Assembly (NCBI GenBank): GCA_934086395.1
Contig: CAKOIE010000002.1
Location: 14,678-78,677 of the forward strand
Direction of reading: 5' to 3'
Source: an uncultured Bacilli bacterium
Lineage (GTDB): Bacteria > Bacillota_I > Bacilli_A > RF39 > UBA660
DNA: 64,000 bases
In this document: piece after piece, positions 1 through 64,000 of the stretch
Layout of the letters: every line of letters begins with the position of its first letter
Numbering within the stretch: position 1 is the stretch's first letter
The notes under the pieces: model-generated
Told to the model about the DNA's origin: nothing
The model's input: only the letters and a program-made list of their open reading frames with translations
Databases searched by the model: none
Position numbers and translations under genes: made by a program

Positions 1-21
1 TGAAAAAAAGCTTAAAATATA

Positions 22-58
22 AGGACTGATAAAAAATTTCTTACCAGTCCTTTTTTAT
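22..58. terminator. Intrinsic terminator-like hairpin (AAGGACTG..CAGTCCTT) followed by a T-run, just downstream of the Fic gene
   Basis: Perfect 8-bp inverted repeat with a 15-nt loop, then TTTTTTATT. Confidence 0.5.
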
Positions 59-63
59 TATGA

Positions 64-903
64 TTAATTAAACAGCTCTTTCATTATTAAATCTTTTGAT
101 TGTAAATTATTATTTTTACCTAATAATAGATTTTCATAAAACTTAATTAAATAACTATTATCTTCCCTAACATTTTTTTCATTATTAAAATAATTGCTTC
201 TTACTAATGCATTTCTAAAATAAACAGATTTATCTTTGAATAAAGTATTATCAACTTGATATCCTAAACTAACCAAATATTTTATGATAAATATAGCTGT
301 TGTTCTAGTATTACCTTCTCTAAATGGATGAGTTTGCCATATTCTTGAGGAAAAATCTGCAATATTATTAATAATTTCAACAATATTCATTTCTTTGTAA
401 TTCTTAACTCTTTCTAAAGAAATATCATATTCTAGTGATTCTTTTAAAGTTTTACAATCACCATACAAAGCTGAATCATTATTAAGTATTAATTCATGTT
501 TTGAAAAAATTATTTTTCTAAATTGTCCAGCAAAATCGTATATATCTTTAAACAAATATCCATGAATATATTTTAGAAAATTCACTGATAATACAAACTT
601 TTCATCTTCTAAAATTTGCACCATTCTTGTTGATACTAAATCACATTCTAATTCATTATGATTTATAGCATTTATTTTTTCTTTTTCAATATAATATTCT
701 TTTAATTCATGTTCAACTTCATAAATAATTTTTTCACCCTTTATATTTTCTTCTACTAATTTCTTTAAATACTTTGAAGGTTTTAAACTATCTACTTCTT
801 GAAGACCAATAGCAGCATCCCATTGTAATTGTTTTACATAATTTAGAGAGCATTTTTCTTCTATGTAATTATTAACACTTGAATCTAAATCTTTTTCAGA
901 CAT
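64..903 (-). CDS. Fic/DOC (Fido) family protein
   Basis: Fic motif HPFREGNTRTT near the C-terminus. Separated by 14 nt from the RhuM gene upstream. Confidence 0.75.
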   Translation of the reverse strand: MSEKDLDSSVNNYIEEKCSLNYVKQLQWDAAIGLQEVDSLKPSKYLKKLVEENIKGEKIIYEVEHELKEYYIEKEKINAINHNELECDLVSTRMVQILEDEKFVLSVNFLKYIHGYLFKDIYDFAGQFRKIIFSKHELILNNDSALYGDCKTLKESLEYDISLERVKNYKEMNIVEIINNIADFSSRIWQTHPFREGNTRTTAIFIIKYLVSLGYQVDNTLFKDKSVYFRNALVRSNYFNNEKNVREDNSYLIKFYENLLLGKNNNLQSKDLIMKELFN

Positions 904-917
904 AGTTACGTCTCCTA

Positions 918-1895
918 TTATTTTTCTATTTCAGATACTTCTTTATTTAATATATCTAAATAATCTCTTTCCGCTATTGTTAAATGATTTTGCATATATT
1001 TATCATATTCTTTATGAGCCTTTTCTAAAGCCTTTTTATGAGATATTGTTCCAGAATTACTTAAAATATCTTTTCTAGTCATTTTTAAAAAAGTATCTAG
1101 TTCATTTACCCAATCTTGCATAGTCATTGGACGCCTATCTAAAGCATTTAATTCAGCTACATCTAAATAAGCTGATACCATTCTATTTAAAATATTAAGT
1201 TCTTCTTCAGTTAAGTAATTTTTTGCAATTTCCGTTTCACTTTTTGTTGGATATTTTCCTTTAAAATTGGTAAGTCCTAAATTTTCTTTTTCAGAATCAA
1301 CACGAGTAAATATCAATTCAGCAGCTGTATGTCCATGAGTTGCATAATGCATTTTATTTTGAACAGTTTTAAAGAAATCGATAGATAATTTATTTTTAGG
1401 ATCATAATCAATACTTGTTGCATATATGTCTAATACTTTTCTCCAAAATATTTTTTCAGAAGATCTAATATCACGAATTCTAGCAAGTAATTCTTCAAAG
1501 TATGGACTTTCCCCATTATTCTTTAGTCTTTCATCATTTAAAGTAAATCCTTTAATCATATACTCTTTTAATACTCTAGTAGCCCATATTCTAAATTCAG
1601 TAGCCTTTTTAGAATTTATCCTATATCCAACAGCAATAATTGCATCTAAATTATAATGTGAGACATTATATTTTTTACCATCTTTGGCAGTTGTCAAAAA
1701 ATCTTTGACAACTGAATTTTTATCAAGTTCTTCTTCTTTAAATATATTATTTATATGATAACTAACGTTCTGCTTTGTAGTTCCATAAAGATTAGCCATT
1801 ACATCTTGACTCATCCAAATATCTTCATTTTCAATGCTAACATCAACTTTAACATTTCCATCTTTTGATACATATATAATCATATTATTTTTCAT
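918..1895 (-). CDS. RhuM family (virulence/antirepressor-like DNA-binding) protein
   Basis: N-terminal 'IYVSKDGNVKVDVSIENEDIWMSQDVMANLYG' and 'AVGYRINSKKATEFRIWATRVLKEY' are typical RhuM signatures. Confidence 0.75.
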   Translation of the reverse strand: MKNNMIIYVSKDGNVKVDVSIENEDIWMSQDVMANLYGTTKQNVSYHINNIFKEEELDKNSVVKDFLTTAKDGKKYNVSHYNLDAIIAVGYRINSKKATEFRIWATRVLKEYMIKGFTLNDERLKNNGESPYFEELLARIRDIRSSEKIFWRKVLDIYATSIDYDPKNKLSIDFFKTVQNKMHYATHGHTAAELIFTRVDSEKENLGLTNFKGKYPTKSETEIAKNYLTEEELNILNRMVSAYLDVAELNALDRRPMTMQDWVNELDTFLKMTRKDILSNSGTISHKKALEKAHKEYDKYMQNHLTIAERDYLDILNKEVSEIEK

Positions 1896-2500
1896 AAATT
1901 AACCATCCTTCCCATATTATTTCCAACTTCTTTTCCATTTTCTAAAATATTACTAATAAATTCATTCATTGTACAATCATATGTAGGATTAGTATATTCA
2001 TAAATATGCAAACAATTTAGAATTTCTTTATTTATGACATTTCTTTGTTCATTATATTCAATATGTTTATTTCTTTGATAATCAATAGCATCTTGATATG
2101 TTTCAAATTCATATATTCCTCTATTTTTAAAATCAGAATGTTCAAAATAATAGTACTTTCCATCTTTTTCAAACACTAAATATGTATGCATTGAATATGA
2201 ATTATTAAAAGGAAGCTCAAACATTATATAAAATGTTTTAAAATTGTAGTTATGATTATTAAACCAATCTCTTTCTAATTCAACTTGGTCAAAGCAATGT
2301 CCATATCTAACTTTAATTAATCTTTCAGGACTAGATAAACGCCAATTTGTTTGACACCCTTGTTGAAATTCTTGATTATTCCAAGGACCATATATTTTTT
2401 CATTATCATCAACAAATCCATATTTTATATTTTCATCCATATATTTTAATAATTGTTCTGGTGTTTTAATATCATTATATTTCATTAGTATATCCTCCAA
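1892..2500 (-). CDS. Hypothetical protein, first gene of the putative 3-gene operon with RhuM and Fic
   Basis: Overlaps the RhuM start by 4 nt. Contains a Cys/His-rich motif RYGHCFDQ. No confident family assignment. Confidence 0.5.
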   Translation of the reverse strand: MEDILMKYNDIKTPEQLLKYMDENIKYGFVDDNEKIYGPWNNQEFQQGCQTNWRLSSPERLIKVRYGHCFDQVELERDWFNNHNYNFKTFYIMFELPFNNSYSMHTYLVFEKDGKYYYFEHSDFKNRGIYEFETYQDAIDYQRNKHIEYNEQRNVINKEILNCLHIYEYTNPTYDCTMNEFISNILENGKEVGNNMGRMVNL

Positions 2501-2805
2501 GTAAATAGTACCAAATTTATATATAAAAGTCTTTAATTTTAAATAACTAATTACAATAAAATTTACTATTTAAAACAATTAATGCACTATAAATATCAAC
2601 AATTCTAAAACATTATAATGCAAATCAATTCCTTATAAATGTATAATTATTTTCTAGCTATAATAACAACTTTTAAGTTAATGACATTATCTACACATTT
2701 TATTCAAGTATGCATTAGTTGTTAAGTTTTTCTTAACAACTGAATTATAAATTATTTTGTTTTCATAAGCCAAACATTTCATAGTAAATTTACACCATCT
2801 TAGCA

Positions 2806-3477
2806 TTACTTACACATATTACTTTTAAAATTTAAATTATAATCTCCAATATAAATATCTTTATTACCATCTATCGTATTACATTTAATTAATGTAATAT
2901 TCTTATCTTTATTTTTAAATATAATTGTTCCACCATCTTTTAAAATAGATTGCTTATTTAATAAGTTAGTAATATTTTCAATTGACTTATCCACTACCTC
3001 AGTACTATTAATTATATTTTTTCTTAAAGATGTTTGTTTTTTATTTTCAACAATAAATAATTCACTAACGTTTTCTGCTAAATAGATAGTTCTATTATCA
3101 AATTTTAAATATTCTTTAAAATTAATATTTTTATCATTATTTTCCGAAGATACTTTTAAATCAATATCTAAACTATTAGTATTATAAGGTCCACCTTGTT
3201 CAAACTTAATATATTTAGAATCAATATTAGCTTTTTCTAAAAATTCATTTTGTTTTAATTCACTATTATCAATTAAGTTAACTACAATAATATTATTTTC
3301 TTCATCTAAATAAAAAGCACCTAAATTAGATCTATCTACACTACTATCGTCAAAATAATTACCAACCGCACTATAAGTATCTTGTAAATTTGTTGGTTTT
3401 TGTACACTTTTATTACCACAACCAAACGTAACTAAAGTTAAAATTGAACATAAAACTAAAATACATATTTTTTTCAT
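2806..3477 (-). CDS. Putative lipoprotein
   Basis: Signal peptide with lipobox-like LVTFGC. Confidence 0.55.
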   Translation of the reverse strand: MKKICILVLCSILTLVTFGCGNKSVQKPTNLQDTYSAVGNYFDDSSVDRSNLGAFYLDEENNIIVVNLIDNSELKQNEFLEKANIDSKYIKFEQGGPYNTNSLDIDLKVSSENNDKNINFKEYLKFDNRTIYLAENVSELFIVENKKQTSLRKNIINSTEVVDKSIENITNLLNKQSILKDGGTIIFKNKDKNITLIKCNTIDGNKDIYIGDYNLNFKSNMCK

Positions 3478-3598
3478 TTAATATCCTTTCTATAATTCTT
3501 AGCACTACTAAATTACAACACAAGCATAACATATTTTTTTAAATAAAAAAATTAATTTAACAATAATATACTTAAAAAGTAGCTCATACGGCTACTTA

Positions 3599-6007
3599 CT
3601 ACTCGCTTCTTAAAGCATCAACTGGATTCTTTTTACTTGCCATCTTAGATGGAATAAGTCCTGCTATAACATTTAATAAAACACTAAGTAAAATCATTAT
3701 AACACCTTGTATTAAAGGTAAACTGAAATTAAGATTAACTTTAACTAATGTTTTTAAAATAATATTAATTGGTATAGACAACAATACTGATATACCTACA
3801 CCTAACACTCCAGCAATAACACCTTCAATAATAGTTTCAGATTTAAATACTCTTGAAATATCTTTTCCACTAGCACCAAGTGCTTTTAAAATTCCAATTT
3901 CTTTTGTTCTTTCAAGTACACTAATATAAGTAATAATTGCAATCATTATACTAGAAACAATTAAACTTACACTAACTACACCAATTAAAACTGCACTTAC
4001 TCCACTTACAATTGATGAAAGTTCAGTAAGAATTATTTTATTTTCATCACTATAAACTATTTTTTTATTTGTATTACCTTTATCTAATTGTTCCTTATTA
4101 TAGTTATCAATATATTCCTTAATTTTATTTTTAGAATCAAAATCTTTCGGAACGATACTAATACCTTCCGGATTATCTATATCTAATGAATTTAATAAAA
4201 GCATATTTCTATCATAAGTAGTATAAACATTATCAAATTTATCTCCACTAAAGACATCTATATCTTTATTCTTAATTTGTTCTTTAACTATTTCACTATC
4301 ATTTATATGCTGAACAAATTTTTTAAATAATTCTTCACTATAATATATATAAGAATCAGCATATTCACTATTATCATCTTCACTTGTATATTTAAGAATA
4401 CCAACAATATTTAAGTCAATTCCTTTCGTAATTAAATCATTCATATATTCCTTATCATTAAGTTTATTTATGTATTTTTCACCAACTTTTTGATATATAT
4501 CAGTATTATAAATTAACTTATATTTTAATTTTAAAAATGTATCATATGTATATGTTGTAGATTCGACTTTTTCATTTTTATTAATTAAATCTAAAACATT
4601 GTCCTTATCTTTAAGATATAAATAATATAGTACTGAATCATTAATTATTCCATCACTAGGAACTAATAATACCATATCATTTTCAGTTTCCGGATAATTT
4701 CCAGCCACTAAAGTATATTTATCATTTTCTTTTAAATAGTCAAAATTAATCTTATTAAATTTAATACCAGAAAAAGAATTTTTTAACCCATCATCTTCAT
4801 TAACAAATTCTATTAAAGGTTCAGTTATTTTAACAAAATCATCTTTATATTTATAATATATTGGAAGTGTATAATCATATTCATAATCTACATTTTTTGC
4901 ATATTCTTTAATTGAATTATTATTTTCAATATACTTTTTGAAAGATTTTAAATCATTTTTAATATATAATCCATCTTTTTTATTAAAACTTGATACAACA
5001 TCATCGTAAGAACAAATATCACTTTCACATTTATTTTTATCTGAATTAGAGTTGCTAAAATAATTTTCCATATCAAATGTGCTTTGTGAAATCGTTATAG
5101 GAAAATCTTCAAGAGTTTCTTTTTCAAATTTATTAATGTAATTTTTTAATCCTGAATTTAAAATTAACACTAAGCATATTCCTAGTATTCCAATAGATCC
5201 AGCAAAACTTGTTAAAAATGTTCTTCCTTTTTTAGTTAACAAATTTTTTAAAGATAAACTAAGTGTTGTTAAATAAGGCATATTTGTCTTATTAAATTTA
5301 ATTTTAGAACCATCTTCACTATTAGTTATTTTATAACTATTACTATCCCCAACAATTTTTCCATCCTTAAGTTCAATTATTCGATCTGAATATTTATTTG
5401 CTATTTCTTTATTATGAGTAACCATAATAATTAATTTATTTTTAGATATTTCTTTTAAAATATCCATAATCTGTACACTAGTATTTGAGTCTAATGCTCC
5501 CGTTGGCTCATCAGCTAAAATTATGTTTGGATTATTAACTATGGCTCTTGCAATAGCTACTCTCTGCATTTGTCCACCCGATAATTGATTAGGCTTTTTA
5601 TATAAATGATCATTTAATCCAACTTTTATTAATGCTTCGGTTGCTTTAATTCTTCGTTCTTTTTTGTTTATTCTTGATAAAGTTAATGCTAGTTCTACAT
5701 TTTCAAGAACACTTAGATGTGATATTAAATTATAATTTTGAAATACAAACCCAATTTTATAATTACGATAACTGTCCCAATTCTTTTTGGTGAAATTTTT
5801 AGTAGATAAATTATCAATAACTAAATCTCCGCTATCATAAACATCTAATCCACCAATTATGTTTAAAAGTGTTGTTTTTCCACTACCACTTGCTCCTAAA
5901 ATAGATACAAATTCATTTTTTCTAAAAGTTATATTTATATCCTTTAAAACTTGTTGCTTTTCTTCACCTATAATATAACTCTTATAAATATTTTTTAACT
6001 GCAACAT
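3599..6007 (-). CDS. ABC transporter, fused ATP-binding domain and FtsX-type permease (MacB-like)
   Basis: N-terminal Walker A GASGSGKTT, ABC signature LSGGQMQR and Walker B IILADEPT. C-terminal FtsX-like transmembrane helices with a long extracytoplasmic domain between them. Confidence 0.8.
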   Translation of the reverse strand: MLQLKNIYKSYIIGEEKQQVLKDINITFRKNEFVSILGASGSGKTTLLNIIGGLDVYDSGDLVIDNLSTKNFTKKNWDSYRNYKIGFVFQNYNLISHLSVLENVELALTLSRINKKERRIKATEALIKVGLNDHLYKKPNQLSGGQMQRVAIARAIVNNPNIILADEPTGALDSNTSVQIMDILKEISKNKLIIMVTHNKEIANKYSDRIIELKDGKIVGDSNSYKITNSEDGSKIKFNKTNMPYLTTLSLSLKNLLTKKGRTFLTSFAGSIGILGICLVLILNSGLKNYINKFEKETLEDFPITISQSTFDMENYFSNSNSDKNKCESDICSYDDVVSSFNKKDGLYIKNDLKSFKKYIENNNSIKEYAKNVDYEYDYTLPIYYKYKDDFVKITEPLIEFVNEDDGLKNSFSGIKFNKINFDYLKENDKYTLVAGNYPETENDMVLLVPSDGIINDSVLYYLYLKDKDNVLDLINKNEKVESTTYTYDTFLKLKYKLIYNTDIYQKVGEKYINKLNDKEYMNDLITKGIDLNIVGILKYTSEDDNSEYADSYIYYSEELFKKFVQHINDSEIVKEQIKNKDIDVFSGDKFDNVYTTYDRNMLLLNSLDIDNPEGISIVPKDFDSKNKIKEYIDNYNKEQLDKGNTNKKIVYSDENKIILTELSSIVSGVSAVLIGVVSVSLIVSSIMIAIITYISVLERTKEIGILKALGASGKDISRVFKSETIIEGVIAGVLGVGISVLLSIPINIILKTLVKVNLNFSLPLIQGVIMILLSVLLNVIAGLIPSKMASKKNPVDALRSE

Positions 6008-6035
6008 TCTAATAACTCCTAATCATTTATTTTAC

Positions 6036-6629
6036 TTACTTATTTTTTAATTCTTTATTATAAAACACACATTGTTTAAACAAATAATAAATAATTACTG
6101 TAAATAAATCAATACAACACAAGATAATAAAAATATACTCATTAACAAATAAAAAACTAAAAAAAGCTAAAAATACCATAATAAAACAACAATTTCTAAT
6201 TATTAATGCATATTTTAATTTTTCCTCGGTAAATAATTCATCTTTAGTTGAAACCTTATTAACTATTTTAAAAACATAAATTAAAATTATTATAAGAATT
6301 GCAAAAATAACAATTAATAAAACTACTGGTTGATAAATGTTTAACATTGAAAATCCATTAAGCTTAATATTATTAACTAAATTCGTTACTTCTGTTGCAT
6401 CAGAATATCCACAAAAATTTCTTAAAAAAGACATAATTGGTTCATTTGCTAAAATCTCATCAATAGATTTTTCTTTAATAAATAAGTAAATTAATGTACC
6501 TAAATTTGCAACATAAATAGTAAAAAACACAACTAAAGCTATTAATAAATAAACAAATCTTTTTATAGATTTCATATCTTTAATTATATTTTCTTCTTCA
6601 TCTTTTTTAATATTATTTTTCTTTACCAC
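6036..6629 (-). CDS. Membrane protein, hypothetical
   Basis: Multiple hydrophobic helices. Directly upstream of the ABC gene on the same strand. Confidence 0.45.
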   Translation of the reverse strand: MVKKNNIKKDEEENIIKDMKSIKRFVYLLIALVVFFTIYVANLGTLIYLFIKEKSIDEILANEPIMSFLRNFCGYSDATEVTNLVNNIKLNGFSMLNIYQPVVLLIVIFAILIIILIYVFKIVNKVSTKDELFTEEKLKYALIIRNCCFIMVFLAFFSFLFVNEYIFIILCCIDLFTVIIYYLFKQCVFYNKELKNK

Positions 6630-6675
6630 ACTAACTCAAACTCCTATCTACTATAATAATAACATAAACCAAAAA

Positions 6676-8070
6676 TTATATCTTATTATTTCTTATCTCA
6701 TATCTAATATTTTCATCATATCCATGATATAAATTATAATACCTACCAAAATATTCTCCATCTATTTTATCAAACCATACATAATTAGGATACTTATAAC
6801 TATTAACCTCAATTATCTTTTTATCTAAATTATTTTTAATAAAACTATCCCTTTCAACTTCACACCCATAATTTTCAATATTTACATACAAAAGTAAAAC
6901 ATATAAAATAAAACAAAAAATCTTAAACCAAACATAATCCTTAATAATAATCTTATTTATATCTAACACCCTAAACATTAAAATAATAATTAACACATAA
7001 GGTAAAAAGAATAATCTTTCTCCTAAAGGATGTATAAATACTAAAGGTAAAATAACACATACAATTAACAATACTAATTCCCATACATCTTTATTAAACT
7101 TAACTAATTTATATATTAAATAAAAATATAATATCAAATATAAAACATCTACTATAAATATAAAGTAAATATTAAACTTAAATAATCCACATAATATAGT
7201 CAAACATGTTAACATATTAAAAATTATCAACAATAAAGTATTTTTTAATTTACCTTTAAAATATAAATAAGAAAAAACAAACAATATAAATCCATTCAAA
7301 ATAACATTATCATTAATTAAGTTCACAAATATTCCATTAAATAAATTATTACTAATAATTCTAACTAATGAAGATTTATCTTGAGGAATATATCTATCAT
7401 TTAAAGTAGTACCAAATATTAAATTTAGATAACTTGGATGAATAAACATCATAATTGCACCAATAATACTACCAATTAACATAATAATTAGATTAATATT
7501 AACTCTTTTATTTTTAATAAAATATATTAAATTATAAATAAATAAAATCATTAAAGTACCAACAGTTATATTTTCAACGACTAATGAATTAAGTATTGTA
7601 ACAACAAATATTCCAATTTTTTCATACCATTTACTATTAGTTTTTTTATAATACTTCTTAATTAAATAGTATACACTTATAAAAAGTAATGTACTAATCA
7701 TATAATTACTAAATCCACTACCCCAAATTATAACTTGTGTAAATCTATTAATAGGCATTAAAAGTATTAATATTAAGAATATCCACAATGATATTTTTTC
7801 ATTTTTATCAATTAAATATAAAAGTAAAGTACTAACAAATGAAATTACTAATGCTTTAATTAAATGATTATAAGATATAAAAATTGCAACAAAATTCCCT
7901 AACCATCTTCCATTTAAAAATAAATCATTATATATATCTTTAATTGTACTAAAACTTAAACTTTTACTACCCCAATAAAAATCATCACATGAAAAAGGAA
8001 AGAAAAAAGAAAGTAACATTATCAAACAAAACAATATTATATATTTTTTATACTTCTTTAAATAATTCAT
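6676..8070 (-). CDS. Polytopic integral membrane protein (possibly a glycosyltransferase-like or YfhO-like membrane protein)
   Basis: 464 aa with more than 10 predicted transmembrane segments. Family is uncertain. Confidence 0.45.
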   Translation of the reverse strand: MNYLKKYKKYIILFCLIMLLSFFFPFSCDDFYWGSKSLSFSTIKDIYNDLFLNGRWLGNFVAIFISYNHLIKALVISFVSTLLLYLIDKNEKISLWIFLILILLMPINRFTQVIIWGSGFSNYMISTLLFISVYYLIKKYYKKTNSKWYEKIGIFVVTILNSLVVENITVGTLMILFIYNLIYFIKNKRVNINLIIMLIGSIIGAIMMFIHPSYLNLIFGTTLNDRYIPQDKSSLVRIISNNLFNGIFVNLINDNVILNGFILFVFSYLYFKGKLKNTLLLIIFNMLTCLTILCGLFKFNIYFIFIVDVLYLILYFYLIYKLVKFNKDVWELVLLIVCVILPLVFIHPLGERLFFLPYVLIIILMFRVLDINKIIIKDYVWFKIFCFILYVLLLYVNIENYGCEVERDSFIKNNLDKKIIEVNSYKYPNYVWFDKIDGEYFGRYYNLYHGYDENIRYEIRNNKI

Positions 8071-8310
8071 CTACCATCACTACAAATATAGTATCATACT
8101 AATAATTATACATAAACAATTATTTTAATTAATTAAACTTTTTAACAAATAAGACCATTAAAAAAACTTTTTTTAAATAATTAACGAATTTTCATTGATG
8201 AACATTTGTTTTATGTGTATAATAGTAGTTACAAACCAAAAGTAGATAATATATGTAAATTTATTATATTAAATACTTTAATTAAATTTATACAATAAAG
8301 GAGGAAAGTT

Positions 8311-9258
8311 ATGAAAAATGAAATTGTATTATTTAAAAATCAAAATGTAAAACTTGAGGTTAATATGAAAGATGAAACTGTATGGTTATCATTAGATCAA
8401 ATGGCTAAATTATTTGGTAGAGATAAATCCGTTATATCTAGACATATTAAAAATGCATTAGAAGAGGAACTTGATATCTCAACTGTTGCAAATTTTGCAA
8501 CAGTTCAAAATGAAGGCGGCAGAAACGTAACTCGTAATATTGATTACTACAATCTCGACATGATAATAAGTGTAGGTTATCGTGTTAAAAGTCAAAATGG
8601 TGTTATTTTCAGAAAATGGGCTACTAAGATATTAAAAGAATATATGATTAAAGGTTATGCTGTAAATCAAAAGAGATTAGAATATCTTGAAAAAACTGTT
8701 AAATTAATAGATATTGCTGGAAGAATAGATACCAAATTAAAAGAAAATGAAGCCCAAGAAATAATTAAAGTAATAAATAATTATTCTAATGCTTTAGACC
8801 TTCTAGATGATTATGATCATAAAAGAATTATTAAACCAAATGGAACTAAAAATAATAAACAAATCACTTATGAAGATTGTTTAAATATCATTACTAAACT
8901 AAGATTTAGTAATGATAGTGATTTATTTGCCCTTGAAAGAAATCAAGGATTAAAAGAAATTATTGGTGCTATATACCAATCATTTGATGGTAAAGATTTA
9001 TATCCTACTATAGAAGAAAAAGCTGCTAATTTCCTTTACTTAATTATTAAAAATCATGTTTTTATTGATGGAAATAAAAGAATTGCTGCTACTCTATTTA
9101 TATATTTTCTTGAATTCTATAATATCTTATATTTTGAAAATAAACAGATTATAGATAATAATACTCTTGTTGCAATTACTCTCCTAATAGCAGAATCTAA
9201 TCCAAAAGAAAAGAATATACTTACTGATTTAGTAATGAATTTTTTAAACAACAAATAA
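8311..9258 (+). CDS. RhuM N-terminal domain fused to a Doc/Fic toxin-like domain
   Basis: The N-terminus aligns with the RhuM protein at 918..1895 (VWLSLDQMAKLFGR.., SVGYRVKSQNGVIFRKWATKILKEY). The C-terminus has the Doc motif HVFIDGNKRIAA. RBS AAGGAGG 8 nt before the ATG. Confidence 0.7.
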   Translation: MKNEIVLFKNQNVKLEVNMKDETVWLSLDQMAKLFGRDKSVISRHIKNALEEELDISTVANFATVQNEGGRNVTRNIDYYNLDMIISVGYRVKSQNGVIFRKWATKILKEYMIKGYAVNQKRLEYLEKTVKLIDIAGRIDTKLKENEAQEIIKVINNYSNALDLLDDYDHKRIIKPNGTKNNKQITYEDCLNIITKLRFSNDSDLFALERNQGLKEIIGAIYQSFDGKDLYPTIEEKAANFLYLIIKNHVFIDGNKRIAATLFIYFLEFYNILYFENKQIIDNNTLVAITLLIAESNPKEKNILTDLVMNFLNNK

Positions 9259-9314
9259 TACATTATACTTTAGTTTATAAAATTAATTACATAAAAAAAG
9301 GGCCTAACCCCTTT

Positions 9315-10061
9315 TTAAATTTCCTTAATATTTTTAATATCTAATACTTCATTAATACTTGTTTTCTTATTCCCTACTAAATAAACAGTAACTAAACTGT
9401 TATCATAATCAGTAATTCCTATTTTAGTAAATAAACTTTTTAAATCAGTTTCACTTAAACTATCTATGGCAATTAATTTAAAACTATCATCAATCATCTT
9501 ACTTAATTTAACATAATCTAAAATATTATCATAATTGTAATTATTTGAAACTAACACAACCTTTTTCTTACTTTTACCTTTATAAATAGATAAAAATTCC
9601 TTAACATTAATATAATATTTTTCATCAAAATTAATTTTATATAATTCATTGTATTCTTGTTCACTTAAATTATTATCATCCATAAATTTATGTTCATAAG
9701 CAAGTTCTTTACTATTATAAAGAGTCTTCTCTTCCCCATTAATAGTTACAACCAATTTTTTATCATCATATGTTGCAATATATAACTTATTATTTTTAAT
9801 ACTACAATCTAACTTAATAACATTAGAAGAATTATTATATTTATAAGTATTACAATCCTTATATCTTTCTTCATTATTACTAACATTTTTAAAACTAAAT
9901 CTATTATTTGCTAAATTAAGAACATACATATCATTATTTTCTAACAAGTACCAATCATGTCCACCTAATTGTTCACTAGGCATATCACTAAAATCATATA
10001 TAAGAATAGCCCCGACAAATAAGACTGCTAGAATAAGTATAAATATAAAACCTTTTTTCAT
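9315..10061 (-). CDS. Secreted or membrane-anchored hypothetical protein
   Basis: N-terminal signal/anchor sequence. No recognisable domain. Confidence 0.45.
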   Translation of the reverse strand: MKKGFIFILILAVLFVGAILIYDFSDMPSEQLGGHDWYLLENNDMYVLNLANNRFSFKNVSNNEERYKDCNTYKYNNSSNVIKLDCSIKNNKLYIATYDDKKLVVTINGEEKTLYNSKELAYEHKFMDDNNLSEQEYNELYKINFDEKYYINVKEFLSIYKGKSKKKVVLVSNNYNYDNILDYVKLSKMIDDSFKLIAIDSLSETDLKSLFTKIGITDYDNSLVTVYLVGNKKTSINEVLDIKNIKEI

Positions 10062-10077
10062 AAATACCTCTTATCTA

Positions 10078-10881
10078 TTATCTAAATATAAAATATAAAA
10101 TTACGATAACACTAAGTATTATACGATAATATCCAAATATTTTAAAGTCATTTGTTTTAATATATTTAAGTAAGTATTTAATTGCCATTAAAGATACAAT
10201 AAACGCAGTAATCATTCCAACTAATAATATAATTATTTCACTACTTGTAAATACAAACCCAAATTTAAGTATTTTTAATAAAGACGCTCCAGCCATAACA
10301 GGAATAGCCATATAAAAAGTAAAATTAGTAATAGTTGTTCTATCAAGTCCCATTTCTAAACCACCAATAATAGTTGCTCCACTTCTACTAGTTCCAGGAA
10401 TAATAGATAATACTTGAAATAAGCCAACTTTAAATGCATTTAAAAATGATACCTCTTTTATTGTATTTTTCTTTTTATGATTTTCAACTATTATAAATAA
10501 AACACCATAAATAAATAATGTTATTGCAACAGTCCATGGATTATAAAAATGTTCATCTATCCAATCATCAAATAACAATCCAACTATTGCGCATGGTATA
10601 CATCCTACTAATATTTTACACCATAATATAAAAGTATTCTTAGTATCATCTTTAGTTTTATTAAATCCCCAAGGAAATAAATCTTTAAAATAAATAACAA
10701 CAACAGCCATAATAGCACCAAGTTGAATAACAACTTCAAACATTTTCCAAAATTCACTTGATACATCCAATTTAATCAATTCATTTGCTAAAATCATATG
10801 TCCAGTACTACTTATTGGAAGCCACTCAGTAACACCTTCAATTATACCTATAATAATAGTCTTTATAATATTTAAAAACAT
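10078..10881 (-). CDS. uppP: Undecaprenyl-diphosphate phosphatase (BacA/UppP)
   Basis: Conserved N-terminal motif GIIEGVTEWLPISSTGHM and about 8 transmembrane helices. Confidence 0.85.
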   Translation of the reverse strand: MFLNIIKTIIIGIIEGVTEWLPISSTGHMILANELIKLDVSSEFWKMFEVVIQLGAIMAVVVIYFKDLFPWGFNKTKDDTKNTFILWCKILVGCIPCAIVGLLFDDWIDEHFYNPWTVAITLFIYGVLFIIVENHKKKNTIKEVSFLNAFKVGLFQVLSIIPGTSRSGATIIGGLEMGLDRTTITNFTFYMAIPVMAGASLLKILKFGFVFTSSEIIILLVGMITAFIVSLMAIKYLLKYIKTNDFKIFGYYRIILSVIVILYFIFR

Positions 10882-11633
10882 TATTTTTCCTTCTTTCTTT
10901 GAATTTTATATAAAATCTTTAATTGTAATCTATACGGTAAAAATCTAGAAAAGAATATTCCAAGTTTCATCATCATACCAGGAACAATTATCATTTTTCC
11001 CTTTAACGCTTTATCAATTCCATATTTAGCAACATAACTACTACTTAAACTTCTCGTATTAAATCCACCACCAGCTACACTATTAAAATTTGTATTAACC
11101 GGTCCCGGACACAAAGCACTAATTGCAACATTAGATTTCTTAACTTTTAATTCTTCATTAATTGCCATCGTAAGTTTAAGAACATAATTCTTAGTTGCAT
11201 AATAAGTATTTAAATAAGGCCCAGCAAAAAATCCCGCTGATGATGCTACATTAAGAATCTTACCTTTATTATATTTAACCATATCTTTTAAAAATAGTTT
11301 AGTTAAAATATGTAAAGCCTTTATATTAACATCTATCATTTCTAATTCTTTATCCAAGTTAGTTTCATCAAAAAATCCAAATAATCCAAAGCCAGCATTA
11401 TTTATAAGAAAATCAATTTTTTCACCCTTAACTTTTTCATACAACTTATAAACATTAGCATCAATCGATAAATCATAATCATATATCGCTTTTGCGTTTT
11501 TACATAAATCAGCAACCTCTTGAAGTCTTTCTTTATTTCTACCTACCAAAAAAACCTCATATCCTAAACTATCTAAATAAATAGCCATATCTTTACCTAT
11601 ACCTGAAGATGCTCCAGTAATTAATGCTTTCAT
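10881..11633 (-). CDS. SDR family oxidoreductase
   Basis: TGASSGIG dinucleotide-binding motif. Confidence 0.75.
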   Translation of the reverse strand: MKALITGASSGIGKDMAIYLDSLGYEVFLVGRNKERLQEVADLCKNAKAIYDYDLSIDANVYKLYEKVKGEKIDFLINNAGFGLFGFFDETNLDKELEMIDVNIKALHILTKLFLKDMVKYNKGKILNVASSAGFFAGPYLNTYYATKNYVLKLTMAINEELKVKKSNVAISALCPGPVNTNFNSVAGGGFNTRSLSSSYVAKYGIDKALKGKMIIVPGMMMKLGIFFSRFLPYRLQLKILYKIQRKKEK

Positions 11634-12244
11634 TCTATTTCTCTCCTATTCAAATAATTAATTCCTATTAATAATACTACAAATCCCCACAAGAAACCAC
11701 CTATTACATCCGAAAAATAGTGTACACCCAAATATATTCTACTCATACCAATCAAAATAACTAATAAGCCAAGTAAAGAAATAATCACTCTTTTAATATT
11801 TATATTAATTTTACTTTTATAAATAAAATAGCAAATTATCCCATAAAAAACAAAAGATGTCATTGAATGTCCTGAAGGAAAACTAAAATTATTCTCACTT
11901 ACCAACCATAAACTTATATTAGGTCTTTCTCTTTTAACAATTATTTTTAATAATGAGTTTACAAATGAACTACACGCTGAAAAAAGGACTATTCTAAAAC
12001 ATTTATTATTTTTCTTAACAATTCCATATATAATAGCTAAAACATTAAGAATAACAATAAATTTAACACTCCCCAAAAAAGTAATTACTTTAAAGAAGTT
12101 AGTAAAAAAATCACATTTTAAACTAATTAACAAATTATATATCCAATTATCTATCACTTTGAATTGATTAGCTACAACTAATAATGTCCAAATTAAAGCA
12201 ATAATTATTAACAAAAATTTTAAATATTTATATTCTCTTTTCAT
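11630..12244 (-). CDS. PAP2 family phosphatase (membrane)
   Basis: PAP2 motifs PSGHS and SRIYLGVHYFSDV. Confidence 0.7.
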   Translation of the reverse strand: MKREYKYLKFLLIIIALIWTLLVVANQFKVIDNWIYNLLISLKCDFFTNFFKVITFLGSVKFIVILNVLAIIYGIVKKNNKCFRIVLFSACSSFVNSLLKIIVKRERPNISLWLVSENNFSFPSGHSMTSFVFYGIICYFIYKSKININIKRVIISLLGLLVILIGMSRIYLGVHYFSDVIGGFLWGFVVLLIGINYLNRREIE

Positions 12245-12283
12245 AATTAAAATTATATAACATCAATCATAAAATATCTATAA

Positions 12284-12718
12284 TTAATACAATTCTTGAC
12301 ATACACCTCTATTCGGTTTATAAAAACAATGATTTTTATAACTACCAGCAAAAGGTTGATCATACCAATTTGCGAGACATGAACTTTTTCCAGGTGCATA
12401 AAACCATAACGCATGAGTTGCCGGATAATAATATTCACCTTTTAAACATCTTTCAGCTAATTGTTTTTCTTTTGTTGTTGCTGTTCCAACAAATAATGAA
12501 CTATTGACTCCACTAAAACCACCAGGATTTTGATTAACTACCCCACTTATACTTCTAATATTTTTAAATGTATAACAAGACGCTATTGCTCTATTAACTA
12601 TAACATTTCCAACCATAAGCATCCCCAAATTTCCTTCAGCTAGCGCCTCAGCCCTCATAAGCCTAGCCATCATATCAAGTTCCTTACTTGTATAATTAAT
12701 TAACATAATAACCACCAT
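12284..12718 (-). CDS. Cell wall hydrolase, SleB/CwlJ (hydrolase_2) family
   Basis: 'LMRAEALAEGNLGMLMVGNVIVNRA' is typical of spore cortex-lytic enzymes. Confidence 0.7.
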   Translation of the reverse strand: MVVIMLINYTSKELDMMARLMRAEALAEGNLGMLMVGNVIVNRAIASCYTFKNIRSISGVVNQNPGGFSGVNSSLFVGTATTKEKQLAERCLKGEYYYPATHALWFYAPGKSSCLANWYDQPFAGSYKNHCFYKPNRGVCQELY

Positions 12719-12746
12719 TTTATTATATGTTTTAACAACAAAAATA

Positions 12747-12774
12747 TTGAAATTATCTAATTTTATGCTATAAT
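12747..12774 (+). promoter_or_regulatory. Sigma-A-type promoter for tRNA-Trp (TTGAAA, 16-nt spacer, TGcTATAAT)
   Basis: Consensus -35 and extended -10 located 14 nt upstream of the tRNA 5' end. Confidence 0.55.
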
Positions 12775-12788
12775 TAATTCATACACAC

Positions 12789-12862
12789 AGGGGTGTGGTA
12801 TAATGGTAGCATAGGAGTCTCCAAAACTTTTGATGGGAGTTCGATTCTCTCCACCCCTGCCA
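12789..12862 (+). tRNA. tRNA-Trp (anticodon CCA)
   Basis: Cloverleaf with acceptor AGGGGTG/CACCCCT, anticodon loop CUCCAAA and a terminal CCA. Closely resembles Bacillus tRNA-Trp. Confidence 0.85.
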
Positions 12863-12877
12863 TGATTGTATATAAAG

Positions 12878-12908
12878 ACACTATTATTTCTTGATAGTGT
12901 TTTTTTAT
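12878..12908 (+). terminator. Intrinsic terminator after tRNA-Trp
   Basis: Hairpin ACACTAT..ATAGTGT followed by TTTTTTT. Confidence 0.6.
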
Positions 12909-12938
12909 TAACAAAAAGATACTATTTAATATAATATC

Positions 12939-14213
12939 TCACTTATTGTACATAAATTTATATTTGTGGATTGTTAATTCCTTTTTTGTTTTATCATACC
13001 TCATAGCATATATTTCATACACACCAGATTCATTAGGAATAGCATTATATTCATTAGTAGTTTTATTATATACTGAATAATATAAATCTTCTTTAGCCCT
13101 AAACTCGGAAGGTAATAATATTTTAAGTTCAGATTTCATTTTAGTACTTAAAATCCAATTCATACTATTTTCAATACTACTAACTAAATTACTAACATCT
13201 TCATTATCATAATAAACATTAATAATAGAATACTCTCTCTTATCATCATCAAAATAATTTCCCCAATAATGAATTTCTAACTCTCCATTGCTAGGTATAT
13301 TAGCATCTATATAATTCCTATAATCATTAATTTTACTATAGTCTTCACTAAAAGTTGGCATCAAACAAAAAGAACCATAAATTAATAATAAAAAAACTAT
13401 TATAAATCCACCAACAATATTTTTAGTACAATTTATTCCTTTATTTTTATATTTATAACCAAGCACTATTGATGTAATTGGAATAGGTAAACAACACCAA
13501 AATATCCAAGTATTTTTTAAAAAATTAAACCCATGTTGAGGATTTAATTCATCAATTACAGAATATAACCATAAAGCGCCCCATAAACTACCAATAGTTA
13601 AAATAAATAAAAAAGTCATAAAATAACTTATTGATAATGTATTATCAATATTTTTAAAATTATCTACTCCTTTAATTTTTGAATTATCTCCTAAATTATT
13701 CTCCAAATTTTTGAACTTACTTCTTATAAAATTAATTAATTCTAAATCACATTTATTTTTTTGTATAATTATAATTATATTCTTATTAGGATATTCAAAA
13801 TAAAAATTAGTATCAGTTTCCACACATCTACTTATTTCAGAGTAATTAATAGTTACAGAACTTTTTTTATGATTAATTATAATATAATCTTCATAAAACT
13901 CATTTTCACCACTAACCTCTGCCATACCTTTTTTAATTCTATTATTTTGAAATCTTTCAGTTACAGATTCTAAACAAGTTTTATAATAAATAAAAATATA
14001 TATTTCTAATAAAACAAAGAAAATTAAACTAATAATCCAATTTTTAAAAAGTAATGAAATAAAACCTGTTATAACAAAATTTAATAAAGTTTCTAATTTA
14101 ATATATACCCAATATATTCTTTTTGGAAAATACTTTGCCATTTTACTATACTCATATCCATCAGTTATACTTTCACATTTATATAAACATCTATTCTTTT
14201 TTTCTTTATTCAT
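12939..14213 (-). CDS. Membrane protein, hypothetical
   Basis: Several transmembrane helices. No family call. Confidence 0.45.
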   Translation of the reverse strand: MNKEKKNRCLYKCESITDGYEYSKMAKYFPKRIYWVYIKLETLLNFVITGFISLLFKNWIISLIFFVLLEIYIFIYYKTCLESVTERFQNNRIKKGMAEVSGENEFYEDYIIINHKKSSVTINYSEISRCVETDTNFYFEYPNKNIIIIIQKNKCDLELINFIRSKFKNLENNLGDNSKIKGVDNFKNIDNTLSISYFMTFLFILTIGSLWGALWLYSVIDELNPQHGFNFLKNTWIFWCCLPIPITSIVLGYKYKNKGINCTKNIVGGFIIVFLLLIYGSFCLMPTFSEDYSKINDYRNYIDANIPSNGELEIHYWGNYFDDDKREYSIINVYYDNEDVSNLVSSIENSMNWILSTKMKSELKILLPSEFRAKEDLYYSVYNKTTNEYNAIPNESGVYEIYAMRYDKTKKELTIHKYKFMYNK

Positions 14214-14330
14214 ATTTACCTCACTTACATTTCCAAATAAACCTATCTAATTTAATTGTACCACATATATTTTAGAAATCCCTACATTAATTTTATTGAA
14301 AAGAAAAAATAGTTTTTTAGAACTATCTTT

Positions 14331-14906
14331 TTATATAAAATTACTAAATCTATTATATTCTTCTTTTAAGTATTTAACTACATTATTAATATTCTTTTTA
14401 AAGATAATAATATCTATTAAAGATGAAATACTTGAAACAACAATTATAATTCCTAAACTAATTGTAATAGCACTTACGCTTTCTACTGGATTAATTAATA
14501 AGATAACACCACATATTACAGTAATAATATTAGTTATTAATGATAGGATAAAATATGGTTCATCTTTCATATAAATATCTAATCTAATTTTAAAGATACC
14601 TGATATTAAGAACCATAGTCCTAAGAATATTGGTAGTATTACTTTTAATGTAACTGGATTTAAAATTATTAAGATACCTATTAAAGTTAAAAGAATTGCA
14701 TATAGAAATACGTTAATAAAGATATTTTTTGTTTTAGAATCAATAATAAATAGATAAATACCTGATACTATAAGAGATGCTCCAATTAGATAAGATATAA
14801 TATTAAAAGATATATCTGGTTTAACTATTAAGATACCTCCTACTAATAAGAATACGATTGTTAGTATTATTCCTGAGTTTAAATACTTGTTTAATTTGTT
14901 TAACAT
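14331..14906 (-). CDS. HdeD/DUF308-like small membrane protein
   Basis: Six short transmembrane helices in an HdeD-like arrangement. Confidence 0.45.
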   Translation of the reverse strand: MLNKLNKYLNSGIILTIVFLLVGGILIVKPDISFNIISYLIGASLIVSGIYLFIIDSKTKNIFINVFLYAILLTLIGILIILNPVTLKVILPIFLGLWFLISGIFKIRLDIYMKDEPYFILSLITNIITVICGVILLINPVESVSAITISLGIIIVVSSISSLIDIIIFKKNINNVVKYLKEEYNRFSNFI

Positions 14907-14929
14907 TTTTTACCTCTTTCTTTTCTTTT

Positions 14930-17900
14930 TTATTTGAACAAGTTTTTAATTCTTGTCCATAAATTTGTTTTAGATGTCTCTTCAGTTACGTTTGTTTTTT
15001 CTTCTTGTTTTTCTTTACCATCTAACACTATTATAAACTTGGTTTCATCATTTATGCTAGTACCTTTTGATGCATATGATGTATAGTTGTCAGCAAGTTT
15101 ACTTAATGCTTCTACTCTAGCTTTTGATGAAGCAATAGGTCCATTAACTAATGCTGATATTTCTTCAATACCTTCTTTGTTAAATGTTGTAATACCAGTT
15201 GATAATGTGTTCATATTTGAATCGATATAATCAATATTTGTATATAATGTATTTAGTGATGAAGTAAATGATTTAATTGATTCATTTTTAACTTGATTAG
15301 ATAAAGTTGGGGCTAAAGTATTTACAATTGATTCAGCAGTGCTCATAGCTGTTTCTTCAGCAACTGTTGATGCTACACTTTTAGAAACTTTTTCAGCAAT
15401 ATAATTAGTTGTATTTGTAGTAAGTGATGTTATTTCTTGTTTTAAAGTTAAAGCAAAAGCATTTATTTTATCAATATCATAATTATTTTGAATTAGATAT
15501 GCGCATGATTCCATATTACCACTTACACATAACATATATTTATTTAAGGCTTCTTCACTACCTAAATAAGATAATAATATTTTTGATACAGTTTTAGTTG
15601 CTAAGTCAGTAACATAAGTATCATTTGAATTTTTCAAGTTTTCTTCTACTTTAATCCATGCACTTTCACTTAATTTCTTTTTATAATCATTAGTAAAAGT
15701 ATTTTGAACAGTATGCATAGTTTGAGTTCTAATACCAGCAAGAGTATTTTCATCTAAAGCATCTTCATTATTATTTTTTAAATTGTTAATTGAAGATGAT
15801 AAAGAATTTTTTAATTTATTAATTCCTTTAGATAAGTCACTTGCACCAGTATCAATCTTATTCATATTAGTTTGTAATTCATCTACTTTAGAGTTTAAGC
15901 CATCTAATTTATTAAAAACAGACAAGTCAGTATCAGAAAGTAATTTATTAGTTGCAACAAAGTACATTGTTGGTAATTTAAAATTATCAGTTTCATAAGA
16001 TAGAGTTAATGTATTTAAAGAAGATAGTTCACTTATATTTAAACTTCTATTTAAGTATGGTGAAGAGATACCAACAACTATATTTTTATTTCCACTAGCA
16101 ACTACTTTACCATTATTAATTTTTATATTTGTAGCACTACTATCTAACATAGTTCCCATAGTTACTAAAAATGGTGTATACATAGTTTCTTGTTTTCCAT
16201 TAACTAAAGCATTATGTTTTTCATTATTAGTAAAATTAATTACGATTTTAATTTTACCTGATTTACCTAAGATATTATCTAAAGATTCTTCTTTTCCATC
16301 TAGATAATATTTAATGTTAACTCCTATCGGTAATGTTTTTTTACTAGTTCCTTGATAGAATACATCTTTTCCTAGGACATTAATTGTTATATTTTTATTT
16401 AATTTAGTTATTTCATCGTTTGATGAGATATTTAAAATATCTTCTAATTCAGTATAATCTTCGATGGTATCTAATTTTTTAGTATTTTTTATTTGTTCAT
16501 TAACTGTTGTACTTATAACATTACCGTTTTCATCTATTTTAGAATAAACAGTTTCATTTTTAGTATTGGCAAAAACACATAAGGGGCTTAGCATAGCAAC
16601 TGTTAATACGGCTAAATTTAATTTTTTCATTTTATTTCCTTTCATATTAGTTTTATTTATTATGTTATCAAATATAAGTAGAATTGATGGTAAAATAGTT
16701 AAAACGAATAACATACTTATTAGGGCTCCTCTACTTATTAAGTTACAAATTGAACCAATCATTTCAATTTTAGAATATACTCCTACTCCAAATGTAGCAG
16801 CAAAGAAACAAGCCGCACTTACTAGAACAGAATGTCCACAGTAATTTAAAGTATTAATCATACATTCTTTTTTACTCTTATTAGTTTTACGATTATTTAC
16901 ATATGTTGTAGTTATTAAAATAGCATAATCAATTGTTGCACCTAATTGGATTGTTCCTAAAACGATGGGAGCAATAAATGGTAGAACACTTCCTGTAAAG
17001 TATGAAATGCTCATGTTAGCAAAAATAGCTCCTTCAATAACAATTATTAGTAAGAATGGTAAGGAGAAATTCTTTAATATAATAAATAGGATTAAGAAAA
17101 TACATAATATTGATGAATAGTTAACATTTTTAAAGTCAGTATCACAAATTGTTACTAAATCTTTCATTAAGGCTCCTTCTCCAGCAACTATTCCATTTTG
17201 ATCATATTTCTTAACTATTTTATTTATTTCTTCGATTTGATTATTTAATTCATTAGTTGCAACATCATATTCAGAATTTATTAATATTAAGTTATATTTA
17301 TCACTATCAAATAAGTTAATCATATTATCTGATAGACCATATTCTACTAATTTGGTTGTTGATAAGGTTAAATCGATTCCTTTTAATGATGATAATTCAT
17401 TGGTTAAATTTGTTAAGTCATCTGTTTTTAGATTTTTATCTACTAAGATAATTTGAGGACTAACTATATTATATTTTTCTTTTAATAATTCATTTGTTTT
17501 AACACTTTCTAAATAACTTGGAAGTGATCTATCTAACTTATAATATACTTCTACTTTATTATTGGCTAAGTAAAGAGGTATTAATAATATAATGAATATT
17601 ACAAAGAATGCTTTGTTGTGATTTACTATAAATGTATTTATTTTATTAAAGTTTGGCATTAACTTTTTATGTTTTGTTTTTGTTACTTGTTTATCAAAGA
17701 ATAATAATAAACTTGGGAAGATAGTAAGTACTGAGATAATTCCTAGTAATACACCTTTAGCCATAACTATTCCGAGGTCAGTACCTAACGTTAACTTCAT
17801 TGTACATAAGACTAAGAAACCCGCAATTGTTGTTAAGGATGATCCTACTACTGATGTAAATGTTTCAGAGATAGCTTCTTCCATAGCCTTTTCTTTACTC

Positions 17901-18682
17901 ATTTTTTCTTTTTTATCTTCATAAGCATGATATAAAAATATTGAGTAATCAGTTGTTACACCTAATTGTAAAACAGCAACTAACGCTTTGGTTATATATG
18001 AGATATCTCCTAAGAATACGTTGGTACCAAAGTTGAACATAATAGCCATTCCTATGTTAGCAAGTAAAAGAATTGGTACAACATATGAATCAAGAGATAA
18101 CTCAAGAACTAATAAACAAAGAACAACTGCAATTATTACATAAATAGTTATTTCTTCATTAGATAAGTTCATTGTATCTAAGACCATTGAACTCATACCA
18201 CCTTGCATTAATTTGTGATCTGTGATATTTCTTATTTCTTCTACAGCATTAATGGTTCTTTCATCACTTGTTGAATACTTGAAAGTTATAAACATTAAGT
18301 CGGTATTATCTTGATGAATTTTATCTTTAATTTCTGATGGTAAAACATCAATTGGTATGTTAGTTCCTAATACATCATAGATACTTAAAACTTCATTTAC
18401 TCCTTCAACTTTAGTAATTTTATCTTTTAAGTTTAATATTTCTTTAGGAGATAAATTTTCAGCAACTACCATAGAATAAGAACCCATATTAAATTCATCA
18501 GTTAAGATATCTTGTCCTTTAATAGTATCTATTTCACTTGGCAAATAAACTAAGATATTGTAATTTATTGTTGTTAGTTTCATACCAATAAATGATAGAG
18601 CTAAAAGGATACATGATATAATTAACACTTTTGTTTTATTGTTAATTATAAATTTACTTATTTTTTTCATTTTTCCCTCCAC
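14930..18682 (-). CDS. MMPL/RND-superfamily transporter with a YhgE/Pip-like central extracytoplasmic domain
   Basis: Two blocks of about 6 transmembrane helices resembling MMPL domains. A long coiled-coil-like Ser/Asn/Thr-rich middle domain is reminiscent of YhgE/Pip. A divergent TetR gene lies upstream. Confidence 0.65.
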   Translation of the reverse strand: MEGKMKKISKFIINNKTKVLIISCILLALSFIGMKLTTINYNILVYLPSEIDTIKGQDILTDEFNMGSYSMVVAENLSPKEILNLKDKITKVEGVNEVLSIYDVLGTNIPIDVLPSEIKDKIHQDNTDLMFITFKYSTSDERTINAVEEIRNITDHKLMQGGMSSMVLDTMNLSNEEITIYVIIAVVLCLLVLELSLDSYVVPILLLANIGMAIMFNFGTNVFLGDISYITKALVAVLQLGVTTDYSIFLYHAYEDKKEKMSKEKAMEEAISETFTSVVGSSLTTIAGFLVLCTMKLTLGTDLGIVMAKGVLLGIISVLTIFPSLLLFFDKQVTKTKHKKLMPNFNKINTFIVNHNKAFFVIFIILLIPLYLANNKVEVYYKLDRSLPSYLESVKTNELLKEKYNIVSPQIILVDKNLKTDDLTNLTNELSSLKGIDLTLSTTKLVEYGLSDNMINLFDSDKYNLILINSEYDVATNELNNQIEEINKIVKKYDQNGIVAGEGALMKDLVTICDTDFKNVNYSSILCIFLILFIILKNFSLPFLLIIVIEGAIFANMSISYFTGSVLPFIAPIVLGTIQLGATIDYAILITTTYVNNRKTNKSKKECMINTLNYCGHSVLVSAACFFAATFGVGVYSKIEMIGSICNLISRGALISMLFVLTILPSILLIFDNIINKTNMKGNKMKKLNLAVLTVAMLSPLCVFANTKNETVYSKIDENGNVISTTVNEQIKNTKKLDTIEDYTELEDILNISSNDEITKLNKNITINVLGKDVFYQGTSKKTLPIGVNIKYYLDGKEESLDNILGKSGKIKIVINFTNNEKHNALVNGKQETMYTPFLVTMGTMLDSSATNIKINNGKVVASGNKNIVVGISSPYLNRSLNISELSSLNTLTLSYETDNFKLPTMYFVATNKLLSDTDLSVFNKLDGLNSKVDELQTNMNKIDTGASDLSKGINKLKNSLSSSINNLKNNNEDALDENTLAGIRTQTMHTVQNTFTNDYKKKLSESAWIKVEENLKNSNDTYVTDLATKTVSKILLSYLGSEEALNKYMLCVSGNMESCAYLIQNNYDIDKINAFALTLKQEITSLTTNTTNYIAEKVSKSVASTVAEETAMSTAESIVNTLAPTLSNQVKNESIKSFTSSLNTLYTNIDYIDSNMNTLSTGITTFNKEGIEEISALVNGPIASSKARVEALSKLADNYTSYASKGTSINDETKFIIVLDGKEKQEEKTNVTEETSKTNLWTRIKNLFK

Positions 18683-18841
18683 TTAATAATAATATACTTA
18701 TGAAACTAAATTAACACCAACATGTTAATATTTTTGTTTGATAAGCAACATAATTATGAATATGTATTAATAAATAATAGACTAATGTTGTTTTACTTTT
18801 AATTTTTAATAAACTGATGTATCATTAAATTGGTGAATTAA

Positions 18842-19405
18842 ATGGAAAAGAAAGAAGATTTAAGAATTACTAAGACTAAAAAGTTATTATATGAAGCCCT
18901 TTTAAAGGAAATGGAAACAAAAGCTTTTGAAGATATAAAAGTAAATGATCTATGTACTATAAGTATGATTAATAGATCAACATTTTATTCTCATTATAAT
19001 GATAAATATGATTTATTTGTTGATTTACTTAATACTTTAAAAAAAGAACTATTTGATAAGCTAGATGAAAATAAATATATTGTTAGTACTAAAGAATATT
19101 ATATGGAACTAATTAGACTATTACTTGACCATTTAGAAGAACATAAAAATATATATTATTCTATAATTTTAAGTAATAGAAATAGTTTAGTTGTTGATAT
19201 CATTTTAGATACTACAATTAAAGATATTAATAAAAGATTAAATATTAGTAATATTGATAGAAAAAGTGTTCCAGCTGATGTAATTGTTAATTTTTATTTA
19301 GGTGCTGTTTCAATGGTTGGACTTAATTATTTAAAGAGTGATAATAAATATAGTAAACAAGATATTATTAATTATTTGAGTGTGCTTATTCCAGATAATA
19401 TTTAA
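18842..19405 (+). CDS. TetR/AcrR family transcriptional regulator
   Basis: N-terminal HTH 'DIKVNDLCTISMINRSTFYSHYNDKYDL'. Divergent from the MMPL transporter gene. Confidence 0.75.
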   Translation: MEKKEDLRITKTKKLLYEALLKEMETKAFEDIKVNDLCTISMINRSTFYSHYNDKYDLFVDLLNTLKKELFDKLDENKYIVSTKEYYMELIRLLLDHLEEHKNIYYSIILSNRNSLVVDIILDTTIKDINKRLNISNIDRKSVPADVIVNFYLGAVSMVGLNYLKSDNKYSKQDIINYLSVLIPDNI

Positions 19406-19424
19406 TAATTATTTTATGTCAATT

Positions 19425-19449
19425 GTGTCGCCAATGGCGACACTTTTTT
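19425..19449 (+). terminator. Intrinsic terminator of the TetR gene (GTGTCGCC-AAT-GGCGACAC then TTTTTT)
   Basis: 8-bp GC-rich perfect stem, 3-nt loop and T-run, 20 nt after the TetR stop. Confidence 0.7.
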
Positions 19450-19560
19450 ATATAACAATATTTGTTCCAACTTAATTGGTGCTACAATGTCGCACCTTTT
19501 TCAATTAACAAATAAATTGTTTATCATTTCAAAATTATAACATTTTTTAATTTGATTAAT

Positions 19561-19902
19561 CTAATAATTTATTTCATTGTATTTATAAAGAGATAATAAC
19601 AATCTACAGTTTGACCATGACAATTGTGTCCCCACTGGGGACACTTTTTCATCACTAAATACTTTATAAAACTGTTTCATTCTAAATAATGTACGCCGAT
19701 TATATTTTTTACCTACTTCTACAACTAATCTTTTAGAATATTCATCAATTATATTATCGCCATATTTACCACCAGCTTCGGTTAATAATCTACCTATTTC
19801 AAAATAAGTATTCACAGTATTTCTTTCTTTTGAATAATCTTTTACTTTAGAGTATATTTCATTATCTATTATTTTATTTTTTATTTCTTCATAATAATTC
19901 AT
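19561..19902 (-). pseudogene. Truncated DUF1016 (YhcG-like) gene, N-terminal 113-aa fragment
   Basis: The first 68 codons are nearly identical in DNA to the two full-length copies. The ORF stops prematurely before the PD-(D/E)xK domain. Confidence 0.65.
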
Positions 19903-19917
19903 TTATCTTCCTTCTTT

Positions 19918-20808
19918 CTATACTAATTCATAATTTCTAGCTATAATTCTTTTATCACTACAATATTCAATAATATATTCATTATTTTCTCTACATACAA
20001 TTATTCCAATTGTTTTATCTTGATTTGATTTCTTTAAATTATTATCTATATAATTCATATATATTTCTATTTGTCCAATATGTTCTTTCTTTAGTTTTGC
20101 AACTTTAAGTTCTACTACAACATAACAATTAAACTCTATGTTATATAGTAATAAATCAATATAATTATATCTATCACCTAATTTTATAGGATACTCATTA
20201 CTAATAAAGCTAAAGCCTGATCCTAGTTCTTGCATAAAATTTTTAATATCTTCTAATATAATTTGTTGCAATACTTTTTCGGATATTTCAATATATTTAT
20301 TTGTATTTTTAATCAATATTGGATTCTTTACTAAATCAGGTAATAATGGTTCTTCATTTGCAATAAGTTTAGTCTTAGCGCTTTCATTTAATCTTTCGTA
20401 TTCTTTGAATTTAATTTTTTCGTCTAATTGTCTTTTTGTTAAATTATATTTTATACATTCATTAGCGTAATAGTTAATTTCGTCATAATTTCTTAATGGA
20501 ATTAAAAGTAAACAATTGCTCCAAGATAATTGTCGCACCAATGGAGCGACTTTTTCATTACTAAAAATTTTAAATAATTGTTTCATTTTGTATAAGGTTT
20601 TAGTATTATACTTTTTGCCTACTTCTACAACTAATCTTTTAGAATATTCATCAATAATATTATCGCCATATTTACCACCTGCTTCATTTAATAATCTTCC
20701 TATTTCAAAATAAGTATTTACAGTATTTCTTTCTTTTGAATAATCTTTTACTTTAGAGTATATTTCATTATCTATTATTTTATTTTTTATTTCTTCATAA
20801 TAATTCAT
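19918..20808 (-). CDS. DUF1016/YhcG-like PD-(D/E)xK nuclease family protein (copy B)
   Basis: N-terminal DUF1016_N-like region with a QLSWSN motif. C-terminal PD-(D/E)xK-like 'YIDLLLYN...YVVVELK'. The C-terminal 150 aa are identical to copy A. Confidence 0.7.
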   Translation of the reverse strand: MNYYEEIKNKIIDNEIYSKVKDYSKERNTVNTYFEIGRLLNEAGGKYGDNIIDEYSKRLVVEVGKKYNTKTLYKMKQLFKIFSNEKVAPLVRQLSWSNCLLLIPLRNYDEINYYANECIKYNLTKRQLDEKIKFKEYERLNESAKTKLIANEEPLLPDLVKNPILIKNTNKYIEISEKVLQQIILEDIKNFMQELGSGFSFISNEYPIKLGDRYNYIDLLLYNIEFNCYVVVELKVAKLKKEHIGQIEIYMNYIDNNLKKSNQDKTIGIIVCRENNEYIIEYCSDKRIIARNYELV

Positions 20809-20823
20809 TTATCTTCCTTCTTT

Positions 20824-21714
20824 CTATACTAATTCATAATTTCTAGCTATAATTCTTTTATCACTACAATATTCAATAATATATTCATTATTTTCTCTAC
20901 ATACAATTATTCCAATTGTTTTATCTTGATTTGATTTCTTTAAATTATTATCTATATAATTCATATATATTTCTATTTGTCCAATATGTTCTTTCTTTAG
21001 TTTTGCAACTTTAAGTTCTACTACAACATAACAATTAAACTCTATGTTATATAGTAATAAATCAATATAATTATATCTATCACCTAATTTTATAGGATAC
21101 TCATTACTAATAAAGCTAAAGCCTGATCCTAGTTCTTGCATAAAATTTTTAATATCTTCTAATATAATTTGTTGCAATACTTTTTCGGATATTTCAATAT
21201 ATTTATTTGTATTTTTAATCAATATTGGATTCTTTACTAAATCAGGTAATAATGGCTTTACATTTGCAATAAGTTTAGTCTTAGCGCTTTCACTAAGTCT
21301 TTCATATTCTTGAGATTTAATCTTATTTCGCAATTCTCTTATACTAATATTAAAGTTATTACAAATTCTTATGTAGTATATTATTGCATTGATATTTTTT
21401 AGCTTTAATAATTCTGAATAATGACTCCAAGTCAATTGTGTCGACAGTGTCGACACTTTTTCATCACTAAATACTTTATAAAATTGCTTCATCCTAAATA
21501 AGGTACGGCGATTATATTTTTTGCCTACTTCTACAACTAATCTTTTAGAATATTCGTCAATAATATTATCGCCATATTTACCACCAGCTTCGGTTAATAG
21601 TCTACCTATTTCAAAATAAGTATTTACGGTATTTCTTTCTTTTGAATAATCTTTTACTTTAGAGTATATTTCGTTATCGATTATTTTATTTTTTATTTCT
21701 TCATAATAATTCAT
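20824..21714 (-). CDS. DUF1016/YhcG-like PD-(D/E)xK nuclease family protein (copy A)
   Basis: Same architecture as copy B. The N- and C-termini are identical and the middle ~75 aa diverge. Confidence 0.7.
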   Translation of the reverse strand: MNYYEEIKNKIIDNEIYSKVKDYSKERNTVNTYFEIGRLLTEAGGKYGDNIIDEYSKRLVVEVGKKYNRRTLFRMKQFYKVFSDEKVSTLSTQLTWSHYSELLKLKNINAIIYYIRICNNFNISIRELRNKIKSQEYERLSESAKTKLIANVKPLLPDLVKNPILIKNTNKYIEISEKVLQQIILEDIKNFMQELGSGFSFISNEYPIKLGDRYNYIDLLLYNIEFNCYVVVELKVAKLKKEHIGQIEIYMNYIDNNLKKSNQDKTIGIIVCRENNEYIIEYCSDKRIIARNYELV

Positions 21715-21754
21715 TTTATCCTTCTTTCTAATTTATTTTTTCTTATTATCAATA

Positions 21755-22477
21755 TTATTTGTAGCTAATACACGTAACATTATCATCTAACATAAGTAAA
21801 TTCATTGGTTTATTTGAATAATTTTCTATTAATTTAACAACATTAAGTAATATTTCATCATCACCTGCTAATTGATATGAATAACTTATACTTAAAGATG
21901 TTAATAACTTTAATGCTTTAGTTAACCAACTATTAACATTATTTAATTTATTTAAAGATACATAAGTAGTTAAAGGAGTATTTTTAATAATCTCTCCTGT
22001 TTTATAATCACTATAAACATACTTTTCAATTAAAAAATTATTATTATATTCATAAGTTTGTAAAACAACTGAAGCATATCCTATTTTTTTATTATTCAAA
22101 GTTAAATTATTTTTTAATTCAAAACGAAAAATATAAGAATTACTACTAATTAATAATTTATTATTATAATTATTACTAATATTAGAAGAATCTATAAATA
22201 TATCAATAACTGGTTTATTTAATTCATATCTCATGTATTTAAAACTATCATTAGTAATAACATAAGAATTAATAATATTATTAAGTTCAATATCAAATAC
22301 TTTAGATATAATAGTTTTAAAATATATATTATATTTATTAAATAAATATTTAAATACTTCTTCATTAATTATTGGTAAATGAAAATCATTATTACATTTT
22401 AAATAATTATTAGTATTAATTAACTTAAGATTATAATTTAATTTATCTAGATCATATATTGTAATTAATTTTGCCAT
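21755..22477 (-). CDS. Hypothetical protein
   Basis: 240-aa Asn/Tyr-rich ORF. RBS AAAGGAATAAAATTT before the ATG. Confidence 0.4.
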   Translation of the reverse strand: MAKLITIYDLDKLNYNLKLINTNNYLKCNNDFHLPIINEEVFKYLFNKYNIYFKTIISKVFDIELNNIINSYVITNDSFKYMRYELNKPVIDIFIDSSNISNNYNNKLLISSNSYIFRFELKNNLTLNNKKIGYASVVLQTYEYNNNFLIEKYVYSDYKTGEIIKNTPLTTYVSLNKLNNVNSWLTKALKLLTSLSISYSYQLAGDDEILLNVVKLIENYSNKPMNLLMLDDNVTCISYK

Positions 22478-22489
22478 AAATTTTATTCC

Positions 22490-22518
22490 TTTCTAAAAAG
22501 AGGAAATATTTTCCTCTT
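22490..22518 (-). terminator. Terminator-like hairpin (GAAGAGGAAA..TTTCCTCTT then TTTT) at the end of the 3' UTR of the 22778..24295 gene
   Basis: 9-bp inverted repeat with a T-run on the minus strand. Confidence 0.45.
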
Positions 22519-22777
22519 CTATATATATATTTAGTATAAAGTTTATTAATTTACTTGTTTTTTTTGTAAATAAAATAGAATTTAATTAAAATAAAAAAGA
22601 CATTGAACCAATCAATATCCATTTTAACTTATAATATCTAAATAAAATAACTTCATATATTGTTAAAAATAACACTGTAAGAAATAGAAAATGTTTATAA
22701 AGTTTTCCTAAGAACGGGCTCCTATAATCGCGTGGCAGGTCCCTACCTGCCTGCTCTCCCTCGCGCTTCGCTATATA

Positions 22778-24295
22778 TCACTCAAGTGTATATGCATTTT
22801 CTATACTTTCGCCTGTTCCTCCAGCTATCACGACATCAGATTTTAAGAAAAGGGCCGGACGCACACCATACGTGCTGAAAGCAACGCGGTCGCTGACATC
22901 CCCGCCCGAACCGACACGGAACACATAATCCGCATCGCCAGAACTAGGGGACAAAGTCCATTGATATGCACTGTTAAATAACCAGTTATTTACTTTACTA
23001 TCAGCATCATCACAGTCGTATAAACTATTTCTGCATGCAGCTCCGGTTGATGCATATCCATAATCACTTGGATAAATTAAGGCGATTTTTCCATCCCATG
23101 CATTTTTTCTTGCTATTCCGTCTGATGGATTACTGATATGTAATGTTCCTCTTTCGGCATTGTACATATTCAAAGCAGAAACTGAATATGTATTATAACC
23201 ACCTAGATTCCATCTTACTTTTGCTACTTTATCTAATGAACTACTTTTTATATTTTTTCTATAATCGTATGATCCATTTTTTTCATTATTTTGTCCATTA
23301 TACCATAAGGTTGTACCACTCGTTTTATTTGATAAATACCCTTCAGCAATATCACTTCGACAATATGCTGTGCTTCCACTACCATCACAGTTTAATTCAT
23401 ACATTAAATCTGCTTGACTCCATTCATTTACTCCCCATCCATTATTTATACTTGATTCAGAAGTATCCCATGAATAATTTCCTAGTAAATCATTTCTTAC
23501 TATTTTTACAAGTGATTCCTTCTTTTCTTTACCATTCTCATCTATTGTTGTTATATTATTAAATACTCCTATTATTCTCCATATTTCATCACCATTAAAT
23601 TTTAGATAGTTCCTTGGTGATGCTCCTACATATCTTATATTTTTTTCTGGTGTATCATCTTTTTCTAATCCATTATCTGTTGCTGCTTTATTGTATGTAT
23701 TATTTAAATGTAAAAATAAGGGGGTTAGTGATGATGTATCGTTTGTATTTTCTATTGTTATTTTAGCGTTCAAAACTAATTGCCCATTTTTATTTTGAAT
23801 TTTATCTGATTTAGGAAAATATAAATTTAAACGATACTTAGTAGTTGTATTTGTTTTAGGTGATATTGTTAATTCTTTTAAAATTGCTTTACCAGCTGCT
23901 ATAGTTGGAAACATTGTCTTTTCTTGAACTACTGTACTATAATTTGTTCCACTATAAATATCATAATATAGAACACCGTCATTTTCAGTATCAGTAAATG
24001 TATTTAAATCTATTATTGTCTTCAAATACAATTTATAACTATTATTAGAAGTGTTTTTTACTGTTATAGAAAAATCCTTATAACCAATTGGTGTATCACC
24101 AGGTAATGCATTTTCAATAGTTATAGTACTCGTCGATTCAAACTTTGCAGATAACTGAGCACCTCCAATAATCATAGTTGATGAATCTTCTGACTTTATA
24201 TTTAAATCAAAATATGCATAAGTTATACCAAAAAATAATCCAATAGTTAATAAGAATACTAATAAAGTTATTATAATAATTTTGTTATTTTTCAT
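22778..24295 (-). CDS. Secreted protein with a TasA/camelysin-like SipW-cognate signal peptide and a conserved C-terminal domain (paralog 1)
   Basis: N-terminal 'KIIIITLLVFLLTIGLFFGITYAYFD' resembles TasA/CalY signal regions (GGTxAxF). C-terminal '..WTLSPSSG..VRPALFLKSDVVIAGGTGESIENAYTLE' is shared with paralog 2. Lies 35 nt downstream of the GH31 gene. Confidence 0.6.
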   Translation of the reverse strand: MKNNKIIIITLLVFLLTIGLFFGITYAYFDLNIKSEDSSTMIIGGAQLSAKFESTSTITIENALPGDTPIGYKDFSITVKNTSNNSYKLYLKTIIDLNTFTDTENDGVLYYDIYSGTNYSTVVQEKTMFPTIAAGKAILKELTISPKTNTTTKYRLNLYFPKSDKIQNKNGQLVLNAKITIENTNDTSSLTPLFLHLNNTYNKAATDNGLEKDDTPEKNIRYVGASPRNYLKFNGDEIWRIIGVFNNITTIDENGKEKKESLVKIVRNDLLGNYSWDTSESSINNGWGVNEWSQADLMYELNCDGSGSTAYCRSDIAEGYLSNKTSGTTLWYNGQNNEKNGSYDYRKNIKSSSLDKVAKVRWNLGGYNTYSVSALNMYNAERGTLHISNPSDGIARKNAWDGKIALIYPSDYGYASTGAACRNSLYDCDDADSKVNNWLFNSAYQWTLSPSSGDADYVFRVGSGGDVSDRVAFSTYGVRPALFLKSDVVIAGGTGESIENAYTLE

Positions 24296-24329
24296 TTACT
24301 CACCTTCTTTTATGATTATATATTATTTT

Positions 24330-26741
24330 TTATAATTCTGCTATATATTCTAATAATTTTAAGAACATTGTTATATATTTAGGATGTAATCCTTTTCTTT
24401 TTAATTTACGAATAGATATTCTTTTAGTTCTTATTTCTTCATCACTAAATAATATAGTCGCAATTTTTTCTTTTAATTCAGTTGTTATTTGTAAATCAGA
24501 TAGAATTGAATCTAAATCTTCATTTATTATTCTTTCTGCTTCTATTTCAATGTCTTTTCCTTTACAATTAATAGATAATTGAGTATTAGTTGGAACATTT
24601 AAAATAGATACTACAAAGTCATTTTCTTCTATAGAATATTCAAAATTATCTTGTTTTTCTTCACCAATATATACTAATACATCACTTGGTTTACGAACAT
24701 TTCTAAATCTTATTTTATAATTTCTAGTAGGCATTATTACTCTAGTTGTTCCACTTGTTGGTCTTATAATTACAGTATAATTATTTAATTGATAATTATA
24801 GTCTATATTTGTTATTAAATAAGCTCCTTTTTCATATTCAAGAGTTGTCCCATCATCTTCATATAATTTATACGTATTACTTTGTCCTGGAAATATTTGT
24901 ATTTCTAAATCTTTCGGATTAGATGTATCATTAATATTTTTTTCATCTAATATAGCCAAAGGAATTATAGTTCCTCTTTTAGCAAATACAGGATAATCTT
25001 CATCTTCATAGAATGTAACATATCTTTTTCCTCCCATAAATTTTTTACCAGTTTTAAAGTCATACCATATTCCATTTGGTAAAAATATTCTTTGGACTGT
25101 TCTATTCATTATTATATTCTTTTTAGTTGTTATAGGAGATATAAATAATTCACTACCAAAATAATATTCATTTTTATAATCTAGTTCATCATATATTTCA
25201 GGATAACGATAATATATTGGTTGAATTAATGGTAATCCAGTTTGACTATATTTATATGTTTCTGTATAAATATAAGGGATAAGACGATGTCTTAAATTTA
25301 AATAATCTTTAACTATAAGATATGTTTTAACATCCCATAACCATGGTTCTCTTTTATAATAGTGTGATGTATCTGATGAAAATCTAAGTATTGGAGAGTA
25401 TGTTCCTAGTTGGACAAATCTCATATATAGTTCAGGATCTTCAGTTCCTAATTTATATCCTCCAATATCATGAGACCAAAAACTTATTCCAATATTTGAT
25501 GATTTTGAATTAAATTCAGGTACCAAATTTAAATTCTTCCAACTTACAATTGTTTGTCCACTATAAAGAATTGGATATTTATGAGATGCAATTAAACCAT
25601 TACGAGAAAGTATCATTGGTCTTTTATTAAAGAATCTTTTAAAATCATATGTATGATAACGATTTAATGTTCTTAAAATACTAATATTTTTAGGATTATT
25701 ATAATCTATCCAGAAAAAATCAGTACCAAAATCATATAGTGGTTTAATTAGTTCATCAAAATATGCATTTAACATATCTGGATTATAAACATTAAAAGGT
25801 ATAATTCCTTCTCCTTCATATTTTGATTCTTGTTTAAATCTATTATAAGCTATTTCATCAGGAGATATTCCTTCCATAGGATTTATATTTAATCCAATAT
25901 GTATATTGTTATTGTGAAGATTATCTATTAATTCTTTAGGGTTATCTATTAAATTATAGTTGAATGTGAAACCAGAATTAGTTCCTTCATACTTTAAATG
26001 CCAATCTTTATTTAATAATATAATAGATAAAGGGATATTATGATATTTAAAGTTTTCTATAAGTTCATTTATCTGTTTATCAGTATAAGCAATATTCTTA
26101 TTCCACCAATTACCTAGAGCATATCTTGGTATAAGTGGTGGTTTTCCAGTTAGTTTAAAATAATCTCTTAGACAATACCCAAAATCTTTACGATATAAAA
26201 ATACATATGTATCTATTCTTTCATCTTCTCTTTTAATTAAGGAACCATCATCATTTATTATTAAAGAATTACTATCATCTATTGAAGCAAATCCATCTGT
26301 TGAATATAGGCCTTTTTCAAAATTAGCTGTTCCATCTATATCATCTAAAGAATATGATGTTCCCTTAAAGTTTCTAGCTTCAGGAGCACCAAAAAACCAT
26401 AGTTTATCAGTATTATTTAGACTAATCCTTAAATTTATATCTGGAGCTATTTTAGTTCCATAAAATGGTTTTTCTTTTTGATATTCTAGTTTAAAATAAT
26501 TAGTTGTAATGGTTAAAAATTCTTTATCATTTTTTACAAAGAATTTTGGTGGTTGGAATCTTCTAAATGAAGCAAATTCAGTTGGTCTATTTTCAAATTT
26601 TCCTTCATTTGAATATTCTAATCTTATTAAAACATCACTAAGTATAGTTATACGATAGTTTTTACCAATTATCATTGATTCTTCAAGTGATTTAGCTTCT
26701 TCATAATTTCTTATTAAAAAATGATCTTTTAATCTTGTCAT
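24330..26741 (-). CDS. Glycoside hydrolase family 31 (alpha-glucosidase/alpha-xylosidase-like)
   Basis: 803 aa. GH31-like catalytic region 'FFWIDYNNP' and 'HDIGGY'. Confidence 0.65.
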   Translation of the reverse strand: MTRLKDHFLIRNYEEAKSLEESMIIGKNYRITILSDVLIRLEYSNEGKFENRPTEFASFRRFQPPKFFVKNDKEFLTITTNYFKLEYQKEKPFYGTKIAPDINLRISLNNTDKLWFFGAPEARNFKGTSYSLDDIDGTANFEKGLYSTDGFASIDDSNSLIINDDGSLIKREDERIDTYVFLYRKDFGYCLRDYFKLTGKPPLIPRYALGNWWNKNIAYTDKQINELIENFKYHNIPLSIILLNKDWHLKYEGTNSGFTFNYNLIDNPKELIDNLHNNNIHIGLNINPMEGISPDEIAYNRFKQESKYEGEGIIPFNVYNPDMLNAYFDELIKPLYDFGTDFFWIDYNNPKNISILRTLNRYHTYDFKRFFNKRPMILSRNGLIASHKYPILYSGQTIVSWKNLNLVPEFNSKSSNIGISFWSHDIGGYKLGTEDPELYMRFVQLGTYSPILRFSSDTSHYYKREPWLWDVKTYLIVKDYLNLRHRLIPYIYTETYKYSQTGLPLIQPIYYRYPEIYDELDYKNEYYFGSELFISPITTKKNIIMNRTVQRIFLPNGIWYDFKTGKKFMGGKRYVTFYEDEDYPVFAKRGTIIPLAILDEKNINDTSNPKDLEIQIFPGQSNTYKLYEDDGTTLEYEKGAYLITNIDYNYQLNNYTVIIRPTSGTTRVIMPTRNYKIRFRNVRKPSDVLVYIGEEKQDNFEYSIEENDFVVSILNVPTNTQLSINCKGKDIEIEAERIINEDLDSILSDLQITTELKEKIATILFSDEEIRTKRISIRKLKRKGLHPKYITMFLKLLEYIAEL

Positions 26742-26759
26742 AGCAACCTCTCTATTCTA

Positions 26760-26970
26760 ATTTATAATAGCATAATAATTTTAATTTGACAATTAAATAT
26801 ATTATGTTATAATAGTTAATGATTTGAGGCAGATATATGCTTTAATTTAATTGTTTATTTGAAATAACTTTAGTAACTTAAACTGCCTAAGGGAAAAAGA
26901 TAATAAACTGTTAAATTATTTAATAAGTATAAAATAACTCTTATCAAATATATAGAAAGGAGTAATAAAA
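26760..26970 (+). promoter_or_regulatory. rpsD leader region (probable S4 autoregulatory 5' UTR)
   Basis: About 200-nt untranslated region upstream of rpsD with RBS AAAGGAG. Confidence 0.4.
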
Positions 26971-27573
26971 ATGTCAAGATATACTGGTCCTATTTATAAA
27001 AAATCTCGTAGATTAGGTTTTTCTGTATTAGAAAATGGTAAGGAACTTGCTAAAAGACCTTATGCTCCTGGAATTCATGGAACAAGTAGAAGAAAAAAAT
27101 CTAGTGAATATGGAATCCAATTAGAAGAAAAACAAAAATTAAGATTTATGTATGGATTAAGTGAAAAACAATTTGCTCGTACTTTTGAAAGAGCTGGTAA
27201 GATGAGTGGTATTCATGGTGAAAATTTACTTAAATTACTTGAAAGTAGATTAGATAATATTGTTTATCGTATGGGTCTTGCTAACACTAGAAGAGGTGCT
27301 AGACAACTTGTTAATCATGGTCATATTACTGTAAATGGAAAGAGTGTTAATATTCCTTCTTATACAGTTAAACCTGGTGATGTAATTAGTGTTAAGGAAA
27401 AATCTTTAAATCATCCAGCAATGAAACAAGCTTTAGAAAATGTTGTTGCTAGAGCTAAATTTGTTGAATTTGATGCTAATAAGATGACTGGAACTTATGT
27501 TAGATATCCAGAAAGAAGTGAACTTAACGCTGATGTTAATGAATCATTAGTAGTTGAATTCTATAACAGATAG
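26971..27573 (+). CDS. rpsD: 30S ribosomal protein S4
   Basis: '[18 protein letters not shown]' and the S4 RNA-binding domain '[34 protein letters not shown]'. Confidence 0.95.
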
Positions 27574-27575
27574 TA

Positions 27576-27600
27576 GGAACGAAGAAATTCGTTCTTTTTA
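27576..27600 (+). terminator. rpsD intrinsic terminator
   Basis: GGAACGAA-GAAA-TTCGTTCT followed by TTTTT. Confidence 0.6.
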
Positions 27601-27810
27601 TTTGTTTTTTAATATTTTATGCTACTCTATTTGTATATCAGTTAACGTAAAAAAATTAGTTATACTACTTTAAGAGACTATGACTAATTTATAAGGTTAT
27701 AAAAAATATAGAAGTTATTTTTGATAGTATAACACTTACAAAATACAAACGAATAAGAATTGAAAAGTAAAAACAATAAATTATGATAGGCTCAGCATTT
27801 TTCTTTTATA

Positions 27811-27848
27811 AAAAAAATAGTAAGATTAATTTCTTACTATTTTTTTAA
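27811..27848. terminator. Bidirectional terminator at the ileS 3' end (A-run, AGTAAGA..TCTTACT hairpin, T-run)
   Basis: 7-bp stem flanked by A8 upstream and T8 downstream. Overlaps the ileS stop codon. Confidence 0.55.
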
Positions 27849-30554
27849 TACATCATGACATCTAGGGCAAACATCGCCAACTAATTCATCAACATAATTC
27901 CAACATCTATTACATTTTTGACCAGATGATTTTTCAACTAAAAGATTTACATTTTCTCCTTTAGGTAATTCTTCATTAGTAAAGATAACTTTAGATACAA
28001 TCAATAATTGATGAATATATTTGCCTAATTCTTCTTTAACTAAATTGTATTTTTCTGATAAATTAAGTTTAACTTCGGCTTCTAGAGATGAACCAATAAC
28101 TTTTTCACTTCTTGCTGTTTCTAATGCTTTATTAACATCTGCTTTTATTTCGAAGAATAAATCCCATACTTTTTCATCAAAATTATAATCTTTTACTGTA
28201 GGCATATCTAATAGATGAACGCTTTCGCTCTTATTTTCACCAGGAATATATCTATATGCTTCTTCTGATGTGTAAGGTAAAATTGGAGCAAGTAATGTAA
28301 CTAAATTATTTATAATATTATATAAAACTGTTTGAACGCTTCTTCTGACTTTTGAATCAGCTTTTTCAATATATAAAATATCTTTAGTCATATCTAAGTA
28401 GAAGTTAGATAATGTGAATGAAATAAAGTTATTTGTTTCTTTATATACATTATTAAATTCATATTTACTATAGTAATCTAAAACATTTTTAGTATATTTG
28501 TTTAGTTCACTCATCATGTATTTGTCGTATGGATACATGTCAGCAAATGTAATTGTGTTTTCTTCTGGTTTGAAATCATTTAAGTTTCCTAAAATAAATT
28601 TATAGGTATTTCTAATTTTACGATAACTTTCTTGAACTTGTTTTAAGATTTCATCGCCGATACGAACATCTTCGGTATAATCTGTAGATGCTGCCCAAAG
28701 TCTTAGAACATCGGCACCTCTTTTATTGCATTCAGTTACAGGATCAATTCCATTACCTAATGATTTAGACATTTTATTACCTTTTCCATCAAGAGTGAAT
28801 CCATGGGAAATACATTCTTTGTATGGGCTTCTTCCATGAACAGCTACTCCGGTAATTAATGATGAATTAAACCATCCACGATATTGGTCAGATCCTTCTA
28901 AGTAGATGTCTGCTGGATAATCTAGACCTCTTGCACATAATACGCCAGTATGAGTTGAACCTGAATCAAACCAAACATCCATAATATCTTGTTCTTTAGT
29001 GAACTTTCCATTTGGACTTGCTGGGTTAGTATATCCTTCTGGTAATAAATCTTTCGCTTCTCTTTCAAACCAAACGTTTGAGCCATATTCTCTAAATAAA
29101 GCTGCTACATGCATCATTACATCATAATCTAAAATAGCTGAACCATCTTCATTATAGAAAATTGGTAGTGGTACTCCCCAAACTCTTTGTCTTGAAATAC
29201 ACCAGTCTCCTCTACCTTCAATCATATTATGAAGTCTTACTTTACCCCATTCTGGATGCCATTTAATATTATTTTCAATTTCATCTAAGATTTGTTTTTT
29301 AATTGGCTCGATTGAGCAGAACCACTGAGATGTTGCTCTAAAAATAATTGGTTTTTTAGTTCTCCAGTCATGTGGATATGAGTGAGTTATTTCTTTAACG
29401 CAAAGTAAATTTCCTAATTCTCTTAATTTAGTAATAATTGCTTTGTTAGCATCTTCAAAATATAGACCAGCAAATTCTTTGCCAGAGTTTTCGTTTAGTT
29501 TTCCATCATCGTTAACTCCAAAAATCATTTCTAATCCGTATTTTTTACCCCAAGCAAAGTCAACTTCACCATAACTAGGTGCTGTGTGAACTAAACCGGT
29601 TCCATCTTCATCAGATACTTCTTCTCCACAAATTACTGGACTAATTCTTTCTACTAATGGGTGAGAATATTTAACTCCTTCAATATCTTTTCCTTTAAAT
29701 CTTGAAATTTCAGTATAGTTTTCCCATTTAAATAGTAGTGTTACTTTATCAAGAAGTGTTGCTCCTACTACATAATGTTTTCCATCTACTTCTACTTTAA
29801 CATATTCAAAATCAGGATTAACGCAGATTCCAGTATTTCCTGGTAATGTCCATGGAGTTGTTGTCCAAATAACTAAATATTCTCCATTTTCTAAATAATT
29901 ATTTCCTTCACAAACTGGAAATGCAACAAAGATTGATAAATCTTTTTTATCTTTATATTCAATTTCAGCTTCTGCTAGGGCTGATTCAGAAGATGGTGAC
30001 CAATATACTGGCTTCATACCTTTAAAAATTAAACCTTTTTTAGCCATTTCAGCAAATACTTCAATTTGTTTAGCTTCTAATTCATGTTGAAATGTAGCAT
30101 AATAGTGCTCCCAATCAGCTAAGACATTTAATCTTTTAAATCCTTCCATTTGTTTAGATACTTGTTCTTTAGCATATTTTTCACAAATTGTTCTAAATTC
30201 AGCTTTTGACATTGATTTACGATCAATACCACTATTTGTAACAGCTTGTTCAATTGGTAGTCCGTGAGTATCCCATCCTGGAATATATATTACGTCTCTT
30301 CCACTCATCATATAATAACGATTAATAAAATCTTTAAGAATTTTATTCATGGCATGACCAATATGAATTGAACCATTAGCATATGGTGGTCCATCATGTA
30401 AAACGAATGGTTTCTTTCCTTTATTCTTTTCTCTAGTTTTAGCGTAAAGATTCATTTCTTCCCATTTTTGGGCTTGAATTATTTCATTTTCGCCTAAATT
30501 TCCTTTCATTTGAAATTCGGTTTTTGGCATTAATAGTGTTTCTTTGTAATCCAT
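27837..30554 (-). CDS. ileS: Isoleucine--tRNA ligase
   Basis: HIGH motif 'PYANGSIHIGHA', KMSKS motif 'KMSKSLGN' and a C-terminal zinc knuckle 'CNRCW...CPRCH'. Confidence 0.95.
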   Translation of the reverse strand: MDYKETLLMPKTEFQMKGNLGENEIIQAQKWEEMNLYAKTREKNKGKKPFVLHDGPPYANGSIHIGHAMNKILKDFINRYYMMSGRDVIYIPGWDTHGLPIEQAVTNSGIDRKSMSKAEFRTICEKYAKEQVSKQMEGFKRLNVLADWEHYYATFQHELEAKQIEVFAEMAKKGLIFKGMKPVYWSPSSESALAEAEIEYKDKKDLSIFVAFPVCEGNNYLENGEYLVIWTTTPWTLPGNTGICVNPDFEYVKVEVDGKHYVVGATLLDKVTLLFKWENYTEISRFKGKDIEGVKYSHPLVERISPVICGEEVSDEDGTGLVHTAPSYGEVDFAWGKKYGLEMIFGVNDDGKLNENSGKEFAGLYFEDANKAIITKLRELGNLLCVKEITHSYPHDWRTKKPIIFRATSQWFCSIEPIKKQILDEIENNIKWHPEWGKVRLHNMIEGRGDWCISRQRVWGVPLPIFYNEDGSAILDYDVMMHVAALFREYGSNVWFEREAKDLLPEGYTNPASPNGKFTKEQDIMDVWFDSGSTHTGVLCARGLDYPADIYLEGSDQYRGWFNSSLITGVAVHGRSPYKECISHGFTLDGKGNKMSKSLGNGIDPVTECNKRGADVLRLWAASTDYTEDVRIGDEILKQVQESYRKIRNTYKFILGNLNDFKPEENTITFADMYPYDKYMMSELNKYTKNVLDYYSKYEFNNVYKETNNFISFTLSNFYLDMTKDILYIEKADSKVRRSVQTVLYNIINNLVTLLAPILPYTSEEAYRYIPGENKSESVHLLDMPTVKDYNFDEKVWDLFFEIKADVNKALETARSEKVIGSSLEAEVKLNLSEKYNLVKEELGKYIHQLLIVSKVIFTNEELPKGENVNLLVEKSSGQKCNRCWNYVDELVGDVCPRCHDVLKK

Positions 30555-30860
30555 TTTTAACTCCTCCTTTAATTAAAAAAAGTTCATAAATATAGAGACG
30601 ACTAATCGCGGTACCACTCTACTTTATGAACTTTAATTCATACACTCTTTCTCTTAACGTGAGATTGCCGTACTTTCCTTATCCGAAAGTCACATCAGAA
30701 GTGATTTACATTATATTTTATTATATCTTAATTTCACCATATATAAGACTCTCTAAATAAACCATATAATGTCGTCTTCATCAATTGCTTTATGTCTTAA
30801 ATTATAGAATTTATTTACATGTTTGTCAATTAGTTAGTTTGACTTATGCATGTTTTATAA
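30555..30860 (-). promoter_or_regulatory. T-box riboswitch leader of ileS
   Basis: Conserved T-box sequence AGAGUGGUACCGCG on the minus strand. It is followed by terminator AGTTCATAAA...TTTATGAACT then TTTTTTT, directly upstream of the RBS GGAGGAG. Confidence 0.85.
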
Positions 30861-30880
30861 ACTATTTTCTTTTATTTCTT

Positions 30881-31549
30881 TTATTTTCTTTTATTGTCTA
30901 ATGTCATTTTTAATACTGGACCTTTTTCTTCTATTGTATCTTCTAAAATAGTTTCTTCGTCATTAAATCCAAATGGTGAGATTCTTTCGATATTCTCTCT
31001 TAATGCCTTTAAATCACTTAACGAATATTTATCAATATTATTAATATTAAATGGTTGCTTGTTTCTACTCCTCTGTAACTCAATTTGTTTAATGGCTTTT
31101 TTACTAACACCCAATTTTATATTTTCACTTTTTTTAATATTTTCATTTAATTCTTCTTTATGATCTAAAAAATAATTTAATTTTTTTATATCTCTTTTCT
31201 TTATTGCATTTATTATTGTTTTAGCAGGATAATAAATTGCACCTTCAGCAATAATAGCAAGAAACATACCATAAAACCATCCACCATTATTTACAAAATT
31301 CATAATAGCTATTGGTAACATCAATGGTTGACTTATTGTTAATATTTTATCTAGCATTTTAAGCGGTTTTGGTTGTGCATATCTAGCTTGTTCTTCCATT
31401 CTAGATATTATTTTATTTTCATTTTCCTCTGAATATGGAACTGTGTATGATTCTCCACTTGCTAATTTTGCAACAATTTTTCCATTTTCTATTTTATAAG
31501 ATAATATAAATTTTTTAGAATCATCATAATTTAGCGAATAATTTTTCAT
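30881..31549 (-). CDS. Hypothetical membrane-associated protein
   Basis: 222-aa ORF with a central hydrophobic segment. Confidence 0.4.
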   Translation of the reverse strand: MKNYSLNYDDSKKFILSYKIENGKIVAKLASGESYTVPYSEENENKIISRMEEQARYAQPKPLKMLDKILTISQPLMLPIAIMNFVNNGGWFYGMFLAIIAEGAIYYPAKTIINAIKKRDIKKLNYFLDHKEELNENIKKSENIKLGVSKKAIKQIELQRSRNKQPFNINNIDKYSLSDLKALRENIERISPFGFNDEETILEDTIEEKGPVLKMTLDNKRK

Positions 31550-31828
31550 TATATTTTCCCCGTCTCAAAAAGTTTACTATTATTATAGTGTTTTCTCAAT
31601 AAAAGTCAAGACATACTCCTTTATTTTGCTCTTATTTCCTTTTATTCTATATATAATCTATGAAATCATAATTATTTTTTATTGTTCTAATTCATCATCT
31701 TTGCTATATTCATTTTTAATTGTATCTATATCATCATTATCTAAAATCTCTTCTTCATCTAATTCATAAACTCTACAATTTGTTCTTTCTGGAATAGATG
31801 TGAATACTTCTTCTTCATTATCCAATAA

Positions 31829-32233
31829 TCATTTTTCATCATTACCAATATAAATAACTCCTAATTGTATTCTATCTATTTTATCCATTTTCTTATAATC
31901 TTCTATTGGAAATATTCTTACAATGTTTCTATTTTGATAATCATTAAAGAACATTACTTTATCATCATAATAATAAGTTGCTTCAAAATAACCAACATTA
32001 TAAAATTGTCTTAATGTAAATATTATTTCACTAACTTTTTCTATTGGTAAGTATTTACTAAATCTTAATTTAGTTCCAACACAACCAAGTATTGCATAAT
32101 CTTTTTTATCTAAATAACCTGCATCATATAAATTATTACAAGGTTTACAAATGCTTTCTCTAAAATTAACTTCACCAATTTTGACTTTGTTATCAGTATA
32201 ATATTCAAGTTCAACATTATCTACATATCTCAT
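31829..32233 (-). CDS. Hypothetical protein
   Basis: 134-aa ORF. No recognisable domain. Confidence 0.35.
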   Translation of the reverse strand: MRYVDNVELEYYTDNKVKIGEVNFRESICKPCNNLYDAGYLDKKDYAILGCVGTKLRFSKYLPIEKVSEIIFTLRQFYNVGYFEATYYYDDKVMFFNDYQNRNIVRIFPIEDYKKMDKIDRIQLGVIYIGNDEK

Positions 32234-32447
32234 TATTAAATCTGATTTTTCTTTTCTCGTATAATCTTCCTACATATAAATTCTATCTTCTTTTTTAATT
32301 CATCATCAAACCCTAATTCTTTCTTAACAATATTAATCGTTTAAATCTGTCCTTTCTTTAATTAACAAAAAAATACCAACTTCTTTTAGAAATTGATATT
32401 TTCTATATTAAGTCCAAAACTTTAAAAAGTCTGGACAGATTTCCCAA

Positions 32448-32525
32448 TGGTGCTAGAAAGAGGAATTGAACCTCCAACCTACTGATTACGATTCAGTTGC
32501 TCTACCTAATTGAGCTATTCCAGCA
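32448..32525 (-). tRNA. tRNA-Thr (anticodon CGU)
   Basis: Cloverleaf GCUGGAA.../...UUCUAGCACCA with anticodon loop AUCGUAA and T-loop GGTTCAATTCC. Confidence 0.8.
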
Positions 32526-32539
32526 TGGAAAGCTTTAAT

Positions 32540-33949
32540 TTAGTTTTCGATTATTTCTCCATCTAAACTAAAACTTTTAGCATCCGTTATTTTAACATTT
32601 ATAATTTGTCCAATAGTGTCCATAGGTGCAGTTACATTAACTAATTTCATATTTTCAGTATATCCACATACTTTGTTACTATCTTTTTCAGATACACCAG
32701 TAACTAATACTTTTTGAATTGTGTTAAGCATTCTTTCGTTACTTTCTTTAGAATATTTATTAACTAATTCATTTAAACGATGTAATCGGTCCTCTTTTTC
32801 AGCTTCAGTTAAATCATTTTTCATTTTAGCAGCAGGGGTATTTTCTCTTGGAGAATAGATAAATGTAAATGCGCCATCATATTTACAAGTATTAACTACA
32901 TCTAATGTATCATTAAAGTCTTCTTCAGTTTCACCAGGAAAGGCCACTATAATGTCAGTTGTTATTGAGGCATTTTTAACCTTGTTACGAATTTTATTAA
33001 ATAGTTCTAAGTATTCTTCTTTCGTATATCTTCTACCCATTAACTTTAAAATTTTATTTGATCCACTTTGTAATGGTAAATGAATATATGGCATAATATT
33101 TTCTCTTGATGCTATAACGTCAATCATTTTATCAGTAAAATCCCAAGGATGAGATGTTACAAATCTAATTCTTTCAATTCCGATATCACTAACTTTTTCA
33201 AGTAGTTTACTAAATTCAATTTCGCCATCTAAGTCTTTACCATAAGCATTAACATTTTGACCTAATAAAGTTATTTCTTTATATCCTTGTTCTTTTAGTT
33301 CTTTAACTTCTTTTAGAATATCTTCTGATTTACGACTTCTTTGTTTTCCTCTAGTATAAGGAACTATACAATAAGTACAAAATTTATCACAACCATACAT
33401 AATATTTACCCAAGCTGTTATTTTAGAATCTCTTTTATATAAGTTACCAAATTCAATTACGTCTCCTTCTTTACTATAAACATTAATTGATTGCTTACCA
33501 TAAAAATTCATTAGCATATCAGGTAATTCATTCATATTGTGTGTACCAAAAACTATATCAATATATTTATGTTTTTCCCTTATTTCTTTTACAACATTTT
33601 CTTCCTGAGCCATACATCCACAAAGACCAATAATTAAATCTTTATTAGTTTTCTTTAAATGCTTACATCTTCCTAAAAAACCAAATACTTTATCATGAGC
33701 ATTTTCTCTTATAGCACAAGTATTTAAAATAATTAAATCTGCTTGTTCATAATCTTCTATTTCAGTATAACCTAAATTTTCTAATATCTTTTTAATTTCT
33801 TCGCTATCGTGAACATTCATCTGACAACCATAAGTTTTAATAAAATATTTTTTTCCTTTAAATACCTCATTATAATTACGATTCTCATATAAATATTTTA
33901 CTTCTTCTTTTCCTCTTTTTCTGGCATCTGCCATGTTTGGATAATTCAT
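32540..33949 (-). CDS. miaB: tRNA methylthiotransferase MiaB (radical SAM)
   Basis: N-terminal MTTase domain 'KTYGCQMNVHDSE', radical SAM 'CDKFCTYCIVP' and a C-terminal TRAM domain. Confidence 0.85.
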   Translation of the reverse strand: MNYPNMADARKRGKEEVKYLYENRNYNEVFKGKKYFIKTYGCQMNVHDSEEIKKILENLGYTEIEDYEQADLIILNTCAIRENAHDKVFGFLGRCKHLKKTNKDLIIGLCGCMAQEENVVKEIREKHKYIDIVFGTHNMNELPDMLMNFYGKQSINVYSKEGDVIEFGNLYKRDSKITAWVNIMYGCDKFCTYCIVPYTRGKQRSRKSEDILKEVKELKEQGYKEITLLGQNVNAYGKDLDGEIEFSKLLEKVSDIGIERIRFVTSHPWDFTDKMIDVIASRENIMPYIHLPLQSGSNKILKLMGRRYTKEEYLELFNKIRNKVKNASITTDIIVAFPGETEEDFNDTLDVVNTCKYDGAFTFIYSPRENTPAAKMKNDLTEAEKEDRLHRLNELVNKYSKESNERMLNTIQKVLVTGVSEKDSNKVCGYTENMKLVNVTAPMDTIGQIINVKITDAKSFSLDGEIIEN

Positions 33950-33985
33950 TTATATCACCAACTTCGTTAATGATTATATCATACT

Positions 33986-34180
33986 TTAAGCCATTGTGGT
34001 AATAATATTAAAGTTTTTGGAGTAATTATCTATTTGTTTACTCCGAAAACCAATTGCAACAATAATTATTAGTACAATTAGATAAAAAATAATTAATCCT
34101 TTATATTCTTTTAATGCGTTAGTCATTACTACCACTCCTTCCAACAATATTAATATAAACCAAACAAATGTATTTGTCAA
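33986..34180 (-). CDS. Small membrane protein (64 aa)
   Basis: Two hydrophobic helices. Function unclear. Confidence 0.35.
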   Translation of the reverse strand: MTNTFVWFILILLEGVVVMTNALKEYKGLIIFYLIVLIIIVAIGFRSKQIDNYSKNFNIITTMA

Positions 34181-34227
34181 TATTTTTTAAACAATTGTTT
34201 GACTTTATTTTTTGTTTATGTTAATAT
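34164..34227 (+). promoter_or_regulatory. lexA promoter with candidate LexA operators (palindromes ACAAATGTATTTGT and AAACAATTGTTT)
   Basis: Promoter is TTGACT (34199-34204), a 17-nt spacer, then TAATAT (34222-34227). The 12-bp palindrome AAACAATTGTTT (34189-34200) is a one-mismatch variant of the Gram-positive GAAC-N4-GTTC box and overlaps the -35. Confidence 0.5.
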
Positions 34228-34244
34228 ACACGTAAGGAGGAATT

Positions 34245-34871
34245 ATGGACGAAAAAAAATTAACAAAAAAACAAAAAGTCGTACTTCAATATATAAAGAA
34301 ATATGTTGTAAGTCATGGATATGCACCAACTGTTAGAGAAATTTGTCAGGGATTAAACCTTTCTAGCCCTGCAACAGTTCATTCTCATTTATCACAGTTA
34401 CAAGGAAAAGGTTATATAAGGAAAGGTAAAGGAAAATTTAGAACAATTGAAGTTTTATGTGAAAATGAATTTGTACCTAAAAATGAAGAAATTGTAAAAG
34501 TTCCATTACTTGGAAAAGTTACTGCTGGTACCCCAATTGAGGCTATTGAAAATCCAAATGAATATTTTTCATTACCTATTGAGTTAGTACCACCTAAAGA
34601 AACTATCTTTACTCTTAAAGTATCAGGTGAAAGTATGATAAATGCGGGTATTTTAGATGGAGATATCGTTATTGTACAAAAACAAAGAGTTGCTAGAAAT
34701 GGTGAAATAATTGTTGCAATGACTGAAGAAAATGAAGTAACATTAAAAAGATATTATAAAGAAAATGGTCATATTAGATTACAACCAGAAAATGATACGA
34801 TGGCACCAATTATTTTACCTAATTGTACTATTTTAGGTAAAGCGATAGGACTTTATAGAAAAATAAATTAA
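34245..34871 (+). CDS. lexA: LexA repressor
   Basis: N-terminal winged HTH, Ala-Gly cleavage site region 'VTAGTPIEA', and S24 peptidase Ser-Lys dyad (GESM ... KR). Confidence 0.9.
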   Translation: MDEKKLTKKQKVVLQYIKKYVVSHGYAPTVREICQGLNLSSPATVHSHLSQLQGKGYIRKGKGKFRTIEVLCENEFVPKNEEIVKVPLLGKVTAGTPIEAIENPNEYFSLPIELVPPKETIFTLKVSGESMINAGILDGDIVIVQKQRVARNGEIIVAMTEENEVTLKRYYKENGHIRLQPENDTMAPIILPNCTILGKAIGLYRKIN

Positions 34872-34909
34872 AAAAGAAAAGTAATTTAACTTATAAAATT
34901 TAAGTTTTG

Positions 34910-35938
34910 TTACTTTTCTTTTTTTGGTTTTACTAATTCATTTCCTAATATTGTTAACATTTTAATAAAATAATCCTTAGTATTTTTATCAATATCTTTA
35001 ATATTTAAAATTATATTATAAATTTCTTTAATGTTCAATTTTGCTTTTTTATTATCAACTAAATAATTTATAATAGTATCAAAAGTTTTTTGTAAATCAT
35101 TTTGATTTATTATGGAAATTCCACTAGTAGTAATATCATGTAGCTTTGTGGAAAATGAACTTGGTTTTTGCTTAATAAATTCTTCTCCAAATAAAATCCA
35201 CGAATAAGGATAATGAACTTTTATACCCATTCCATTTGATTTAATATAAGTATAATTATCATTATACAGTAAACTTCCCACAAAAGAATCACTTGGCAAA
35301 TAATTATGTAATTTGGAAGAAACTTTTTTATATTTTTTAGTTAAATATTCTTCCTTTCTTAAACCAGGACCATCAAAATTATCTATTCTTTTAATTTTAT
35401 TATAAACACTACTTTTACATTCCATCACACCAACTAACGCTAAATTACCACCTTTAGAATGTCCATTAACAAATATATTATTTCCTTTTATCTTATTTAA
35501 ATAATTAATAGCGTACTTGTGAGTAACTGTTGGATAAGTATATGCAATTTTTAAATTTTCAATCCAACTTATCATTGAATCATCTGATCCTCTAAATGAT
35601 ACAATAGTGTTTTTATTAATAGAATAAGTTATAGCACTAAACTGAGTTTCCGTATTTAAAATATATTCAGAATTTATAATATATAAATCTTTATATCTTG
35701 GTAATTCAAGAAGTTTCTTTAATAAATCGAAAGATTTTTGACTTGATTTACTTTGAAGAGCTTTATCTTTATTTTGATCAATATAATTATAGAAATCTAA
35801 TAAACTATATTTTTTCTTAAATGATTCAAAAGGAAGATAAGCTAAAAGTGAACATATTAAATTATCCTGAACATTCCAATTAATTTCATCTATTTTTATT
35901 TCACCATAATATTTTATATAATCATATATTGTATACAT
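34910..35938 (-). CDS. Alpha/beta hydrolase, lipase class 3 / Mbeg1-like (DUF2974) protein
   Basis: Nucleophile elbow GHSKGG. Confidence 0.55.
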   Translation of the reverse strand: MYTIYDYIKYYGEIKIDEINWNVQDNLICSLLAYLPFESFKKKYSLLDFYNYIDQNKDKALQSKSSQKSFDLLKKLLELPRYKDLYIINSEYILNTETQFSAITYSINKNTIVSFRGSDDSMISWIENLKIAYTYPTVTHKYAINYLNKIKGNNIFVNGHSKGGNLALVGVMECKSSVYNKIKRIDNFDGPGLRKEEYLTKKYKKVSSKLHNYLPSDSFVGSLLYNDNYTYIKSNGMGIKVHYPYSWILFGEEFIKQKPSSFSTKLHDITTSGISIINQNDLQKTFDTIINYLVDNKKAKLNIKEIYNIILNIKDIDKNTKDYFIKMLTILGNELVKPKKEK

Positions 35939-35952
35939 TAAATAAGTCTCCT

Positions 35953-36165
35953 TTATGCATTTTCACTTAACAAAGGGGCTAAATAACTAATTAATTCATT
36001 ATCTGTAATAATTTCTAAATCTCCATTAATAATTTTTCCATAAAAATATTTTATATCATTATCTAACTTACCTAAATAACAATATGTTTCATTATTATAT
36101 TCTATTTTACTTACAATAACATATTTATCATCATTATCTAAAGTTAATATATATTTATCTTCCAC
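35953..36165 (-). CDS. Hypothetical small protein
   Basis: 70-aa ORF. Overlaps the upstream ORF by 11 nt. Confidence 0.3.
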   Translation of the reverse strand: MEDKYILTLDNDDKYVIVSKIEYNNETYCYLGKLDNDIKYFYGKIINGDLEIITDNELISYLAPLLSENA

Positions 36166-36610
36166 TATATCTTACTCCTCTATTACAATTCATATAATTT
36201 TGCCTATTATATTTATCATTATGTATTTCAACTATATTATCATATAGCCCTGGATATTCCGATTCCAAAAAAGCACGATATCGTCTTTCATCACCTGATA
36301 TTAACAATCTTTTTATTTTTTTATACTTTCTAATATCATCATTTAATTCTATTGTACTTTTAAAATTTCCATAAATACTTCCTACTGATATAACTGTTAA
36401 AATTGTAAACAAGATTGGTTTAGCTAAACTAATAAAATTTGCATCTACTACTTCTCCAGCTGTTACATATGCACAAGATGATAGCAAAAGTGTCATTCCA
36501 ATATTTACAACTAATGATACCTTTTGCTTTATTTTATTTCTCTCTGTTTCATCTATTAATCTATCATAGTAATCAATTGCTTTCTCTATTCTTTTTATTT
36601 TCATTCTCAT
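36155..36610 (-). CDS. Hypothetical membrane protein
   Basis: Two to three transmembrane helices. Confidence 0.35.
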   Translation of the reverse strand: MRMKIKRIEKAIDYYDRLIDETERNKIKQKVSLVVNIGMTLLLSSCAYVTAGEVVDANFISLAKPILFTILTVISVGSIYGNFKSTIELNDDIRKYKKIKRLLISGDERRYRAFLESEYPGLYDNIVEIHNDKYNRQNYMNCNRGVRYSGR

Positions 36611-36794
36611 TTAATGTATCACCTATTTTAATGTTATCATATATAGTCAAGGTTTTAATCATTTATTTAATTAATTTACAAAATAAATGTAAAGTAATAG
36701 CTTAATAATAATTATTAATAAATCAAATATTATATGATTACTAATCAAAATAACAAAAAACATAAAAAAAGGTTAACAATTAAGTTAGCCAATT

Positions 36795-37913
36795 TTATTT
36801 TATTAATAAATAAATTAAGAATACTAAATAGATTGATAAAATAATATATCCATTAATTTTAGTTGATTTTTGAGTTTTGTTATCTATTCCTAAAGCCATA
36901 GTTATAAAGATTCCACCAATAAGTCCACCAATATGAGCCCAATTATCAATTCCACTAAAAGTAAAACCTATAAGTAAGTTAAGTACTATAATAGGAACTA
37001 TTTCTTTAAGTAAAACAGAACCTAAATATAATCTATAATGCATTCCAAAATATAATAAACTTCCTAATAATCCAAAGATAGCACCAGATGCACCTAGTGA
37101 ATAACTATTAGTTAATATGCATGATAATAATGAACCAGATAATCCACTAATTAAATAGATAATTAAATATTTCCATTTACCTAAGAATGTTTCCAATTGA
37201 TTACCTATAACATATAATGAATACATATTTACAATCAAGTGATAAATTGATCCATGCATAAATATAGAGGTAATTAAACGATATATTTCACCATTTCTTA
37301 CTCTATATGGATCTAATATTAAAGCATTAAATAAGTTATCATTAAACATCGTTAAGACAAAGACTATAACATTTAATATAATTAGAATATTAGTAACAAT
37401 AATTTTTTTTGGAGCAAATATACTTTCAAATCGTTCATTTTTTTCAGCACTTCTAGTATTAATATCATTAGTAATATTTATAAAAGTATCAAATGAATTA
37501 TCTTTCTTTAAAGATACTGTTTTTAATTTAGGAAAGATACCAGCAATATTATTGTCACTTCTTAAATCTTTTAAATCAGTTATTTTATAATTATTTATAG
37601 TTTTAGAATTTGTTAAATCAACATTATCACCTACATCTAGTAAAAGATTTAAAGTTTTCATATTAAATGTTAAAGTTTTTTGTTTAATTTGCCTTGTTAC
37701 ATTCTTTATTTTATAGTTATCAAACGCTAATTGATCATTATTATGAATATAGTTAGAATTAATACGAATTACTTTATATGGTGCTTCTAAATTTTCTAAC
37801 CATATTTCATTTTTAACACCATTAACTATCATTGGTTCATAGTTTTCTTCAGTTATAAAGTAATGAACTAATTTCATTATTAATTCTTCTTTGGGATCCA
37901 TATAATTATTCAT
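36795..37913 (-). CDS. Rhomboid family intramembrane serine protease
   Basis: Catalytic motifs GASGAIFGLLG and HIGGLIGG in the C-terminal six-transmembrane core. Confidence 0.8.
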   Translation of the reverse strand: MNNYMDPKEELIMKLVHYFITEENYEPMIVNGVKNEIWLENLEAPYKVIRINSNYIHNNDQLAFDNYKIKNVTRQIKQKTLTFNMKTLNLLLDVGDNVDLTNSKTINNYKITDLKDLRSDNNIAGIFPKLKTVSLKKDNSFDTFINITNDINTRSAEKNERFESIFAPKKIIVTNILIILNVIVFVLTMFNDNLFNALILDPYRVRNGEIYRLITSIFMHGSIYHLIVNMYSLYVIGNQLETFLGKWKYLIIYLISGLSGSLLSCILTNSYSLGASGAIFGLLGSLLYFGMHYRLYLGSVLLKEIVPIIVLNLLIGFTFSGIDNWAHIGGLIGGIFITMALGIDNKTQKSTKINGYIILSIYLVFLIYLLIK

Positions 37914-37977
37914 TTCTTTTCACCTAATTTCATATAATATTTTATAACAAAAGGATTCATTAGTAAAGGAGAAAAAT

Positions 37978-38424
37978 ATGTTAAAGAAAATAGTATTCTT
38001 TGGAATTATTGTTTTAATGTGGAATTTAGGCTTAATTTTATTTCCGATTGATTATGGTTATTTAACAACTTTTAGACATTTAATTTACTTTAATTATGAT
38101 ATTTATTTAGTTATATGGGGATTTGTTTCTTTATTTATTAGTTATTCTTTTTATAGGTTATTTATTGATTTTGACTTAAATAATAATTATATATTTATAT
38201 TTTTAATTAATTATATATTTACAGAGGTATTTGGTATATTTTTCTTTGTTTTTAATAGTTTAATTTTAAGTATAATTTGTATGTCTATAGTTGCAACTAG
38301 TAGTGTCTTAGTTTATTTAGAAGCAAAAAAAATTGATAGACATAGTTCTATGTTTGGAATTATACCTATCATATTTAATGGAATTAATTTAATATCTTTA
38401 ATGGTAATGTTTATTCTAAACTAG
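37978..38424 (+). CDS. Hypothetical membrane protein
   Basis: Four transmembrane helices. RBS AAAGGAG. Confidence 0.4.
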   Translation: MLKKIVFFGIIVLMWNLGLILFPIDYGYLTTFRHLIYFNYDIYLVIWGFVSLFISYSFYRLFIDFDLNNNYIFIFLINYIFTEVFGIFFFVFNSLILSIICMSIVATSSVLVYLEAKKIDRHSSMFGIIPIIFNGINLISLMVMFILN

Positions 38425-39301
38425 TCAGAGTATCTAGAAAGTCTTGAAATTCTTTAGGTAATGGAGCTGTAAAATGAAGATGTTCTTTAGTTATAGGATG
38501 ATAAAAATCTATTTCTCTTGAATGAAGAAATTGACCGAACGGAGTGCATTTCATTTTAGTGTATACGGGATCATTATAAATTGGATAACCAATATATTTC
38601 ATGTGAACTCTTATTTGATGAGTTCTTCCAGTTTCTAATTTTAAATTTATCAATGTATATCCTTTGTATCTTTTTAATACGTTAAAATGAGTGATAGCAT
38701 TTTTGCTATTTTGTTTAGTAACTGTGTAGCGTTTACGTTCACTTGGATCACGGCCAATGGGAGCATCAATTAATCCCTCAGAAGTATCTAACTCACCTAT
38801 TACTAATGCTGTATAATATCTATAAATATCTTTATTTTTTAAAGCTTCAGCAAGTAATTCATGTGCTTTATTATTTTTTGCAACAACCATTAAACCACTT
38901 GTATCTTTGTCAATACGATGAACAATTCCAGGACGTGCTTTACTACCATCACTTAAATTAGTAGTATATCCCATAAGAGCATTTACTAAAGTATGTTCTT
39001 GATTACCATTACCAGGATGAACTACCATTCCACTTGGTTTATTAATTATCATTAAATCATTATCTTCATAAACAATGTCTAATTTAATATTTTCTGGTAA
39101 AATATCAGTTTCTTCTTTAAAGTTATCATCTACTATAATTTTATCATTAAGTTCTAATTTATAACTTGCTTTAGTTTTTTTATCATTTACTTTAATATTC
39201 TCATTATCAATCATTTTTTGAATAATAGTACGAGAATAATCTAAATTTTCACTTAAATATTTATCAATTCTTTTTCCAACGTTTTCTTCACTTATTATCA
39301 T
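38411..39301 (-). CDS. rluD: RluA-family 23S rRNA pseudouridine synthase (RluD-like)
   Basis: S4-like N-domain and catalytic 'HRIDKDTSGLMVVAKN'. Confidence 0.8.
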   Translation of the reverse strand: MIISEENVGKRIDKYLSENLDYSRTIIQKMIDNENIKVNDKKTKASYKLELNDKIIVDDNFKEETDILPENIKLDIVYEDNDLMIINKPSGMVVHPGNGNQEHTLVNALMGYTTNLSDGSKARPGIVHRIDKDTSGLMVVAKNNKAHELLAEALKNKDIYRYYTALVIGELDTSEGLIDAPIGRDPSERKRYTVTKQNSKNAITHFNVLKRYKGYTLINLKLETGRTHQIRVHMKYIGYPIYNDPVYTKMKCTPFGQFLHSREIDFYHPITKEHLHFTAPLPKEFQDFLDTLTSLE

Positions 39302-39740
39302 TTTTATCCTCTTTTATTGTTTTTATAATTATTAGAAATATACCTAAACATATACAAATATCACTTATATTGAATATAGGAAAATTATAATTAAAGATTC
39401 TAAAGTCTAGGAAATCTCTAACGTAACCAAAAATTAAACGATCTATTAAGTTACCTATTATTCCACCAAGTAATATATAAAATGAGATATTTTTTTCAAT
39501 ATATTTATCTATTAAATAGATAGCTATTAATGTTACACAAATAAATAATAAATTATAGCCTGATAGAATACTAAAAGCTGCTCCATTGTTATGGGCATTA
39601 GTTAAATAAAAAAAATTTTTAATAATTTGAAATGATTTTAAATATTCAATATTTTGATTAATTAAAAATTTTGTTAACTGATCTATAATTATTATTAGAA
39701 ATGTTATAAGGATATATTTCTTTTTTTTCATATTAATCAC
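39288..39740 (-). CDS. lspA: Lipoprotein signal peptidase II
   Basis: Motifs 'NNGAAFS' and 'FGYVRDFLDF...FNISD'. Confidence 0.8.
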   Translation of the reverse strand: MINMKKKKYILITFLIIIIDQLTKFLINQNIEYLKSFQIIKNFFYLTNAHNNGAAFSILSGYNLLFICVTLIAIYLIDKYIEKNISFYILLGGIIGNLIDRLIFGYVRDFLDFRIFNYNFPIFNISDICICLGIFLIIIKTIKEDKNDNK

Positions 39741-39758
39741 AGGATTATTATACTTTGT

Positions 39759-39980
39759 TTATTTTAAATTTACAAGTATTACGTCGGAACCGATTTTAGT
39801 AATGGATGAATAATCAATTTTGTATTCAGAAGCAGAAAATTTTTTAATCATTTTTAGAGAACCCACAACAAAATAGTTAATAGAACCATTTTCATTTACA
39901 TCTATATCAATTATTTTTCCTAGGTTAGCACCAGTATTTTGATTTATGATATCTTTATTTTGCATATCGGATACTAGCAT
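39759..39980 (-). CDS. ylmC: YlmC/YmxH family sporulation protein (PRC barrel)
   Basis: 73 aa ending 'GSDVILVNLK'. Position downstream of sigG is conserved in spore formers. Confidence 0.7.
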   Translation of the reverse strand: MLVSDMQNKDIINQNTGANLGKIIDIDVNENGSINYFVVGSLKMIKKFSASEYKIDYSSITKIGSDVILVNLK

Positions 39981-40005
39981 AATGTATCACCAATTAATTA
40001 TATGT

Positions 40006-40779
40006 TTATCTTAAATACTTTTTCATATTATTGATGGCATTTTTTTCGATACGTGATACTTGGGCTTGTGATACGCCTAAATCAGCTGCAATTTCTAACT
40101 GAGTTTTACCATAAATATATCTAGCATAAAGAACATTTCTTTCTCTCAAGTTTATTTGATTTAAGGCACCAGTTAAAGATATTGTATCATTTTGATCAAT
40201 TAAATCTTTTTTACTTGATAACTGATCTTCTAAGTAAATTGTATCTCCTCCATCATTATAAATTGGTTCAGAAATTGATACTGGTTCTATTAATGATTCT
40301 AAAGCAAGAGATAAATCATACTCAGTAATATTTAATTCATGACATATTTGTTTATTAGATGGTTCGATTCCATGTTTAAGTAAATAATTTTCTTTATATT
40401 TTAGAATTTGATAGGCTGTATCTTTAATGCTTCTAGATATTCTTACAACACTTGATTCTCTAATAAATCTTTTTACTTCTCCTAAAATAAGGGGTACTGC
40501 ATAAGTAGAAAATCGAACATCATAATCAAGTGAAAAATTATCTACTGCTTTAATTAAGCCAACTGTTCCAATTTGAAATAAATCATTCATGTCATATTTG
40601 CCACTATTATAATGTTTAATTACGCTTAAAACTAATTTAAGATTACCATTTACTATATCATCTTTAGCAAGTTTGTCTCCTTTTTGATATTTTTTAAATA
40701 ATTCAATAGTTTCTTCATTTTTTAATACTTTTAATTTGTTTGTATCAATTCCAGTTATTTCAACTTTATATTTTCCCAA
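40006..40779 (-). CDS. sigG: RNA polymerase sporulation sigma factor sigma-G
   Basis: Aligns along its length with B. subtilis SigG ('KVEITGIDTNKLKVLKNEE', 'LVNGNLKLVLSVI', 'FSTYAVPLILGEVKRFIRE', 'ISQAQVSRIEK'). Confidence 0.85.
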   Translation of the reverse strand: MGKYKVEITGIDTNKLKVLKNEETIELFKKYQKGDKLAKDDIVNGNLKLVLSVIKHYNSGKYDMNDLFQIGTVGLIKAVDNFSLDYDVRFSTYAVPLILGEVKRFIRESSVVRISRSIKDTAYQILKYKENYLLKHGIEPSNKQICHELNITEYDLSLALESLIEPVSISEPIYNDGGDTIYLEDQLSSKKDLIDQNDTISLTGALNQINLRERNVLYARYIYGKTQLEIAADLGVSQAQVSRIEKNAINNMKKYLR

Positions 40780-40890
40780 AATAAATCTCTCCTCTAATTT
40801 ATAGTGGAAAGATTTTGAGATGTTTATTCATACTTAATTATTTATTTTATTGGTCTCATGGTTTTAGCCTCTAATCGTGCATTAAAATTT

Positions 40891-41222
40891 TAACGAATAT
40901 TCATATATTTTTGTTGACTATTCTATAATCTATTTGATATATTAATTTTCAGGAACATCTAATATGTTTGAGTGATTACTCCATATCTTTATTTTTTAAA
41001 GAAAGGAGTGATTTTATGAGAAAAATTGATTATCTAATCCTTTTTCTTATAGTAATTATTTTTATATTATTATTTATTATTATTAAACTGATATAAAAAA
41101 ATCACCATAAACTTTGGGGGTTTTGGTGAAACTTTGATAAAGGGTAATCACCTAGCTATCCAAATTAGGTGTTCCTTTTTTATTTTATGTAAGTCTTACT
41201 TACGTATTCATTATAGCAAAAA
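40891..41222 (+). repeat. Tandem direct repeat unit 1 (~332 bp) containing promoter, small ORF and terminator
   Basis: About 95% identical to 41256..41590. Begins TTAACGAATATTCAT. Confidence 0.8.
41016..41096 (+). CDS. 26-aa hydrophobic peptide MRKIDYLILFLIVIIFILLFIIIKLI (type I toxin-like small membrane peptide), copy 1
   Basis: Strong RBS AAAGGAGTG 7 nt before the ATG, with promoter-like TTGACT upstream. Terminator CACCTAGCTATCCAAATTAGGTG then T7 follows. Not in the ORF track because it is short. Confidence 0.55.
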   Translation: MRKIDYLILFLIVIIFILLFIIIKLI

Positions 41223-41255
41223 ATATTTTTATCTTCAATAGTGTTACCATAATAA

Positions 41256-41590
41256 TTTAACGAATATTCATATATTTTTGTTGACTATTCTATAATCTAT
41301 TTGATATATTAATTTTCAGGAACATCTAATATGTTTGGGTGATTACTCCATATCTTTATTTTTTAAAGAAAGGAGTGATTTTATGAGAAAGATAGATTAT
41401 TTAATCCTTTTTCTTATAGTAATTATTTTTATATTGTTATTTATTATTATTAAATTAATATAAAAAAATCACCATAAACTTTGGGGGTTTTGGTGAAAAT
41501 CACAAATTAGGATAATCACCTAACTAACCAAAATTAGGTGTTCCTTTTTATTTTATGTAAGTCTTGCTTACGTATTCATTATAGCAAAAA
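41256..41590 (+). repeat. Tandem direct repeat unit 2 (~335 bp)
   Basis: Second copy of the module. Followed by TTGACGAATTTT, a truncated start of a third unit. Confidence 0.8.
41383..41463 (+). CDS. 26-aa hydrophobic peptide, copy 2 (identical peptide, 6 synonymous nucleotide differences)
   Basis: Same RBS and terminator. All differences from copy 1 inside the ORF are synonymous. Confidence 0.55.
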   Translation: MRKIDYLILFLIVIIFILLFIIIKLI

Positions 41591-41630
41591 TTTGACGAAT
41601 TTTCAAGATGCTAAAATACGCAATTTCATA

Positions 41631-42323
41631 TTATTTAACTTCCATAACTGTTTGAAGTTTTTTAATAACCTTTTTTTCAATACGTGATATGTAAGACTGA
41701 CTTATACCTAACATTGCTGCTACTTCTTTTTGAGTATATTCTTCATTATTATTTAAACCATAACGAAGTGTCATAATTTCTTTTTCACGATCATTTAATT
41801 TTACCAATTCTTTTTTTAATAAATCTTTATCTACTTTTAAAGAAAACTCATCAAATACGATATTATTATCAGTTCCTAAAATATCTTCTAAGTGCAATTC
41901 ATTACCTTCAGGATCATAGTTTATTGCATCTTCTAAAGAAACTTCTGTTTTTCTTTTTTTATTTTTGCGAATATACATTAATATTTCGTTAGCGATACAA
42001 CGAGATGCATAGGTAGCTAATCTAATATTTTTATCTGGTTTATAAGTTTCAATTCCTTTAATTAAACCAATAGATCCAATAGATACTAAATCTTCTAAGT
42101 CATAACCCGTACTTTCATATTTTTTAGCTAAAAAGACTACCAATCTAAGATTATGTTCTATAAGTTTATTTCTAGCTTGTATATCACCTTGTTTACTTTT
42201 AATAATTTCTTCAAACTCTTCTTCTTTGGATAAAGGTGGTGGTAATATATCTGCACTACCAACAAATAGTAAACTATTATCTATTTTTAACAACTTAAAT
42301 ATTAAATCAATTAATTTTCTCAT
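41631..42323 (-). CDS. sigE: RNA polymerase sporulation sigma factor sigma-E (pro-sigma-E)
   Basis: Pro-sequence then 'ALPPPLSKEEE', 'LIEHNLRLVVFLAKKY', 'ATYASRCIANEILMYIRK', 'ISQSYISRIEKK'. Matches B. subtilis SigE. Confidence 0.9.
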   Translation of the reverse strand: MRKLIDLIFKLLKIDNSLLFVGSADILPPPLSKEEEFEEIIKSKQGDIQARNKLIEHNLRLVVFLAKKYESTGYDLEDLVSIGSIGLIKGIETYKPDKNIRLATYASRCIANEILMYIRKNKKRKTEVSLEDAINYDPEGNELHLEDILGTDNNIVFDEFSLKVDKDLLKKELVKLNDREKEIMTLRYGLNNNEEYTQKEVAAMLGISQSYISRIEKKVIKKLQTVMEVK

Positions 42324-43084
42324 AGTATCTCCTTATTTAATATAATTTTTATTCCATTTATATTTACATCTGACAAACCAATTAAAGCTTTTTTTGTTTT
42401 TTTATTATTAACCATAATTTTTTGAGGGGAAAACACTTCAAGTAAATCTTTATTATTAACAGTGTAATACGGAACTAAAAATGTTTTAATATGATCATCT
42501 ATTAAAGATGAATTTACTAAAATGATTGGTTTATGAAAGTAAGGATCTTTTAATTTATTACCAGTATCTAAAAAGGCAGTATCTTTAATAACTTTATCAT
42601 TATAGTATATTTCAATATTGTAATAGTTTTGATATTCAATTTGATAATGTTTTTGTTTATTAATAAATTTAATTATAATAAATGGACTAATTAATAAAAG
42701 TAAATAAAGATTTATTTTTAAACCATTATTTTCAAAGATATACCCTTTATTTGACAAAGTAACTGTATCATTAAGTAAGTAAATTGTTCCACCTAAAATA
42801 ATACTAAGAATATATAAATAAATAAGATTATCTTTAAAATAATTAAAGTTTTGATATTTAAAACTAATAATTATCATAATAATACTAGTTATTAACTTAT
42901 ACATTAATAATAACATGTTATTGTTTAGATAAAATAATAGTATAGTTGATAATGAACCAATAATAGAAGCAATAATTATACGAAATATATTTGGTTTTCT
43001 TTTTAATAAAACTGATACACCAATTAAAAGTAATAAATCTATTAAAAAATTAAATAAAATAATTAAATCAACATATATTACCAT
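42320..43084 (-). CDS. spoIIGA: Sigma-E processing peptidase SpoIIGA
   Basis: Five N-terminal transmembrane helices and a C-terminal aspartic protease motif 'FLDTGN'. Overlaps sigE by 4 nt. Confidence 0.8.
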   Translation of the reverse strand: MVIYVDLIILFNFLIDLLLLIGVSVLLKRKPNIFRIIIASIIGSLSTILLFYLNNNMLLLMYKLITSIIMIIISFKYQNFNYFKDNLIYLYILSIILGGTIYLLNDTVTLSNKGYIFENNGLKINLYLLLLISPFIIIKFINKQKHYQIEYQNYYNIEIYYNDKVIKDTAFLDTGNKLKDPYFHKPIILVNSSLIDDHIKTFLVPYYTVNNKDLLEVFSPQKIMVNNKKTKKALIGLSDVNINGIKIILNKEIL

Positions 43085-43128
43085 TTACCATCACCATTTA
43101 GATTATAAAATATAGAAATTTAAAAAAA

Positions 43129-43266
43129 TGTCGAAAAAAATTGTAGTATCTTAACTTTATTTATTTTTCATTAGCTGTTATTTACGACAAAATAATTAAA
43201 AATAAAGCACTATTAAAAAAATTAAACATCCAATATTATACCCAAAAAATGGTTTTATTAAGACAA
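43129..43266 (-). promoter_or_regulatory. Candidate spoIIG promoter region with Spo0A boxes
   Basis: 0A-box TGTCGAA at 43129-43135 (on the + strand). TTGTCGTAA on the minus strand at 43182-43190. Minus-strand TTGTCT -35 (43261-43266) and TGgGTATAAT -10 (43235-43240) are separated by a 20-nt spacer, as in the B. subtilis spoIIG promoter. Confidence 0.4.
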
Positions 43267-43314
43267 GCAACTATCACCTAGATCCAATAAAAAAATAACT
43301 CAAAAAAGTTATTT

Positions 43315-43722
43315 TTATTTTCCTTTATTTTCTGTTTTTTCTAATTTAGCAACAGTTTCATTTAAAACTTCAATAGTTTTCTTTCTAACATCAGAAGCAG
43401 CTTTTTCCAAAACAGGAGTTCCTTTTTCAACAGCTAAATTATATAAATCATTAGCTTTCTTTTCAATCTCTTTACCTTTTTTCTTAACAACAGAAACTAC
43501 CTTTTCCTTATCTAAATCTTTTAATTCTTTTTGGATCTCATTAATAGATTTTTCAATAGAATCTTTTACATCATCATATTCAATATCTTTAGCTTTTTCC
43601 CAAAGATTTTTCATCTTATCAACTAAATCCTTTCTAGTATCTTCACCCTTTTTTGGTGCAAATAACAATCCTAATGTAGCACCTACTGCAAGTCCAGCAA
43701 ATAATCCACCTTTTTTACTCAT
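43315..43722 (-). CDS. YtxH domain-containing protein
   Basis: N-terminal 'GGLFAGLAVGATLGLLFAPKKGEDTRK' followed by a coiled-coil Lys/Glu-rich region. Confidence 0.65.
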   Translation of the reverse strand: MSKKGGLFAGLAVGATLGLLFAPKKGEDTRKDLVDKMKNLWEKAKDIEYDDVKDSIEKSINEIQKELKDLDKEKVVSVVKKKGKEIEKKANDLYNLAVEKGTPVLEKAASDVRKKTIEVLNETVAKLEKTENKGK

Positions 43723-44005
43723 AATCGTCTTCCTCTTCCTTTCTCTTCTTTAAACTTACAATTTTATTGACAATTCCTTTTACAAAACCAGCAACATAAT
43801 CAGTAAGAAATCCAATTTTATTAGTAAATAAATCAAAAACATTAAAAACTTTATCTAGACTTTTTACTTTCTTAGTTACATCATCAATTAAATAATTGAA
43901 ATTGTCTATTGTAATTATAAGTTTAATTCCTAAAATAATACCTATAACTAATAAAATAATAAGTAAAATATAAATAATAATTGGTAATACTTCCATTAAT
44001 GTCAT
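43715..44005 (-). CDS. DUF948-like membrane-anchored protein
   Basis: Single N-terminal transmembrane helix and a charged C-terminus. Overlaps the neighbouring genes. Confidence 0.5.
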   Translation of the reverse strand: MTLMEVLPIIIYILLIILLVIGIILGIKLIITIDNFNYLIDDVTKKVKSLDKVFNVFDLFTNKIGFLTDYVAGFVKGIVNKIVSLKKRKEEEDDYE

Positions 44006-44880
44006 TATTCTTCTTCCTCCTCGTCCTTATTTTCATACATAGAATCTATTAAGTTAAATAAATCTTTTTCTAAAGTATCATCTTCATCATCTTTTGTTGT
44101 TTCTTCAATTTTTTTATCTTCTACTATAGGCATTTCAGATGTAGTCTCTACTTCTTCATTTTCACTTACAAATTCTTCTTTACTAATTTCTTCAGGAACT
44201 TCAGGCAAAATATCATCTTCTAATGGTTTTTCTTTTTGAATCTCTTGATTACTAATGAGAATTTCATCTAATGTCTTTAAAGGTTCAGCAAATTCATCAT
44301 CTACCTTTTTATTTTCTACTTCTTTTTTCTTTTCATACGCTTTTTTTCTAACATCTTCTAAACTTGGTCCCTTTACTCCTGTATCTGTTTTAATAATTAC
44401 ATCATCTTTAGTATAATTTTGATTTAAAACCCCATAAACAGGAGAAATTACTGGAGACGGAGTAAATATCTTTTTCTTTTCTTCTTTCTTTTGCTGTAAA
44501 AATTTAGAATAATCTCTAGGTTGTTCTCTCTTTCTTTCAGGTTCTTTGACAACATATTCATCTTTATTTCTTCTAGGAACATCATAATCATCATCAAAAA
44601 AGCTACTATTACTACTTGATTGTGAGTAACTATTACGTTTATTAACACTCAATTCCTTATCACTTCTAGTTGGTAGATCATCATCGAAATCTAAAGGAAA
44701 ATTAAAGTTACTTGTCTTTTTTTGAGGTTCACTAACAATATCATCATCCTTATCTTCAACAGGCATTTTAACCTCTTTTATCGGATTACTTTCCTTTACA
44801 ACACTCTTTTTCTCATAAGTAGTTTCCTCATCTTCATCAATATCAAATAATACATCTTTTATTTTCTTAAAAACACTCAT
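44005..44880 (-). CDS. Acidic low-complexity protein, hypothetical
   Basis: 291 aa, highly acidic. N-terminus 'MSVFKKIKDVLFDIDEDEE' resembles the SepF N-terminal helix, but no SepF core domain is present. Confidence 0.4.
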   Translation of the reverse strand: MSVFKKIKDVLFDIDEDEETTYEKKSVVKESNPIKEVKMPVEDKDDDIVSEPQKKTSNFNFPLDFDDDLPTRSDKELSVNKRNSYSQSSSNSSFFDDDYDVPRRNKDEYVVKEPERKREQPRDYSKFLQQKKEEKKKIFTPSPVISPVYGVLNQNYTKDDVIIKTDTGVKGPSLEDVRKKAYEKKKEVENKKVDDEFAEPLKTLDEILISNQEIQKEKPLEDDILPEVPEEISKEEFVSENEEVETTSEMPIVEDKKIEETTKDDEDDTLEKDLFNLIDSMYENKDEEEEE

Positions 44881-44883
44881 TAG

Positions 44884-45528
44884 TTATTCTCCTTTTATTA
44901 AATCATAATCTGGTACTTCATCATCTTTATAATTATCATACTCTTCAACTACCTTTAAGAAGTTTGAATCTTTTGAATTAGTCTCAAATATATTAAAACT
45001 CTCTTCACTATAGTTAAGTACATCTTCCTCAAGTAAATTTCCAATTATATCATCATTATACTCTACTGAAGATAAAATAATTAAACTATTTGCAATAGCA
45101 TTAGCAATATCATTACTATCTACTATTACTTCTATTTTAGCATAATTATACATTATTTCAATTAAATATTTATCATTTTTTACATTTATTTCAATATATC
45201 CACTCTTATTATCATAATTAATTAACTCACTCATATAAACATTATCTTTAACTTTATAACTATTTTCCACCTTATGATAATAACTAACAATATCTACAAA
45301 CATATAATATTTAAGATTATTTTCTCTAAACACTATATTTCTCTCATTAATTTTATCTATCACTAAATTAGATGGCAAATAAAATTTATAACCATTTTTA
45401 TATTCATTAGCGTTATTACTTTTACTAGATATAACTTTATTAATAATTTGTTCAACATTATTATTATCTATTTTAGTACAACCACACAATAAGGTTACAC
45501 TAAATATTAATATTATTATTTTCTTCAT
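44884..45528 (-). CDS. Putative lipoprotein
   Basis: Lipobox LLCGC. Confidence 0.5.
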   Translation of the reverse strand: MKKIIILIFSVTLLCGCTKIDNNNVEQIINKVISSKSNNANEYKNGYKFYLPSNLVIDKINERNIVFRENNLKYYMFVDIVSYYHKVENSYKVKDNVYMSELINYDNKSGYIEINVKNDKYLIEIMYNYAKIEVIVDSNDIANAIANSLIILSSVEYNDDIIGNLLEEDVLNYSEESFNIFETNSKDSNFLKVVEEYDNYKDDEVPDYDLIKGE

Positions 45529-45569
45529 CTATATCCCTCTAAATAATCATATCACAAATATGGATCTTC

Positions 45570-45624
45570 ATAAAGAAAAAATTTGCAAACAAAAACTAGA
45601 AGCGCCTTTCTAATCGCTTCTAGT
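45570..45624 (-). terminator. Intrinsic terminator (ACTAGAAGCG..CGCTTCTAGT, 10-bp stem) downstream of the 45722..46483 gene
   Basis: Perfect 10-bp stem, then T-rich TTTTTGTTTGCAAATTTTTT on the minus strand. Confidence 0.6.
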
Positions 45625-45721
45625 CAAAACCATTGTCCAAGCAATATTGAAAATTCTATTTAAACGAAAGACCTTTTTCTTATCGGCAATAGGACAACCC
45701 AAATCATCTACTTCTGGCATA

Positions 45722-46483
45722 TTATGATAAGTGAACATCGACACCACCCATTTGATCGTAGACTCCGACAGCAGATCCATAGAAGAAGAATACACCGCCA
45801 TATCCACCAAATCCTGTTGTATATTTCTTACTAGTTTCTAATGTTATTCTCTTAGTAGCATGTTGATATGAGGAATAAAAAGTACCATCGCCCTTTACTT
45901 CTAAGTCAATATCTTGAACTATTCTCATATTTACTGAACTTTTTGGTAAAAGAACAGTACATCCATAACCATTGCCGTTATAGACTCTATCAGTAAATTC
46001 GACCGCTTCTCCAGACCAGTATAAAAATGTATTTGGAGTTGTTAATCTTGTTAAATTGCCATATAAATATGAGCCTATTACATCATAACTTAAAACTTTT
46101 GGAAATCCTTTCCATTGCAATCCAGTTACCATTCCACAAAAACGGTCATTACAAGAATAAGCAAGAGTTAATTTTTTCGCTGTAGTTTCGTGAATTAATG
46201 CTTTAGGTGATTCCACGCTACTTTCAAAATCTTCTATCTCTTTCTTATAAACTTTCTTACCATATAATCCCATAGAAAGATATTTATTAAACTTATCTTG
46301 AGTAATAATCTCTTGATAGCCATCAAAATATAACTCACCTAAGAAATTATACTGTTCTTCCGTCATACCTACTCCATTCTTATTTGTATAATATACATCA
46401 TCTGCATGGACATTAATGCTTAAAACATTAATTACAAATAATGAACAAATAAGAATCAAAGATAACCTCACTAGTTTAAACAT
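45722..46483 (-). CDS. Secreted hypothetical protein
   Basis: N-terminal signal peptide. Gly/Tyr-rich C-terminus. Confidence 0.45.
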   Translation of the reverse strand: MFKLVRLSLILICSLFVINVLSINVHADDVYYTNKNGVGMTEEQYNFLGELYFDGYQEIITQDKFNKYLSMGLYGKKVYKKEIEDFESSVESPKALIHETTAKKLTLAYSCNDRFCGMVTGLQWKGFPKVLSYDVIGSYLYGNLTRLTTPNTFLYWSGEAVEFTDRVYNGNGYGCTVLLPKSSVNMRIVQDIDLEVKGDGTFYSSYQHATKRITLETSKKYTTGFGGYGGVFFFYGSAVGVYDQMGGVDVHLS

Positions 46484-46547
46484 ACATCACACTCCTTTCT
46501 TATTTCAACCATACCGCATCTTAACTAAAAAAGGTAGTGAATGTCAT

Positions 46548-47633
46548 TCACACCTCTAAAAAATCCTTAAAATACTTAGATAAATACTGATTAAAATATT
46601 TTTTATAAAGAGTATATTTTGAATTTTTTTGATCATTAATATTAACTGAAAAATTCTCATACAAATCATAATTATAATAATAAAACATCGATTTATCTAA
46701 ATAAAGTGTTATAAATACCTTATTCAAATTACTTTTAATTTTAATAACATTATCTTTTGGGAAATAAGAATACTCTACATTATCCTCTTTTAAATAATAA
46801 TATCCAACCTCACTGTTATATTTAAATCCATTTTCCATTAAACCTTTAATTAAATCATCTGTTTTGCTACACCTATTATTTCCTCCAGCAACACTATCAT
46901 CATTTAAATTACTTACCATAAGATTATCATTTTTAAAATCATTAAAATAATCAAGTTTAATTTTAGTACAAGACTTATTATAACAAGCATCTAAATAAAG
47001 TTCTTTATTCTTACTTAATAAATTCATAAATGTTTCTTGAGACTGTTCAATTTCTACAATTAAATTCTTGGCACCACCAGTTAATAAAATAACCTCATTA
47101 CCATTTTCATCATAATAATATAATCTTATAATATCGACACTAATTAAATTATCTTTATTATCATAAAAATTGCCAGGTCTAAAATAAACTTTTTCTTTAT
47201 TCATAACTAGAAGTCCATCTCTAGTTCTAACAGAGTCATTTTCTCCATAAATCATATATACTTTTACTGAATTATAAGTGCTTACAAAGTAATAAAATAA
47301 AAATGATATTAAAACAAATAATAAACCAATTTCTAAAAATATTATTATCTTTTTACTTCTACTTTTAGATTTAATAAGAGTAATTAAAGTATTACTAGTA
47401 GGCGTAGTATCAATATTCTTCTCATTTCTTTTACCATTTAATAATTCATCTATTGAAACATCAAAGAAATTAGCAATCGAGATTAACTTATCATTAAGTG
47501 GAATTATATCCTCATTTTCCCACTTATTAACTGTAGTCCTATGAACAAATAATTTCTCAACTAACTGTTCTTGACTAAGCCCACGCTCCAATCTCAATTC
47601 CTTTATAAATTTTGAAAATTTATTTGTATCCAT
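46548..47633 (-). CDS. XRE-family HTH domain protein with transmembrane anchor and extracytoplasmic domain
   Basis: N-terminal HTH 'LSQEQLVEKLFVHRTTVNKWEN', a single transmembrane helix near residue 95, and a C-terminal domain of about 250 aa. Confidence 0.6.
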   Translation of the reverse strand: MDTNKFSKFIKELRLERGLSQEQLVEKLFVHRTTVNKWENEDIIPLNDKLISIANFFDVSIDELLNGKRNEKNIDTTPTSNTLITLIKSKSRSKKIIIFLEIGLLFVLISFLFYYFVSTYNSVKVYMIYGENDSVRTRDGLLVMNKEKVYFRPGNFYDNKDNLISVDIIRLYYYDENGNEVILLTGGAKNLIVEIEQSQETFMNLLSKNKELYLDACYNKSCTKIKLDYFNDFKNDNLMVSNLNDDSVAGGNNRCSKTDDLIKGLMENGFKYNSEVGYYYLKEDNVEYSYFPKDNVIKIKSNLNKVFITLYLDKSMFYYYNYDLYENFSVNINDQKNSKYTLYKKYFNQYLSKYFKDFLEV

Positions 47634-47897
47634 TACTTCATCATCCCAAACAATAAATCTACCACTTATCTATTAAAAAAGAAACTACTTTTGTTTCTTC
47701 TTGCCATAGTATAAACTATTTAAAACTTTTACCTTAACACCTTTTTCATATTTGAACATTTTTCTAACGTTTTTAGGTAATTCTTTTTTATAAACTTTCA
47801 TAATTTCCTCCATCCAACAGACCTATTATAGCACAATTTTATAAATTTTGCCTAGAAAATAGACATATAAATTGATAAATGTTATAATTTTTTAAGA

Positions 47898-48767
47898 TTG
47901 GAGATAATGAAAATGAATAGAAGAGATGGAATTAAAGTAAAAGATATAGACGGAATGCACAATTTAATGTTAGAAATTATGCCCAAAAGATGTGATTCAG
48001 ATGTATATATATCTTCTAAAATTGATGTTACTAATTTAGTTGAATATGTTAACAAATTAAAAAAGAAAGATGACTATAAAAATTTAACTTATTTTCACAC
48101 CTTTTGCATTGCAATTGGAAAACTAATTTATAATAGACCATTACTAAATAGATTTATAATTAATAAAACATTTTATGATCGTAAATACGTTTCTTTAGGT
48201 TTTGTTGCTAAAAAAGAATTTACTGACCATTCAGAAGAAGTATTTACATCAATAAAAATTAATAAAAATGATAATTTAAAAACCATTAGTGATAAAACAA
48301 GTGGTAAAGTTACTAATCTAAGAAACAATAAAACTAATAATACTGATGATTTAGTTAACAAAATAGGTCATATGCCTAAATTAATAAGATATATTATTAT
48401 TAAAATTTTTAAGTTTTTAGATAATCATGATTTAATCCCTAATTCTATTACTGAAAACCTAATTTATTATCAAAGTGCCCTACTATCTAACTTAGGTTCA
48501 ATTAACTGTAATTCTATTTATCATCATCTAACAGACTTTGGTACTAATGAAGCTTTAATCACATTTGGCAAAATTGAAGATGAAGCTAAAGTTATTAATG
48601 GTAAAATTGAAATAAGAAAAATGTTAGATATTGGAGTAACTATAGATGAACGAATAGCAGATGGATTTTACTTTGCAAAATCTCTTAAGTTATTAGAATA
48701 CATTTTTGAAAATCCAGAAACTCTAGAAGATAGTGCTGATACATTATACAATATCAAACTACGTTAA
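47898..48767 (+). CDS. 2-oxoacid dehydrogenase E2 / CAT-like acyltransferase catalytic-domain protein
   Basis: C-terminal 'DERIADG' matches the DHRxxDG catalytic motif of the E2/CAT fold. Confidence 0.5.
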   Translation: MEIMKMNRRDGIKVKDIDGMHNLMLEIMPKRCDSDVYISSKIDVTNLVEYVNKLKKKDDYKNLTYFHTFCIAIGKLIYNRPLLNRFIINKTFYDRKYVSLGFVAKKEFTDHSEEVFTSIKINKNDNLKTISDKTSGKVTNLRNNKTNNTDDLVNKIGHMPKLIRYIIIKIFKFLDNHDLIPNSITENLIYYQSALLSNLGSINCNSIYHHLTDFGTNEALITFGKIEDEAKVINGKIEIRKMLDIGVTIDERIADGFYFAKSLKLLEYIFENPETLEDSADTLYNIKLR

Positions 48768-48804
48768 TAAAATTATATTTCTTCCATAAAGAAATATTAA
48801 AAAA

Positions 48805-48850
48805 AGAAATATTAAAGTTTAAAATAACTAATAATATTTCTTTTTTATTT
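48805..48850. terminator. Terminator-like inverted repeat AGAAATATT..AATATTTCT then T-run, between convergent genes
   Basis: 9-bp arms with a long loop, followed by TTTTTTATTTT. Confidence 0.35.
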
Positions 48851-49911
48851 TATATTCCATAATTAAATCCACTAGAATATTTCATAATTTTATTAAATAC
48901 TCTAACTTTTTCTTTTCCATCTAAAATAACAGGTTGATAATTATTTTTATTTTTAAAACCAGATACTGATGCAGGAACAATTTCAATATTATCATCTAAT
49001 TGTAATTCACCATTAGAAAAATTAAACGTTTGTCTAAACATAAATGTATCTTTATCAGTTGGATTTTGATTCCCACCAAATACAAAATTAGCTAAAGAAT
49101 AAATTATATATTTATCATTATATTTTTCAATCCCCTGTATTACATGAGGATGCGTTCCAACTACTAAATCAGCACCATTATCAATTAAATAATGTCCCAT
49201 CTTTTTTTGTGCTTCATTTTGCATTAAATCTTTCTCAATTCCCCAATGTACACTAACAATAATAAGTTCAGCACCATTTTCTTTTAAATAATCAAGACCT
49301 TTTTTAGCTTCTGCATATTTTACACAATCAATATCATGAAAAGCCATAAATCCAATTTTAATACCATTTACTTCTTTAATTAAATAGTCACTATAACCAT
49401 AATGCAATACATTATTATCATTTAAAGTCTTAATAGTTTCATCATAACCACTTTTACCAAAATCATAAGCATGATTATTAGCAAAACTTACCATTTCTAC
49501 ACTACCTTTTTTTAAAACATCAACATAACTAGTAGGTGCTTTAAAATTAAATGCCTTTTCCACTATATCATTTGAGGAAGTAAATTGTCCCTCTAAATTA
49601 GCAACCGTAATATCATCTTGATCTAAATATTCCTTTACTTTAGCAAAATAATAAGCATAATCCCCATTATTATCATCAAAATACTTATCAAATCTACTTC
49701 CATACCAATATCTAGGATCCCAACCTATTGTACAATCACCAACAAAACTTAAAGTAACCTTCTTTTTATCAAATTTGTAACTATCTTCACTTGTCTTTTT
49801 GATAATTAAAGGTACATTAATAATATTATTTTTATTACTAAATCTAACAAAAAAAGTATAAGCAAATAAACAAAAAATTATAATATACAATCCAATTATT
49901 AACTTTTTCAA
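48850..49911 (-). CDS. CapA/PgsA family metallophosphatase-fold protein (poly-gamma-glutamate synthesis-like)
   Basis: N-terminal membrane anchor. Motifs 'SFVGDCTIGWDP', 'FANNHAYDFG' and 'GTHPHVIQG'. Confidence 0.7.
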   Translation of the reverse strand: MKKLIIGLYIIIFCLFAYTFFVRFSNKNNIINVPLIIKKTSEDSYKFDKKKVTLSFVGDCTIGWDPRYWYGSRFDKYFDDNNGDYAYYFAKVKEYLDQDDITVANLEGQFTSSNDIVEKAFNFKAPTSYVDVLKKGSVEMVSFANNHAYDFGKSGYDETIKTLNDNNVLHYGYSDYLIKEVNGIKIGFMAFHDIDCVKYAEAKKGLDYLKENGAELIIVSVHWGIEKDLMQNEAQKKMGHYLIDNGADLVVGTHPHVIQGIEKYNDKYIIYSLANFVFGGNQNPTDKDTFMFRQTFNFSNGELQLDDNIEIVPASVSGFKNKNNYQPVILDGKEKVRVFNKIMKYSSGFNYGI

Positions 49912-50610
49912 CTATAACTCCTTTAAACTCTTTCCAGATAGTTCAACAGTCTTTCTAGCAAGAACAGTTAAACTATCAACAACATCACTATAATTTATTT
50001 TTAAGTAACTATAAACAACTGATAATTCAGTACAACCTAATATTATTTTTTCACAACCATTTTCCCTAAAGTAATTTAAAATTTCATCAAATTCTTTTAA
50101 TGAAACAACCATATTTTTTTTAACTTTATCATAAATAATACTCATAACTTTTGCTTGATACTTATCATCTGGTACAAATAACAAATCATTATTAATAAAC
50201 TTATGATAAGCACCAGATTTAATAGTACCATCAGTTGCCATAAGACCAATTCTTTTAGGATTATCCTTTAAAACAACTTTACTAGTTTCTTCTAAAATAT
50301 TAATAACCTTGGCGCTAACTTCTTTTTGAACCTCATCAAAGAAATAACTAGCCGTATTACAAGGAATAACAATATATTTGCATCCCTCTCTATCAAGTAA
50401 TTTAGCACAATCAACCATTTCAGATACTGGGCTATCATCTGATTTACCAAGAATAAAACTAGTTCTATCAGGAATACTTGAATACTGACAAACTAACATA
50501 TCAACATTATCTTGATCACTTTCACTAACCGTATTATCTATAACTAAATCCATAAAATAAGTTGTCGCTTTAGGTCCTAATCCTCCAATAACACCAATTA
50601 AATTATTCAT
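49912..50610 (-). CDS. Aspartate/glutamate racemase family protein
   Basis: 'IGVIGGLGPKAT' N-terminus with two conserved Cys regions. Overlaps the ATP-grasp gene by 8 nt. Confidence 0.7.
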   Translation of the reverse strand: MNNLIGVIGGLGPKATTYFMDLVIDNTVSESDQDNVDMLVCQYSSIPDRTSFILGKSDDSPVSEMVDCAKLLDREGCKYIVIPCNTASYFFDEVQKEVSAKVINILEETSKVVLKDNPKRIGLMATDGTIKSGAYHKFINNDLLFVPDDKYQAKVMSIIYDKVKKNMVVSLKEFDEILNYFRENGCEKIILGCTELSVVYSYLKINYSDVVDSLTVLARKTVELSGKSLKEL

Positions 50611-51820
50611 AATATTTCCTGAACTTTCTAATATGATTAATCAAAGCACCAACAATATAATATTTTCTCTTTAAACTAAAATCTTTCTTATAATCTAGTG
50701 GATTATTTTTCTTTAATTTTTTAGCAACTTTAACTAATTCTTTATCTTTACAATATTTTTTAATAATACTAAAAGGAATAATACTATAAAGTTCACATCC
50801 TTCTTGCTTATATGTTTTATCATGTATATCATAAATAAAAGTATCTACAAGTGGTGCTAAATAATTCGTATTACCTGCTCCCATATAAAAGTTACTTCTA
50901 CCAAGTCTTACATTAACCTCAAAGAAATAAAATTCTTTAGTATCATCATCATACTTAATATCAAAATTAGCATAACCTACATATTTGGTTTCTTTAATAA
51001 ATTTTTTAGCTGCTTCTACAATTTTTTCATCTTCCGTATTATATATAGCTGAATAATTTCCAGTTACATCGGGCCCTTTTTCCTCTAATAAAACCCTACC
51101 AACTGATGAAAATATAACATTACTATTTTGATCAGCAAAGCAAGTTAAAACTCTCATATTAGCATCTGATCCTTTAATATATTCTTGAACAACTACTGTA
51201 TCATCATAACCAGAAGCAAATAACCTTTTCATAATTTCTTTATATTCTTCTAAAGATTTAAATAAAAATACCTTCTCTTTTCCTTCAAAACTAAGTCTTT
51301 GATACATTGCTTTATTACTTACTTTAGCTATAAAAGGACACTTAAAACTTATCTTAGTTTTATCATAATCATTCTTATCAACCACAATAGTTTTAGGATA
51401 ATTAATACCTACTTTTTCACATATATCATAAAATCCCTCTTTAGAAGAAACTTTAACTAAAGTATCATAATCAATAGTAGGTACAACATAATAATTACTT
51501 AATTTATCTTTATTTCTAATAATAATTTCAACATAATCTTCACTACATCCAAAAAGTAACAACTTTTTATCTTCATATTTACTTTTAAGTTCTATTAAAA
51601 AATCAATTAATTTTTCTTCTGTCATATTATCAATAGTAAGTACATCTGTTATTTTAGAATATTTAGTCATCCAATAAGTATATTTTCCAATAACAATTGA
51701 TTTAATCTTATAATGCTCATAAATAGTTCTTGCAACACTATAAGCACCTACATCTATTCCTAATATTACTGGTATAAAATCATTATTCATCCTATCACTA
51801 CCTCTAAAATTATTATACAC
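50603..51820 (-). CDS. ATP-grasp domain protein (carboxylate-amine ligase-like)
   Basis: ATP-grasp fold signature region ('YANFDIKYDDDTKEFYFFEVNVRLGRS'). Confidence 0.6.
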   Translation of the reverse strand: MYNNFRGSDRMNNDFIPVILGIDVGAYSVARTIYEHYKIKSIVIGKYTYWMTKYSKITDVLTIDNMTEEKLIDFLIELKSKYEDKKLLLFGCSEDYVEIIIRNKDKLSNYYVVPTIDYDTLVKVSSKEGFYDICEKVGINYPKTIVVDKNDYDKTKISFKCPFIAKVSNKAMYQRLSFEGKEKVFLFKSLEEYKEIMKRLFASGYDDTVVVQEYIKGSDANMRVLTCFADQNSNVIFSSVGRVLLEEKGPDVTGNYSAIYNTEDEKIVEAAKKFIKETKYVGYANFDIKYDDDTKEFYFFEVNVRLGRSNFYMGAGNTNYLAPLVDTFIYDIHDKTYKQEGCELYSIIPFSIIKKYCKDKELVKVAKKLKKNNPLDYKKDFSLKRKYYIVGALINHIRKFRKYYE

Positions 51821-51867
51821 GTATATTAAAAAAGAATAAAGCCATAATTATAAATGGAGGAAAAATA

Positions 51868-52080
51868 ATGAAAAAAGTACCATGCATGTTATCTACTAAA
51901 GATACATCTTACATTGAAGATATGTTTAACTGGAATATAACAGCATATCAAAAATGTGAAGAATATTTAAAAAAAGTAACTAACAAAGAACTACAATCAG
52001 AACTTAAAAAAATAAGTAAAATGCATTATAAAAATTGTGATAAGTTAGTTAAATATATAGGAGGTTTTATTAATGAATGA
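51868..52080 (+). CDS. Small spore-coat-associated protein (partner of the CotF-like protein)
   Basis: 70 aa. Overlaps the downstream CotF-like ORF by 8 nt. Confidence 0.4.
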   Translation: MKKVPCMLSTKDTSYIEDMFNWNITAYQKCEEYLKKVTNKELQSELKKISKMHYKNCDKLVKYIGGFINE

Positions 52081-52330
52081 TAAATTTATTCTATATGATA
52101 TGTTAAATACTGAAAAAAACATGAAAATAAATACAGCAACTGCTTTAAATGAAGCATCATGTGATGAAATATATGATTTATATCATGAAATGTTTGAAGA
52201 TATCTCAACATCTGCCAAAAACTTATTTACCATTGGCTTTAATAATAATTGGTACACCTTAGAAGAAACAAACCAAACTAAAATTAAAGAAAGCCATACT
52301 AAACTAAAGAATTCTTTAAAAGAAGAATAA
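52073..52330 (+). CDS. Spore coat protein F (Coat_F domain) family
   Basis: 'DMLNTEKNMKINTATALNEASCDEIYDLYHEMFEDISTSAKNLFTIGFNNNWY' matches the Coat F pattern. Confidence 0.55.
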   Translation: MNDKFILYDMLNTEKNMKINTATALNEASCDEIYDLYHEMFEDISTSAKNLFTIGFNNNWYTLEETNQTKIKESHTKLKNSLKEE

Positions 52331-52333
52331 TAC

Positions 52334-52372
52334 TTAAAAAAGATACTTGTATATTTATTCAAGTATCTTTAA
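52334..52372. terminator. Bidirectional terminator AGATACTTG..CAAGTATCT
   Basis: 9-bp stem flanked by an A-run and a T-run. Sits between the CotF-like gene and the paralog-2 gene. Confidence 0.5.
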
Positions 52373-52382
52373 TTATTTCTTT

Positions 52383-53978
52383 TCATTCCAAAGTATATGC
52401 ATTTTCTATGCTTTCTCCTGTTCCTCCAGCTAACACGACATCAGATTTCAAGAAAAGGGCTGGACGAACGGAATATTTATAATGAGTATAACTATTACTA
52501 ACACTTCCATCAGTAGTAATTTCAAAACATGCATAGCCGGAACTTGGAGATAATGTCCAAGATCTATTTTTATCATATAGCCAATTATATGCTGTATTAT
52601 CGCAATTATATAAATTATTTCTACACTCAATTTTTGTTGATGCATAGCCATAATCACTAGGATAAATTAAAGCAATTTTTCCATCCCAATAATTAGTTCT
52701 TGTTATTCCGTCTGTGGGATTACTAATATGCAAAATATCTCTTTCATAATTATATGCTTTTATAGTTGGAATATCATCGTACTCATAAATTCCACCAAAG
52801 TTCCATCTTACTGTTGCAATTTTACCTATTGAACTATTTTTTATATTTTTAACATATTTATAGATTGCTGTTTTTTCGTTATTTAATCCATTATACCATT
52901 TAGTTTCACCAGTAATTTTGTTTGATAAATATCCATCAGCAATAGCATCTCGACAATATTTTGGATTACCACTCCCATCACAATTAAGTTCATACATTAA
53001 ATCAGCTTGACTCCACTCATTAATTCCCTTTCCCTCATTAACACTTGATTCAGAGCTATCCCATGAATAATTTCCTAGTGGATCATCTCTTACTATTTTT
53101 ACAAGTGATTCCTTCTTTTCTTTACCTTTCTCATCTATTGAAGTTATATTATTAAATACTCCAACTATTCTCCATATTTCATCATTAAATTTTAGATAGT
53201 TCTTTGGTGATGCTCCTACATACCTTAAGTTTTTATCTGGTGTAACATCTTCTTCTAATCCATTTTTAGTTTTATCTAATTTTGTTAAATAAGTTGAAAT
53301 ATATTTTGGTTCATAATTTACTACTACTTTACCATTAAATGTTTTTCCTTTTTCTGAGTCTTGGTTTTCATTATTATCAGGAAATTGTATTATTAAATTG
53401 AATTTTATAGTTTGTTCAGTCTTTAAAGCAGGAAATACTCCGGTTACCATTTCTGTATATTTACTTCCGTTTTTAAATGTTCCATGAGTATATCCTGTAT
53501 ATGTATCATTTCCTGGTACTGTTTGATTTTTATAATCATCTTCTTTTTTACCTGGTTCAGGTGTTATTACATAATTTGCTGTTACTTGTGAGTTTGTCTC
53601 TCCTTCAACTTCTTTTATATAATAATGTATCATTCCATCACTAAAGGTTGAGGTATATTGTACTCCTACTTTATATGGCATTGGAAGTCCATCACCAGTC
53701 TTCATTCCTACAGTCGTATTTGATCCAGTTAATGTAAATGTTTTAGCAACTATAATGTCATTACTTGGCACAATATTTTTACTTGTTAATATATCACTTG
53801 TTCCATCAGTATAACTAATAGTCATCTTTCCTCCTATTACTTCTACTATTGATGTACTTCCATTATTATTTGTTGATGTAAAAAAAGCATATGTTATTCC
53901 TGAAAACATCATTAATAATATTAATAATGTTCCAATCATTACATATACTTTTGCTCTTTCATTCTTAACCTTATTCAT
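52383..53978 (-). CDS. Secreted protein with a TasA/camelysin-like SipW-cognate signal peptide and a conserved C-terminal domain (paralog 2)
   Basis: N-terminus 'VYVMIGTLLILLMMFSGITYAFFTS'. The C-terminal half is about 80% identical to paralog 1. The N-terminal 90 aa are nearly identical to paralog 3. Confidence 0.6.
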   Translation of the reverse strand: MNKVKNERAKVYVMIGTLLILLMMFSGITYAFFTSTNNNGSTSIVEVIGGKMTISYTDGTSDILTSKNIVPSNDIIVAKTFTLTGSNTTVGMKTGDGLPMPYKVGVQYTSTFSDGMIHYYIKEVEGETNSQVTANYVITPEPGKKEDDYKNQTVPGNDTYTGYTHGTFKNGSKYTEMVTGVFPALKTEQTIKFNLIIQFPDNNENQDSEKGKTFNGKVVVNYEPKYISTYLTKLDKTKNGLEEDVTPDKNLRYVGASPKNYLKFNDEIWRIVGVFNNITSIDEKGKEKKESLVKIVRDDPLGNYSWDSSESSVNEGKGINEWSQADLMYELNCDGSGNPKYCRDAIADGYLSNKITGETKWYNGLNNEKTAIYKYVKNIKNSSIGKIATVRWNFGGIYEYDDIPTIKAYNYERDILHISNPTDGITRTNYWDGKIALIYPSDYGYASTKIECRNNLYNCDNTAYNWLYDKNRSWTLSPSSGYACFEITTDGSVSNSYTHYKYSVRPALFLKSDVVLAGGTGESIENAYTLE

Positions 53979-54004
53979 TTTTATTTCACCTAACCTATAG
54001 TGAA

Positions 54005-54032
54005 ATTATATTACTAAAAGCCCCCCCGTCAA
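54005..54032 (-). promoter_or_regulatory. Strong sigma-A-type promoter for paralog 2 (TTGACG, 16-nt spacer, TATAAT) with a downstream inverted repeat TTTCAC-N10-GTGAAA
   Basis: Consensus hexamers on the minus strand. The inverted repeat at 53984..54005 is conserved upstream of paralog 3 at 55725..55746. Confidence 0.5.
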
Positions 54033-54145
54033 GCGAAAACTTGTTCTATTTTTTATAAATTTTTAAATTAATATACATTTTATGCTGCATACATTCCTTT
54101 TATCAAATTAATAAATATAAAAGGCAAAAGTAAATTAACAGTATC

Positions 54146-55720
54146 TTATAAACTTAATTTATAAGGATTTGTCTTCTCTCCTGTTCCAGTTATAAATGAT
54201 ATATTGGACTTTAAATAAATTGAAGGGAAAACATAGTATAAATAATATGAATGATTTTCAATAATTGCACCACCAACCGAAACAAAAAATATATAGCTAG
54301 AAATACCATAATAAGGAGATAAAGTCCAATAATTAGCTGCATTAAATAGCCAATTATTAGTTTTACATACACCTTTAGAATAATTCCACTTATCAGTCAC
54401 ATTATCATATATTATACCACCTCTTAAATTATCTCTACATTCAATACCTGTTGAAGCAAAGCCATAATCACTTGAATAAATTAATCCAACCTTACCTACC
54501 CATTCAGTAGGACGACTATTTTGATAGGTTATTGTTCCTCTTTCTTTACTATATTGATCTAATAATGGCAACCCGTAAGGCCTACTATAAGGATTACTAT
54601 ATCCATTTCCTCCAATATTCCACACACTTTCACTTATCATATTTTGATAATTACTTTTTATAACTTTAGTATAATCAAATACTCCATTTTGGCGAAGTAC
54701 GGGTTTTCCTGATTCCAAATATGAATTATACCAATTAGTCTTATTTGAAGTTATGGTTGTATCTAAATAATCACCATTTAATTCTTTCATCAAGTCTGCT
54801 TCTGTCCAATTATTAAATCCATAATTATCATTTCCAGTTGCATCCCATGAATATGCTCCTAATGATTCATCTCTAACTAATTTAATCTTTCTTTCTATCT
54901 TTCCTGTTGAATCTTTTACGTTAAATATACCACCTATTCTCCATAGTTCTCCTGTGTTAGCAAACTCAACATAATTATTTGGATTAGCTCCTGTATATCT
55001 TAAGTTTACATCACTTGTATTATCTATAAATAATCCACTTGTTGATACTTCATTTGTTTTTTCTTCTTTATCATAAAGAGCCATTAATGTATCTGTTGCA
55101 GACTCTTTATGATTTACAACTATCTTTCCTGTTAGACTTTTTCCTTTTTCACTATCTTGGTTTAATCCATTATCAGGAAATTGTAGTTTTAAATTAAATG
55201 TAATTGTTTGATTTGTTGTATTTGTTTTAAACTCTTCTGTTGCTAGTTCTAAATATCTATTACCTTTTTTAAGTGTTCCAGTAGTATATCCTGTTTCTGA
55301 GGTGTTACCTGGTATTGTTTGATTTGCTGTTCCAACTAGATTACTTGATACATTATCATTTGCACTCGTTCTTTTTATATAATAATGAATCATTCCATCA
55401 CTAAAGCCTGATATATAATCTAGTCCCACTTCATATGGCATTTCTAAACCACTTGTCGTATTTGTTCCTGTTAATGTAAATGTTTTATTTATTATAATGT
55501 CATTACTTGGCATAATATTTTTACTAGTTAATATATCACTAGTTCCATCAGTATAAGTAATGATCATCTTACCTCCTGTTACTTCTACTATTGATGTACT
55601 TCCATTATTATTTGTTGATGTAAAAAAAGCATATGTTATTCCTGAAAACATCATTAATAATATTAATAATGTTCCAATCATTACATATACTTTTACTCTT
55701 TCATTCTTAACTTTATTCAT
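54146..55720 (-). CDS. Secreted protein with a TasA/camelysin-like SipW-cognate signal peptide and a conserved C-terminal domain (paralog 3)
   Basis: N-terminus identical in type to paralog 2. More diverged C-terminus '..WTLSPYYG...GTGEKTNPYKLSL'. Confidence 0.6.
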   Translation of the reverse strand: MNKVKNERVKVYVMIGTLLILLMMFSGITYAFFTSTNNNGSTSIVEVTGGKMIITYTDGTSDILTSKNIMPSNDIIINKTFTLTGTNTTSGLEMPYEVGLDYISGFSDGMIHYYIKRTSANDNVSSNLVGTANQTIPGNTSETGYTTGTLKKGNRYLELATEEFKTNTTNQTITFNLKLQFPDNGLNQDSEKGKSLTGKIVVNHKESATDTLMALYDKEEKTNEVSTSGLFIDNTSDVNLRYTGANPNNYVEFANTGELWRIGGIFNVKDSTGKIERKIKLVRDESLGAYSWDATGNDNYGFNNWTEADLMKELNGDYLDTTITSNKTNWYNSYLESGKPVLRQNGVFDYTKVIKSNYQNMISESVWNIGGNGYSNPYSRPYGLPLLDQYSKERGTITYQNSRPTEWVGKVGLIYSSDYGFASTGIECRDNLRGGIIYDNVTDKWNYSKGVCKTNNWLFNAANYWTLSPYYGISSYIFFVSVGGAIIENHSYYLYYVFPSIYLKSNISFITGTGEKTNPYKLSL

Positions 55721-55908
55721 TTTCTTTCACCTAACCTACAGTGAAATTATACTCCTAAACGCCCCATCAATTTACATTTTATTTACTTTTATTTTACACG
55801 TTTGACATATTTTATAACTTTATTCAAAATTATTTTAAAAAAATATAATTTTTATTAAATTTTGCTATTGAATTTCTAAAATGAGTATGATAATATAATC
55901 TTGTTCTT

Positions 55909-55985
55909 GGGGAATTAGCTCAGTTGGCTAGAGCATCTGCCTTGCACGCAGAGGGTCAAGGGTTCGAGTCCCTTATTCTCCACCA
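55909..55985 (+). tRNA. tRNA-Ala (anticodon UGC)
   Basis: GGGGAAT acceptor with a G3:U70 pair, anticodon loop CUUGCAC, T-loop GGTTCGAGTCC and a CCA end. Promoter-like TTGCTA/TATAAT upstream. Confidence 0.9.
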
Positions 55986-56046
55986 ATGAATAAACTAAAC
56001 TCAAGTCGAATAGATTTGAGTTTTTATTTTAAGGAGTATGAATTAA

Positions 56047-56643
56047 ATGAACAAAAAAGATATATTATTAGATGTGGATGAAGTTATATGTTTTTCTGGT
56101 TATTTAGAAGCCGTAAATGATTTTTTAAATACTAACTACACCATAGATGATTTTAACAGTTATTACATTGATGAAAAAGTTATACCTAAAGATAGATTTA
56201 ATGAATTTAATGAATTTGTAAGTAAAAGAAATCTCTATAATTATACTTCTTTACTTCCAGATTCAATTGAAACAGTAAAAAAATTAAGTGAAAAATATAA
56301 TATTTATATATGTTCTGCTTGCATCAATCCCTTTGATTTAGATAACTCTGGAATTCAATTTAAAAATAAATATGATTTCTTAAGAAAAAATTTACCATTT
56401 CTAGACCCTAGAAATTTTATATTAACTAGTTCAAAACATATGGTAAAAGCCGATATCCAAATAGATGATTGCTTATCCAACTTTGATAACGATGTTAATC
56501 TTAAAATTCTTTTTCCCTCATATCATAATAAAACTATTGATGAAAAATTACTAAAAGAAAAAAATATTATTAGAGCTGGATATAACTGGAAAACAGGATG
56601 GCAAGAAGTATCTAAAATATTACTTGAAAAAGAAAATAATTAA
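56047..56643 (+). CDS. HAD-family 5'(3')-deoxyribonucleotidase-like protein
   Basis: N-terminal 'ILLDVDEV' DxDxV motif of HAD phosphatases. Confidence 0.55.
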   Translation: MNKKDILLDVDEVICFSGYLEAVNDFLNTNYTIDDFNSYYIDEKVIPKDRFNEFNEFVSKRNLYNYTSLLPDSIETVKKLSEKYNIYICSACINPFDLDNSGIQFKNKYDFLRKNLPFLDPRNFILTSSKHMVKADIQIDDCLSNFDNDVNLKILFPSYHNKTIDEKLLKEKNIIRAGYNWKTGWQEVSKILLEKENN

Positions 56644-56679
56644 GCCATAAATTGGCTTTTTTATGTGTAAAGTTATAAA

Positions 56680-57924
56680 TTGTATCTTGTTTCATATCAT
56701 AATAATATAGTAAAATTTTATTGTAAGGACGTGATATATATAAGAATAGTAGGAACATGTGTAAGAGGAATAAGAACACCCATTATTAAAGAAGGAGATG
56801 ACTTAGCTGCCATTGTTGTAAATTCTTTATTAGAGGCAAGTAAAGAACATAACTTTACATTTAATGATAAAGATATTGTTGGTATAACTGAAGCAGTTGT
56901 CGGCATAAGTGAAGGAAATTATGTAACAATAGATGATATTGCAACCGACATATCATCTAAATTTAATACTAAAGAAATTGGAATAGTTTATCCAATATTA
57001 TCTAGAAATCGTTTTTCTAATATCTTAAAAGGAATAGCTAGAAATATGGATAAAATAACAATTCAATTATCTTTTCCAGCTGACGAAGTTGGAAATGGCA
57101 TCCTAGATGAAAATAAACTAGATAATAGTAACTTTAATTTAGGAAGTTCGTTTACTGAAAAAGAATACAATGAATACTTTGGTGACTGGATTCACCCATT
57201 TACTGGTATCAATATGGTTAAATTTTATAAGGAATTATGTGAAAAAGAAAATTGTAAAACTGAATTTATCTTCTCTAATAATCCATTAGAAATTTTAAAG
57301 TATACTAATAACGTAATAAATTGTGATATTCACACTAGAGAAAAAACTAAAAATATGTTAATGCATCATAATGCGAATGTTTATTCTTTAACAGATATCT
57401 TAAACAAACCAATTAACAACTCTGGATTTAACCCTGAATATGGATTATTAGGTTCAAATAAATCTACCGAAGAAAAGTTAAAGTTATTCCCTAAAACAGG
57501 AAATATTTTAGTCCACAGAATTCAAAATTTATTAAAAGAAAAAACCGGTAAAACAATTGAAGTAATGGTTTATGGAGATGGTGCCTTTAAAGATCCAATT
57601 GGAAAAATTTGGGAACTTGCTGATCCAGTTGTATCCCCTGCTTTTACTGATGGTCTTATTGGAACTCCAAACGAAATAAAATTAAAATATGTAGCAGATA
57701 ACAAATATGCCGATTTAACAGGCAATGATCTAAAAAAAGCTATTATTAATGAAATAAAAGCAAAACAAAATAACCTTGTAGGACAAAATATATCTTTAGG
57801 AACAACTCCTAGAAGAATTACAGACTTAGTTGGATCATTATGTGATTTAACCAGTGGTTCTGGGGATAAAGGAACACCAGTTGTTCTAATTCAAGGATAT
57901 TTTGATAATCTATCAAATGAATAA
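56680..57924 (+). CDS. CofE-like (F420-0:gamma-glutamyl ligase family) domain protein
   Basis: 'GIRTPIIKEGDDLAAIVVNSLLEA' matches the CofE N-terminal motif. The true start may lie downstream of 56680, because the annotated ATG is preceded by a poor RBS. Confidence 0.5.
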   Translation: MYLVSYHNNIVKFYCKDVIYIRIVGTCVRGIRTPIIKEGDDLAAIVVNSLLEASKEHNFTFNDKDIVGITEAVVGISEGNYVTIDDIATDISSKFNTKEIGIVYPILSRNRFSNILKGIARNMDKITIQLSFPADEVGNGILDENKLDNSNFNLGSSFTEKEYNEYFGDWIHPFTGINMVKFYKELCEKENCKTEFIFSNNPLEILKYTNNVINCDIHTREKTKNMLMHHNANVYSLTDILNKPINNSGFNPEYGLLGSNKSTEEKLKLFPKTGNILVHRIQNLLKEKTGKTIEVMVYGDGAFKDPIGKIWELADPVVSPAFTDGLIGTPNEIKLKYVADNKYADLTGNDLKKAIINEIKAKQNNLVGQNISLGTTPRRITDLVGSLCDLTSGSGDKGTPVVLIQGYFDNLSNE

Positions 57925-57957
57925 AACATGGAAATTCAAATCCATGTTTTTATTTTT

Positions 57958-58614
57958 TTAATCTCTATCTCCAAATATTTTAATTAATCTTATTACTTCT
58001 AGTGCTGAAGATAATACTCCGGCAACATATGTTAAAGCTGCACTAACAAGCATTGTCTTTGTTCCATCTGTATCATCACCATATCCACATTCTCTTAAAT
58101 TATTTTGGGCTCTTTTAGAAGCATTAATTTCTGTTGGTAAAGTAACTAATTGGAATAATAAACCAAGTCCAACAAGGGCAATACCTAAAGTAATTAAATC
58201 CATAGTTTCTAAAAGTAATCCAATAACTAAAACAACATACGCAAACTTAGTACCCAAGCTAACAACTGGAAAGATAAAACTTCTTAATCTTAAAAAGAAA
58301 TACCCATCTTTATCCTGAATAGCATGTCCACATTCATGAGCAGCTATAGCCATCGAAGCAATACTGCTTCCATTATATACTTCTTTAGATAATCTAACAG
58401 TCTTTCTTTTAGGATCATAGTGATCACTTAAAGTCCCCGTAGTTTCTACAACATAAATATCATTTAAACCATTATCATCTAATATTCTTCTAGCAACATC
58501 ATATCCAGAAACATTACTAGAATTTTTAATCTTTTTATATCTTCCATATGTTACTGAAATATAAATTTGAGCAGCCATAGGAATTAACAACATAAGTAAA
58601 TACATATAATCCAT
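57958..58614 (-). CDS. YugP-like membrane zinc metallopeptidase
   Basis: 'AAHECGHAIQD' HExxH-type motif. Overall resemblance to B. subtilis YugP. Confidence 0.7.
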   Translation of the reverse strand: MDYMYLLMLLIPMAAQIYISVTYGRYKKIKNSSNVSGYDVARRILDDNGLNDIYVVETTGTLSDHYDPKRKTVRLSKEVYNGSSIASMAIAAHECGHAIQDKDGYFFLRLRSFIFPVVSLGTKFAYVVLVIGLLLETMDLITLGIALVGLGLLFQLVTLPTEINASKRAQNNLRECGYGDDTDGTKTMLVSAALTYVAGVLSSALEVIRLIKIFGDRD

Positions 58615-58617
58615 ACT

Positions 58618-60066
58618 TTATACCTCCTCGTAAGTAGTTCCCTCTCTAGTATCAATTAATTTAATACCATTACTATATAATTCATCTCTTATTGAATCAG
58701 CTAATTCATAATTTTTACTCTTCTTTGCCTTATCCCTTTTTTCAATTAATTTCATAATTAAATCATGATCTTCTCTCTTAGTCACATCTTTCTTTAATAA
58801 ATCAAGTGCTAAAACCCTATCAAAAGATCTAATAAGTTCAATTTTAGTAGTACCATTAACAGTTTCATCTTTAAGTAAAGAATAAATAACTGTGATCGCA
58901 TTAGCGCTATTTAAATCATCAGTAATACAAGCAGTAAATAAATTAGTATAGTTTTCAAAATCGCCATCACTAAGAATTCCCTCTTCTTTTAAATTAGCAA
59001 TCTTATTCTTTAATTTCTTATATTCATTTTCTGCCGCATTAAGAGCATCAAAAGAAAATATTAATTGTTTACGATAATGACTATTTAAACACATATATCT
59101 AAATGACAAAGGATTATATCCTTTATTAATTAAACTATCAACAGTAACAACATCACCATGACTCTTACTCATCTTACCATCAATACTCATTAAATGTTCC
59201 GTATGTACCCAGTAACTGCACCACTTATGTCCTAAATAAGCTTCACTTTGAGCAATCTCATTAGTATGATGAGGAAAAATATTATCAACACCACCAGTAT
59301 GAATATCTAAATATTCACCTAAATTTTTAATTGATATACCAGAGCATTCAATATGCCATCCAGGGTAACCTGTTCCAAAAGGAGAATCCCATTTAAGTTC
59401 TTGATCTTCAAACTTACTTTTAGTAAACCATAAAGCAAAGTCAGCCTGATTTTTCTTATTACCATCAAACTCTACTCCATCTCTTACCCCAACAACCATT
59501 TCATCTTCCTTATGATTAGTTAGTTTATAATAATCATCTAATTTAGAAACATCAAAATAAACATTACCACCAGCTTGATAAGCATAACCATCCCTAAGTA
59601 ACTTCTCTATAATTTTAATATACATATCAATATTATCACTCGCATTACTTACAATTTCTGGTCTCTTACAATTTAAAGCATCAAAATCCTTAAAAAAAGC
59701 ATCAGTATAAAATTTAGCTATATCTAAAACACTTTTATGTTCCTTCTTAGCACTAGCAACCATTTTATCTTCTCCAGAATCAGAATCACTCTTTAAATGA
59801 CCAACATCTGTAATATTCATACATCTTTCAACTTTATAACCAATATATCTTAAAGTCCTATCCAATAAATCATTACATACATAATTTCTTAAATTACCAA
59901 TATGTGCATAATGATACACAGTAGGACCACAAGAATAAAAAGTAACCCTATCTTTATTATAAGGTGCGAATTCCTCTATTTTTCTAGTTAAAGTATTATA
60001 TATCTTCATAATTACCTCCTTCATATACCTAATTTTATCATTTATAATCAAAAAATTAAACAACAT
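58618..60066 (-). CDS. cysS: Cysteine--tRNA ligase
   Basis: HIGH motif 'YHYAHIGNLR', KMSKS motif 'KMSKSHGD' and the Cys-coordinating 'WHIECS' motif. Confidence 0.9.
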   Translation of the reverse strand: MLFNFLIINDKIRYMKEVIMKIYNTLTRKIEEFAPYNKDRVTFYSCGPTVYHYAHIGNLRNYVCNDLLDRTLRYIGYKVERCMNITDVGHLKSDSDSGEDKMVASAKKEHKSVLDIAKFYTDAFFKDFDALNCKRPEIVSNASDNIDMYIKIIEKLLRDGYAYQAGGNVYFDVSKLDDYYKLTNHKEDEMVVGVRDGVEFDGNKKNQADFALWFTKSKFEDQELKWDSPFGTGYPGWHIECSGISIKNLGEYLDIHTGGVDNIFPHHTNEIAQSEAYLGHKWCSYWVHTEHLMSIDGKMSKSHGDVVTVDSLINKGYNPLSFRYMCLNSHYRKQLIFSFDALNAAENEYKKLKNKIANLKEEGILSDGDFENYTNLFTACITDDLNSANAITVIYSLLKDETVNGTTKIELIRSFDRVLALDLLKKDVTKREDHDLIMKLIEKRDKAKKSKNYELADSIRDELYSNGIKLIDTREGTTYEEV

Positions 60067-60098
60067 AACTTAAAAAAGTGATTACTTTACCATAATCA

Positions 60099-61784
60099 CT
60101 ATGCAACTAATTCATTAAATCCAATTCTACTTGTCTCTTCATTATTAAATACAAATATAATCGAATTATTTAAATATACCTTCTCATTATTCATATTACT
60201 TATATAACCATTACTAATCATCGAATCAACTAAATTCCTAATAATTCTCCCAGCCTTATCATAATTATTAAAACAAATAATTGAATAAGGATTCTCATCT
60301 ATCTTATCATATAAATAATTATTATTAATTAACTTATTAATTCCAAATTCATCATTAAACTCTAAACAATTAATATTAATTAAATTAATTCCTAACTTAT
60401 TAGCAATATAACTAATTATTTTTTCTTTACTCTTACTCTCTCCATTTAAAAACATATACTTATTAAACTTATTATCTCTAATAATATTCATTATATTTTT
60501 AACAATCAATTCATTATATTTTTTCTCAAGTTCACATTTAACCTCATTAAACTTATTATCATCTATATTAATAATATTAACTCTCTCCTTAATTAAATTA
60601 TCTACATCTATCATTTTAATGTTCATATCTTTAGATTTATTAACATAATTATCAAGTATTTTCTTAGAACAAACAGTATCTAACACTTCTATTGATTTAT
60701 CTGGATTATATAAATTAGGCATATATTTATCTGTATTACTAATAATATAATTAACTAAATTTTTACTTATCTTTAATTTATAGTACTCTTCATAACTTTT
60801 CTTAACTTTATTTAATATAAATTCCATATCTTTTAAACTTGGTTCATTAACCATAATAGGAGTAAACCTTCTAAGTAAAGCCTGATCTTTCTTAATATAT
60901 TCATTATATTCACTTATAGTAGTAGCTCCAATAATTTTTATATCCCCATTACATAAATAAGGTTTTAATATATTACCAGCATCTATTGCTCCTTCACTAG
61001 AACCAGTTTTCATAATTGTATGAATTTCATCTATAAATAAAATTATATTTTTATTTTTAATACACTCTTTAATTAAATCATTAACTCTTGCTTCAAACTC
61101 TCCTCTATATTTAGTTCCTGATATTAAAGAACTAACTTGAACTGAAATTATTTTTTTATCCTTTAGTTCTATCGGAACTTCTCCAAACTTTATTCTTCTA
61201 GCAAGTTCTTTAACTAAGGCAGTTTTACCAACTCCCGCATGCCCTATTAACAAAGGATTATTTTTATTTTTCCTTAAGAGTATCTCCATAATATTTGTTA
61301 TTTCCTTATCTCTTAAATATATTTTATCAGTTACCTCATCATTTAAAACAGTACCAAATTCATTTAAAACACCTTGATTATTAAGTTCTAAAGTAAGAGC
61401 ATCTAAATCAATACCCATATTATTTACTATACTATAACCTATTCCATCTTTATAAGATAACAAACTAGATAACAAATAATATTCATCTAATTCTTTATTA
61501 TCTTTATCTGAATTTTCTCTTGCTTTATTAATTACTAACTTTAATAAAGGAGTATATAAAATATACTTAGACTCTTTAGTAGCACTTCCTATAATCTTAA
61601 GTAAATTCTTTTTATAATTATAATAATTTAAATTATATTTATAACAGATCTTACTAATATTTTTATTCTTTAATAAAGATAATAATAAATGTTCAGTTCC
61701 AACATAAGGATGATGACAACTAAGCATTTCTTTTTCTGCAACTTTAAGTATTTTATTTGTTTCACTATTATAACAATTTTTCAT
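60099..61784 (-). CDS. AAA+ ATPase with Clp N-terminal domain (ClpA/B/C-family-like, single AAA module)
   Basis: Clp_N-like repeats at the N-terminus. Walker A 'GHAGVGKTALV' and Walker B 'ILFIDEIH'. Confidence 0.6.
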   Translation of the reverse strand: MKNCYNSETNKILKVAEKEMLSCHHPYVGTEHLLLSLLKNKNISKICYKYNLNYYNYKKNLLKIIGSATKESKYILYTPLLKLVINKARENSDKDNKELDEYYLLSSLLSYKDGIGYSIVNNMGIDLDALTLELNNQGVLNEFGTVLNDEVTDKIYLRDKEITNIMEILLRKNKNNPLLIGHAGVGKTALVKELARRIKFGEVPIELKDKKIISVQVSSLISGTKYRGEFEARVNDLIKECIKNKNIILFIDEIHTIMKTGSSEGAIDAGNILKPYLCNGDIKIIGATTISEYNEYIKKDQALLRRFTPIMVNEPSLKDMEFILNKVKKSYEEYYKLKISKNLVNYIISNTDKYMPNLYNPDKSIEVLDTVCSKKILDNYVNKSKDMNIKMIDVDNLIKERVNIINIDDNKFNEVKCELEKKYNELIVKNIMNIIRDNKFNKYMFLNGESKSKEKIISYIANKLGINLININCLEFNDEFGINKLINNNYLYDKIDENPYSIICFNNYDKAGRIIRNLVDSMISNGYISNMNNEKVYLNNSIIFVFNNEETSRIGFNELVA

Positions 61785-61859
61785 GATTTATCTCCCATAA
61801 TATTCTATGAATATAATGGTTTAAGTATTAAAAAAATATTCAGGTTTCCCTAAATATTT

Positions 61860-62612
61860 TTAATGTATCTCTAATCTTAATTTATCTGCTAAAGTAGCTA
61901 TGAACTCCGAATTAGTTGGTTTTGCTCTATCATAATCAACAGAGTGACCAAATATTTCTTCCATTACTTCATAATCTCCTCTAGTCCAACTTACCTCAAT
62001 TGCATGTCTTATTGCTCTTTCAACTCTTGATGAAGTTGTATCATACATACTAGCAATTTCCGGATATAATTCTTTTGTAATAGCACCTAACATACTAGGT
62101 TTGTTATACATTAAACTAATACTATCTCTAATGTAACTATAGCCTTTAATATGACTAGGCATTCCAAGTGAATGTAATAAATTTGTTATAGCTTGTTGTA
62201 AGTCTTTATTATCAATTCTTATTTTATTTTGATTATTAACAATTCTTTTAATAATATCAGCTAAAGAATCTAAATTATATGGTTTTAACATATAATAACT
62301 TACTCCTACATCCATACACTTATTAATTATATCTACTGAATTTATACATGTAGTAATTATACTTTTAATATTTATATTTTCTTTCTTTAATTCTTCTAAG
62401 ACGCTAAGTCCATCTCTTTTTGGTATAACTAAATCCATTAAAACTAAATCATAACTACCATAATTCTTTTTTAATTCATTTAAAGCATCTTCTCCATTAA
62501 AACAAGATCCTACTATTTCTACACCAACATTCTTACTACTAAAATACTTCTTTACTTCATTGACAACCTCTTTGTTATCATCTACCATAAATACCTGTAT
62601 TTTGGTTTTCAT
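61860..62612 (-). CDS. spo0A: Sporulation master regulator Spo0A
   Basis: Receiver domain plus the diagnostic Spo0A_C region 'SRVERAIRHAIEVSWTRGD...IFGHSVDYDRAKPTNSEFIATLADKLRLE'. Confidence 0.92.
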   Translation of the reverse strand: MKTKIQVFMVDDNKEVVNEVKKYFSSKNVGVEIVGSCFNGEDALNELKKNYGSYDLVLMDLVIPKRDGLSVLEELKKENINIKSIITTCINSVDIINKCMDVGVSYYMLKPYNLDSLADIIKRIVNNQNKIRIDNKDLQQAITNLLHSLGMPSHIKGYSYIRDSISLMYNKPSMLGAITKELYPEIASMYDTTSSRVERAIRHAIEVSWTRGDYEVMEEIFGHSVDYDRAKPTNSEFIATLADKLRLEIH

Positions 62613-62694
62613 TTTCTCTCCTTTTCATCTTTTATTATATAAATACCACATAAATTAATTATACACCTAAATGTGACAAATAAAAAGAAAATAT

Positions 62695-62733
62695 CCTGAC
62701 AACTATTGTCAAGATATGTAAACTTTTGTCGAA
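62695..62733. promoter_or_regulatory. spo0A upstream region with a 0A-box (TGTCGAA, 62727-62733) and the palindrome TGACAA-CTA-TTGTCA (62695-62709)
   Basis: Exact 0A-box heptamer and a 6-bp-arm palindrome within the 120-bp intergenic region upstream of spo0A. Confidence 0.45.
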
Positions 62734-63957
62734 TTATTTAAAATTTACCTCTACATCTTTTTTATCTAAAGGTTCAATTAATATAGCATCAAATCCATAA
62801 TCTTTTAATTCTTTCTTTAACTGAATATTTTTCTTCTTAGTTATAACAAAAACTTTTCCTTTAAAACTATCTACTTTTCTTACTTTATCTAAAAAACTTC
62901 TAGCATCTATTTTATCCATATCTTCATCTATCACAATTGTGTCAAATGCTTCACCATCTCTTATTTTATCTAAACAAGTTTTAGTCATTTCAAATGATTC
63001 TACTATATAATTATTTTTCTTTCCAATTTGCTTAATTACTTTTACATTATCTTTATTTTCACTTATTACACCTATAATTTTTTTATCACTCATATACTTA
63101 TTATATGTATCTAATTTTTCATCTAACGTACTTCCATCACTTTGTACTATCTTTTGATCTAATGTTATATTTACTATTGTTCCATTATTATTAAGTGATT
63201 CCATTGATAATGTTCCACCTATCATATTAATTAATTTGTTTACTATCTTTAAATTTACTATTAAATCATCTTTTCCTTTTATTTCATTTACATTTAATTC
63301 AGAATTATCACTTAATATCTTATTTTGTTTTACTAAATCTATTCCTGATCCCGAATCTTCTATTGAAATTATTAATCTACATATATCATATTTTACTATA
63401 CATGATACTCTTAGCTCTATAAATCCTTCACTAGTATTTTTTATTGAATTATCTATAACACTATTTATAATTTGTTTTACTTTTATAGAATCACCATATA
63501 ACATATCTGGTATTGTATTACTTATATCATATCTAAAATCTATATTATTCTTAATTTTATTTCTATTGTAAGCTACTATTCCATTTAATAAATTTACTAT
63601 ATTATAAGTATTATTTATTACTTTTAATTCTTTAGAATCCATCTCCGAAATATTTATTGTTGCATTTACTCTTTTTTTACTATTATCAACTATTGCATCT
63701 ATTTCTTTTAAACTATTTTTTATTTCGCTAACATCATTCATTTTATTAATATTATTTAATTTAGTTTTTACATTATTTAATACTAAATTCATTTCATCTG
63801 TAACATGATATAAAAATGATGATTTATCTTCATTAGTTTTCTCTGTTATTTCTTTAATCTTTGTTAGCTCTTCTAACATCTTTAAATCAGGATTTTCTAT
63901 TGTAAAATACATTAAAAATAAAATATAAGATTCAATAGGCGTAACAAGTAATAACAT
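62734..63957 (-). CDS. Sensor histidine kinase-like protein with C-terminal receiver-like domain (hybrid HK-like), immediately upstream of spo0A
   Basis: N-terminal transmembrane helices. H-box-like 'SFLYHVTDEMNLV'. HATPase N and G boxes ('IKVKQIINSVIDNSIKNT', 'IEDSGSGID'). C-terminal REC-like 'TIVIDEDMD...KVFVITKKK'. The N-terminus may extend beyond the window edge. Confidence 0.5.
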   Translation of the reverse strand: MLLLVTPIESYILFLMYFTIENPDLKMLEELTKIKEITEKTNEDKSSFLYHVTDEMNLVLNNVKTKLNNINKMNDVSEIKNSLKEIDAIVDNSKKRVNATINISEMDSKELKVINNTYNIVNLLNGIVAYNRNKIKNNIDFRYDISNTIPDMLYGDSIKVKQIINSVIDNSIKNTSEGFIELRVSCIVKYDICRLIISIEDSGSGIDLVKQNKILSDNSELNVNEIKGKDDLIVNLKIVNKLINMIGGTLSMESLNNNGTIVNITLDQKIVQSDGSTLDEKLDTYNKYMSDKKIIGVISENKDNVKVIKQIGKKNNYIVESFEMTKTCLDKIRDGEAFDTIVIDEDMDKIDARSFLDKVRKVDSFKGKVFVITKKKNIQLKKELKDYGFDAILIEPLDKKDVEVNFK

Positions 63958-64000
63958 TGGATTAGAAATTTGCCATATTATAGCTAATGAGCCAAAAATA

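Follow-up and report, generated by a model that had tools for sequence, protein, structure and literature searches.

A covarying hairpin inside the reading frame is a hallmark of the DUF1016/YhcG nuclease family

Genes of the DUF1016/YhcG family carry, at a fixed codon position, a hairpin that strong purifying selection maintains as a nucleic-acid structure. Eight Watson-Crick pairs (in other members as many as 12-16) and a triloop of the form purine-N-pyrimidine are preserved, and the stem sequence and the encoded peptide drift through paired substitutions. The hairpin is a hallmark of the whole family and is not peculiar to the array in the window (the whole 64-kb stretch of DNA analyzed here). 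In the lineage of the window it may act as a one-way intrinsic terminator of antisense transcription, relics of the array being kept by convergent genes, a reading that is preferred tentatively.

DUF1016/YhcG is a very common, uncharacterized PD-(D/E)XK nuclease family and a candidate phage-defence gene. The hairpin overrides protein sequence and codon usage at a fixed site, over a range that runs from gut Bacilli (22% GC) to prophage hosts (58% GC), and is among the clearest cases of selected nucleic-acid structure in bacterial coding sequence. At least part of the ‘conserved motif’ that precedes (L/I)(S/P)W in Pfam DUF1016_N reflects a signal in the nucleic acid, and relics of the hairpin beside DUF1016 genes are easily mistaken for ordinary terminators.

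The DUF1016 array and its hairpins

A sequence-only reading of this DNA had described a decaying tandem array of DUF1016 genes, and ORFs and Pfam agree on two full-length genes and an N-terminal fragment, alongside which lie two hairpin-only relics (Table 1). The genes belong to the DUF1016/YhcG family (Pfam PF17761 and PF06250; COG4804), with DUF1016_N scores of 94.1 bits in copy A (E-value 1e-26), 84.4 in copy B and 61.8 in fragment C (9.8e-17), against a Pfam gathering cut-off of 32.8 bits, and YhcG_C scores of 127.6 and 127.5 bits in A and B (5e-37 in copy A; cut-off 32.5). D218, E233 and K235 are invariant in the alignment, the D...E-x-K core of PD-(D/E)XK nucleases is present, and the modelled C-domain matches EndoMS/NucS with a probability of 1.0. 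Matches to the PADLOC PDC-S02 profile HMM (3.8e-65 for copy A, and 1.7e-61) place A and B in a candidate defence system, with putative phage protection. The neighbouring genes are housekeeping genes (ComEC, HolA, TpiA, PriA), with no defence genes among them. The convergent TetR neighbour is also present in the loci L001, L002 and L266. The B-C spacer (19903-19917) is identical to the A-B spacer, and the array is probably one transcription unit, because the 15-nt spacers leave no room for a promoter.

Table 1. Features of the array and its surroundings (positions in the window)
Feature	Position	Strand	Details
TetR-family regulator, 187 aa	18842..19405	+	ORF, TetR_C_8 1.2e-6; convergent, running into the array 3' end
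Relic 1	19425..19449	+	GTGTCGCC-AAT-GGCGACAC, 8/8 pairs (19425-19443), then T6
Relic 2, hairpin only	19478..19496		GGTGCTAC-AAT-GTCGCACC, 7/8 pairs, then TTTTT
Fragment C, N-terminal 113 codons of a third copy	19561..19902	-	ORF + Pfam
Fragment C hairpin	19626..19644		GTGTCCCC-ACT-GGGGACAC, 8/8 pairs, then TTTTT
Copy B, DUF1016/YhcG gene, 296 aa	19918..20808	-	ORF + Pfam
Copy B variable central cassette	20350..20604	-	gene nt 205-459
Copy B hairpin	20532..20550		GTCGCACC-AAT-GGAGCGAC, 7/8 pairs, A.A mismatch on plus, then TTTTT
A-B spacer, 15 nt	20809..20823	-	AAAGAAGGAAGATAA, with ribosome-binding site
Copy A, DUF1016/YhcG gene, 296 aa	20824..21714	-	ORF + Pfam
Copy A 3' 432 nt	20824..21255	-	100% identical to copy B 19918-20349
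Copy A variable central cassette	21256..21510	-	gene nt 205-459, hairpin inside; A vs B 0.66 identity
Copy A hairpin, codons 87-93	21438..21456		GTGTCGAC-AGT-GTCGACAC, 8/8 pairs; TTTTT at 21457-21461 (plus)

The five hairpins lie exactly where the sequence-only reading had put them. All are GC-rich, with an 8-bp stem, a 3-nt loop and the plus-strand flanks AATTG and TTTTT, and they account for five of only seven distinct GC-rich 8-bp hairpins in the window (24.5% GC). The plus-strand RNA of the copy A hairpin folds at -14.9 kcal/mol (z -3.2), and the fragment C hairpin, 20 codons past which the fragment ends, at -18.2 kcal/mol (z -3.2). The copy B stem is the weaker one that had been reported: one of its eight pairs is a mismatch, and the minimum-energy fold of the local RNA is a different one. 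In its orthologue L004:7165 the pair is restored (GTCGCACC/GGTGCGAC, sense strand).

Relic 1, which had been proposed to double as the TetR terminator, likely does so, judging by its placement 20 nt 3' of the TetR stop codon, its T6 tail and the retention of 7-8 of its 8 pairs in three orthologous loci (the window, L001 and L002). It folds at -16.1 kcal/mol (z -4.9), with 0 of 200 shuffles equally good. Relic 2 is decaying, with 5 of 8 Watson-Crick pairs in the L001 orthologue and deletion in L002; its flank CAATTAAGTTGGAACAAT matches CAATTATCTTGGAGCAAT downstream of the copy B hairpin. Both relics are genuine pieces of genes.

Covariation and selection on structure

The earlier claim that structure is conserved, and neither sequence nor peptide, was suggested by the five window copies and is proven by their homologues. 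Among 135 distinct homologous segments, paired cells amount to 92.3%, compared with 52.1% in shuffled and 26-45% in slid controls, and double-sided (compensatory) changes are found at all 8 pairs. The first 135 sequences contain 66 different stem octamers. An independent RNAalifold consensus, the check that had been proposed, recovers seven pairs, all compensatory, and at least 6 of 8 pairs are present in 116 of 117 further metagenome copies. When the peptides are held fixed and synonymous codons are resampled, the mean falls to 3.5 pairs, with at least 7/8 pairs in 0.4% (92% observed) and 8/8 in 0.015%.

The stems are 66% GC in genes of 22% GC. Where pairing demands C or G at a third codon position, 95-96% of cases have it, while C- or G-ending codons make up only ~3-12% each in these genes. 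The peptides encoded at the hairpin are diverse (e.g. KVSTLSTQL, KWSTVSTKL, KGARMGHQL and KSHTVCDQL) and pairing persists throughout. These residues, part of the variable segment that had been considered as a possible surface or DNA-recognition loop, are predicted by the AF2 model to be an inter-helix linker, residues 89-95 forming a coil between helices 85-88 and 96-102.

Wobble pairs are avoided: in a test of fixed second against free third positions, a fixed G is faced by C 183 times and by T 3 times, and a fixed C by G 639 times and by A 19 times. No strand preference for G.U was found in a controlled test (p=0.44) or in the distant set (6 vs 6). A first count of non-Watson-Crick cells (34 being G.U in antisense RNA vs 6 in sense RNA) was discarded as a strand signal, being a coding artefact, because CAA->TAA makes a stop and TTG->TTA is synonymous. 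Loop position 1 is A in 208 of 229 copies and complementary to position 3 in 206 of 229; in the distant set the two positions do not covary (0.64 vs 0.66 shuffled), and a ‘9+1+9 perfect palindrome’ was accordingly discarded as a sign of duplex dyad symmetry.

Occurrence across the family

Of 74 distant DUF1016 genes (at loci with a GC of 0.27-0.62), 64 have the element as their strongest hairpin. Distant members have arms of 12-16 bp and loops of 3 nt, with AATT on both flanks and a T-run on neither strand. The element is ancestral to the family, in the form of an AATT-stem-loop-stem-AATT palindrome that reads alike on either strand. Related loci totalling 924 kb contain 180 hairpins of the window type; 141 fall within DUF1016 hits, and some 15 of the other 39 share their flanks with these and are found immediately 3' of an array. 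The hairpin adds no length relative to hairpin-less homologues (L061: IENGVELHQQLTW). In the clade of L057 and L061 the internal hairpin is lost, and near-identical cores stand between genes as A5-stem-T5 bidirectional terminators.

DUF1016/YhcG is present in 4465 of 5426 complete E. coli genomes, and also in prophages and plasmids; yhcG DNA is found at a median of 1 place per E. coli genome. The K-12 yhcG gene contains three tandem 39-nt modules, L165 and L193 contain two each, and a widespread E. coli allele stops exactly past a hairpin. In E. coli the yhcG locus serves for LSPA-6 typing of O157:H7, and its length differs by 78 nt, or two modules, between K-12 and F765. With three copies in K-12 and one in natural alleles, the question of function is directly testable in E. 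coli.

The hairpin is undescribed in Rfam and in the literature searched. Rfam 15 gave no relevant match at E<=10 in 18500-22600, only a T-box and tRNAs at gathering score in the whole window, and no match in E. coli yhcG or five distant loci, and a known RNA family was rejected as an identity.

Mosaic structure and array turnover

The full copies are mosaic genes with a strongly diverged centre, as the sequence-only reading had noted. Two of its details need adjustment. The first ~68 codons, described as identical, are 95% identical between A and B (194 of 204 nt; fragment C matches A at 196 of 204), and the identity described for the last ~150 codons holds for the final 432 nt (144 codons) only. 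This 3' identity points to recent gene conversion or duplication; orthologues differ by 10-11% across the same stretch. The central cassette of A is 0.89 identical to its L001 orthologue, and that of B is orthologous to L002_6907 (0.91 identity), the 3' half of B being identical to A.

In 52 within-locus paralogue pairs, the variable block spans approximately codons 61-135, with the hairpin inside it at codons 87-93 and not at its boundary. The hairpin is therefore neither the mosaic boundary nor, as had been suggested, a general breakpoint of gene conversion or recombination. Copy number is constant among near-identical strains, the exact copy A protein occurring on 6 public contigs that all have the A-B-C layout, and varies between related species, L001 having A plus a fragment and L002 three full copies. 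The array would turn over via duplication, gene conversion and deletion, and hairpin-only relics would persist where a convergent gene has a use for them, as with relic 1 behind TetR, and would decay elsewhere, as with relic 2.

Possible functions of the hairpin

The tentatively preferred explanation is termination of antisense transcription in the window lineage. In this AT-rich gut Bacilli lineage, the upstream AATT would have been replaced with an A-run, so that the GC-rich stem is followed directly by T4-5 on the plus (antisense) strand, giving the anatomy of an intrinsic terminator. The hairpin would then act as a one-way terminator or insulator. The sense mRNA, translated and carrying no U-tract, would have its hairpin melted by ribosomes, while in untranslated antisense RNA, arising from convergent TetR read-through or from the numerous spurious promoters in a gene of 22% GC, the hairpin would halt RNA polymerase. 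The 5' part of each nuclease gene and the upstream genes would be shielded.

The base composition next to the stem is consistent with this explanation. Four nucleotides ahead of the stem, at a third position that is synonymous and belongs to 16 different codons, 124 of 135 sequences have A, and the three positions following it are A in 135, 128 and 121 of 135. Lys86 is encoded by AAA 119 times and never by AAG (background A3 0.36-0.54, AAA 0.83), and an A-run of at least 4 is present in 188 of 235 copies. Judged by this codon choice, the T-run exceeds coding need. A terminator scan found the hairpin with T5 on the plus strand only. A GC-rich stem, a 3-8-nt loop and a T-run within 0-2 nt are all present at 19425, 19626 and 21438 on that strand, the hairpins at 20532 and 19478 departing by one mismatch each, and the minus (sense) strand, with AATTG as the tail, lacks the feature. 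Three of the six terminator-like sites at 12-30 kb of the window are array hairpins. Termination also fits the retention of relic 1 behind TetR while relic 2 decays, the A5-stem-T5 hairpins between genes in the clade of L057 and L061, and the many promoter-like sites on the strand antisense to DUF1016 genes. Relic 1 lies at the end of a transcription unit; the intragenic copies are antisense inside ORFs, with no defined antisense promoter ahead of them.

Against termination stand the short U-tract (4-5), the absence of a G.U preference on the antisense RNA and the distribution of the element. A convergent gene lies downstream at just 28 of 71 loci. A positionally conserved antisense promoter feeding the hairpin was sought and rejected, the best position being occupied in only 39% of copies. 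The distant homologues carry the palindrome without a T-run on either strand. Termination is therefore neither the ancestral role nor a general one, and in the window lineage it may be incidental, so the antisense terminator raised by the sequence-only reading is weakened as a primary function. The lack of a T-run in distant homologues, together with the lack of wobble tolerance on either strand, means that the ancestral role may be that of a DNA hairpin or cruciform, or of an mRNA element. With wobble equally rare on both strands, sequence alone cannot separate an antisense terminator, an mRNA element and a DNA structure.

Function at the DNA level is rather unlikely, and has several observations in its favour. 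The palindrome would form a DNA hairpin (in single-stranded DNA during replication, transfer or repair) or an extruded cruciform, serving the encoded Holliday-junction-resolvase/NucS-like nuclease as a built-in structured substrate or regulatory site, or simply being a fragile spot behind the duplications, deletions and cassette turnover of these gene clusters. The ancestral element is strand-symmetric and has no features of transcription termination, and wobble is tolerated no better than other mismatches on either strand, as expected of DNA pairing. The 12-16-bp arms of distant members, with their 3-nt loops, match the classical cruciforms of ColE1 and pBR322 in size; the arms of the window lineage, by contrast, are only 8 bp, which is short for cruciform extrusion. 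Modules are duplicated locally (the three in K-12 with the 78-nt strain indel, the two in L165 and L193, and relic pairs ~50 nt apart), and the widespread E. coli allele terminates exactly past the hairpin, but the boundaries of hairpin and variable block do not coincide. Loop positions 1 and 3 do not covary in the distant set, so duplex dyad symmetry itself is not selected, and the A-run is left unexplained. The C-domain resembles EndoMS/NucS and was earlier compared to archaeal junction resolvases (PMC1189080), and a defence system set off by palindromic hairpin DNA exists (PMC11707656), but binding of the protein to its own gene is hypothetical.

A role in the sense mRNA is unlikely. Here the hairpin would tune a potentially toxic nuclease, through a translational pause at the domain linker, RNase entry or protection, or a binding site for its own protein. 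It is always part of the transcribed ORF, where it keeps to one codon position within a linker that tolerates change. Its stability (-12 to -18 kcal/mol here) and the longer stems found elsewhere would affect ribosomes and RNases, although ribosomes normally melt strong structures in ORFs. After module duplication one copy stays perfect and the Trp-proximal copy is degenerate, suggesting that one hairpin per gene is needed, and extragenic relics are mostly 7/8 and decaying. However, the sense strand shows no G.U excess despite mutation pressure (3 T vs 183 C opposite G), the hairpin is ~260 nt from the start codon, distant from the usual sites of translational control, and the A-run at synonymous sites is again unexplained.

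An improbable but far-reaching variant is that the hairpin is a cis-encoded partner of its own nuclease: each gene would have in its variable cassette a structure of its own, a hairpin or cruciform in DNA or a stem-loop in RNA, whose shape is recognized by the junction-resolvase/NucS-like gene product. It could be a self-substrate, decoy or licensing cofactor that autoregulates the nuclease (the PDC-S02 candidate), or could trigger cassette diversification. If true, this would be a new principle, a nuclease gene encoding its own structured ligand within the reading frame.

The absence of any function is very improbable, being largely refuted already by the covariation, wobble, distant-gene and resampling results: the motif V-Q-Q-x-V-A-Q gives part of the symmetry, codon first positions pairing G-C with first positions, and template switching, which makes paired changes at quasi-palindromes in one step, would mimic compensation and explain the absent wobble intermediates in a self-perpetuated quasi-palindrome, but pairing stays where peptides vary widely and far exceeds that of random codons for fixed peptides, GC-rich stems are held against strong AT mutation pressure, the element keeps its position across phyla, and relics decay once extragenic.

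Comparison with known systems

The 8-bp GC-rich stem, short loop and immediate plus-strand T-run resemble intrinsic and bidirectional terminators, as do the placement of 19425-19449 directly behind a convergent gene and the A5-stem-T5 elements between genes in the sister clade. By contrast, four of the five window copies lie in or derive from coding sequence, antisense and at a fixed codon position, and distant family members have no T-run. Two other signals acting within genes were rejected. A -1 frameshift signal was judged from sequence, where the A-run abuts the stem without a spacer, GAA-AAA-G does not make a proper slippery heptamer, and A and B have only short -1 frames, which are unrelated to each other. 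An internal start codon in the loop (codon 90 = NTG) was set aside, the commonest codon there being CTG.

Rickettsia palindromic elements are 100-150-bp mobile in-frame insertions across many unrelated genes. They share with the DUF1016 hairpin the tolerance of translated palindromic DNA in surface or linker regions, whereas the DUF1016 hairpin is inherited with one gene family and involves no change in length. Integron attC sites are likewise conserved in structure over sequence, occur once per tandem unit and belong to arrays that end in a partial unit. Unlike attC (57-141 nt), the hairpin is 19 nt long, lies within the ORF and is also found in single-copy genes; no integrase or recombinase was found among the flanking ORFs of 80 loci and no attC cores (GTTRRRY/RYYYAAC), the flanks being AAAAA/AATTG, and integron-like cassettes were ruled out.

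REP elements are also 20-40-bp palindromes that form stem-loops and small tandem clusters, and can be terminators or mRNA stabilizers. They are extragenic, with tens to hundreds of dispersed near-identical copies and a GTAG/CGTC tag (PMC3733652), whereas the DUF1016 hairpin is intragenic, occurs only in or next to DUF1016 genes and has a stem sequence of its own in each copy. A dispersed REP-like repeat was rejected, all five window copies lying at 19421-21462 and none elsewhere in the 64 kb. The inverted repeats in coding sequences of an organelle genome offer a further likeness, with both arms translated and protein function kept together with a strict secondary structure. Those repeats, however, can be as long as 284 bp, are spread over many genes of that single genome and encode residues that are conserved, while the DUF1016/YhcG element is one 19-35-nt hairpin per gene, in one bacterial and phage family across phyla, with residues free to change.

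The DUF1016 array and its hairpins

Region 19406-21714 of the window (24.5% GC) holds three minus-strand units, the full DUF1016/YhcG genes copy A and copy B and a piece of a third copy, fragment C, separated by identical 15-nt spacers with a ribosome-binding site. Copies A and B agree at 194/204 positions over nt 1-204, at about 60-70% over nt 205-420 and at 432/432 over nt 460-891; the first 68 codons, described as identical in the sequence-only reading, are thus approximately but not exactly so. The central cassettes represent old lineages: that of A shares 0.89 identity with the orthologue in one related locus (L001) and that of B 0.91 with the orthologue in another (L002), against 0.66 between A and B. 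Over their 3' halves A and B match each other at 100% but their orthologues at 0.89-0.90, which points to gene conversion or very recent duplication. The hairpin had also been proposed as a recombination or gene-conversion breakpoint; in 52 within-locus paralogue pairs it falls inside the variable block (codons ~61-135), so it does not mark a recombination boundary in general. In related loci, DUF1016 arrays reach seven copies, and fragments and hairpin-only relics are also common.

All five window hairpins lie precisely where the first reading had placed them, each built as an 8-bp stem closing a 3-nt loop, preceded on the plus strand by AATTG and followed by TTTTT; 3/5 are perfect and 2/5 have one mismatch. 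Of GC-rich hairpins built in this way, all 64 kb contain only seven distinct ones, these five among them; a terminator scan of 12-30 kb lists six sites, three of which are array hairpins.

Features of the window (coordinates alone) and of comparison loci (L-numbers)
Feature	Position	Strand	Remarks
Copy A	20824..21714	minus	296 aa; Pfam DUF1016_N + YhcG_C
Copy B	19918..20808	minus	296 aa; Pfam DUF1016_N + YhcG_C
Fragment C	19561..19902	minus	113-aa N-terminal piece
TetR-family gene	18842..19405	plus	convergent, adjoins array 3' end
Relic 1	19425..19449		hairpin-only remnant
Relic 2	19478..19496		remnant
Promoter-like site	19395-19422	minus	TTGACA-16-TATTAT (11/12, near-consensus); start in CAATTGACA flank of relic 1, directed antisense into TetR gene
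T-box leader	30591-30793	minus	upstream of 905-aa ORF ending at 30554; ordinary feature
tRNA genes Trp-CCA, Thr-CGT, Ala-TGC	12789-12862, 32448-32524, 55909-55985		ordinary features
Intergenic terminators of the hairpin-less clade	L061:4820-4870, 5790-5822, 5920-5965, 6890-6935, 7095-7140; L057:5929, 6903, 7037		
Copies with sense-strand TTTT	L031:7155, L021:2719, L032:782, L046:7204, L047:8031, L048:7148, L070:4441, L078:745		
Copies with Trp-to-stop change	L041:6259, L003:4787, L021:3628, L043:288		
ComEC-like gene upstream	L005, L006, L009, L015, L018, L019, L022 + 19 others		

Covariation of the stem

Related loci (80 from uncultured gut Bacilli/'Tenericutes'-type genomes and 80 from metagenomes) allowed codons 87-93 to be mapped in 149 and then 117 more DUF1016 copies, almost all of which contain the hairpin. 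Among 135 distinct 49-nt segments, with 66 distinct 5' octamers, standard pairs fill 92.3% of cells versus 52.1% after shuffling (equalled in 0/500 shuffles), pairing drops to 26-45% when the 3' partner is shifted by 1-3 columns, double-sided changes occur at 8/8 pairs (387 cells), and the covariation score is 0.844 versus 0.178 shuffled. RNAalifold, which had been suggested as a check, independently returns a 7-pair stem with compensatory changes at every pair. The peptide varies along with the stem (KVSTLSTQL, KWSTVSTKL, KGARMGHQL, KSHTVCDQL, KLNPVGSKL). The original observation, that structure is kept while sequence and residues change, is borne out and greatly strengthened.

PADLOC classes the proteins as PDC-S02, a one-gene family that is a candidate for defence. 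In an AlphaFold model (mean pLDDT 71.7) the N-domain is helical and the C-domain is of PD-(D/E)XK type, with matches to EndoMS/NucS and Cas4-type nucleases. Helices 85-88 and 96-102 of this model are joined by coil at residues 89-95, so the hairpin encodes mostly a linker, which accounts for why sequence change is tolerated.

Across the hairpins the triloop obeys a purine-N-pyrimidine rule (e.g. window 21446-21448, 19634-19636); at its synonymous first position T was observed 3 times versus 94 expected and A 197 versus 94. The invariant Trp three codons past the hairpin (codon 96) has changed from TGG to TAG or TGA in at least four copies, either a recurrent route of inactivation or a mutational hot spot.

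Possible functions

The best reading, offered tentatively, is that an old palindrome, which reads alike on both strands, was exapted in AT-rich Bacilli as a putative one-way terminator antisense to the gene. The interpretation given in the sequence-only reading is supported in part. In favour of an antisense terminator, conservation of the T-run in the window's lineage exceeds what coding requires, with A at one synonymous site in 124/135 copies (16 different codons), Lys86 encoded by AAA 119 times and never by AAG, and an A-run of at least 4 in 188/235 copies. Relic 1, 20 nt past the TetR stop, keeps 7-8/8 pairs in three genomes and also favours a terminator; relic 2, in contrast, decays or is deleted. 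In L057 and L061, loci whose genes lack an internal hairpin (peptide IENGVELHQQLTW), near-identical cores stand between genes as A5-stem-T5 terminators, and a long bidirectional terminator, TTTCCCAAAAA-GTGCAGCA-GAC-TGCTGCAC-TTTTTGGGAAA, whose core resembles the intragenic hairpins of other copies, flanks each DUF1016 gene. Against an antisense terminator count the ancestral element, which lacks a T-run, the failure to find a conserved antisense promoter, and wobble pairs, which are equally rare on both strands. (A strand asymmetry of wobble pairs that seemed strong in a first count was rejected as a coding artefact.)

Some copies also carry TTTT directly past the stem on the sense strand, giving AAAA-stem-TTTT, with the look of a bidirectional terminator, within an intact ORF; these often have LLSY or ILSW instead of QLSW.

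It is possible, if unlikely, that the element acts as DNA, the hairpin or cruciform being a substrate, regulator or fragile site, and slightly less likely still that it is an element of the sense mRNA. A purely mutational or protein-motif origin is highly improbable and largely excluded, the protein-motif explanation by three controls: resampling synonymous codons from the genes' own usage with the peptide fixed yields a mean of 3.5 pairs, with 7/8 reached in 0.4%, versus an observed mean of 7.37, with 92% reaching 7/8; stem GC is 66% versus 22% for the gene; and, with every second codon position of the stem paired to a third one, the latter is C or G in 95-96% of the cases that need it for pairing, though codons ending in C or in G each supply only about 3-12% of their families.

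Neighbouring genes

Arrays are neighboured by housekeeping genes; neither R-M genes nor recombinases turned up among the neighbours of related loci. In 26 of these loci a ComEC-like competence gene lies 12-14 nt upstream on the same strand, in some followed by a HolA-like gene downstream of DUF1016 (e.g. L013, L067), and the nuclease gene may share a transcript with the gene for the DNA-uptake channel. Directly upstream of the window's array is a 240-aa ORF (21755-22477; 12-14% GC) without Pfam, NCBIfam or PADLOC match, kept in position in L001, L002 and L266. Beyond it, the 3' ~300 nt of a 505-aa secreted-protein ORF (22778..24295, minus; no NCBIfam match) reach 43-50% GC versus 24.5% for the genome, a sharp island at 22700-23100 that suggests a recently acquired C-terminal domain.

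Occurrence across the family

The module belongs to the family as a whole, as shown by distant DUF1016 genes from prophage and viral contigs (mutual identity 23-55%, loci 27-62% GC). In 64/74 genes the single best hairpin of the whole gene lies just 5' of the (L/I)(S/P)W motif's invariant Trp, with 8-16-bp arms and a 3-nt loop. In 50 distinct distant hairpins, Watson-Crick pairing is 90-98% at pairs 1-8 versus 33-53% after shuffling, and each position shows 3-4 types of pair; the loop starts with a purine in 49/50. AATT/AATT flanks lengthen the stem to 12-14 bp (e.g. GCAATTGTCCAACA-GGC-TGTTGGACAATTGC), and neither strand of these genes has a T-run.

Rfam contains no family matching the hairpin, no paper in the literature searched ties yhcG or DUF1016 to a hairpin or palindrome, and the element appears to be undescribed so far. 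E. coli K-12 yhcG (L185:8130-8240; loci L187 and L186 were also compared) carries the module three times in tandem, repeating every 39 nt, and the stem of the third copy is 18 bp long; the F765 gene, 78 nt shorter, has one perfect module, AATTCGCCAGAC-AGT-GTCTGGCGAATT. In about 1100 complete E. coli genomes the yhcG allele is cut short precisely where the third hairpin ends; the 101-aa ORF that comes next is annotated 'transposase' and matches no Pfam family. The element is thus open to direct testing in E. coli.

Follow-up and report, generated by a model that had tools for sequence, protein, structure and literature searches.

The 64,000-nt stretch of DNA analysed here (hereafter the window), which comes from an uncultured Bacilli bacterium, has a GC content of 24.5% and carries three members of one gene family on its minus strand (Table 1). 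The first of them, paralog 1, is a chromosomal gene located beside housekeeping genes. Near its 3′ end lies a coding patch, the limits of which were set against a real template repeat (TR), that reaches 60.6% GC with 9.6% A, while the rest of the gene displays 28% GC and 42% A. In the patch the third codon positions are devoid of any A and GC3 is 59%, compared with 13% elsewhere. A previous sequence-only reading of this locus had reported a coding segment of ~60% GC with codons that are otherwise rare, and both points were confirmed here by the base composition and by codon counts over the window (e.g., per 1000 codons, CGC 0.3, CCG 0.9 and TCG 1.2). Other observations of that reading also held, namely an AT-rich homologous stretch in paralog 2 that is 2 codons shorter, the conservation of the sequence between the GC-rich patches (~87 nt at 22778-22864, 89% identical to paralog 2), and a second GC-rich stretch past the stop codon with a perfect 7-bp hairpin (GGCAGGT-CCCT-ACCTGCC) that is not followed by a T-run, no terminator-like site being found in 22300-22900. 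At the scale of the window, 104-nt segments that are equally A-poor and GC-rich were found at 8 of 127,792 positions (both strands), all overlapping the patch site, and 60-nt segments with at least 50% GC were restricted to 22695-22798 (47%), 22805-22971 (53%), two tRNA genes and two short coding stretches, with 61% GC at 22850-22949. Note that the patch is not an assembly artefact, since exactly the same DNA recurs on several independent metagenome contigs.

Table 1. Features of the paralog 1 locus, the two other family members in the window, and a template repeat
Feature	Position	Strand	Description
Target gene (paralog 1)	22778..24295	-	ORF of 505 aa; predicted N-terminal hydrophobic/signal helix, beta-sandwich, and C-terminal DUF6273 / C-type-lectin-like domain with the VR
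Putative DGR variable region (VR)	22851..22954	-	104 nt, codons 448-481, L S P S S G D A D Y V F R V G S G G D V S D R V A F S T Y G V R P A
IMH-like G+C-rich run	22852..22867	-	GGTGTGCGTCCGGCCC; 3′ end of the VR; candidate by sequence
AT-rich 3′ coding tail	22781..22850	-	LFLKSDVVIAGGTGESIENAYTLE; outside the TR
Post-stop GC-rich element	22725..22773	-	63% GC; GCGAAGC mini-hairpin motif (22765..22771) and main stem-loop
Stem-loop	22734..22751	-	GGCAGGT-AGGG-ACCTGCC (sense); 7-bp stem, 4-nt loop; candidate target-recognition hairpin/cruciform
Paralog 2	52383..53978	-	AT-rich ‘ex-VR’ (36% GC), 6 nt shorter; IMH-like end and tail kept; ordinary terminator-like hairpin
Paralog 3	54146..55720	-	More divergent family member, without VR signature
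Template repeat (TR)			TTGTCCCCTAATTCTGGCAATGCGAATAATGTGTTCAATGTCAATTCGGGCGGGAATGTCAACAACAACAATGCTAACAACACTAATGGTGTGCGTCCGGCCCT

Paralog 1 belongs to a family of more than 2,700 homologues, with up to 9 loci per MAG, and displayed weak Pfam matches to DUF6273 (17.6 bits, below the curated cut-off of 23.5) and to the N-terminus of Peptidase_M73. AF2 models reached pLDDT values of 82.7 and 90.1, and since matches of the N-terminal beta-sandwich dominated the full-length Foldseek search, the C-terminal domain was modelled separately (pLDDT 90). This domain matched phage DUF6273 proteins (Foldseek E-values of 1e-9 to 1e-5), and its best match among solved structures was the N-terminal domain of the Thomasclavelia ramosa IgA peptidase (PDB 9qa6; E=4e-9 over 321 columns), which was described as an enlarged CTLD (PMC12237041). 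Direct structural matches to classical CTLDs were weak (E-values of 1-3). According to the domain model, the patch, which sits near the 3′ end of the ORF (codons 448-481 of 505), corresponds to a beta-hairpin on the surface of a ligand-binding domain of the C-type-lectin-like (DUF6273) type.

It is well known that in diversity-generating retroelements (DGRs) an adenine-rich template and an error-prone reverse transcriptase (RT) serve to rewrite a stretch of a target gene. We consider, with a probability of about 0.9, that the ~104-nt GC-rich patch is the VR of such a target gene, which makes the present case a new example and not a new mechanism. A real TR was found on other gut-metagenome contigs, inside a target-TR-MSL-Avd-RT cassette. 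Compared with the TR shared by L104-L109, the window VR displayed 20 mismatches over 104 nt, 19 of which fall on TR adenines and one on a T; compared with the TR of L097, 21 of 23 mismatches fall on A (p=1.7e-12), with 68% of the TR adenines changed. Moreover, a TR predicted solely from the variable positions among 9 related VRs matched the real TRs at 96%, and 10 further VR/TR pairs in related MAGs also showed mismatches nearly all at TR adenines. At the protein level, column entropy among 68 homologues exceeded 3 bits at 17 codons, hypervariability being restricted to codons 451-476 with residues as they would arise from NNY codons (Y, S, N, D, G, F, R, H and similar). The TR shared by L104-L109 stands beside RT P0322 and does not differ between these 6 contigs, each of which comes from another sample; two of them bear accession numbers close to those of the contigs matching the window.

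In the alignments for the window, L028, L075, L097 and L104, an IMH-like run closes the VR; in the window, TR-VR homology stops one base past this run, at 22851. GC-rich constant flanks are a described feature of DGRs (PMC5758913). The AT-rich coding tail that follows is 100% identical to that of the cassette-adjacent target of L104 and 89–93% identical to that of paralog 2, and it is near-invariant across 9 lineages, with conservation at the DNA level among both paralogs and species. Searches with the exact VR-scaffold pattern gave 0 matches in genome and viral contigs and only 2 further VRs in metagenome contigs; two TR-like patterns gave 0 matches in viral contigs.

In L028, L075, L097 and L099 the cassette continues directly after TR-MSL-avd with an RVT_1 ORF of 350–361 aa, and the gene table places one there in L104 as well. 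A bAvd match (PF22296) was obtained in every examined cassette, with E-values of 1e-6 to 1e-8 that all remain below the curated cut-off, and a MutS-I-like accessory gene (MSL) is located between TR and avd. The GC content of these components is 17% for the RT, 20% for avd, 19.5% for MSL and 45% for the TR, and it reaches 50–61% in the VRs (61% in the window VR). The DGR mechanism itself is established, and we infer its application to paralog 1 as follows: a chromosomal cassette of the type target-smallORF-TR-MSL-Avd-RT, located outside the 64-kb window, would transcribe a TR whose variable codons are AAY; the RT would make cDNA from this transcript with misincorporation at adenines; and this cDNA would take the place of the homologous 3′ stretch of the target genes. 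In the window VR, two thirds of the adenines of the template are replaced, mostly by G. Together with a TR scaffold that avoids A and is itself G+C-rich, this would leave an A-depleted, GC-rich island with rare codons in a genome of 25% GC.

Neither a TR nor an RT was found in the window (blastn with a word size of 7; YxDD motif scan) or in the ~6.5 kb past its left end, where a recombinase / Bro-N region is located. Since the window lacks both, paralog 1 should be regarded as a remote or a frozen target. Either it is itself a target at a distance from the cassette, or gene conversion between paralogs copied its last ~600 nt from such a target. Note that contigs carrying these RTs are mostly 1–8 kb long, so that TR and RT often lie on another contig than the target. 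As an example of remote targets elsewhere, the VRs of L056 and L055 match a TR on another contig of the same MAG, with 21 of 23 and 16 of 18 mismatches at A, respectively. In addition, ordinary gene conversion between paralogs seems to have acted, because, with the VR set aside, paralog 1 and the cassette-adjacent target agree at 92–100% over the last ~600 nt and the post-stop element but at only 62% in the 5′ part.

It is necessary to consider whether the VR is a fossil, written by a past DGR or acquired by gene conversion from the cassette-adjacent paralog and no longer diversified (the cassette being lost or inactivated, or the gene being a poor target), in which case the GC-rich patch would be a relic kept by selection on the protein. 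We regard this as a serious possibility, a little short of even odds. No difference in the window VR was seen among the 11 contigs, from several samples, that carry the paralog 1 protein or its two close variants; the VR is thus fixed in the sampled populations and diversification of paralog 1 is rare or has stopped, an invariance that bears on present activity and not on the origin of the sequence. The missing TR and RT and the near-identity of the 3′ end to the cassette-adjacent target point in the same direction, as do the lower stem of the hairpin (weaker here than beside the cassette), the truncation of many members of the matching RT cluster to 118–242 aa and an in-frame stop in the RT of L024. 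On the other hand, the same lineage possesses an intact RT together with a variable cassette-adjacent VR (4 alleles of it occur among 5 contigs and differ between samples, while TR and RT do not vary), and the window VR scaffold, including its G/C third positions, fits the TR with a single non-A mismatch against a GC3 background of 13%, an almost perfect fit that favours recent templating. VRs were static in most other species-level clusters and variable in cluster P0004. An attempt to tell live from decaying VRs by deviations at scaffold positions was uninformative over the 9 lineages. As for paralog 2, its comparison with the TR gave 36 mismatches, 26 of them at non-A positions, plus 6 gap columns, and to judge from this pattern it is no current DGR target.

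The GC-rich element located directly after the stop codon of paralog 1 appears to be tied to the VR-bearing genes. No second stem-loop of this kind occurs in the window, and shuffled sequences give an expectation of 0. An nhmmer search over 1.47 Mb identified 8 distinct instances of the element, each directly after the stop of a VR-bearing family gene, either cassette-adjacent or remote; the syntenic ortholog L011 also carries it. The TAGGGA loop region is invariant in all instances, and over 6 sequences 88% of the stem is paired, one pair having changed in a compensatory way from A-T to G-C. Since the fold z-scores of the post-stop region are unremarkable (RNA -0.78, DNA -1.75), the case for the hairpin is a purely comparative one. 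More generally, a GC-rich post-stop segment was found in 21 of 46 VR-like genes vs 0 of 12 non-VR paralogs (p=0.002), and neither paralog 2 nor paralog 3 has the stretch. Many VR-bearing genes do without such an element, including the clean remote target L056. Non-A mismatches to the own TR amounted to 6.5% in element-bearing targets vs 24% in targets without it, a confounded comparison, since cassette-adjacent loci make up 9 of the 10 targets with the element and a single MAG contributes 3 of the 4 without it. The pattern of the element gave 9 matches in viral contigs, all by chance and in high-GC phages.

In phage DGRs, the inverted repeat displays a 7–10 bp stem and a 4-nt GRNA loop and lies 4–34 bp from the VR (Guo 2011), and an inverted repeat downstream of the VR is present in only 34% of DGRs (PMC5758913). 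In BPP-1 this hairpin/cruciform boosts retrohoming, and the effect of the loop of the DNA hairpin is sequence-dependent. The stem length, GC content and loop size of the stem-loop described here agree with those of the phage repeats. Differences from BPP-1 are the AGGG loop (vs GRNA) and the position, since 23 conserved AT-rich codons follow the VR and the hairpin lies ~103 nt away from its end. The likeliest single role of the post-stop stem-loop would be that of a cis-acting target-recognition hairpin/cruciform as in BPP-1, a proposal that we hold at distinctly less than even odds. A more specific and rather doubtful extension is that the stem-loop (TAGGGA) and the GCGAAGC mini-hairpin together form a lineage-specific DGR target-recognition module, acting from ~100 nt past the VR across the conserved coding tail, which would license adjacent and remote paralogs and the erosion of which would freeze the VR. 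If true, such a module would extend the target-site rules of DGRs and help to predict the live targets among the paralogs of a genome. The lower stem is weakened in the window copy and the ortholog in L006 displays a 43-nt core deletion, two observations that are consistent with the erosion idea.

The post-stop stretch could also be an RNA-level element of the target mRNA (e.g., one that stabilises the 3′ end, serves in processing or acts as an atypical terminator) that has no role in retrohoming, and whose cassette-adjacent copies could in addition delimit the TR transcript. We consider this possible, at a little over one chance in three, since the element directly follows the stop codon with no canonical terminator downstream, since in other clades this post-stop place is occupied by unrelated hairpins rich in GC (several with GNRA-like loops), and since some clean remote targets have none. 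However, the element lacks a U-tract and was never found after non-VR paralogs, which carry ordinary AT-rich terminators, and the combination of an invariant loop with variable stems parallels the sequence-dependent loop of the DNA hairpin of BPP-1.

Two further explanations of the coding patch itself, the first of them suggested by the sequence-only reading, appear very improbable. The first is a recombination or gene-conversion patch from a higher-GC organism, as the abrupt local GC rise, the rare codons and the AT-rich flanks conserved with paralog 2 could suggest. The idea of a templated replacement stands, but its mechanism and donor have to be replaced by a DGR TR with adenine-specific differences: the source sequence lies in AT-rich cassettes whose RT, avd and MSL genes have only 17–20% GC, which leaves no high-GC donor, and viral and genome collections gave nothing similar outside the gene family. 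By the refuting criterion of the sequence-only reading, a recent foreign patch is likewise contradicted, because GC-rich 3′ patches are common to most members of the gene family in the dozens of related genomes checked. The second, an independent structured ncRNA or riboswitch-like element overlapping the coding patch, would account for the high GC content and the hairpin potential and is dismissed given the weak fold z-scores, a conservation in codon phase in which a fixed scaffold alternates with hypervariable AAY-derived codons, and the Rfam results (no match at the gathering threshold and, with E-values up to 10 over 22300-23300, only chance-level matches elsewhere in the interval); the other suggestion of the sequence-only reading, a structured 3′ UTR element, holds as an observation in the conserved stem-loop with its compensatory pair, which matches no Rfam family.

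Considering the patch as a DGR VR, the locus shares with the Bordetella phage BPP-1 DGR (mtd VR/TR/avd/brt) a 3′ VR in a ligand-binding gene, adenine-specific differences, a GC-rich IMH-like end, an Avd and an RT, and, downstream of the VR, a GC-rich 7-bp stem with a 4-nt loop in which the loop is invariant and the stem variable. Unlike BPP-1, it is chromosomal and not phage-borne, the order is target-TR-MSL-avd-RT, and paralog 1 has no adjacent TR or RT. The N-terminal domain of the T. ramosa IgA peptidase shares 16% sequence identity with its counterpart, and paralog 1 has no peptidase domain; to our knowledge, no DGR is known for that enzyme. A further parallel is found in the Treponema denticola TvpA family, the Legionella pneumophila DGR and ‘Lineage 4’ (Wu et al. 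2018, PMC5758913), in which one TR serves several scattered chromosomal paralog targets, Avd is accompanied by a small MutS-like accessory protein, and the secreted or surface targets bear C-type-lectin-like VR domains. Here, in contrast, the hosts are MAGs of uncultured gut Bacilli / ‘Tenericutes’ with ~25% GC, and the targets are 500-aa proteins combining a beta-sandwich with a DUF6273-like domain, at up to 9 family loci per MAG. The DUF6273 / C-type-lectin-like targets of gut phages (tentaclins, PMC10743442; Faecalibacterium prophages, PMC11792537) display the same fold with the VR on a surface beta-hairpin, whereas paralog 1 is a chromosomal host gene near housekeeping genes, with a Pfam DUF6273 score below the cut-off.

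Altogether, since a known mechanism explains the compositional island, it would be a mistake to annotate this region as foreign DNA or an RNA gene. In a very AT-rich genome, an A-depleted and GC-rich island of ~100 nt at the 3′ end of a gene for a surface protein can be used as a signature of DGR targets from sequence alone, and works even when TR and RT lie on another contig. The conserved post-stop stem-loop provides an experimentally testable candidate for a target-site determinant. The locus belongs to a large but unnamed gene family, which in uncultured gut Bacilli encodes C-type-lectin-like surface proteins diversified by DGRs and has both cassette-adjacent and remote targets.

The GC-rich coding patch of the window gene (paralog 1) is a new member of the target class of diversity-generating retroelements (DGRs) in an uncultured low-GC gut Bacillus, and this known mechanism explains the patch. 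Sliding-window composition showed that GC jumps to 61% at 22850-22949 and to 47-49% at 22700-22799, while the window overall has 24.5% GC; two tRNA genes and two short coding stretches aside, 60-nt windows with at least 50% GC are confined, over the whole window, to these two patches. The coding patch described by the sequence-only reading is thus borne out, as are the AT-rich homologous stretch of paralog 2, shorter by two codons in the three-paralog alignment, and the ordinary conserved sequence between the patches (~87 nt including the stop codon, 89% identical between paralogs 1 and 2). The second GC-rich stretch, past the stop, was likewise recovered with its perfect 7-bp hairpin (GGCAGGT-CCCT-ACCTGCC), which occurs once in the window and is followed by no T-run; in the same alignment, this stretch is not found in paralogs 2 and 3. 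Since the same patch DNA was found on several independent metagenome contigs, the patch is not an assembly artefact.

The protein has more than 2,700 unnamed metagenomic homologues, and the C-terminal alignment displays the cassette WTLSPx-SGxAxxVFxVxSGGxVxxxxAxxxxGVRP, in which fixed residues alternate with variable positions (Y, S, N, D, G, F, R, H, L, I, C, T, A or V), and, in 68 homologues, 17 codons within 451-476 have a column entropy above 3 bits, with a mean of ~1 bit over the remaining protein. DGR variable regions (VRs) templated by AAY codons are characterised by just such an alternation. Among GTDB species representatives, a scan gave 79 loci from uncultured gut Bacilli / 'Tenericutes' MAGs, and most family genes of these loci carry a GC-rich patch at the equivalent 3' position. 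In ten of the 79, the patch recurs as an imperfect copy 200-1400 nt further downstream, and the mismatches are nearly all at adenines of the downstream copy (14/14 in locus L028, 18/18 in L065, and 21/22 in both L061 and L062). In L028 and L075, a bAvd-like gene and an RVT_1 reverse transcriptase (RT) come next after this copy; these arrangements are canonical DGR cassettes, with the order target, template repeat (TR), MutS-I-like ORF, avd and RT. The VRs of L056 and L055 match a TR on another contig of the same MAG (21/23 and 16/18 mismatches at A, respectively), so this clade has remote targets, which had been described before for other cellular DGRs (PMC5758913).

Note that four cassettes contain, between TR and avd, a conserved ORF of 114-126 aa with a weak match to MutS domain I (GGFY...VGFP motif), probably equivalent to the accessory protein that Wu et al. 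2018 (PMC5758913) call 'MSL', and that an additional small ORF (79-101 aa) lies between target and TR. In L099, from another lineage, the cassette-adjacent target fuses a prepilin-type N-terminal methylation motif (PF07963) to DUF6273, and is therefore a pseudopilin-like diversified protein.

Neither TR nor RT was found in the 64-kb window, and the window gene is seen as a remote or frozen DGR target whose cassette lies outside it. A TR was inferred from nine related VRs by writing A at every varying position, and contigs with homologues of the L028 RT were retrieved and compared with it; the inferred TR matched a real one, in L097 and L098, at 96% over 104 nt. The window VR shows 23 mismatches to this real TR, 21 of them at TR adenines (p = 1.7e-12, hypergeometric, with 31 adenines in the 104-nt TR), and 68% of the adenines are altered (13 to G, 3 to C and 5 to T). 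A second TR, adjoining the RT P0322 and identical on six contigs from six samples, fits better, with 20 mismatches of which 19 are at adenines and one is T-to-G; two of these samples (ERZ27287431 and ERZ27287185) have accession numbers near those of the window-matching contigs. The cassette-adjacent target on the six contigs carries four different VR alleles, with no variation in the TR or in the RT protein, and the P0322-linked DGR is therefore active.

Concerning the high GC, the TR itself has 45% GC, with a non-A scaffold of ~64% G+C and third codon positions that are never A, and adenine mutagenesis would strip two thirds of its adenines to give the VR. The window VR reaches 60.6% GC and 9.6% A (42% A in the remainder of the gene), and its GC3 is 59% versus 13% elsewhere. 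Constant GC-rich sequence flanking the mutagenised stretch has been described for DGRs (PMC5758913). The suggestion of a patch from a higher-GC donor holds in its templated-patch form and fails as to the donor, because the RT, avd and MSL genes of the cassettes that carry the TR have only 17-20% GC, so the GC-richness is intrinsic to the TR/VR pair and bears no mark of a foreign source.

Two AF2 models were built, one of the full-length protein (pLDDT 82.7) and one of residues 205-505 (pLDDT 90.1). For the C-terminal domain, the structural matches were many phage proteins named 'DUF6273 domain-containing' (E 1e-9 to 1e-5) and, from solved structures, the N-terminal domain of the IgA peptidase of Thomasclavelia ramosa (E=4e-9), which its authors call an enlarged C-type-lectin-like domain (PMC12237041). 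The match of the paralog 1 protein to Pfam DUF6273 falls under the cut-off. DUF6273 domains in gut phages were reported earlier as C-type-lectin-like DGR targets (PMC10743442). At the N-terminus there appears to be a signal or anchor helix that precedes a beta-sandwich, a layout consistent with a surface ligand-binding protein.

The window VR is invariant on 11 contigs, which carry the exact protein (P0121) and two close variants differing only outside the VR (residues 420 and 422). In the matching RT cluster (P0208), many members are truncated (118-242 aa vs 350-354), and the L024 RT has an in-frame stop. A long-standing decay is opposed by the TR scaffold, kept almost perfectly in the window VR, G/C third positions included, in a genome with a GC3 of 13%. 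VRs are also static in several other species-level clusters, and variable in cluster P0004 and in the cassette-adjacent target. DGR cassettes of this clade seem to be often inactivated and to fragment assemblies; RT-bearing contigs are mostly only 1-8 kb. Compared with the cassette-adjacent target of L104, the window gene has a mosaic identity profile (see the table), which indicates that the 3' ~600 nt of the paralogs was homogenised by ordinary gene conversion. This ~600 nt and the post-stop element (22722-23324, against 8057-8659 in L104) are about 92-100% identical outside the VR. Gene conversion itself could have carried a VR allele and the post-stop element into the window gene, and the present VR may have been written directly at the locus or copied in.

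Features of the window gene, of related loci and of the remaining window
Feature	Position	Strand	Detail
Paralog 1, 505 aa	22778..24295	-	ORF
Paralogs 2 and 3 (n=2 in window)	52383..53978; 54146..55720		sequence comparison
VR	22851..22954	-	104 nt
Post-stop element	22725..22773		~49 nt
Hairpin	22734..22751	+
5' part	23682-24295		62% identity to L104 target
Next segment	23325-23681		76%
Upstream of VR	22955-23324		95%
VR	22851-22954		79%
3' coding tail	22781-22850		100%
Stop codon plus element	22722-22780		91.5%
Beyond element	22701-22721		38%, no similarity
L097/L098 TR			upstream of MSL-avd-RT; neighbours rimP-nusA-infB
MSL-like ORF	L028 12320-12697; L075 12331-12690; L097 709-1077; L099 5335-5679
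L099 target	3414-4640
L024 RT	8371-9500
Element, cassette-adjacent targets			L028, L097/L098, L104
Element, targets without TR in examined flank			window, L013, L019, L011
Element, further carrier			L032 (~470 nt downstream of gene covered)
L006 deletion	5397-5440		43 nt
L006 Transposase_mut/MULE gene	5742-7082
YhcG/DUF1016 tandem	19537-21714		906-nt period
T-box leader	30591-30793
Tandem direct repeats	40883-41590		two, ~368 nt

Elsewhere in the window, a YhcG/DUF1016 PDDEXK-nuclease gene is present in three tandem copies, of which two are complete (296 aa) and one is truncated (113 aa). The copies have ends 98-100% identical, divergent middles and, in every repeat unit, a short GTGTCGCCAATGGCGACAC-type palindrome; the arrangement might serve cassette swapping or phase variation. 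The two direct repeats (segments 96% and 85% identical) occupy an apparently non-coding inter-ORF gap and have no Rfam match, and an ordinary T-box leader lies 5' of a 905-aa class I aminoacyl-tRNA synthetase gene. In L102, about 6.5 kb past the left end of the window, serine recombinase, Bro-N and HTH genes flank the window-start Fic/RhuM genes, which suggests an integrated mobile element at this edge.

Alignment and a profile search of 1.47 Mb of sequence identified eight distinct relatives of the post-stop element, all of them at family genes that bear a VR and all within a few bases 3' of the stop codon. The window locus has its syntenic ortholog in L011, and the element is therefore ancestral there. 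In L006, the closest ortholog (69% identity), a deletion took the hairpin core and left the remnant TATATAGCGTAGCG^AGCCCGTTC, followed by a transposase gene; no other VR has as many non-adenine mismatches to the TR as that of L006 (9/29). At the equivalent position, other clades display unrelated GC-rich hairpins, several with GNRA-type loops, and overall a GC-rich post-stop segment follows 21/46 VR-like family genes vs 0/12 non-VR paralogs (p=0.002). Non-adenine mismatches to the same-genome TR amount to 6.5% in targets with such a segment vs 24% in those without, a comparison confounded by cassette-adjacent vs remote status and by three of the four element-less cases coming from one MAG. L056, a clean remote target, is without a GC-rich post-stop element.

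In phage BPP-1, efficient homing needs a GC-rich stem of 7-10 bp that lies 4-34 bp past the VR and is capped by a 4-nt GRNA loop, the stem sequence being free and the loop sequence-dependent. The window element is similar in stem length, GC content, loop size and invariant loop, but its loop is AGGG instead of GRNA, and it lies ~103 nt from the VR. G(G/A)TAGGGACC is kept in all instances, whereas the stem is variable: one pair shows a compensatory change from A-T to G-C, pairing holds for 88% of stem cells in six sequences, and the outer helices differ from subtype to subtype; with these six sequences and unremarkable fold energies, support for the structure is modest. By this analogy, the element is a candidate DGR target-recognition hairpin, the likeliest role, to which we give a probability of roughly 35-40%; about as probable is that it acts at the RNA level, as a 3' element of the target mRNA. 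The post-stop stem-loop is the sole part of these observations that could add something new to DGR biology.

Follow-up and report, generated by a model that had tools for sequence, protein, structure and literature searches.

Secreted two-module proteins of uncultured gut Bacilli join a TasA/CalY-type leader to a lectin-like domain with the signature of a diversity-generating retroelement

Introduction

Lectin-fold proteins diversified by diversity-generating retroelements (DGRs) are already known, as is DUF6273 as a target domain, including in the DGR targets of phages (PMC10743442). In the described variable proteins, among them Mtd of a Bordetella phage, TvpA of Treponema, LdtA of Legionella and the DUF6273 "tentaclins" of phages, a C-type-lectin-like domain carries the variable region (VR) at its C-terminal end, hypervariable codons derived from AAY alternate with a fixed scaffold, and the VR is followed by a conserved, GC-rich 3' end. 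The protein family described here has each of these features, and two of its relatives, at loci L043 and L051 of two related MAGs, adjoin a full DGR with template repeat, reverse transcriptase and Avd-like gene. It departs from those targets in that its lectin domain is about twice the usual size, with the DUF6273 model covering the last 45 positions only, and is fused to a TasA-type leader and a beta-sandwich, in that two MAGs each have five or more paralogs built on one VR scaffold, and in that the target in the stretch studied here has no local DGR.

Type V pilus tip adhesins of Bacteroides are diversified by DGRs, and these pili assemble by protease-triggered strand exchange (bioRxiv 10.1101/2024.11.15.621889). 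The present family likewise belongs to gut commensals, is a modular multi-paralog surface family and carries a DGR-diversified lectin-like domain, which in Bacteroides is combined with a pilin-type module; it differs in phylum, in having a TasA/M73-like sandwich in place of a type V pilin, in its presumed processing protease and in that its polymerisation is hypothetical. With TasA/CalY, encoded in the tapA-sipW-tasA operon of Bacillus subtilis (5OF1, 8AUR), it shares a leader ending in G-x-T-aromatic-A↓aromatic-F (the arrow marks the cut), a beta-sandwich of about 160 residues, collinear short motifs in hhalign alignments (G-x-L-x-L, (L/V)PGD...K-x-F and, near the domain end, QN-x-x-(Q)G) and a host that carries sporulation genes. 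Unlike TasA/CalY, the proteins are about twice as large and have an added lectin-like domain, those of the stretch studied here score below the M73 cut-off, and no sipW or tapA is adjacent.

A further relative in structure is the N-terminal domain of the IgA peptidase of the gut Firmicute Thomasclavelia ramosa (9QA6). It is an enlarged domain, annotated as DUF6273 or C-type-lectin-like (PMC12402451, PMC12237041), and is dispensable for IgA cleavage (PMC12237041). Unlike the proteins described here, that enzyme is a sortase-anchored metallopeptidase for which no DGR has been reported.

Phase variation through homopolymers in promoter spacers is known from the poly-A tracts of the Mycoplasma hyorhinis vlp genes and the poly-C/G tracts of Neisseria opc and porA. 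As in those promoters, a homopolymer between the -35 and -10 boxes of variable surface-protein genes sets the spacer length in the present family, although the G-run is short and mostly fixed at G7.

A literature search yielded no article joining a diversity-generating retroelement with TasA, or diversity-generating retroelements with RF39. What the family adds to the known systems is a lectin head joined to a TasA-type leader and sandwich, an expansion that gives two MAGs of abundant uncultured gut Bacilli seven or more loci each, and, in addition to hypermutation, an exchange of modules and a conserved promoter with a G-tract.

Results

Three open reading frames in the window (the whole 64-kb stretch of DNA that was analysed; Table 1) encode large paralogs, and an earlier preliminary description of this DNA was right that the reading frames, the shared leader and the shared C-terminal domain are real. 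Each protein begins with a K-rich n-region and a hydrophobic stretch of about 20 residues, followed by G-I-T-Y-A-(Y/F)-F, and the AlphaFold model (pLDDT 83.8) consists of a transmembrane helix, a low-confidence segment at residues 23-36, a beta-sandwich and a C-domain. The three genes are members of a very large family, rich in paralogs, that occurs only in uncultured gut Bacilli of low GC; it has at least 2786 homologues, every one from metagenomes, and MAGs labelled Bacilli, "Tenericutes" or CAG:1193 contain 381 relatives. Their neighbours in the window are housekeeping, sporulation and metabolic genes, including valS, rpsD, sigE/sigG, spo0A and a GH31 glycosidase gene. The last of these is probably co-transcribed with paralog 1, as had been suggested, since the 34-nt gap between its stop codon and paralog 1 has no terminator-like site and the arrangement is kept in a related MAG. 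The hairpin in the GC-rich insert 3' of paralog 1 folds no better than shuffled sequences, and an Rfam search around this 3' end gave no meaningful match.

Table 1. Features of the three paralog loci, in positions of the window
Feature	Position	Strand	Basis
Paralog 1 gene, 505 aa: leader, a-type N-module, lectin-like C-module, intact DGR-type VR	22778..24295	-	
Paralog 1 leader, aa 1-27: MKNNK, hydrophobic core, G-I-T-Y-A	24215..24295	-	sequence; cut predicted
Paralog 1 N-module, aa 28-190: low-confidence N-terminal segment, then elongated beta-sandwich	23726..24214	-	models, Pfam M73, hhalign
Paralog 1 C-module, aa 205-505: enlarged C-type-lectin-like, DUF6273-related	22781..23683	-	Foldseek, BFVD, Pfam
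Paralog 1 DGR-type VR, aa 446-481: WTLSP...GVRPA, GC 60%, A 10%	22853..22960	-	
GC-rich non-coding insert directly 3' of paralog 1 stop; hairpin GGCAGGT-AGGG-ACCTGCC (7 bp/4 nt)	22701..22775	-	
GH31 glycosidase gene, directly upstream of paralog 1	24330..26741	-	
Paralog 2 gene, 531 aa: b-type N-module (as paralog 3), paralog-1-type C-module	52383..53978	-	
Paralog 2 VR-equivalent, decayed	52458..52559	-	
Paralog 2 5' tract (about -40 to +240), 94% DNA identity to paralog 3 at 55481..55760	53739..54018	-	
Paralog 2 inverted repeat TTTCAC-N10-GTGAAA; 3' arm overlaps SD (AGGTGAAA), 5' arm abuts -10 box	53984..54005	-	
Paralog 2 promoter cassette TTGACG-(G6+N10)-TATAAT, 16-nt spacer, G7 run ~54021..54027	54005..54032	-	
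Paralog 3 gene, 524 aa: b-type N-module, divergent C-module	54146..55720	-	
Paralog 3 VR-equivalent, no DGR signature, GC 28%	54221..54328	-	
Paralog 3 inverted repeat, second copy	55725..55746	-	
Paralog 3 promoter-cassette copy TTGATG-GGGC...-TATAAT, 13-nt spacer	55746..55770	-	

The stretch from WTLSP to VRPALFLKSD is, judging from its base composition and codon pattern, the VR of a DGR. In paralog 1 it forms a 108-nt GC-rich, A-poor island in a gene that elsewhere has 28% GC and 42% A, and it is one of only three GC-rich islands in the window, in a genome of 24% GC. Lying at the C-terminal end of the lectin-fold domain, with scaffold and hypervariable positions interleaved, it has an entropy of 2.1-2.3 bits compared to 0.5-1.0 in the flanks. 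Variation across relatives is confined to the first two codon positions, with the third base fixed; in 12 VR DNAs, entropies at codon positions 1, 2 and 3 were 1.08, 1.08 and 0.42, compared to 0.58, 0.44 and 0.61 in the flanks. At the 15 hypervariable positions, 761 of 774 residues (98%) are accessible from AAY codons against a background of 82%, and K, E, Q, M and W are nearly absent. Relatives P0102 and P0117 share none of the 15 hypervariable residues, despite identities of 99.3% over the C-flanks and 97% over the N-module. This adenine-mutagenesis signature is present in paralog 1, decayed in paralog 2, where the equivalent region has 36% GC and 27% A, is two codons shorter and contains K and E, and absent in paralog 3. 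The preliminary description had overlooked the VR.

In a DGR, the reverse transcriptase would copy a template repeat into the VR and randomise every template adenine, an event that would leave the scaffold as it is and re-draw about 15 residues of the binding site. Such elements accompany the family: at L043, the target lies with a template repeat, an RVT_1 reverse transcriptase (62.5 bits, IGNYSSQ...YMDD) and a bAvd-like gene, and mismatches between template and variable copies fall on template adenines in 18 of 18 cases there and in 16 of 17 at L051. The DGR is the main engine of diversification in this family. Within the 64-kb window, neither a template repeat nor a reverse transcriptase was found, and blastn searches for the template of paralog 1, using gene 3' ends and the inferred template against the window and 105 loci, returned only other VRs and the different template lineage of L043 and L051. 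A template repeat for a paralog-1-type VR would resemble TGGACTTTGTCCCCTAATTCTGGCAATGCGAATAATGTGTTCAATGTCAATTCGGGCGGGAATGTCAACAACAACAATGCGAACAACAATAATGGTGTGCGTCCGGCC. The three recorded strain variants of paralog 1 (P0361, P0001, P0362) differ at residues 420 and 422 only and have one and the same VR, which gives no sign of active diversification in this organism. With a VR that is compositionally fresh but has no DGR nearby, paralog 1 is a target that is either served from a distance or was orphaned not long ago. Paralog 2 arose by recombination and its VR is decaying, and paralog 3, with its crippled promoter, either lost the VR signature or never had it.

The C-module that carries the VR spans about 300 residues, where about 200 had first been described, and the motifs reported for it are present, with deviations in paralog 3 (VFPSIYLKSN, TGTGEKTNPY). 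As modelled, it has a DUF6273-type C-type-lectin-like fold, shared with solved and predicted DUF6273 domains. The best Foldseek match in the PDB was the T. ramosa IgA peptidase (9qa6, E 4.8e-7, 327 columns), to which there is no detectable sequence similarity, and in BFVD, a viral structure library, DUF6273 proteins matched at probability 1.00 and accounted for 8 of the 15 best viral matches. Sequence profiles gave fainter signals that were limited to the end of the domain: the Pfam DUF6273 model (PF19789, cut-off 23.5 bits) matched paralogs 1 and 2 below cut-off (17.6 and 16.4 bits) at model positions 126-172 only and did not match paralog 3, and hhalign aligned the C-module with canonical DUF6273 copies over the last 39 columns only (E 0.0011). 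The C-module would serve as a ligand-binding head, and because the tip of its lectin-like domain bears the DGR mark, the family proteins are probably adhesins that evolve fast, as opposed to simple matrix fibres.

The TasA/CalY-type leader noted earlier in all three proteins proved universal in the family, with a [TAS]-x-[AS] motif in 123 of 123 proteins of a set collected by full-length homology. The leader of paralog 1 parallels G-G-T-W-A↓A-F of TasA and is predicted to be cut by a type I signal peptidase after Ala27, and the seven-residue motif, which places aromatics before and after the cut, is kept across N-module types that are less than 25% identical. NCBIfam models, including TIGR04088, gave no match to the three window proteins at E<=1. 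The reported absence of a SipW-type signal peptidase from the window extends to signal peptidases of any kind; the S26 "SM.P" box occurs in no open reading frame of the 64 kb, and a Pfam search of candidate-size reading frames and neighbouring genes found LexA as the only S24 member. No sipW or tapA-like partner adjoins the family genes whose surroundings were examined, and no SipW-type peptidase lies beside the short N-module-only relatives. Several of these short relatives look like fragments or split genes. In a related MAG, an archaeal/SipW-type peptidase (TIGR02228, 91.5 bits) was found 7.7 kb upstream of two adjoining genes, one of 213 aa for an N-module only and one for a family protein of 518 aa, and related locus L021 has a LepB-type peptidase. 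A SipW-type enzyme may cut the family leaders.

The proposed likeness to TasA holds for the leader and becomes marginal beyond it. The Pfam model for Peptidase_M73 (PF12389, curated cut-off 22.5 bits) matched paralog 1 below cut-off (17.2 bits, residues 15-97, leader included) and did not match paralogs 2 and 3. Two relatives, P0107 and P0108, exceed the cut-off with 29 and 27 bits over the whole domain (residues 7-187), and with the leader removed, one of 18 N-modules matches M73 (E=0.001). Comparison by hhalign gave a probability of 2% against TasA alone, and against a profile of 109 Bacillus TasA sequences E-values of 0.0077, 0.097 and 0.27 for the c-, b- and a-type N-modules, at probabilities no higher than about 5%. 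Searching PDB sequences with profiles of the full-length and N-module alignments returned neither TasA nor any relevant match. The N-module types are homologous to one another by hhalign (a-c 92.6%, b-c 98.3%, a-b 75.6%), so that the window proteins are linked to P0107 and P0108. Foldseek neighbours of the N-module are generic beta-sandwiches and carbohydrate-binding modules; AbpA (7ueg), a TasA-like archaeal pilin, ranks tenth (E 2.2e-3, probability 0.92), and TasA (5of1, 8aur) is absent from the best 50 matches. The best match, Bd1399, is a DUF4360 beta-sandwich unrelated to TasA and was discarded as a lead. The first ten or so residues past the predicted cut contain conserved aromatics and are modelled with low confidence. 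On this marginal similarity, the sandwich is read as a distant relative of the TasA/camelysin (Peptidase_M73) domain, and most likely the N-module would act as a stalk or assembly module.

Paralog 2 is chimeric, as had been recognised. In the first 90 alignment columns it is identical to paralog 3 at 79 of 87 positions and about 35% identical to paralog 1, whereas starting at column 241 its identity drops to about 45% with paralog 3 and rises to about 70% (210/300) with paralog 1, a lower value than the 80% over the last 270 or so residues given before; the DNA of paralogs 1 and 2 is 76.5% identical over 898 nt. The nearly identical 5' tract of paralogs 2 and 3 is read as a putative gene-conversion tract that would take in the -10 box, the UTR, the leader and the start of the N-module. 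Discordant identities of N- and C-modules support the suggestion of a diversifying secreted family built from shuffled modules: P0086 and P0096 have C-modules that are 100% identical, VR included, and N-modules that are 39% identical, the corresponding discordance between paralog 1 and P0081 is 94% vs 19%, and at L029 an ALK_LTK glycine-rich domain takes the place of the C-module behind the same leader class and promoter. Recombination would swap N- and C-modules between paralogs in this way.

Strong promoters had been proposed for both paralogs 2 and 3, and the proposal stands for paralog 2 only. Its sigma-70-type promoter (11/12) is the best in the region and is identical, G7 included, in a second sample, while the copy at paralog 3 is not called as a promoter and, from its spacing, is likely weak or off. 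Genes of the paralog 2/3 type have this promoter in common, with a G7 tract in the spacer. The run is G7 in 29 of the 39 tabulated cassettes and ranges from 4 to 8 across paralogs and species (mode 7), and spacer length follows it, with 15 nt at G6, 16 at G7 and 17 at G8. At L090 and L091, near-identical flanks enclose G7 and G6, respectively. Slippage in the run may switch genes of this class on and off, and the mostly fixed G7 fits a constant promoter feature as well as a switch. A metagenome scan with the exact 5' UTR of the window gave no match; a gapped promoter pattern found 16 loci.

The inverted repeat described at paralogs 2 and 3 does occur exactly twice in the window (0.25 expected). 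As both copies lie inside the 94%-identical 5' tract, their conservation between the two paralogs is not independent evidence of function. The repeat also overlaps both the SD and the -10 box, and of 47 distinct upstream regions only 11 contain it; its reading as a candidate operator was therefore dropped.

Discussion

The evidence is probably best explained by Sec-exported two-module proteins that combine a TasA/CalY-type leader and sandwich with a DGR-diversified lectin head, swap modules between paralogs and possibly switch expression through the G7 tract. A reading that is compatible with this one and adds polymerisation as the main function, namely that the proteins are TasA/CalY-type fibre subunits cut by a SipW-type peptidase, joined by donor-strand exchange of the N-module and displaying the C-module along the fibre, is possible but on the doubtful side. 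It draws on the match of the leader to TasA/CalY, the low-confidence aromatic segment after the cut, as expected of a strand donated to the adjacent subunit, the relatives that pass the M73 cut-off, AbpA among the structural matches, the TIGR02228 peptidase near two family genes, and the lack, by eye, of LPXTG, lipobox or wall-binding repeats in the window proteins; it has to contend with the marginal profile evidence past the leader, best structural matches that are generic sandwiches with TasA outside the top 50, the missing sipW/tapA-like partner beside the genes examined, and a T-Y-A↓Y site that suits ordinary signal peptidase I too. Similarly doubtful, though possible, is that the proteins are monomeric secreted or membrane-tethered lectins with an ordinary signal peptide or anchor, a sandwich that acts as spacer and a leader that resembles TasA by convergence. 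The -3 and -1 residues (T/S and A/S) would suit type I signal peptidases in general, generic sandwiches and carbohydrate-binding modules are what the N-module resembles in structure, and L021 encodes a LepB-type enzyme, but conservation of the seven-residue motif across such divergent N-modules goes beyond the needs of a signal peptide, and convergence does not sit well with the above-cut-off M73 matches in relatives.

Two further explanations concern the origin of the genes and of their variation. DUF6273 is a frequent domain of gut phage tail proteins and of phage DGR targets, and many DUF6273 phage proteins are at the top of the viral structure matches; nevertheless, derivation from a prophage or from phage receptor-binding proteins is scarcely credible and was rejected on gene context, as the neighbours include no phage structural genes. 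In addition, all family members have a secretion leader, several paralogs are scattered through each genome, and the exact VR and template-repeat patterns are absent from IMG/VR. That ordinary positive selection and recombination produced the variation, with no retroelement, is very unlikely. The family clearly recombines, strain variants keep the VR unchanged and the window itself lacks a template repeat and reverse transcriptase, but selection of this kind does not account for variation at the first two codon positions only, near-exclusion of K, E, Q, M and W, an A-depleted island of 60% GC in a genome of 24% GC, or complete DGRs with adenine-only mismatches beside relatives.

Beyond the two-module, DGR-diversified proteins that we favour, a fuller scheme can be drawn that we consider unlikely as a whole, in which the proteins form TasA-type donor-strand-exchange fibres, each subunit displays a lectin head re-drawn by the retroelement, G-tract slippage sets expression, module exchange makes the paralogs, and one trans-acting DGR serves scattered targets. 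If this reading of a retroelement-diversified fibre were true, the family would be a Gram-positive counterpart of the DGR-diversified type V pili of Bacteroides, with three layers of variation (hypermutation, recombination and phase variation) in small-genome gut Bacilli. Polymerisation of the N-module would extend programmable adhesive fibres from Bacteroides to Firmicutes and give a handle on the attachment of these uncultured bacteria to hosts, mucus and other microbes. For annotation, thousands of "hypothetical proteins" receive a domain architecture and a testable function.

Variable region in the lectin-like head

The predicted secreted proteins encoded by paralogs 1, 2 and 3 (Table) consist of two modules, an N-terminal beta-sandwich (N-module) and a lectin-like C-module, and the key feature missed by the preliminary description is the variable region (VR) of a diversity-generating retroelement (DGR) within the lectin-like head. 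In the family alignment, per-column entropy is highest over paralog 1 residues 451-480 (2.1-2.3 bits); most of residues 211-300 score 0.5-0.8 bits, and the stretch directly following the VR 0.7. The pattern at the peak, WTLSP-x-SG-x-A-xx-VF-x-V-x-SGG-x-V-xxxx-A-xxxx-GVRP, interleaves hypervariable positions with a fixed scaffold. Among 12 VR DNAs from different loci, codon-position entropy is 1.08 at each of positions 1 and 2 and 0.42 at position 3, opposite to the usual trend seen in the flanks; this distribution over the three positions is the NN-Y pattern that template-repeat AAY codons would give. Of the 774 residues found at the 15 hypervariable positions, 761 (98.3%) are among the 15 AAY-reachable amino acids, compared with 82.1% elsewhere in the same proteins. 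Two members, P0102 and P0117, differ at all 15 hypervariable positions, with identities of 99.3% for the C-module flanks and 97% for the N-module. The paralog 1 VR (22853..22960) is 60% GC and 10% A in a gene that is 28% GC and 42% A. The 64 kb contain only three such GC-rich islands: this VR, a tRNA gene and the hairpin element just downstream.

At L043 and L051, two loci in related genomes, a family member is followed by a complete DGR cassette containing an A-rich template repeat, a 109-aa ORF, a reverse transcriptase (RVT_1, 62.5 bits, IGNYSSQ...YMDD), a bAvd-like gene and a 123-aa ORF. Mismatches between template and variable repeats fall on template adenines in 18/18 cases in L043 and 16/17 in L051. 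The L051 reverse transcriptase is possibly disrupted, as its ORF is shorter (301 aa) and is followed by a separate 62-aa ORF. DUF6273 domains have been documented as DGR targets (PMC10743442), and this precedent, together with the VR entropy, AAY bias, composition and neighboring cassettes, identifies the family as a DGR target family. Its closest functional analogue is the Bacteroides type V pilus tip adhesins, which are diversified by DGRs (bioRxiv 10.1101/2024.11.15.621889). Our literature search found no article mentioning DGRs together with TasA or RF39, and the three articles mentioning DGRs and Tenericutes together covered unrelated topics.

Neither a reverse transcriptase nor a template repeat was found in the 64-kb window. 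The paralog 1 VR is intact and identical in the three strain variants on record. Either it is targeted remotely by a DGR outside the window, or it has been orphaned recently. Two related MAGs have at least five scattered paralogs each with the same VR scaffold and no template repeat in up to 10 kb of flank per side, an arrangement that favors targeting in trans. The paralog 2 VR-equivalent is decaying, as it is two codons shorter, 36% GC and contains K and E, while that of paralog 3 has the composition of the genome and hence no DGR signature.

Among PDB entries, the full-length structural model (pLDDT 83.8) best matches the T. ramosa IgA peptidase, solved by cryo-EM (9qa6, E 4.8e-7, 327 columns). 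The N-terminal domain of this peptidase, annotated as DUF6273, is described as a double-size C-type-lectin-like domain dispensable for catalysis (PMC12402451, PMC12237041), and is the closest structural relative of the family's head. In a viral structure library, 8 of the top 15 matches were DUF6273 proteins of gut phages. The Pfam DUF6273 profile itself matched the C-module over its last ~45 model positions only, below the cut-off. The VR surface of this lectin-like fold would presumably bind ligands.

Leader and N-module

The seven-residue leader motif occurs in 123/123 family proteins (collected by full-length similarity); positions -3 and -1 are small residues, and aromatics stand on either side of the cut. 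The motif resembles the TasA leader, G-G-T-W-A/A-F (slash at the cut), and we read it as TasA-class. The TasA/camelysin-type N-terminus of the preliminary description, largely right in its observations, stands for the leader; beyond the leader, the similarity is weak. Paralog 1 scores 17.2 bits against Pfam Peptidase_M73 (cut-off 22.5) over residues 15-97, leader included, paralogs 2 and 3 have no M73 match in Pfam, none of the three matches NCBIfam, and all three fall outside TasA/CalY by curated thresholds. With the leader removed, 1/18 N-modules matched M73 (E=0.001). Profile searches of the PDB did not recover TasA, and hhalign comparison of N-module types with a 109-sequence TasA profile gave collinear alignments matching three short motifs, with E 0.0077-0.27 and probability of ~5% or less; the mature part of the TasA sequence used (residues 28-261) is identical to PDB 8AUR. 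Two relatives, P0107 and P0108, do exceed the M73 cut-off, scoring 29 and 27 bits over residues 7-187, the full extent of the domain, and the three N-module types (a, paralog 1; b, paralogs 2 and 3; c) are homologous to each other (hhalign a-c 92.6%, b-c 98.3%, a-b 75.6%).

In AlphaFold models of the N-module, a low-confidence segment follows the predicted cut directly and leads into an elongated beta-sandwich. Foldseek searches of the PDB gave weak, generic sandwich matches only, with AbpA (7ueg), a TasA-like archaeal pilin, at rank 10 and TasA not among the top 50. The sandwich belongs probably, not demonstrably, to the TasA superfamily, and TasA/CalY is the closest relative of leader and sandwich combined. 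We infer export through Sec, leader cleavage after residue Ala27 in paralog 1 and Ala31 in paralogs 2 and 3, the identity of the cleaving peptidase, and assembly through the N-module.

No ORF of the 64-kb window contains an S26 signal-peptidase box, and Pfam searches of neighbors and candidate-size ORFs returned LexA as the only S24-type protein, in agreement with the reported absence of a SipW-type gene from the window. In a related MAG, locus L058 encodes an archaeal/SipW-type signal peptidase (45..1034, TIGR02228, 91.5 bits) whose N-terminus is extended by ~150 repeat-rich residues, and after it a membrane protein of 621 aa (1045..2910). About 7.7 kb downstream, a 213-aa N-module-only protein (8770..9411, leader G-A-T-F-A-Y-Y) directly precedes a 518-aa family member (9566..11122), a pair reminiscent, by analogy, of minor and major subunits.

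Module exchange and promoter cassette

All three paralogs have a lysine-rich n-region and a ~20-residue hydrophobic core before the originally described G-I-T-Y-A-(Y/F)-F motif, and the common C-terminal region proved to be ~300 aa long. Window-by-window identities confirm paralog 2 as a mosaic, with 79/87 residues identical to paralog 3 in the first 90 alignment columns; from column 241 on, its identity is ~70% to paralog 1, below the 80% claimed, and ~45% to paralog 3. Nucleotide identity between paralogs 2 and 3 is 94% from ~-40 to +240 and 55-80% beyond, and the former stretch looks like a gene-conversion tract.

Modules recombine across the family, in which N-module and C-module identities are discordant, bearing out the proposal of a diversifying family built from shuffled modules. 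For P0086 and P0096, identity is 100% in the C-module, VR included, and 39% in the N-module; for paralog 1 and P0081 the corresponding values are 94% and 19%. P0107 joins a C-module near-identical to that of paralog 1 to a different N-module, an extra Ig-like stretch and a second, canonical DUF6273 domain. In the L029 tandem array, the leader is a variant, G-Y-S-L-S-M-F, in the first two genes and of the usual type, G-I-T-Y-S-Y-F, in the third, and in one variant-leader gene an ALK_LTK glycine-rich domain (PF12810, 124.6 bits) replaces the lectin module.

Upstream of paralog 2/3-class genes in at least 8 MAGs and 16 further metagenome contigs (both window sites, L008-L032, L047, L090-L105) lies a conserved promoter cassette, TTCGC-TTGACG-G(n)-N10-TATAAT-TTCACT. 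Strong promoters had been proposed for paralogs 2 and 3; that of paralog 2 (TTGACG-16-TATAAT) is the best sigma-70-like site of its region, while the paralog 3 copy, with G4 and a 13-nt spacer, was not scored as a promoter. The previously described inverted repeat TTTCAC-N10-GTGAAA does occur exactly twice in the window, inside the conversion tract, where it adjoins the -10 box and overlaps the Shine-Dalgarno sequence.

The cassette G-run is a candidate slippage switch or else a fixed promoter element. Its mode is 7 (16-nt spacer), with variants of 4, 5, 6 and 8, and a run of G7 is unlikely to arise by chance in a 24% GC genome. L090 and L091, whose flanks are near-identical, differ solely in G7 versus G6; for paralog 2, the window and a second sample agree in having G7.

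Genomic setting and distribution

Coordinates of features in the window and in related loci
Feature	Location	Strand	Remarks
Paralog 1	22778..24295	-	505 aa, ORF listing
Paralog 2	52383..53978	-	531 aa, ORF listing
Paralog 3	54146..55720	-	524 aa, ORF listing
Promoter cassette, paralog 2	54005..54032		
Promoter cassette, paralog 3 copy	55746..55770		
GC-rich non-coding insert	22701..22775	-	immediately after paralog 1 stop codon
Sporulation genes spoIIGA, sigE, sigG, spo0A, CotF-like	41631..43084, 40006..40779, 61860..62612, 52073..52330		
L029 tandem genes	5964..7643, 8058..9602, 10001..11545		same promoter cassette common to all three
Complete DGR cassette, L043	8052..10369	opposite target gene	
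Complete DGR cassette, L051	11018..13320	opposite target gene	

The ORF listing confirmed the three genes as described, in a window of ~24% GC where their neighbors are housekeeping and metabolic, not phage, genes. Paralog 1 follows a GH31 gene after a 34-nt gap with no terminator-like site, an order also seen in one related MAG, which agrees with the suggested co-transcription. At least 2786 paralog 1 homologues exist, all unnamed and metagenomic; scanning a single genome for each species gave 381 relatives, in MAGs from human and animal guts labeled uncultured Bacilli, 'Tenericutes', Bacillales UBA6331 or Clostridium sp. CAG:1193. Among the matches listed, two MAGs have at least 7 loci each. 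The member at L088 (8001..8901) is likely a pseudogene, as it is broken into one ORF of 212 aa and a DUF6273 fragment of 97 aa.

The window organism carries a set of sporulation genes in its 24% GC genome, and its relatives are labeled 'Tenericutes' or Bacilli. Beside paralog 2, a cluster of PGA_cap (CapA-like), Asp/Glu racemase and ATP-grasp genes (48850..51820) suggests that the cell makes a capsule of poly-amino acids or a polymer of the cell envelope. Tandem 296-aa YhcG/DUF1016-type nuclease-like paralogs (19918..20808, 20824..21714) are near-identical in their N-terminal ~40 aa and C-terminal halves, with divergent middles; in another sample (L001) a single copy takes their place. One metagenome contig (L084) starts exactly at the paralog 2/3 repeat region (window ~52330).

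The insert after paralog 1 contains the hairpin GGCAGGT-AGGG-ACCTGCC and has no Rfam match. It also follows a homologous gene in another MAG (L012 11543..11592) and is absent from L018 and L087, though the flanks are in common; a small mobile element, or one for target recognition, would be a possible reading. Downstream of a 796-aa family member, L031 (~11600..11710) has a GC-rich non-coding stretch that is apparently structured (...GGGCCGTTCCTGCGAGCGAAAGCGAG...).
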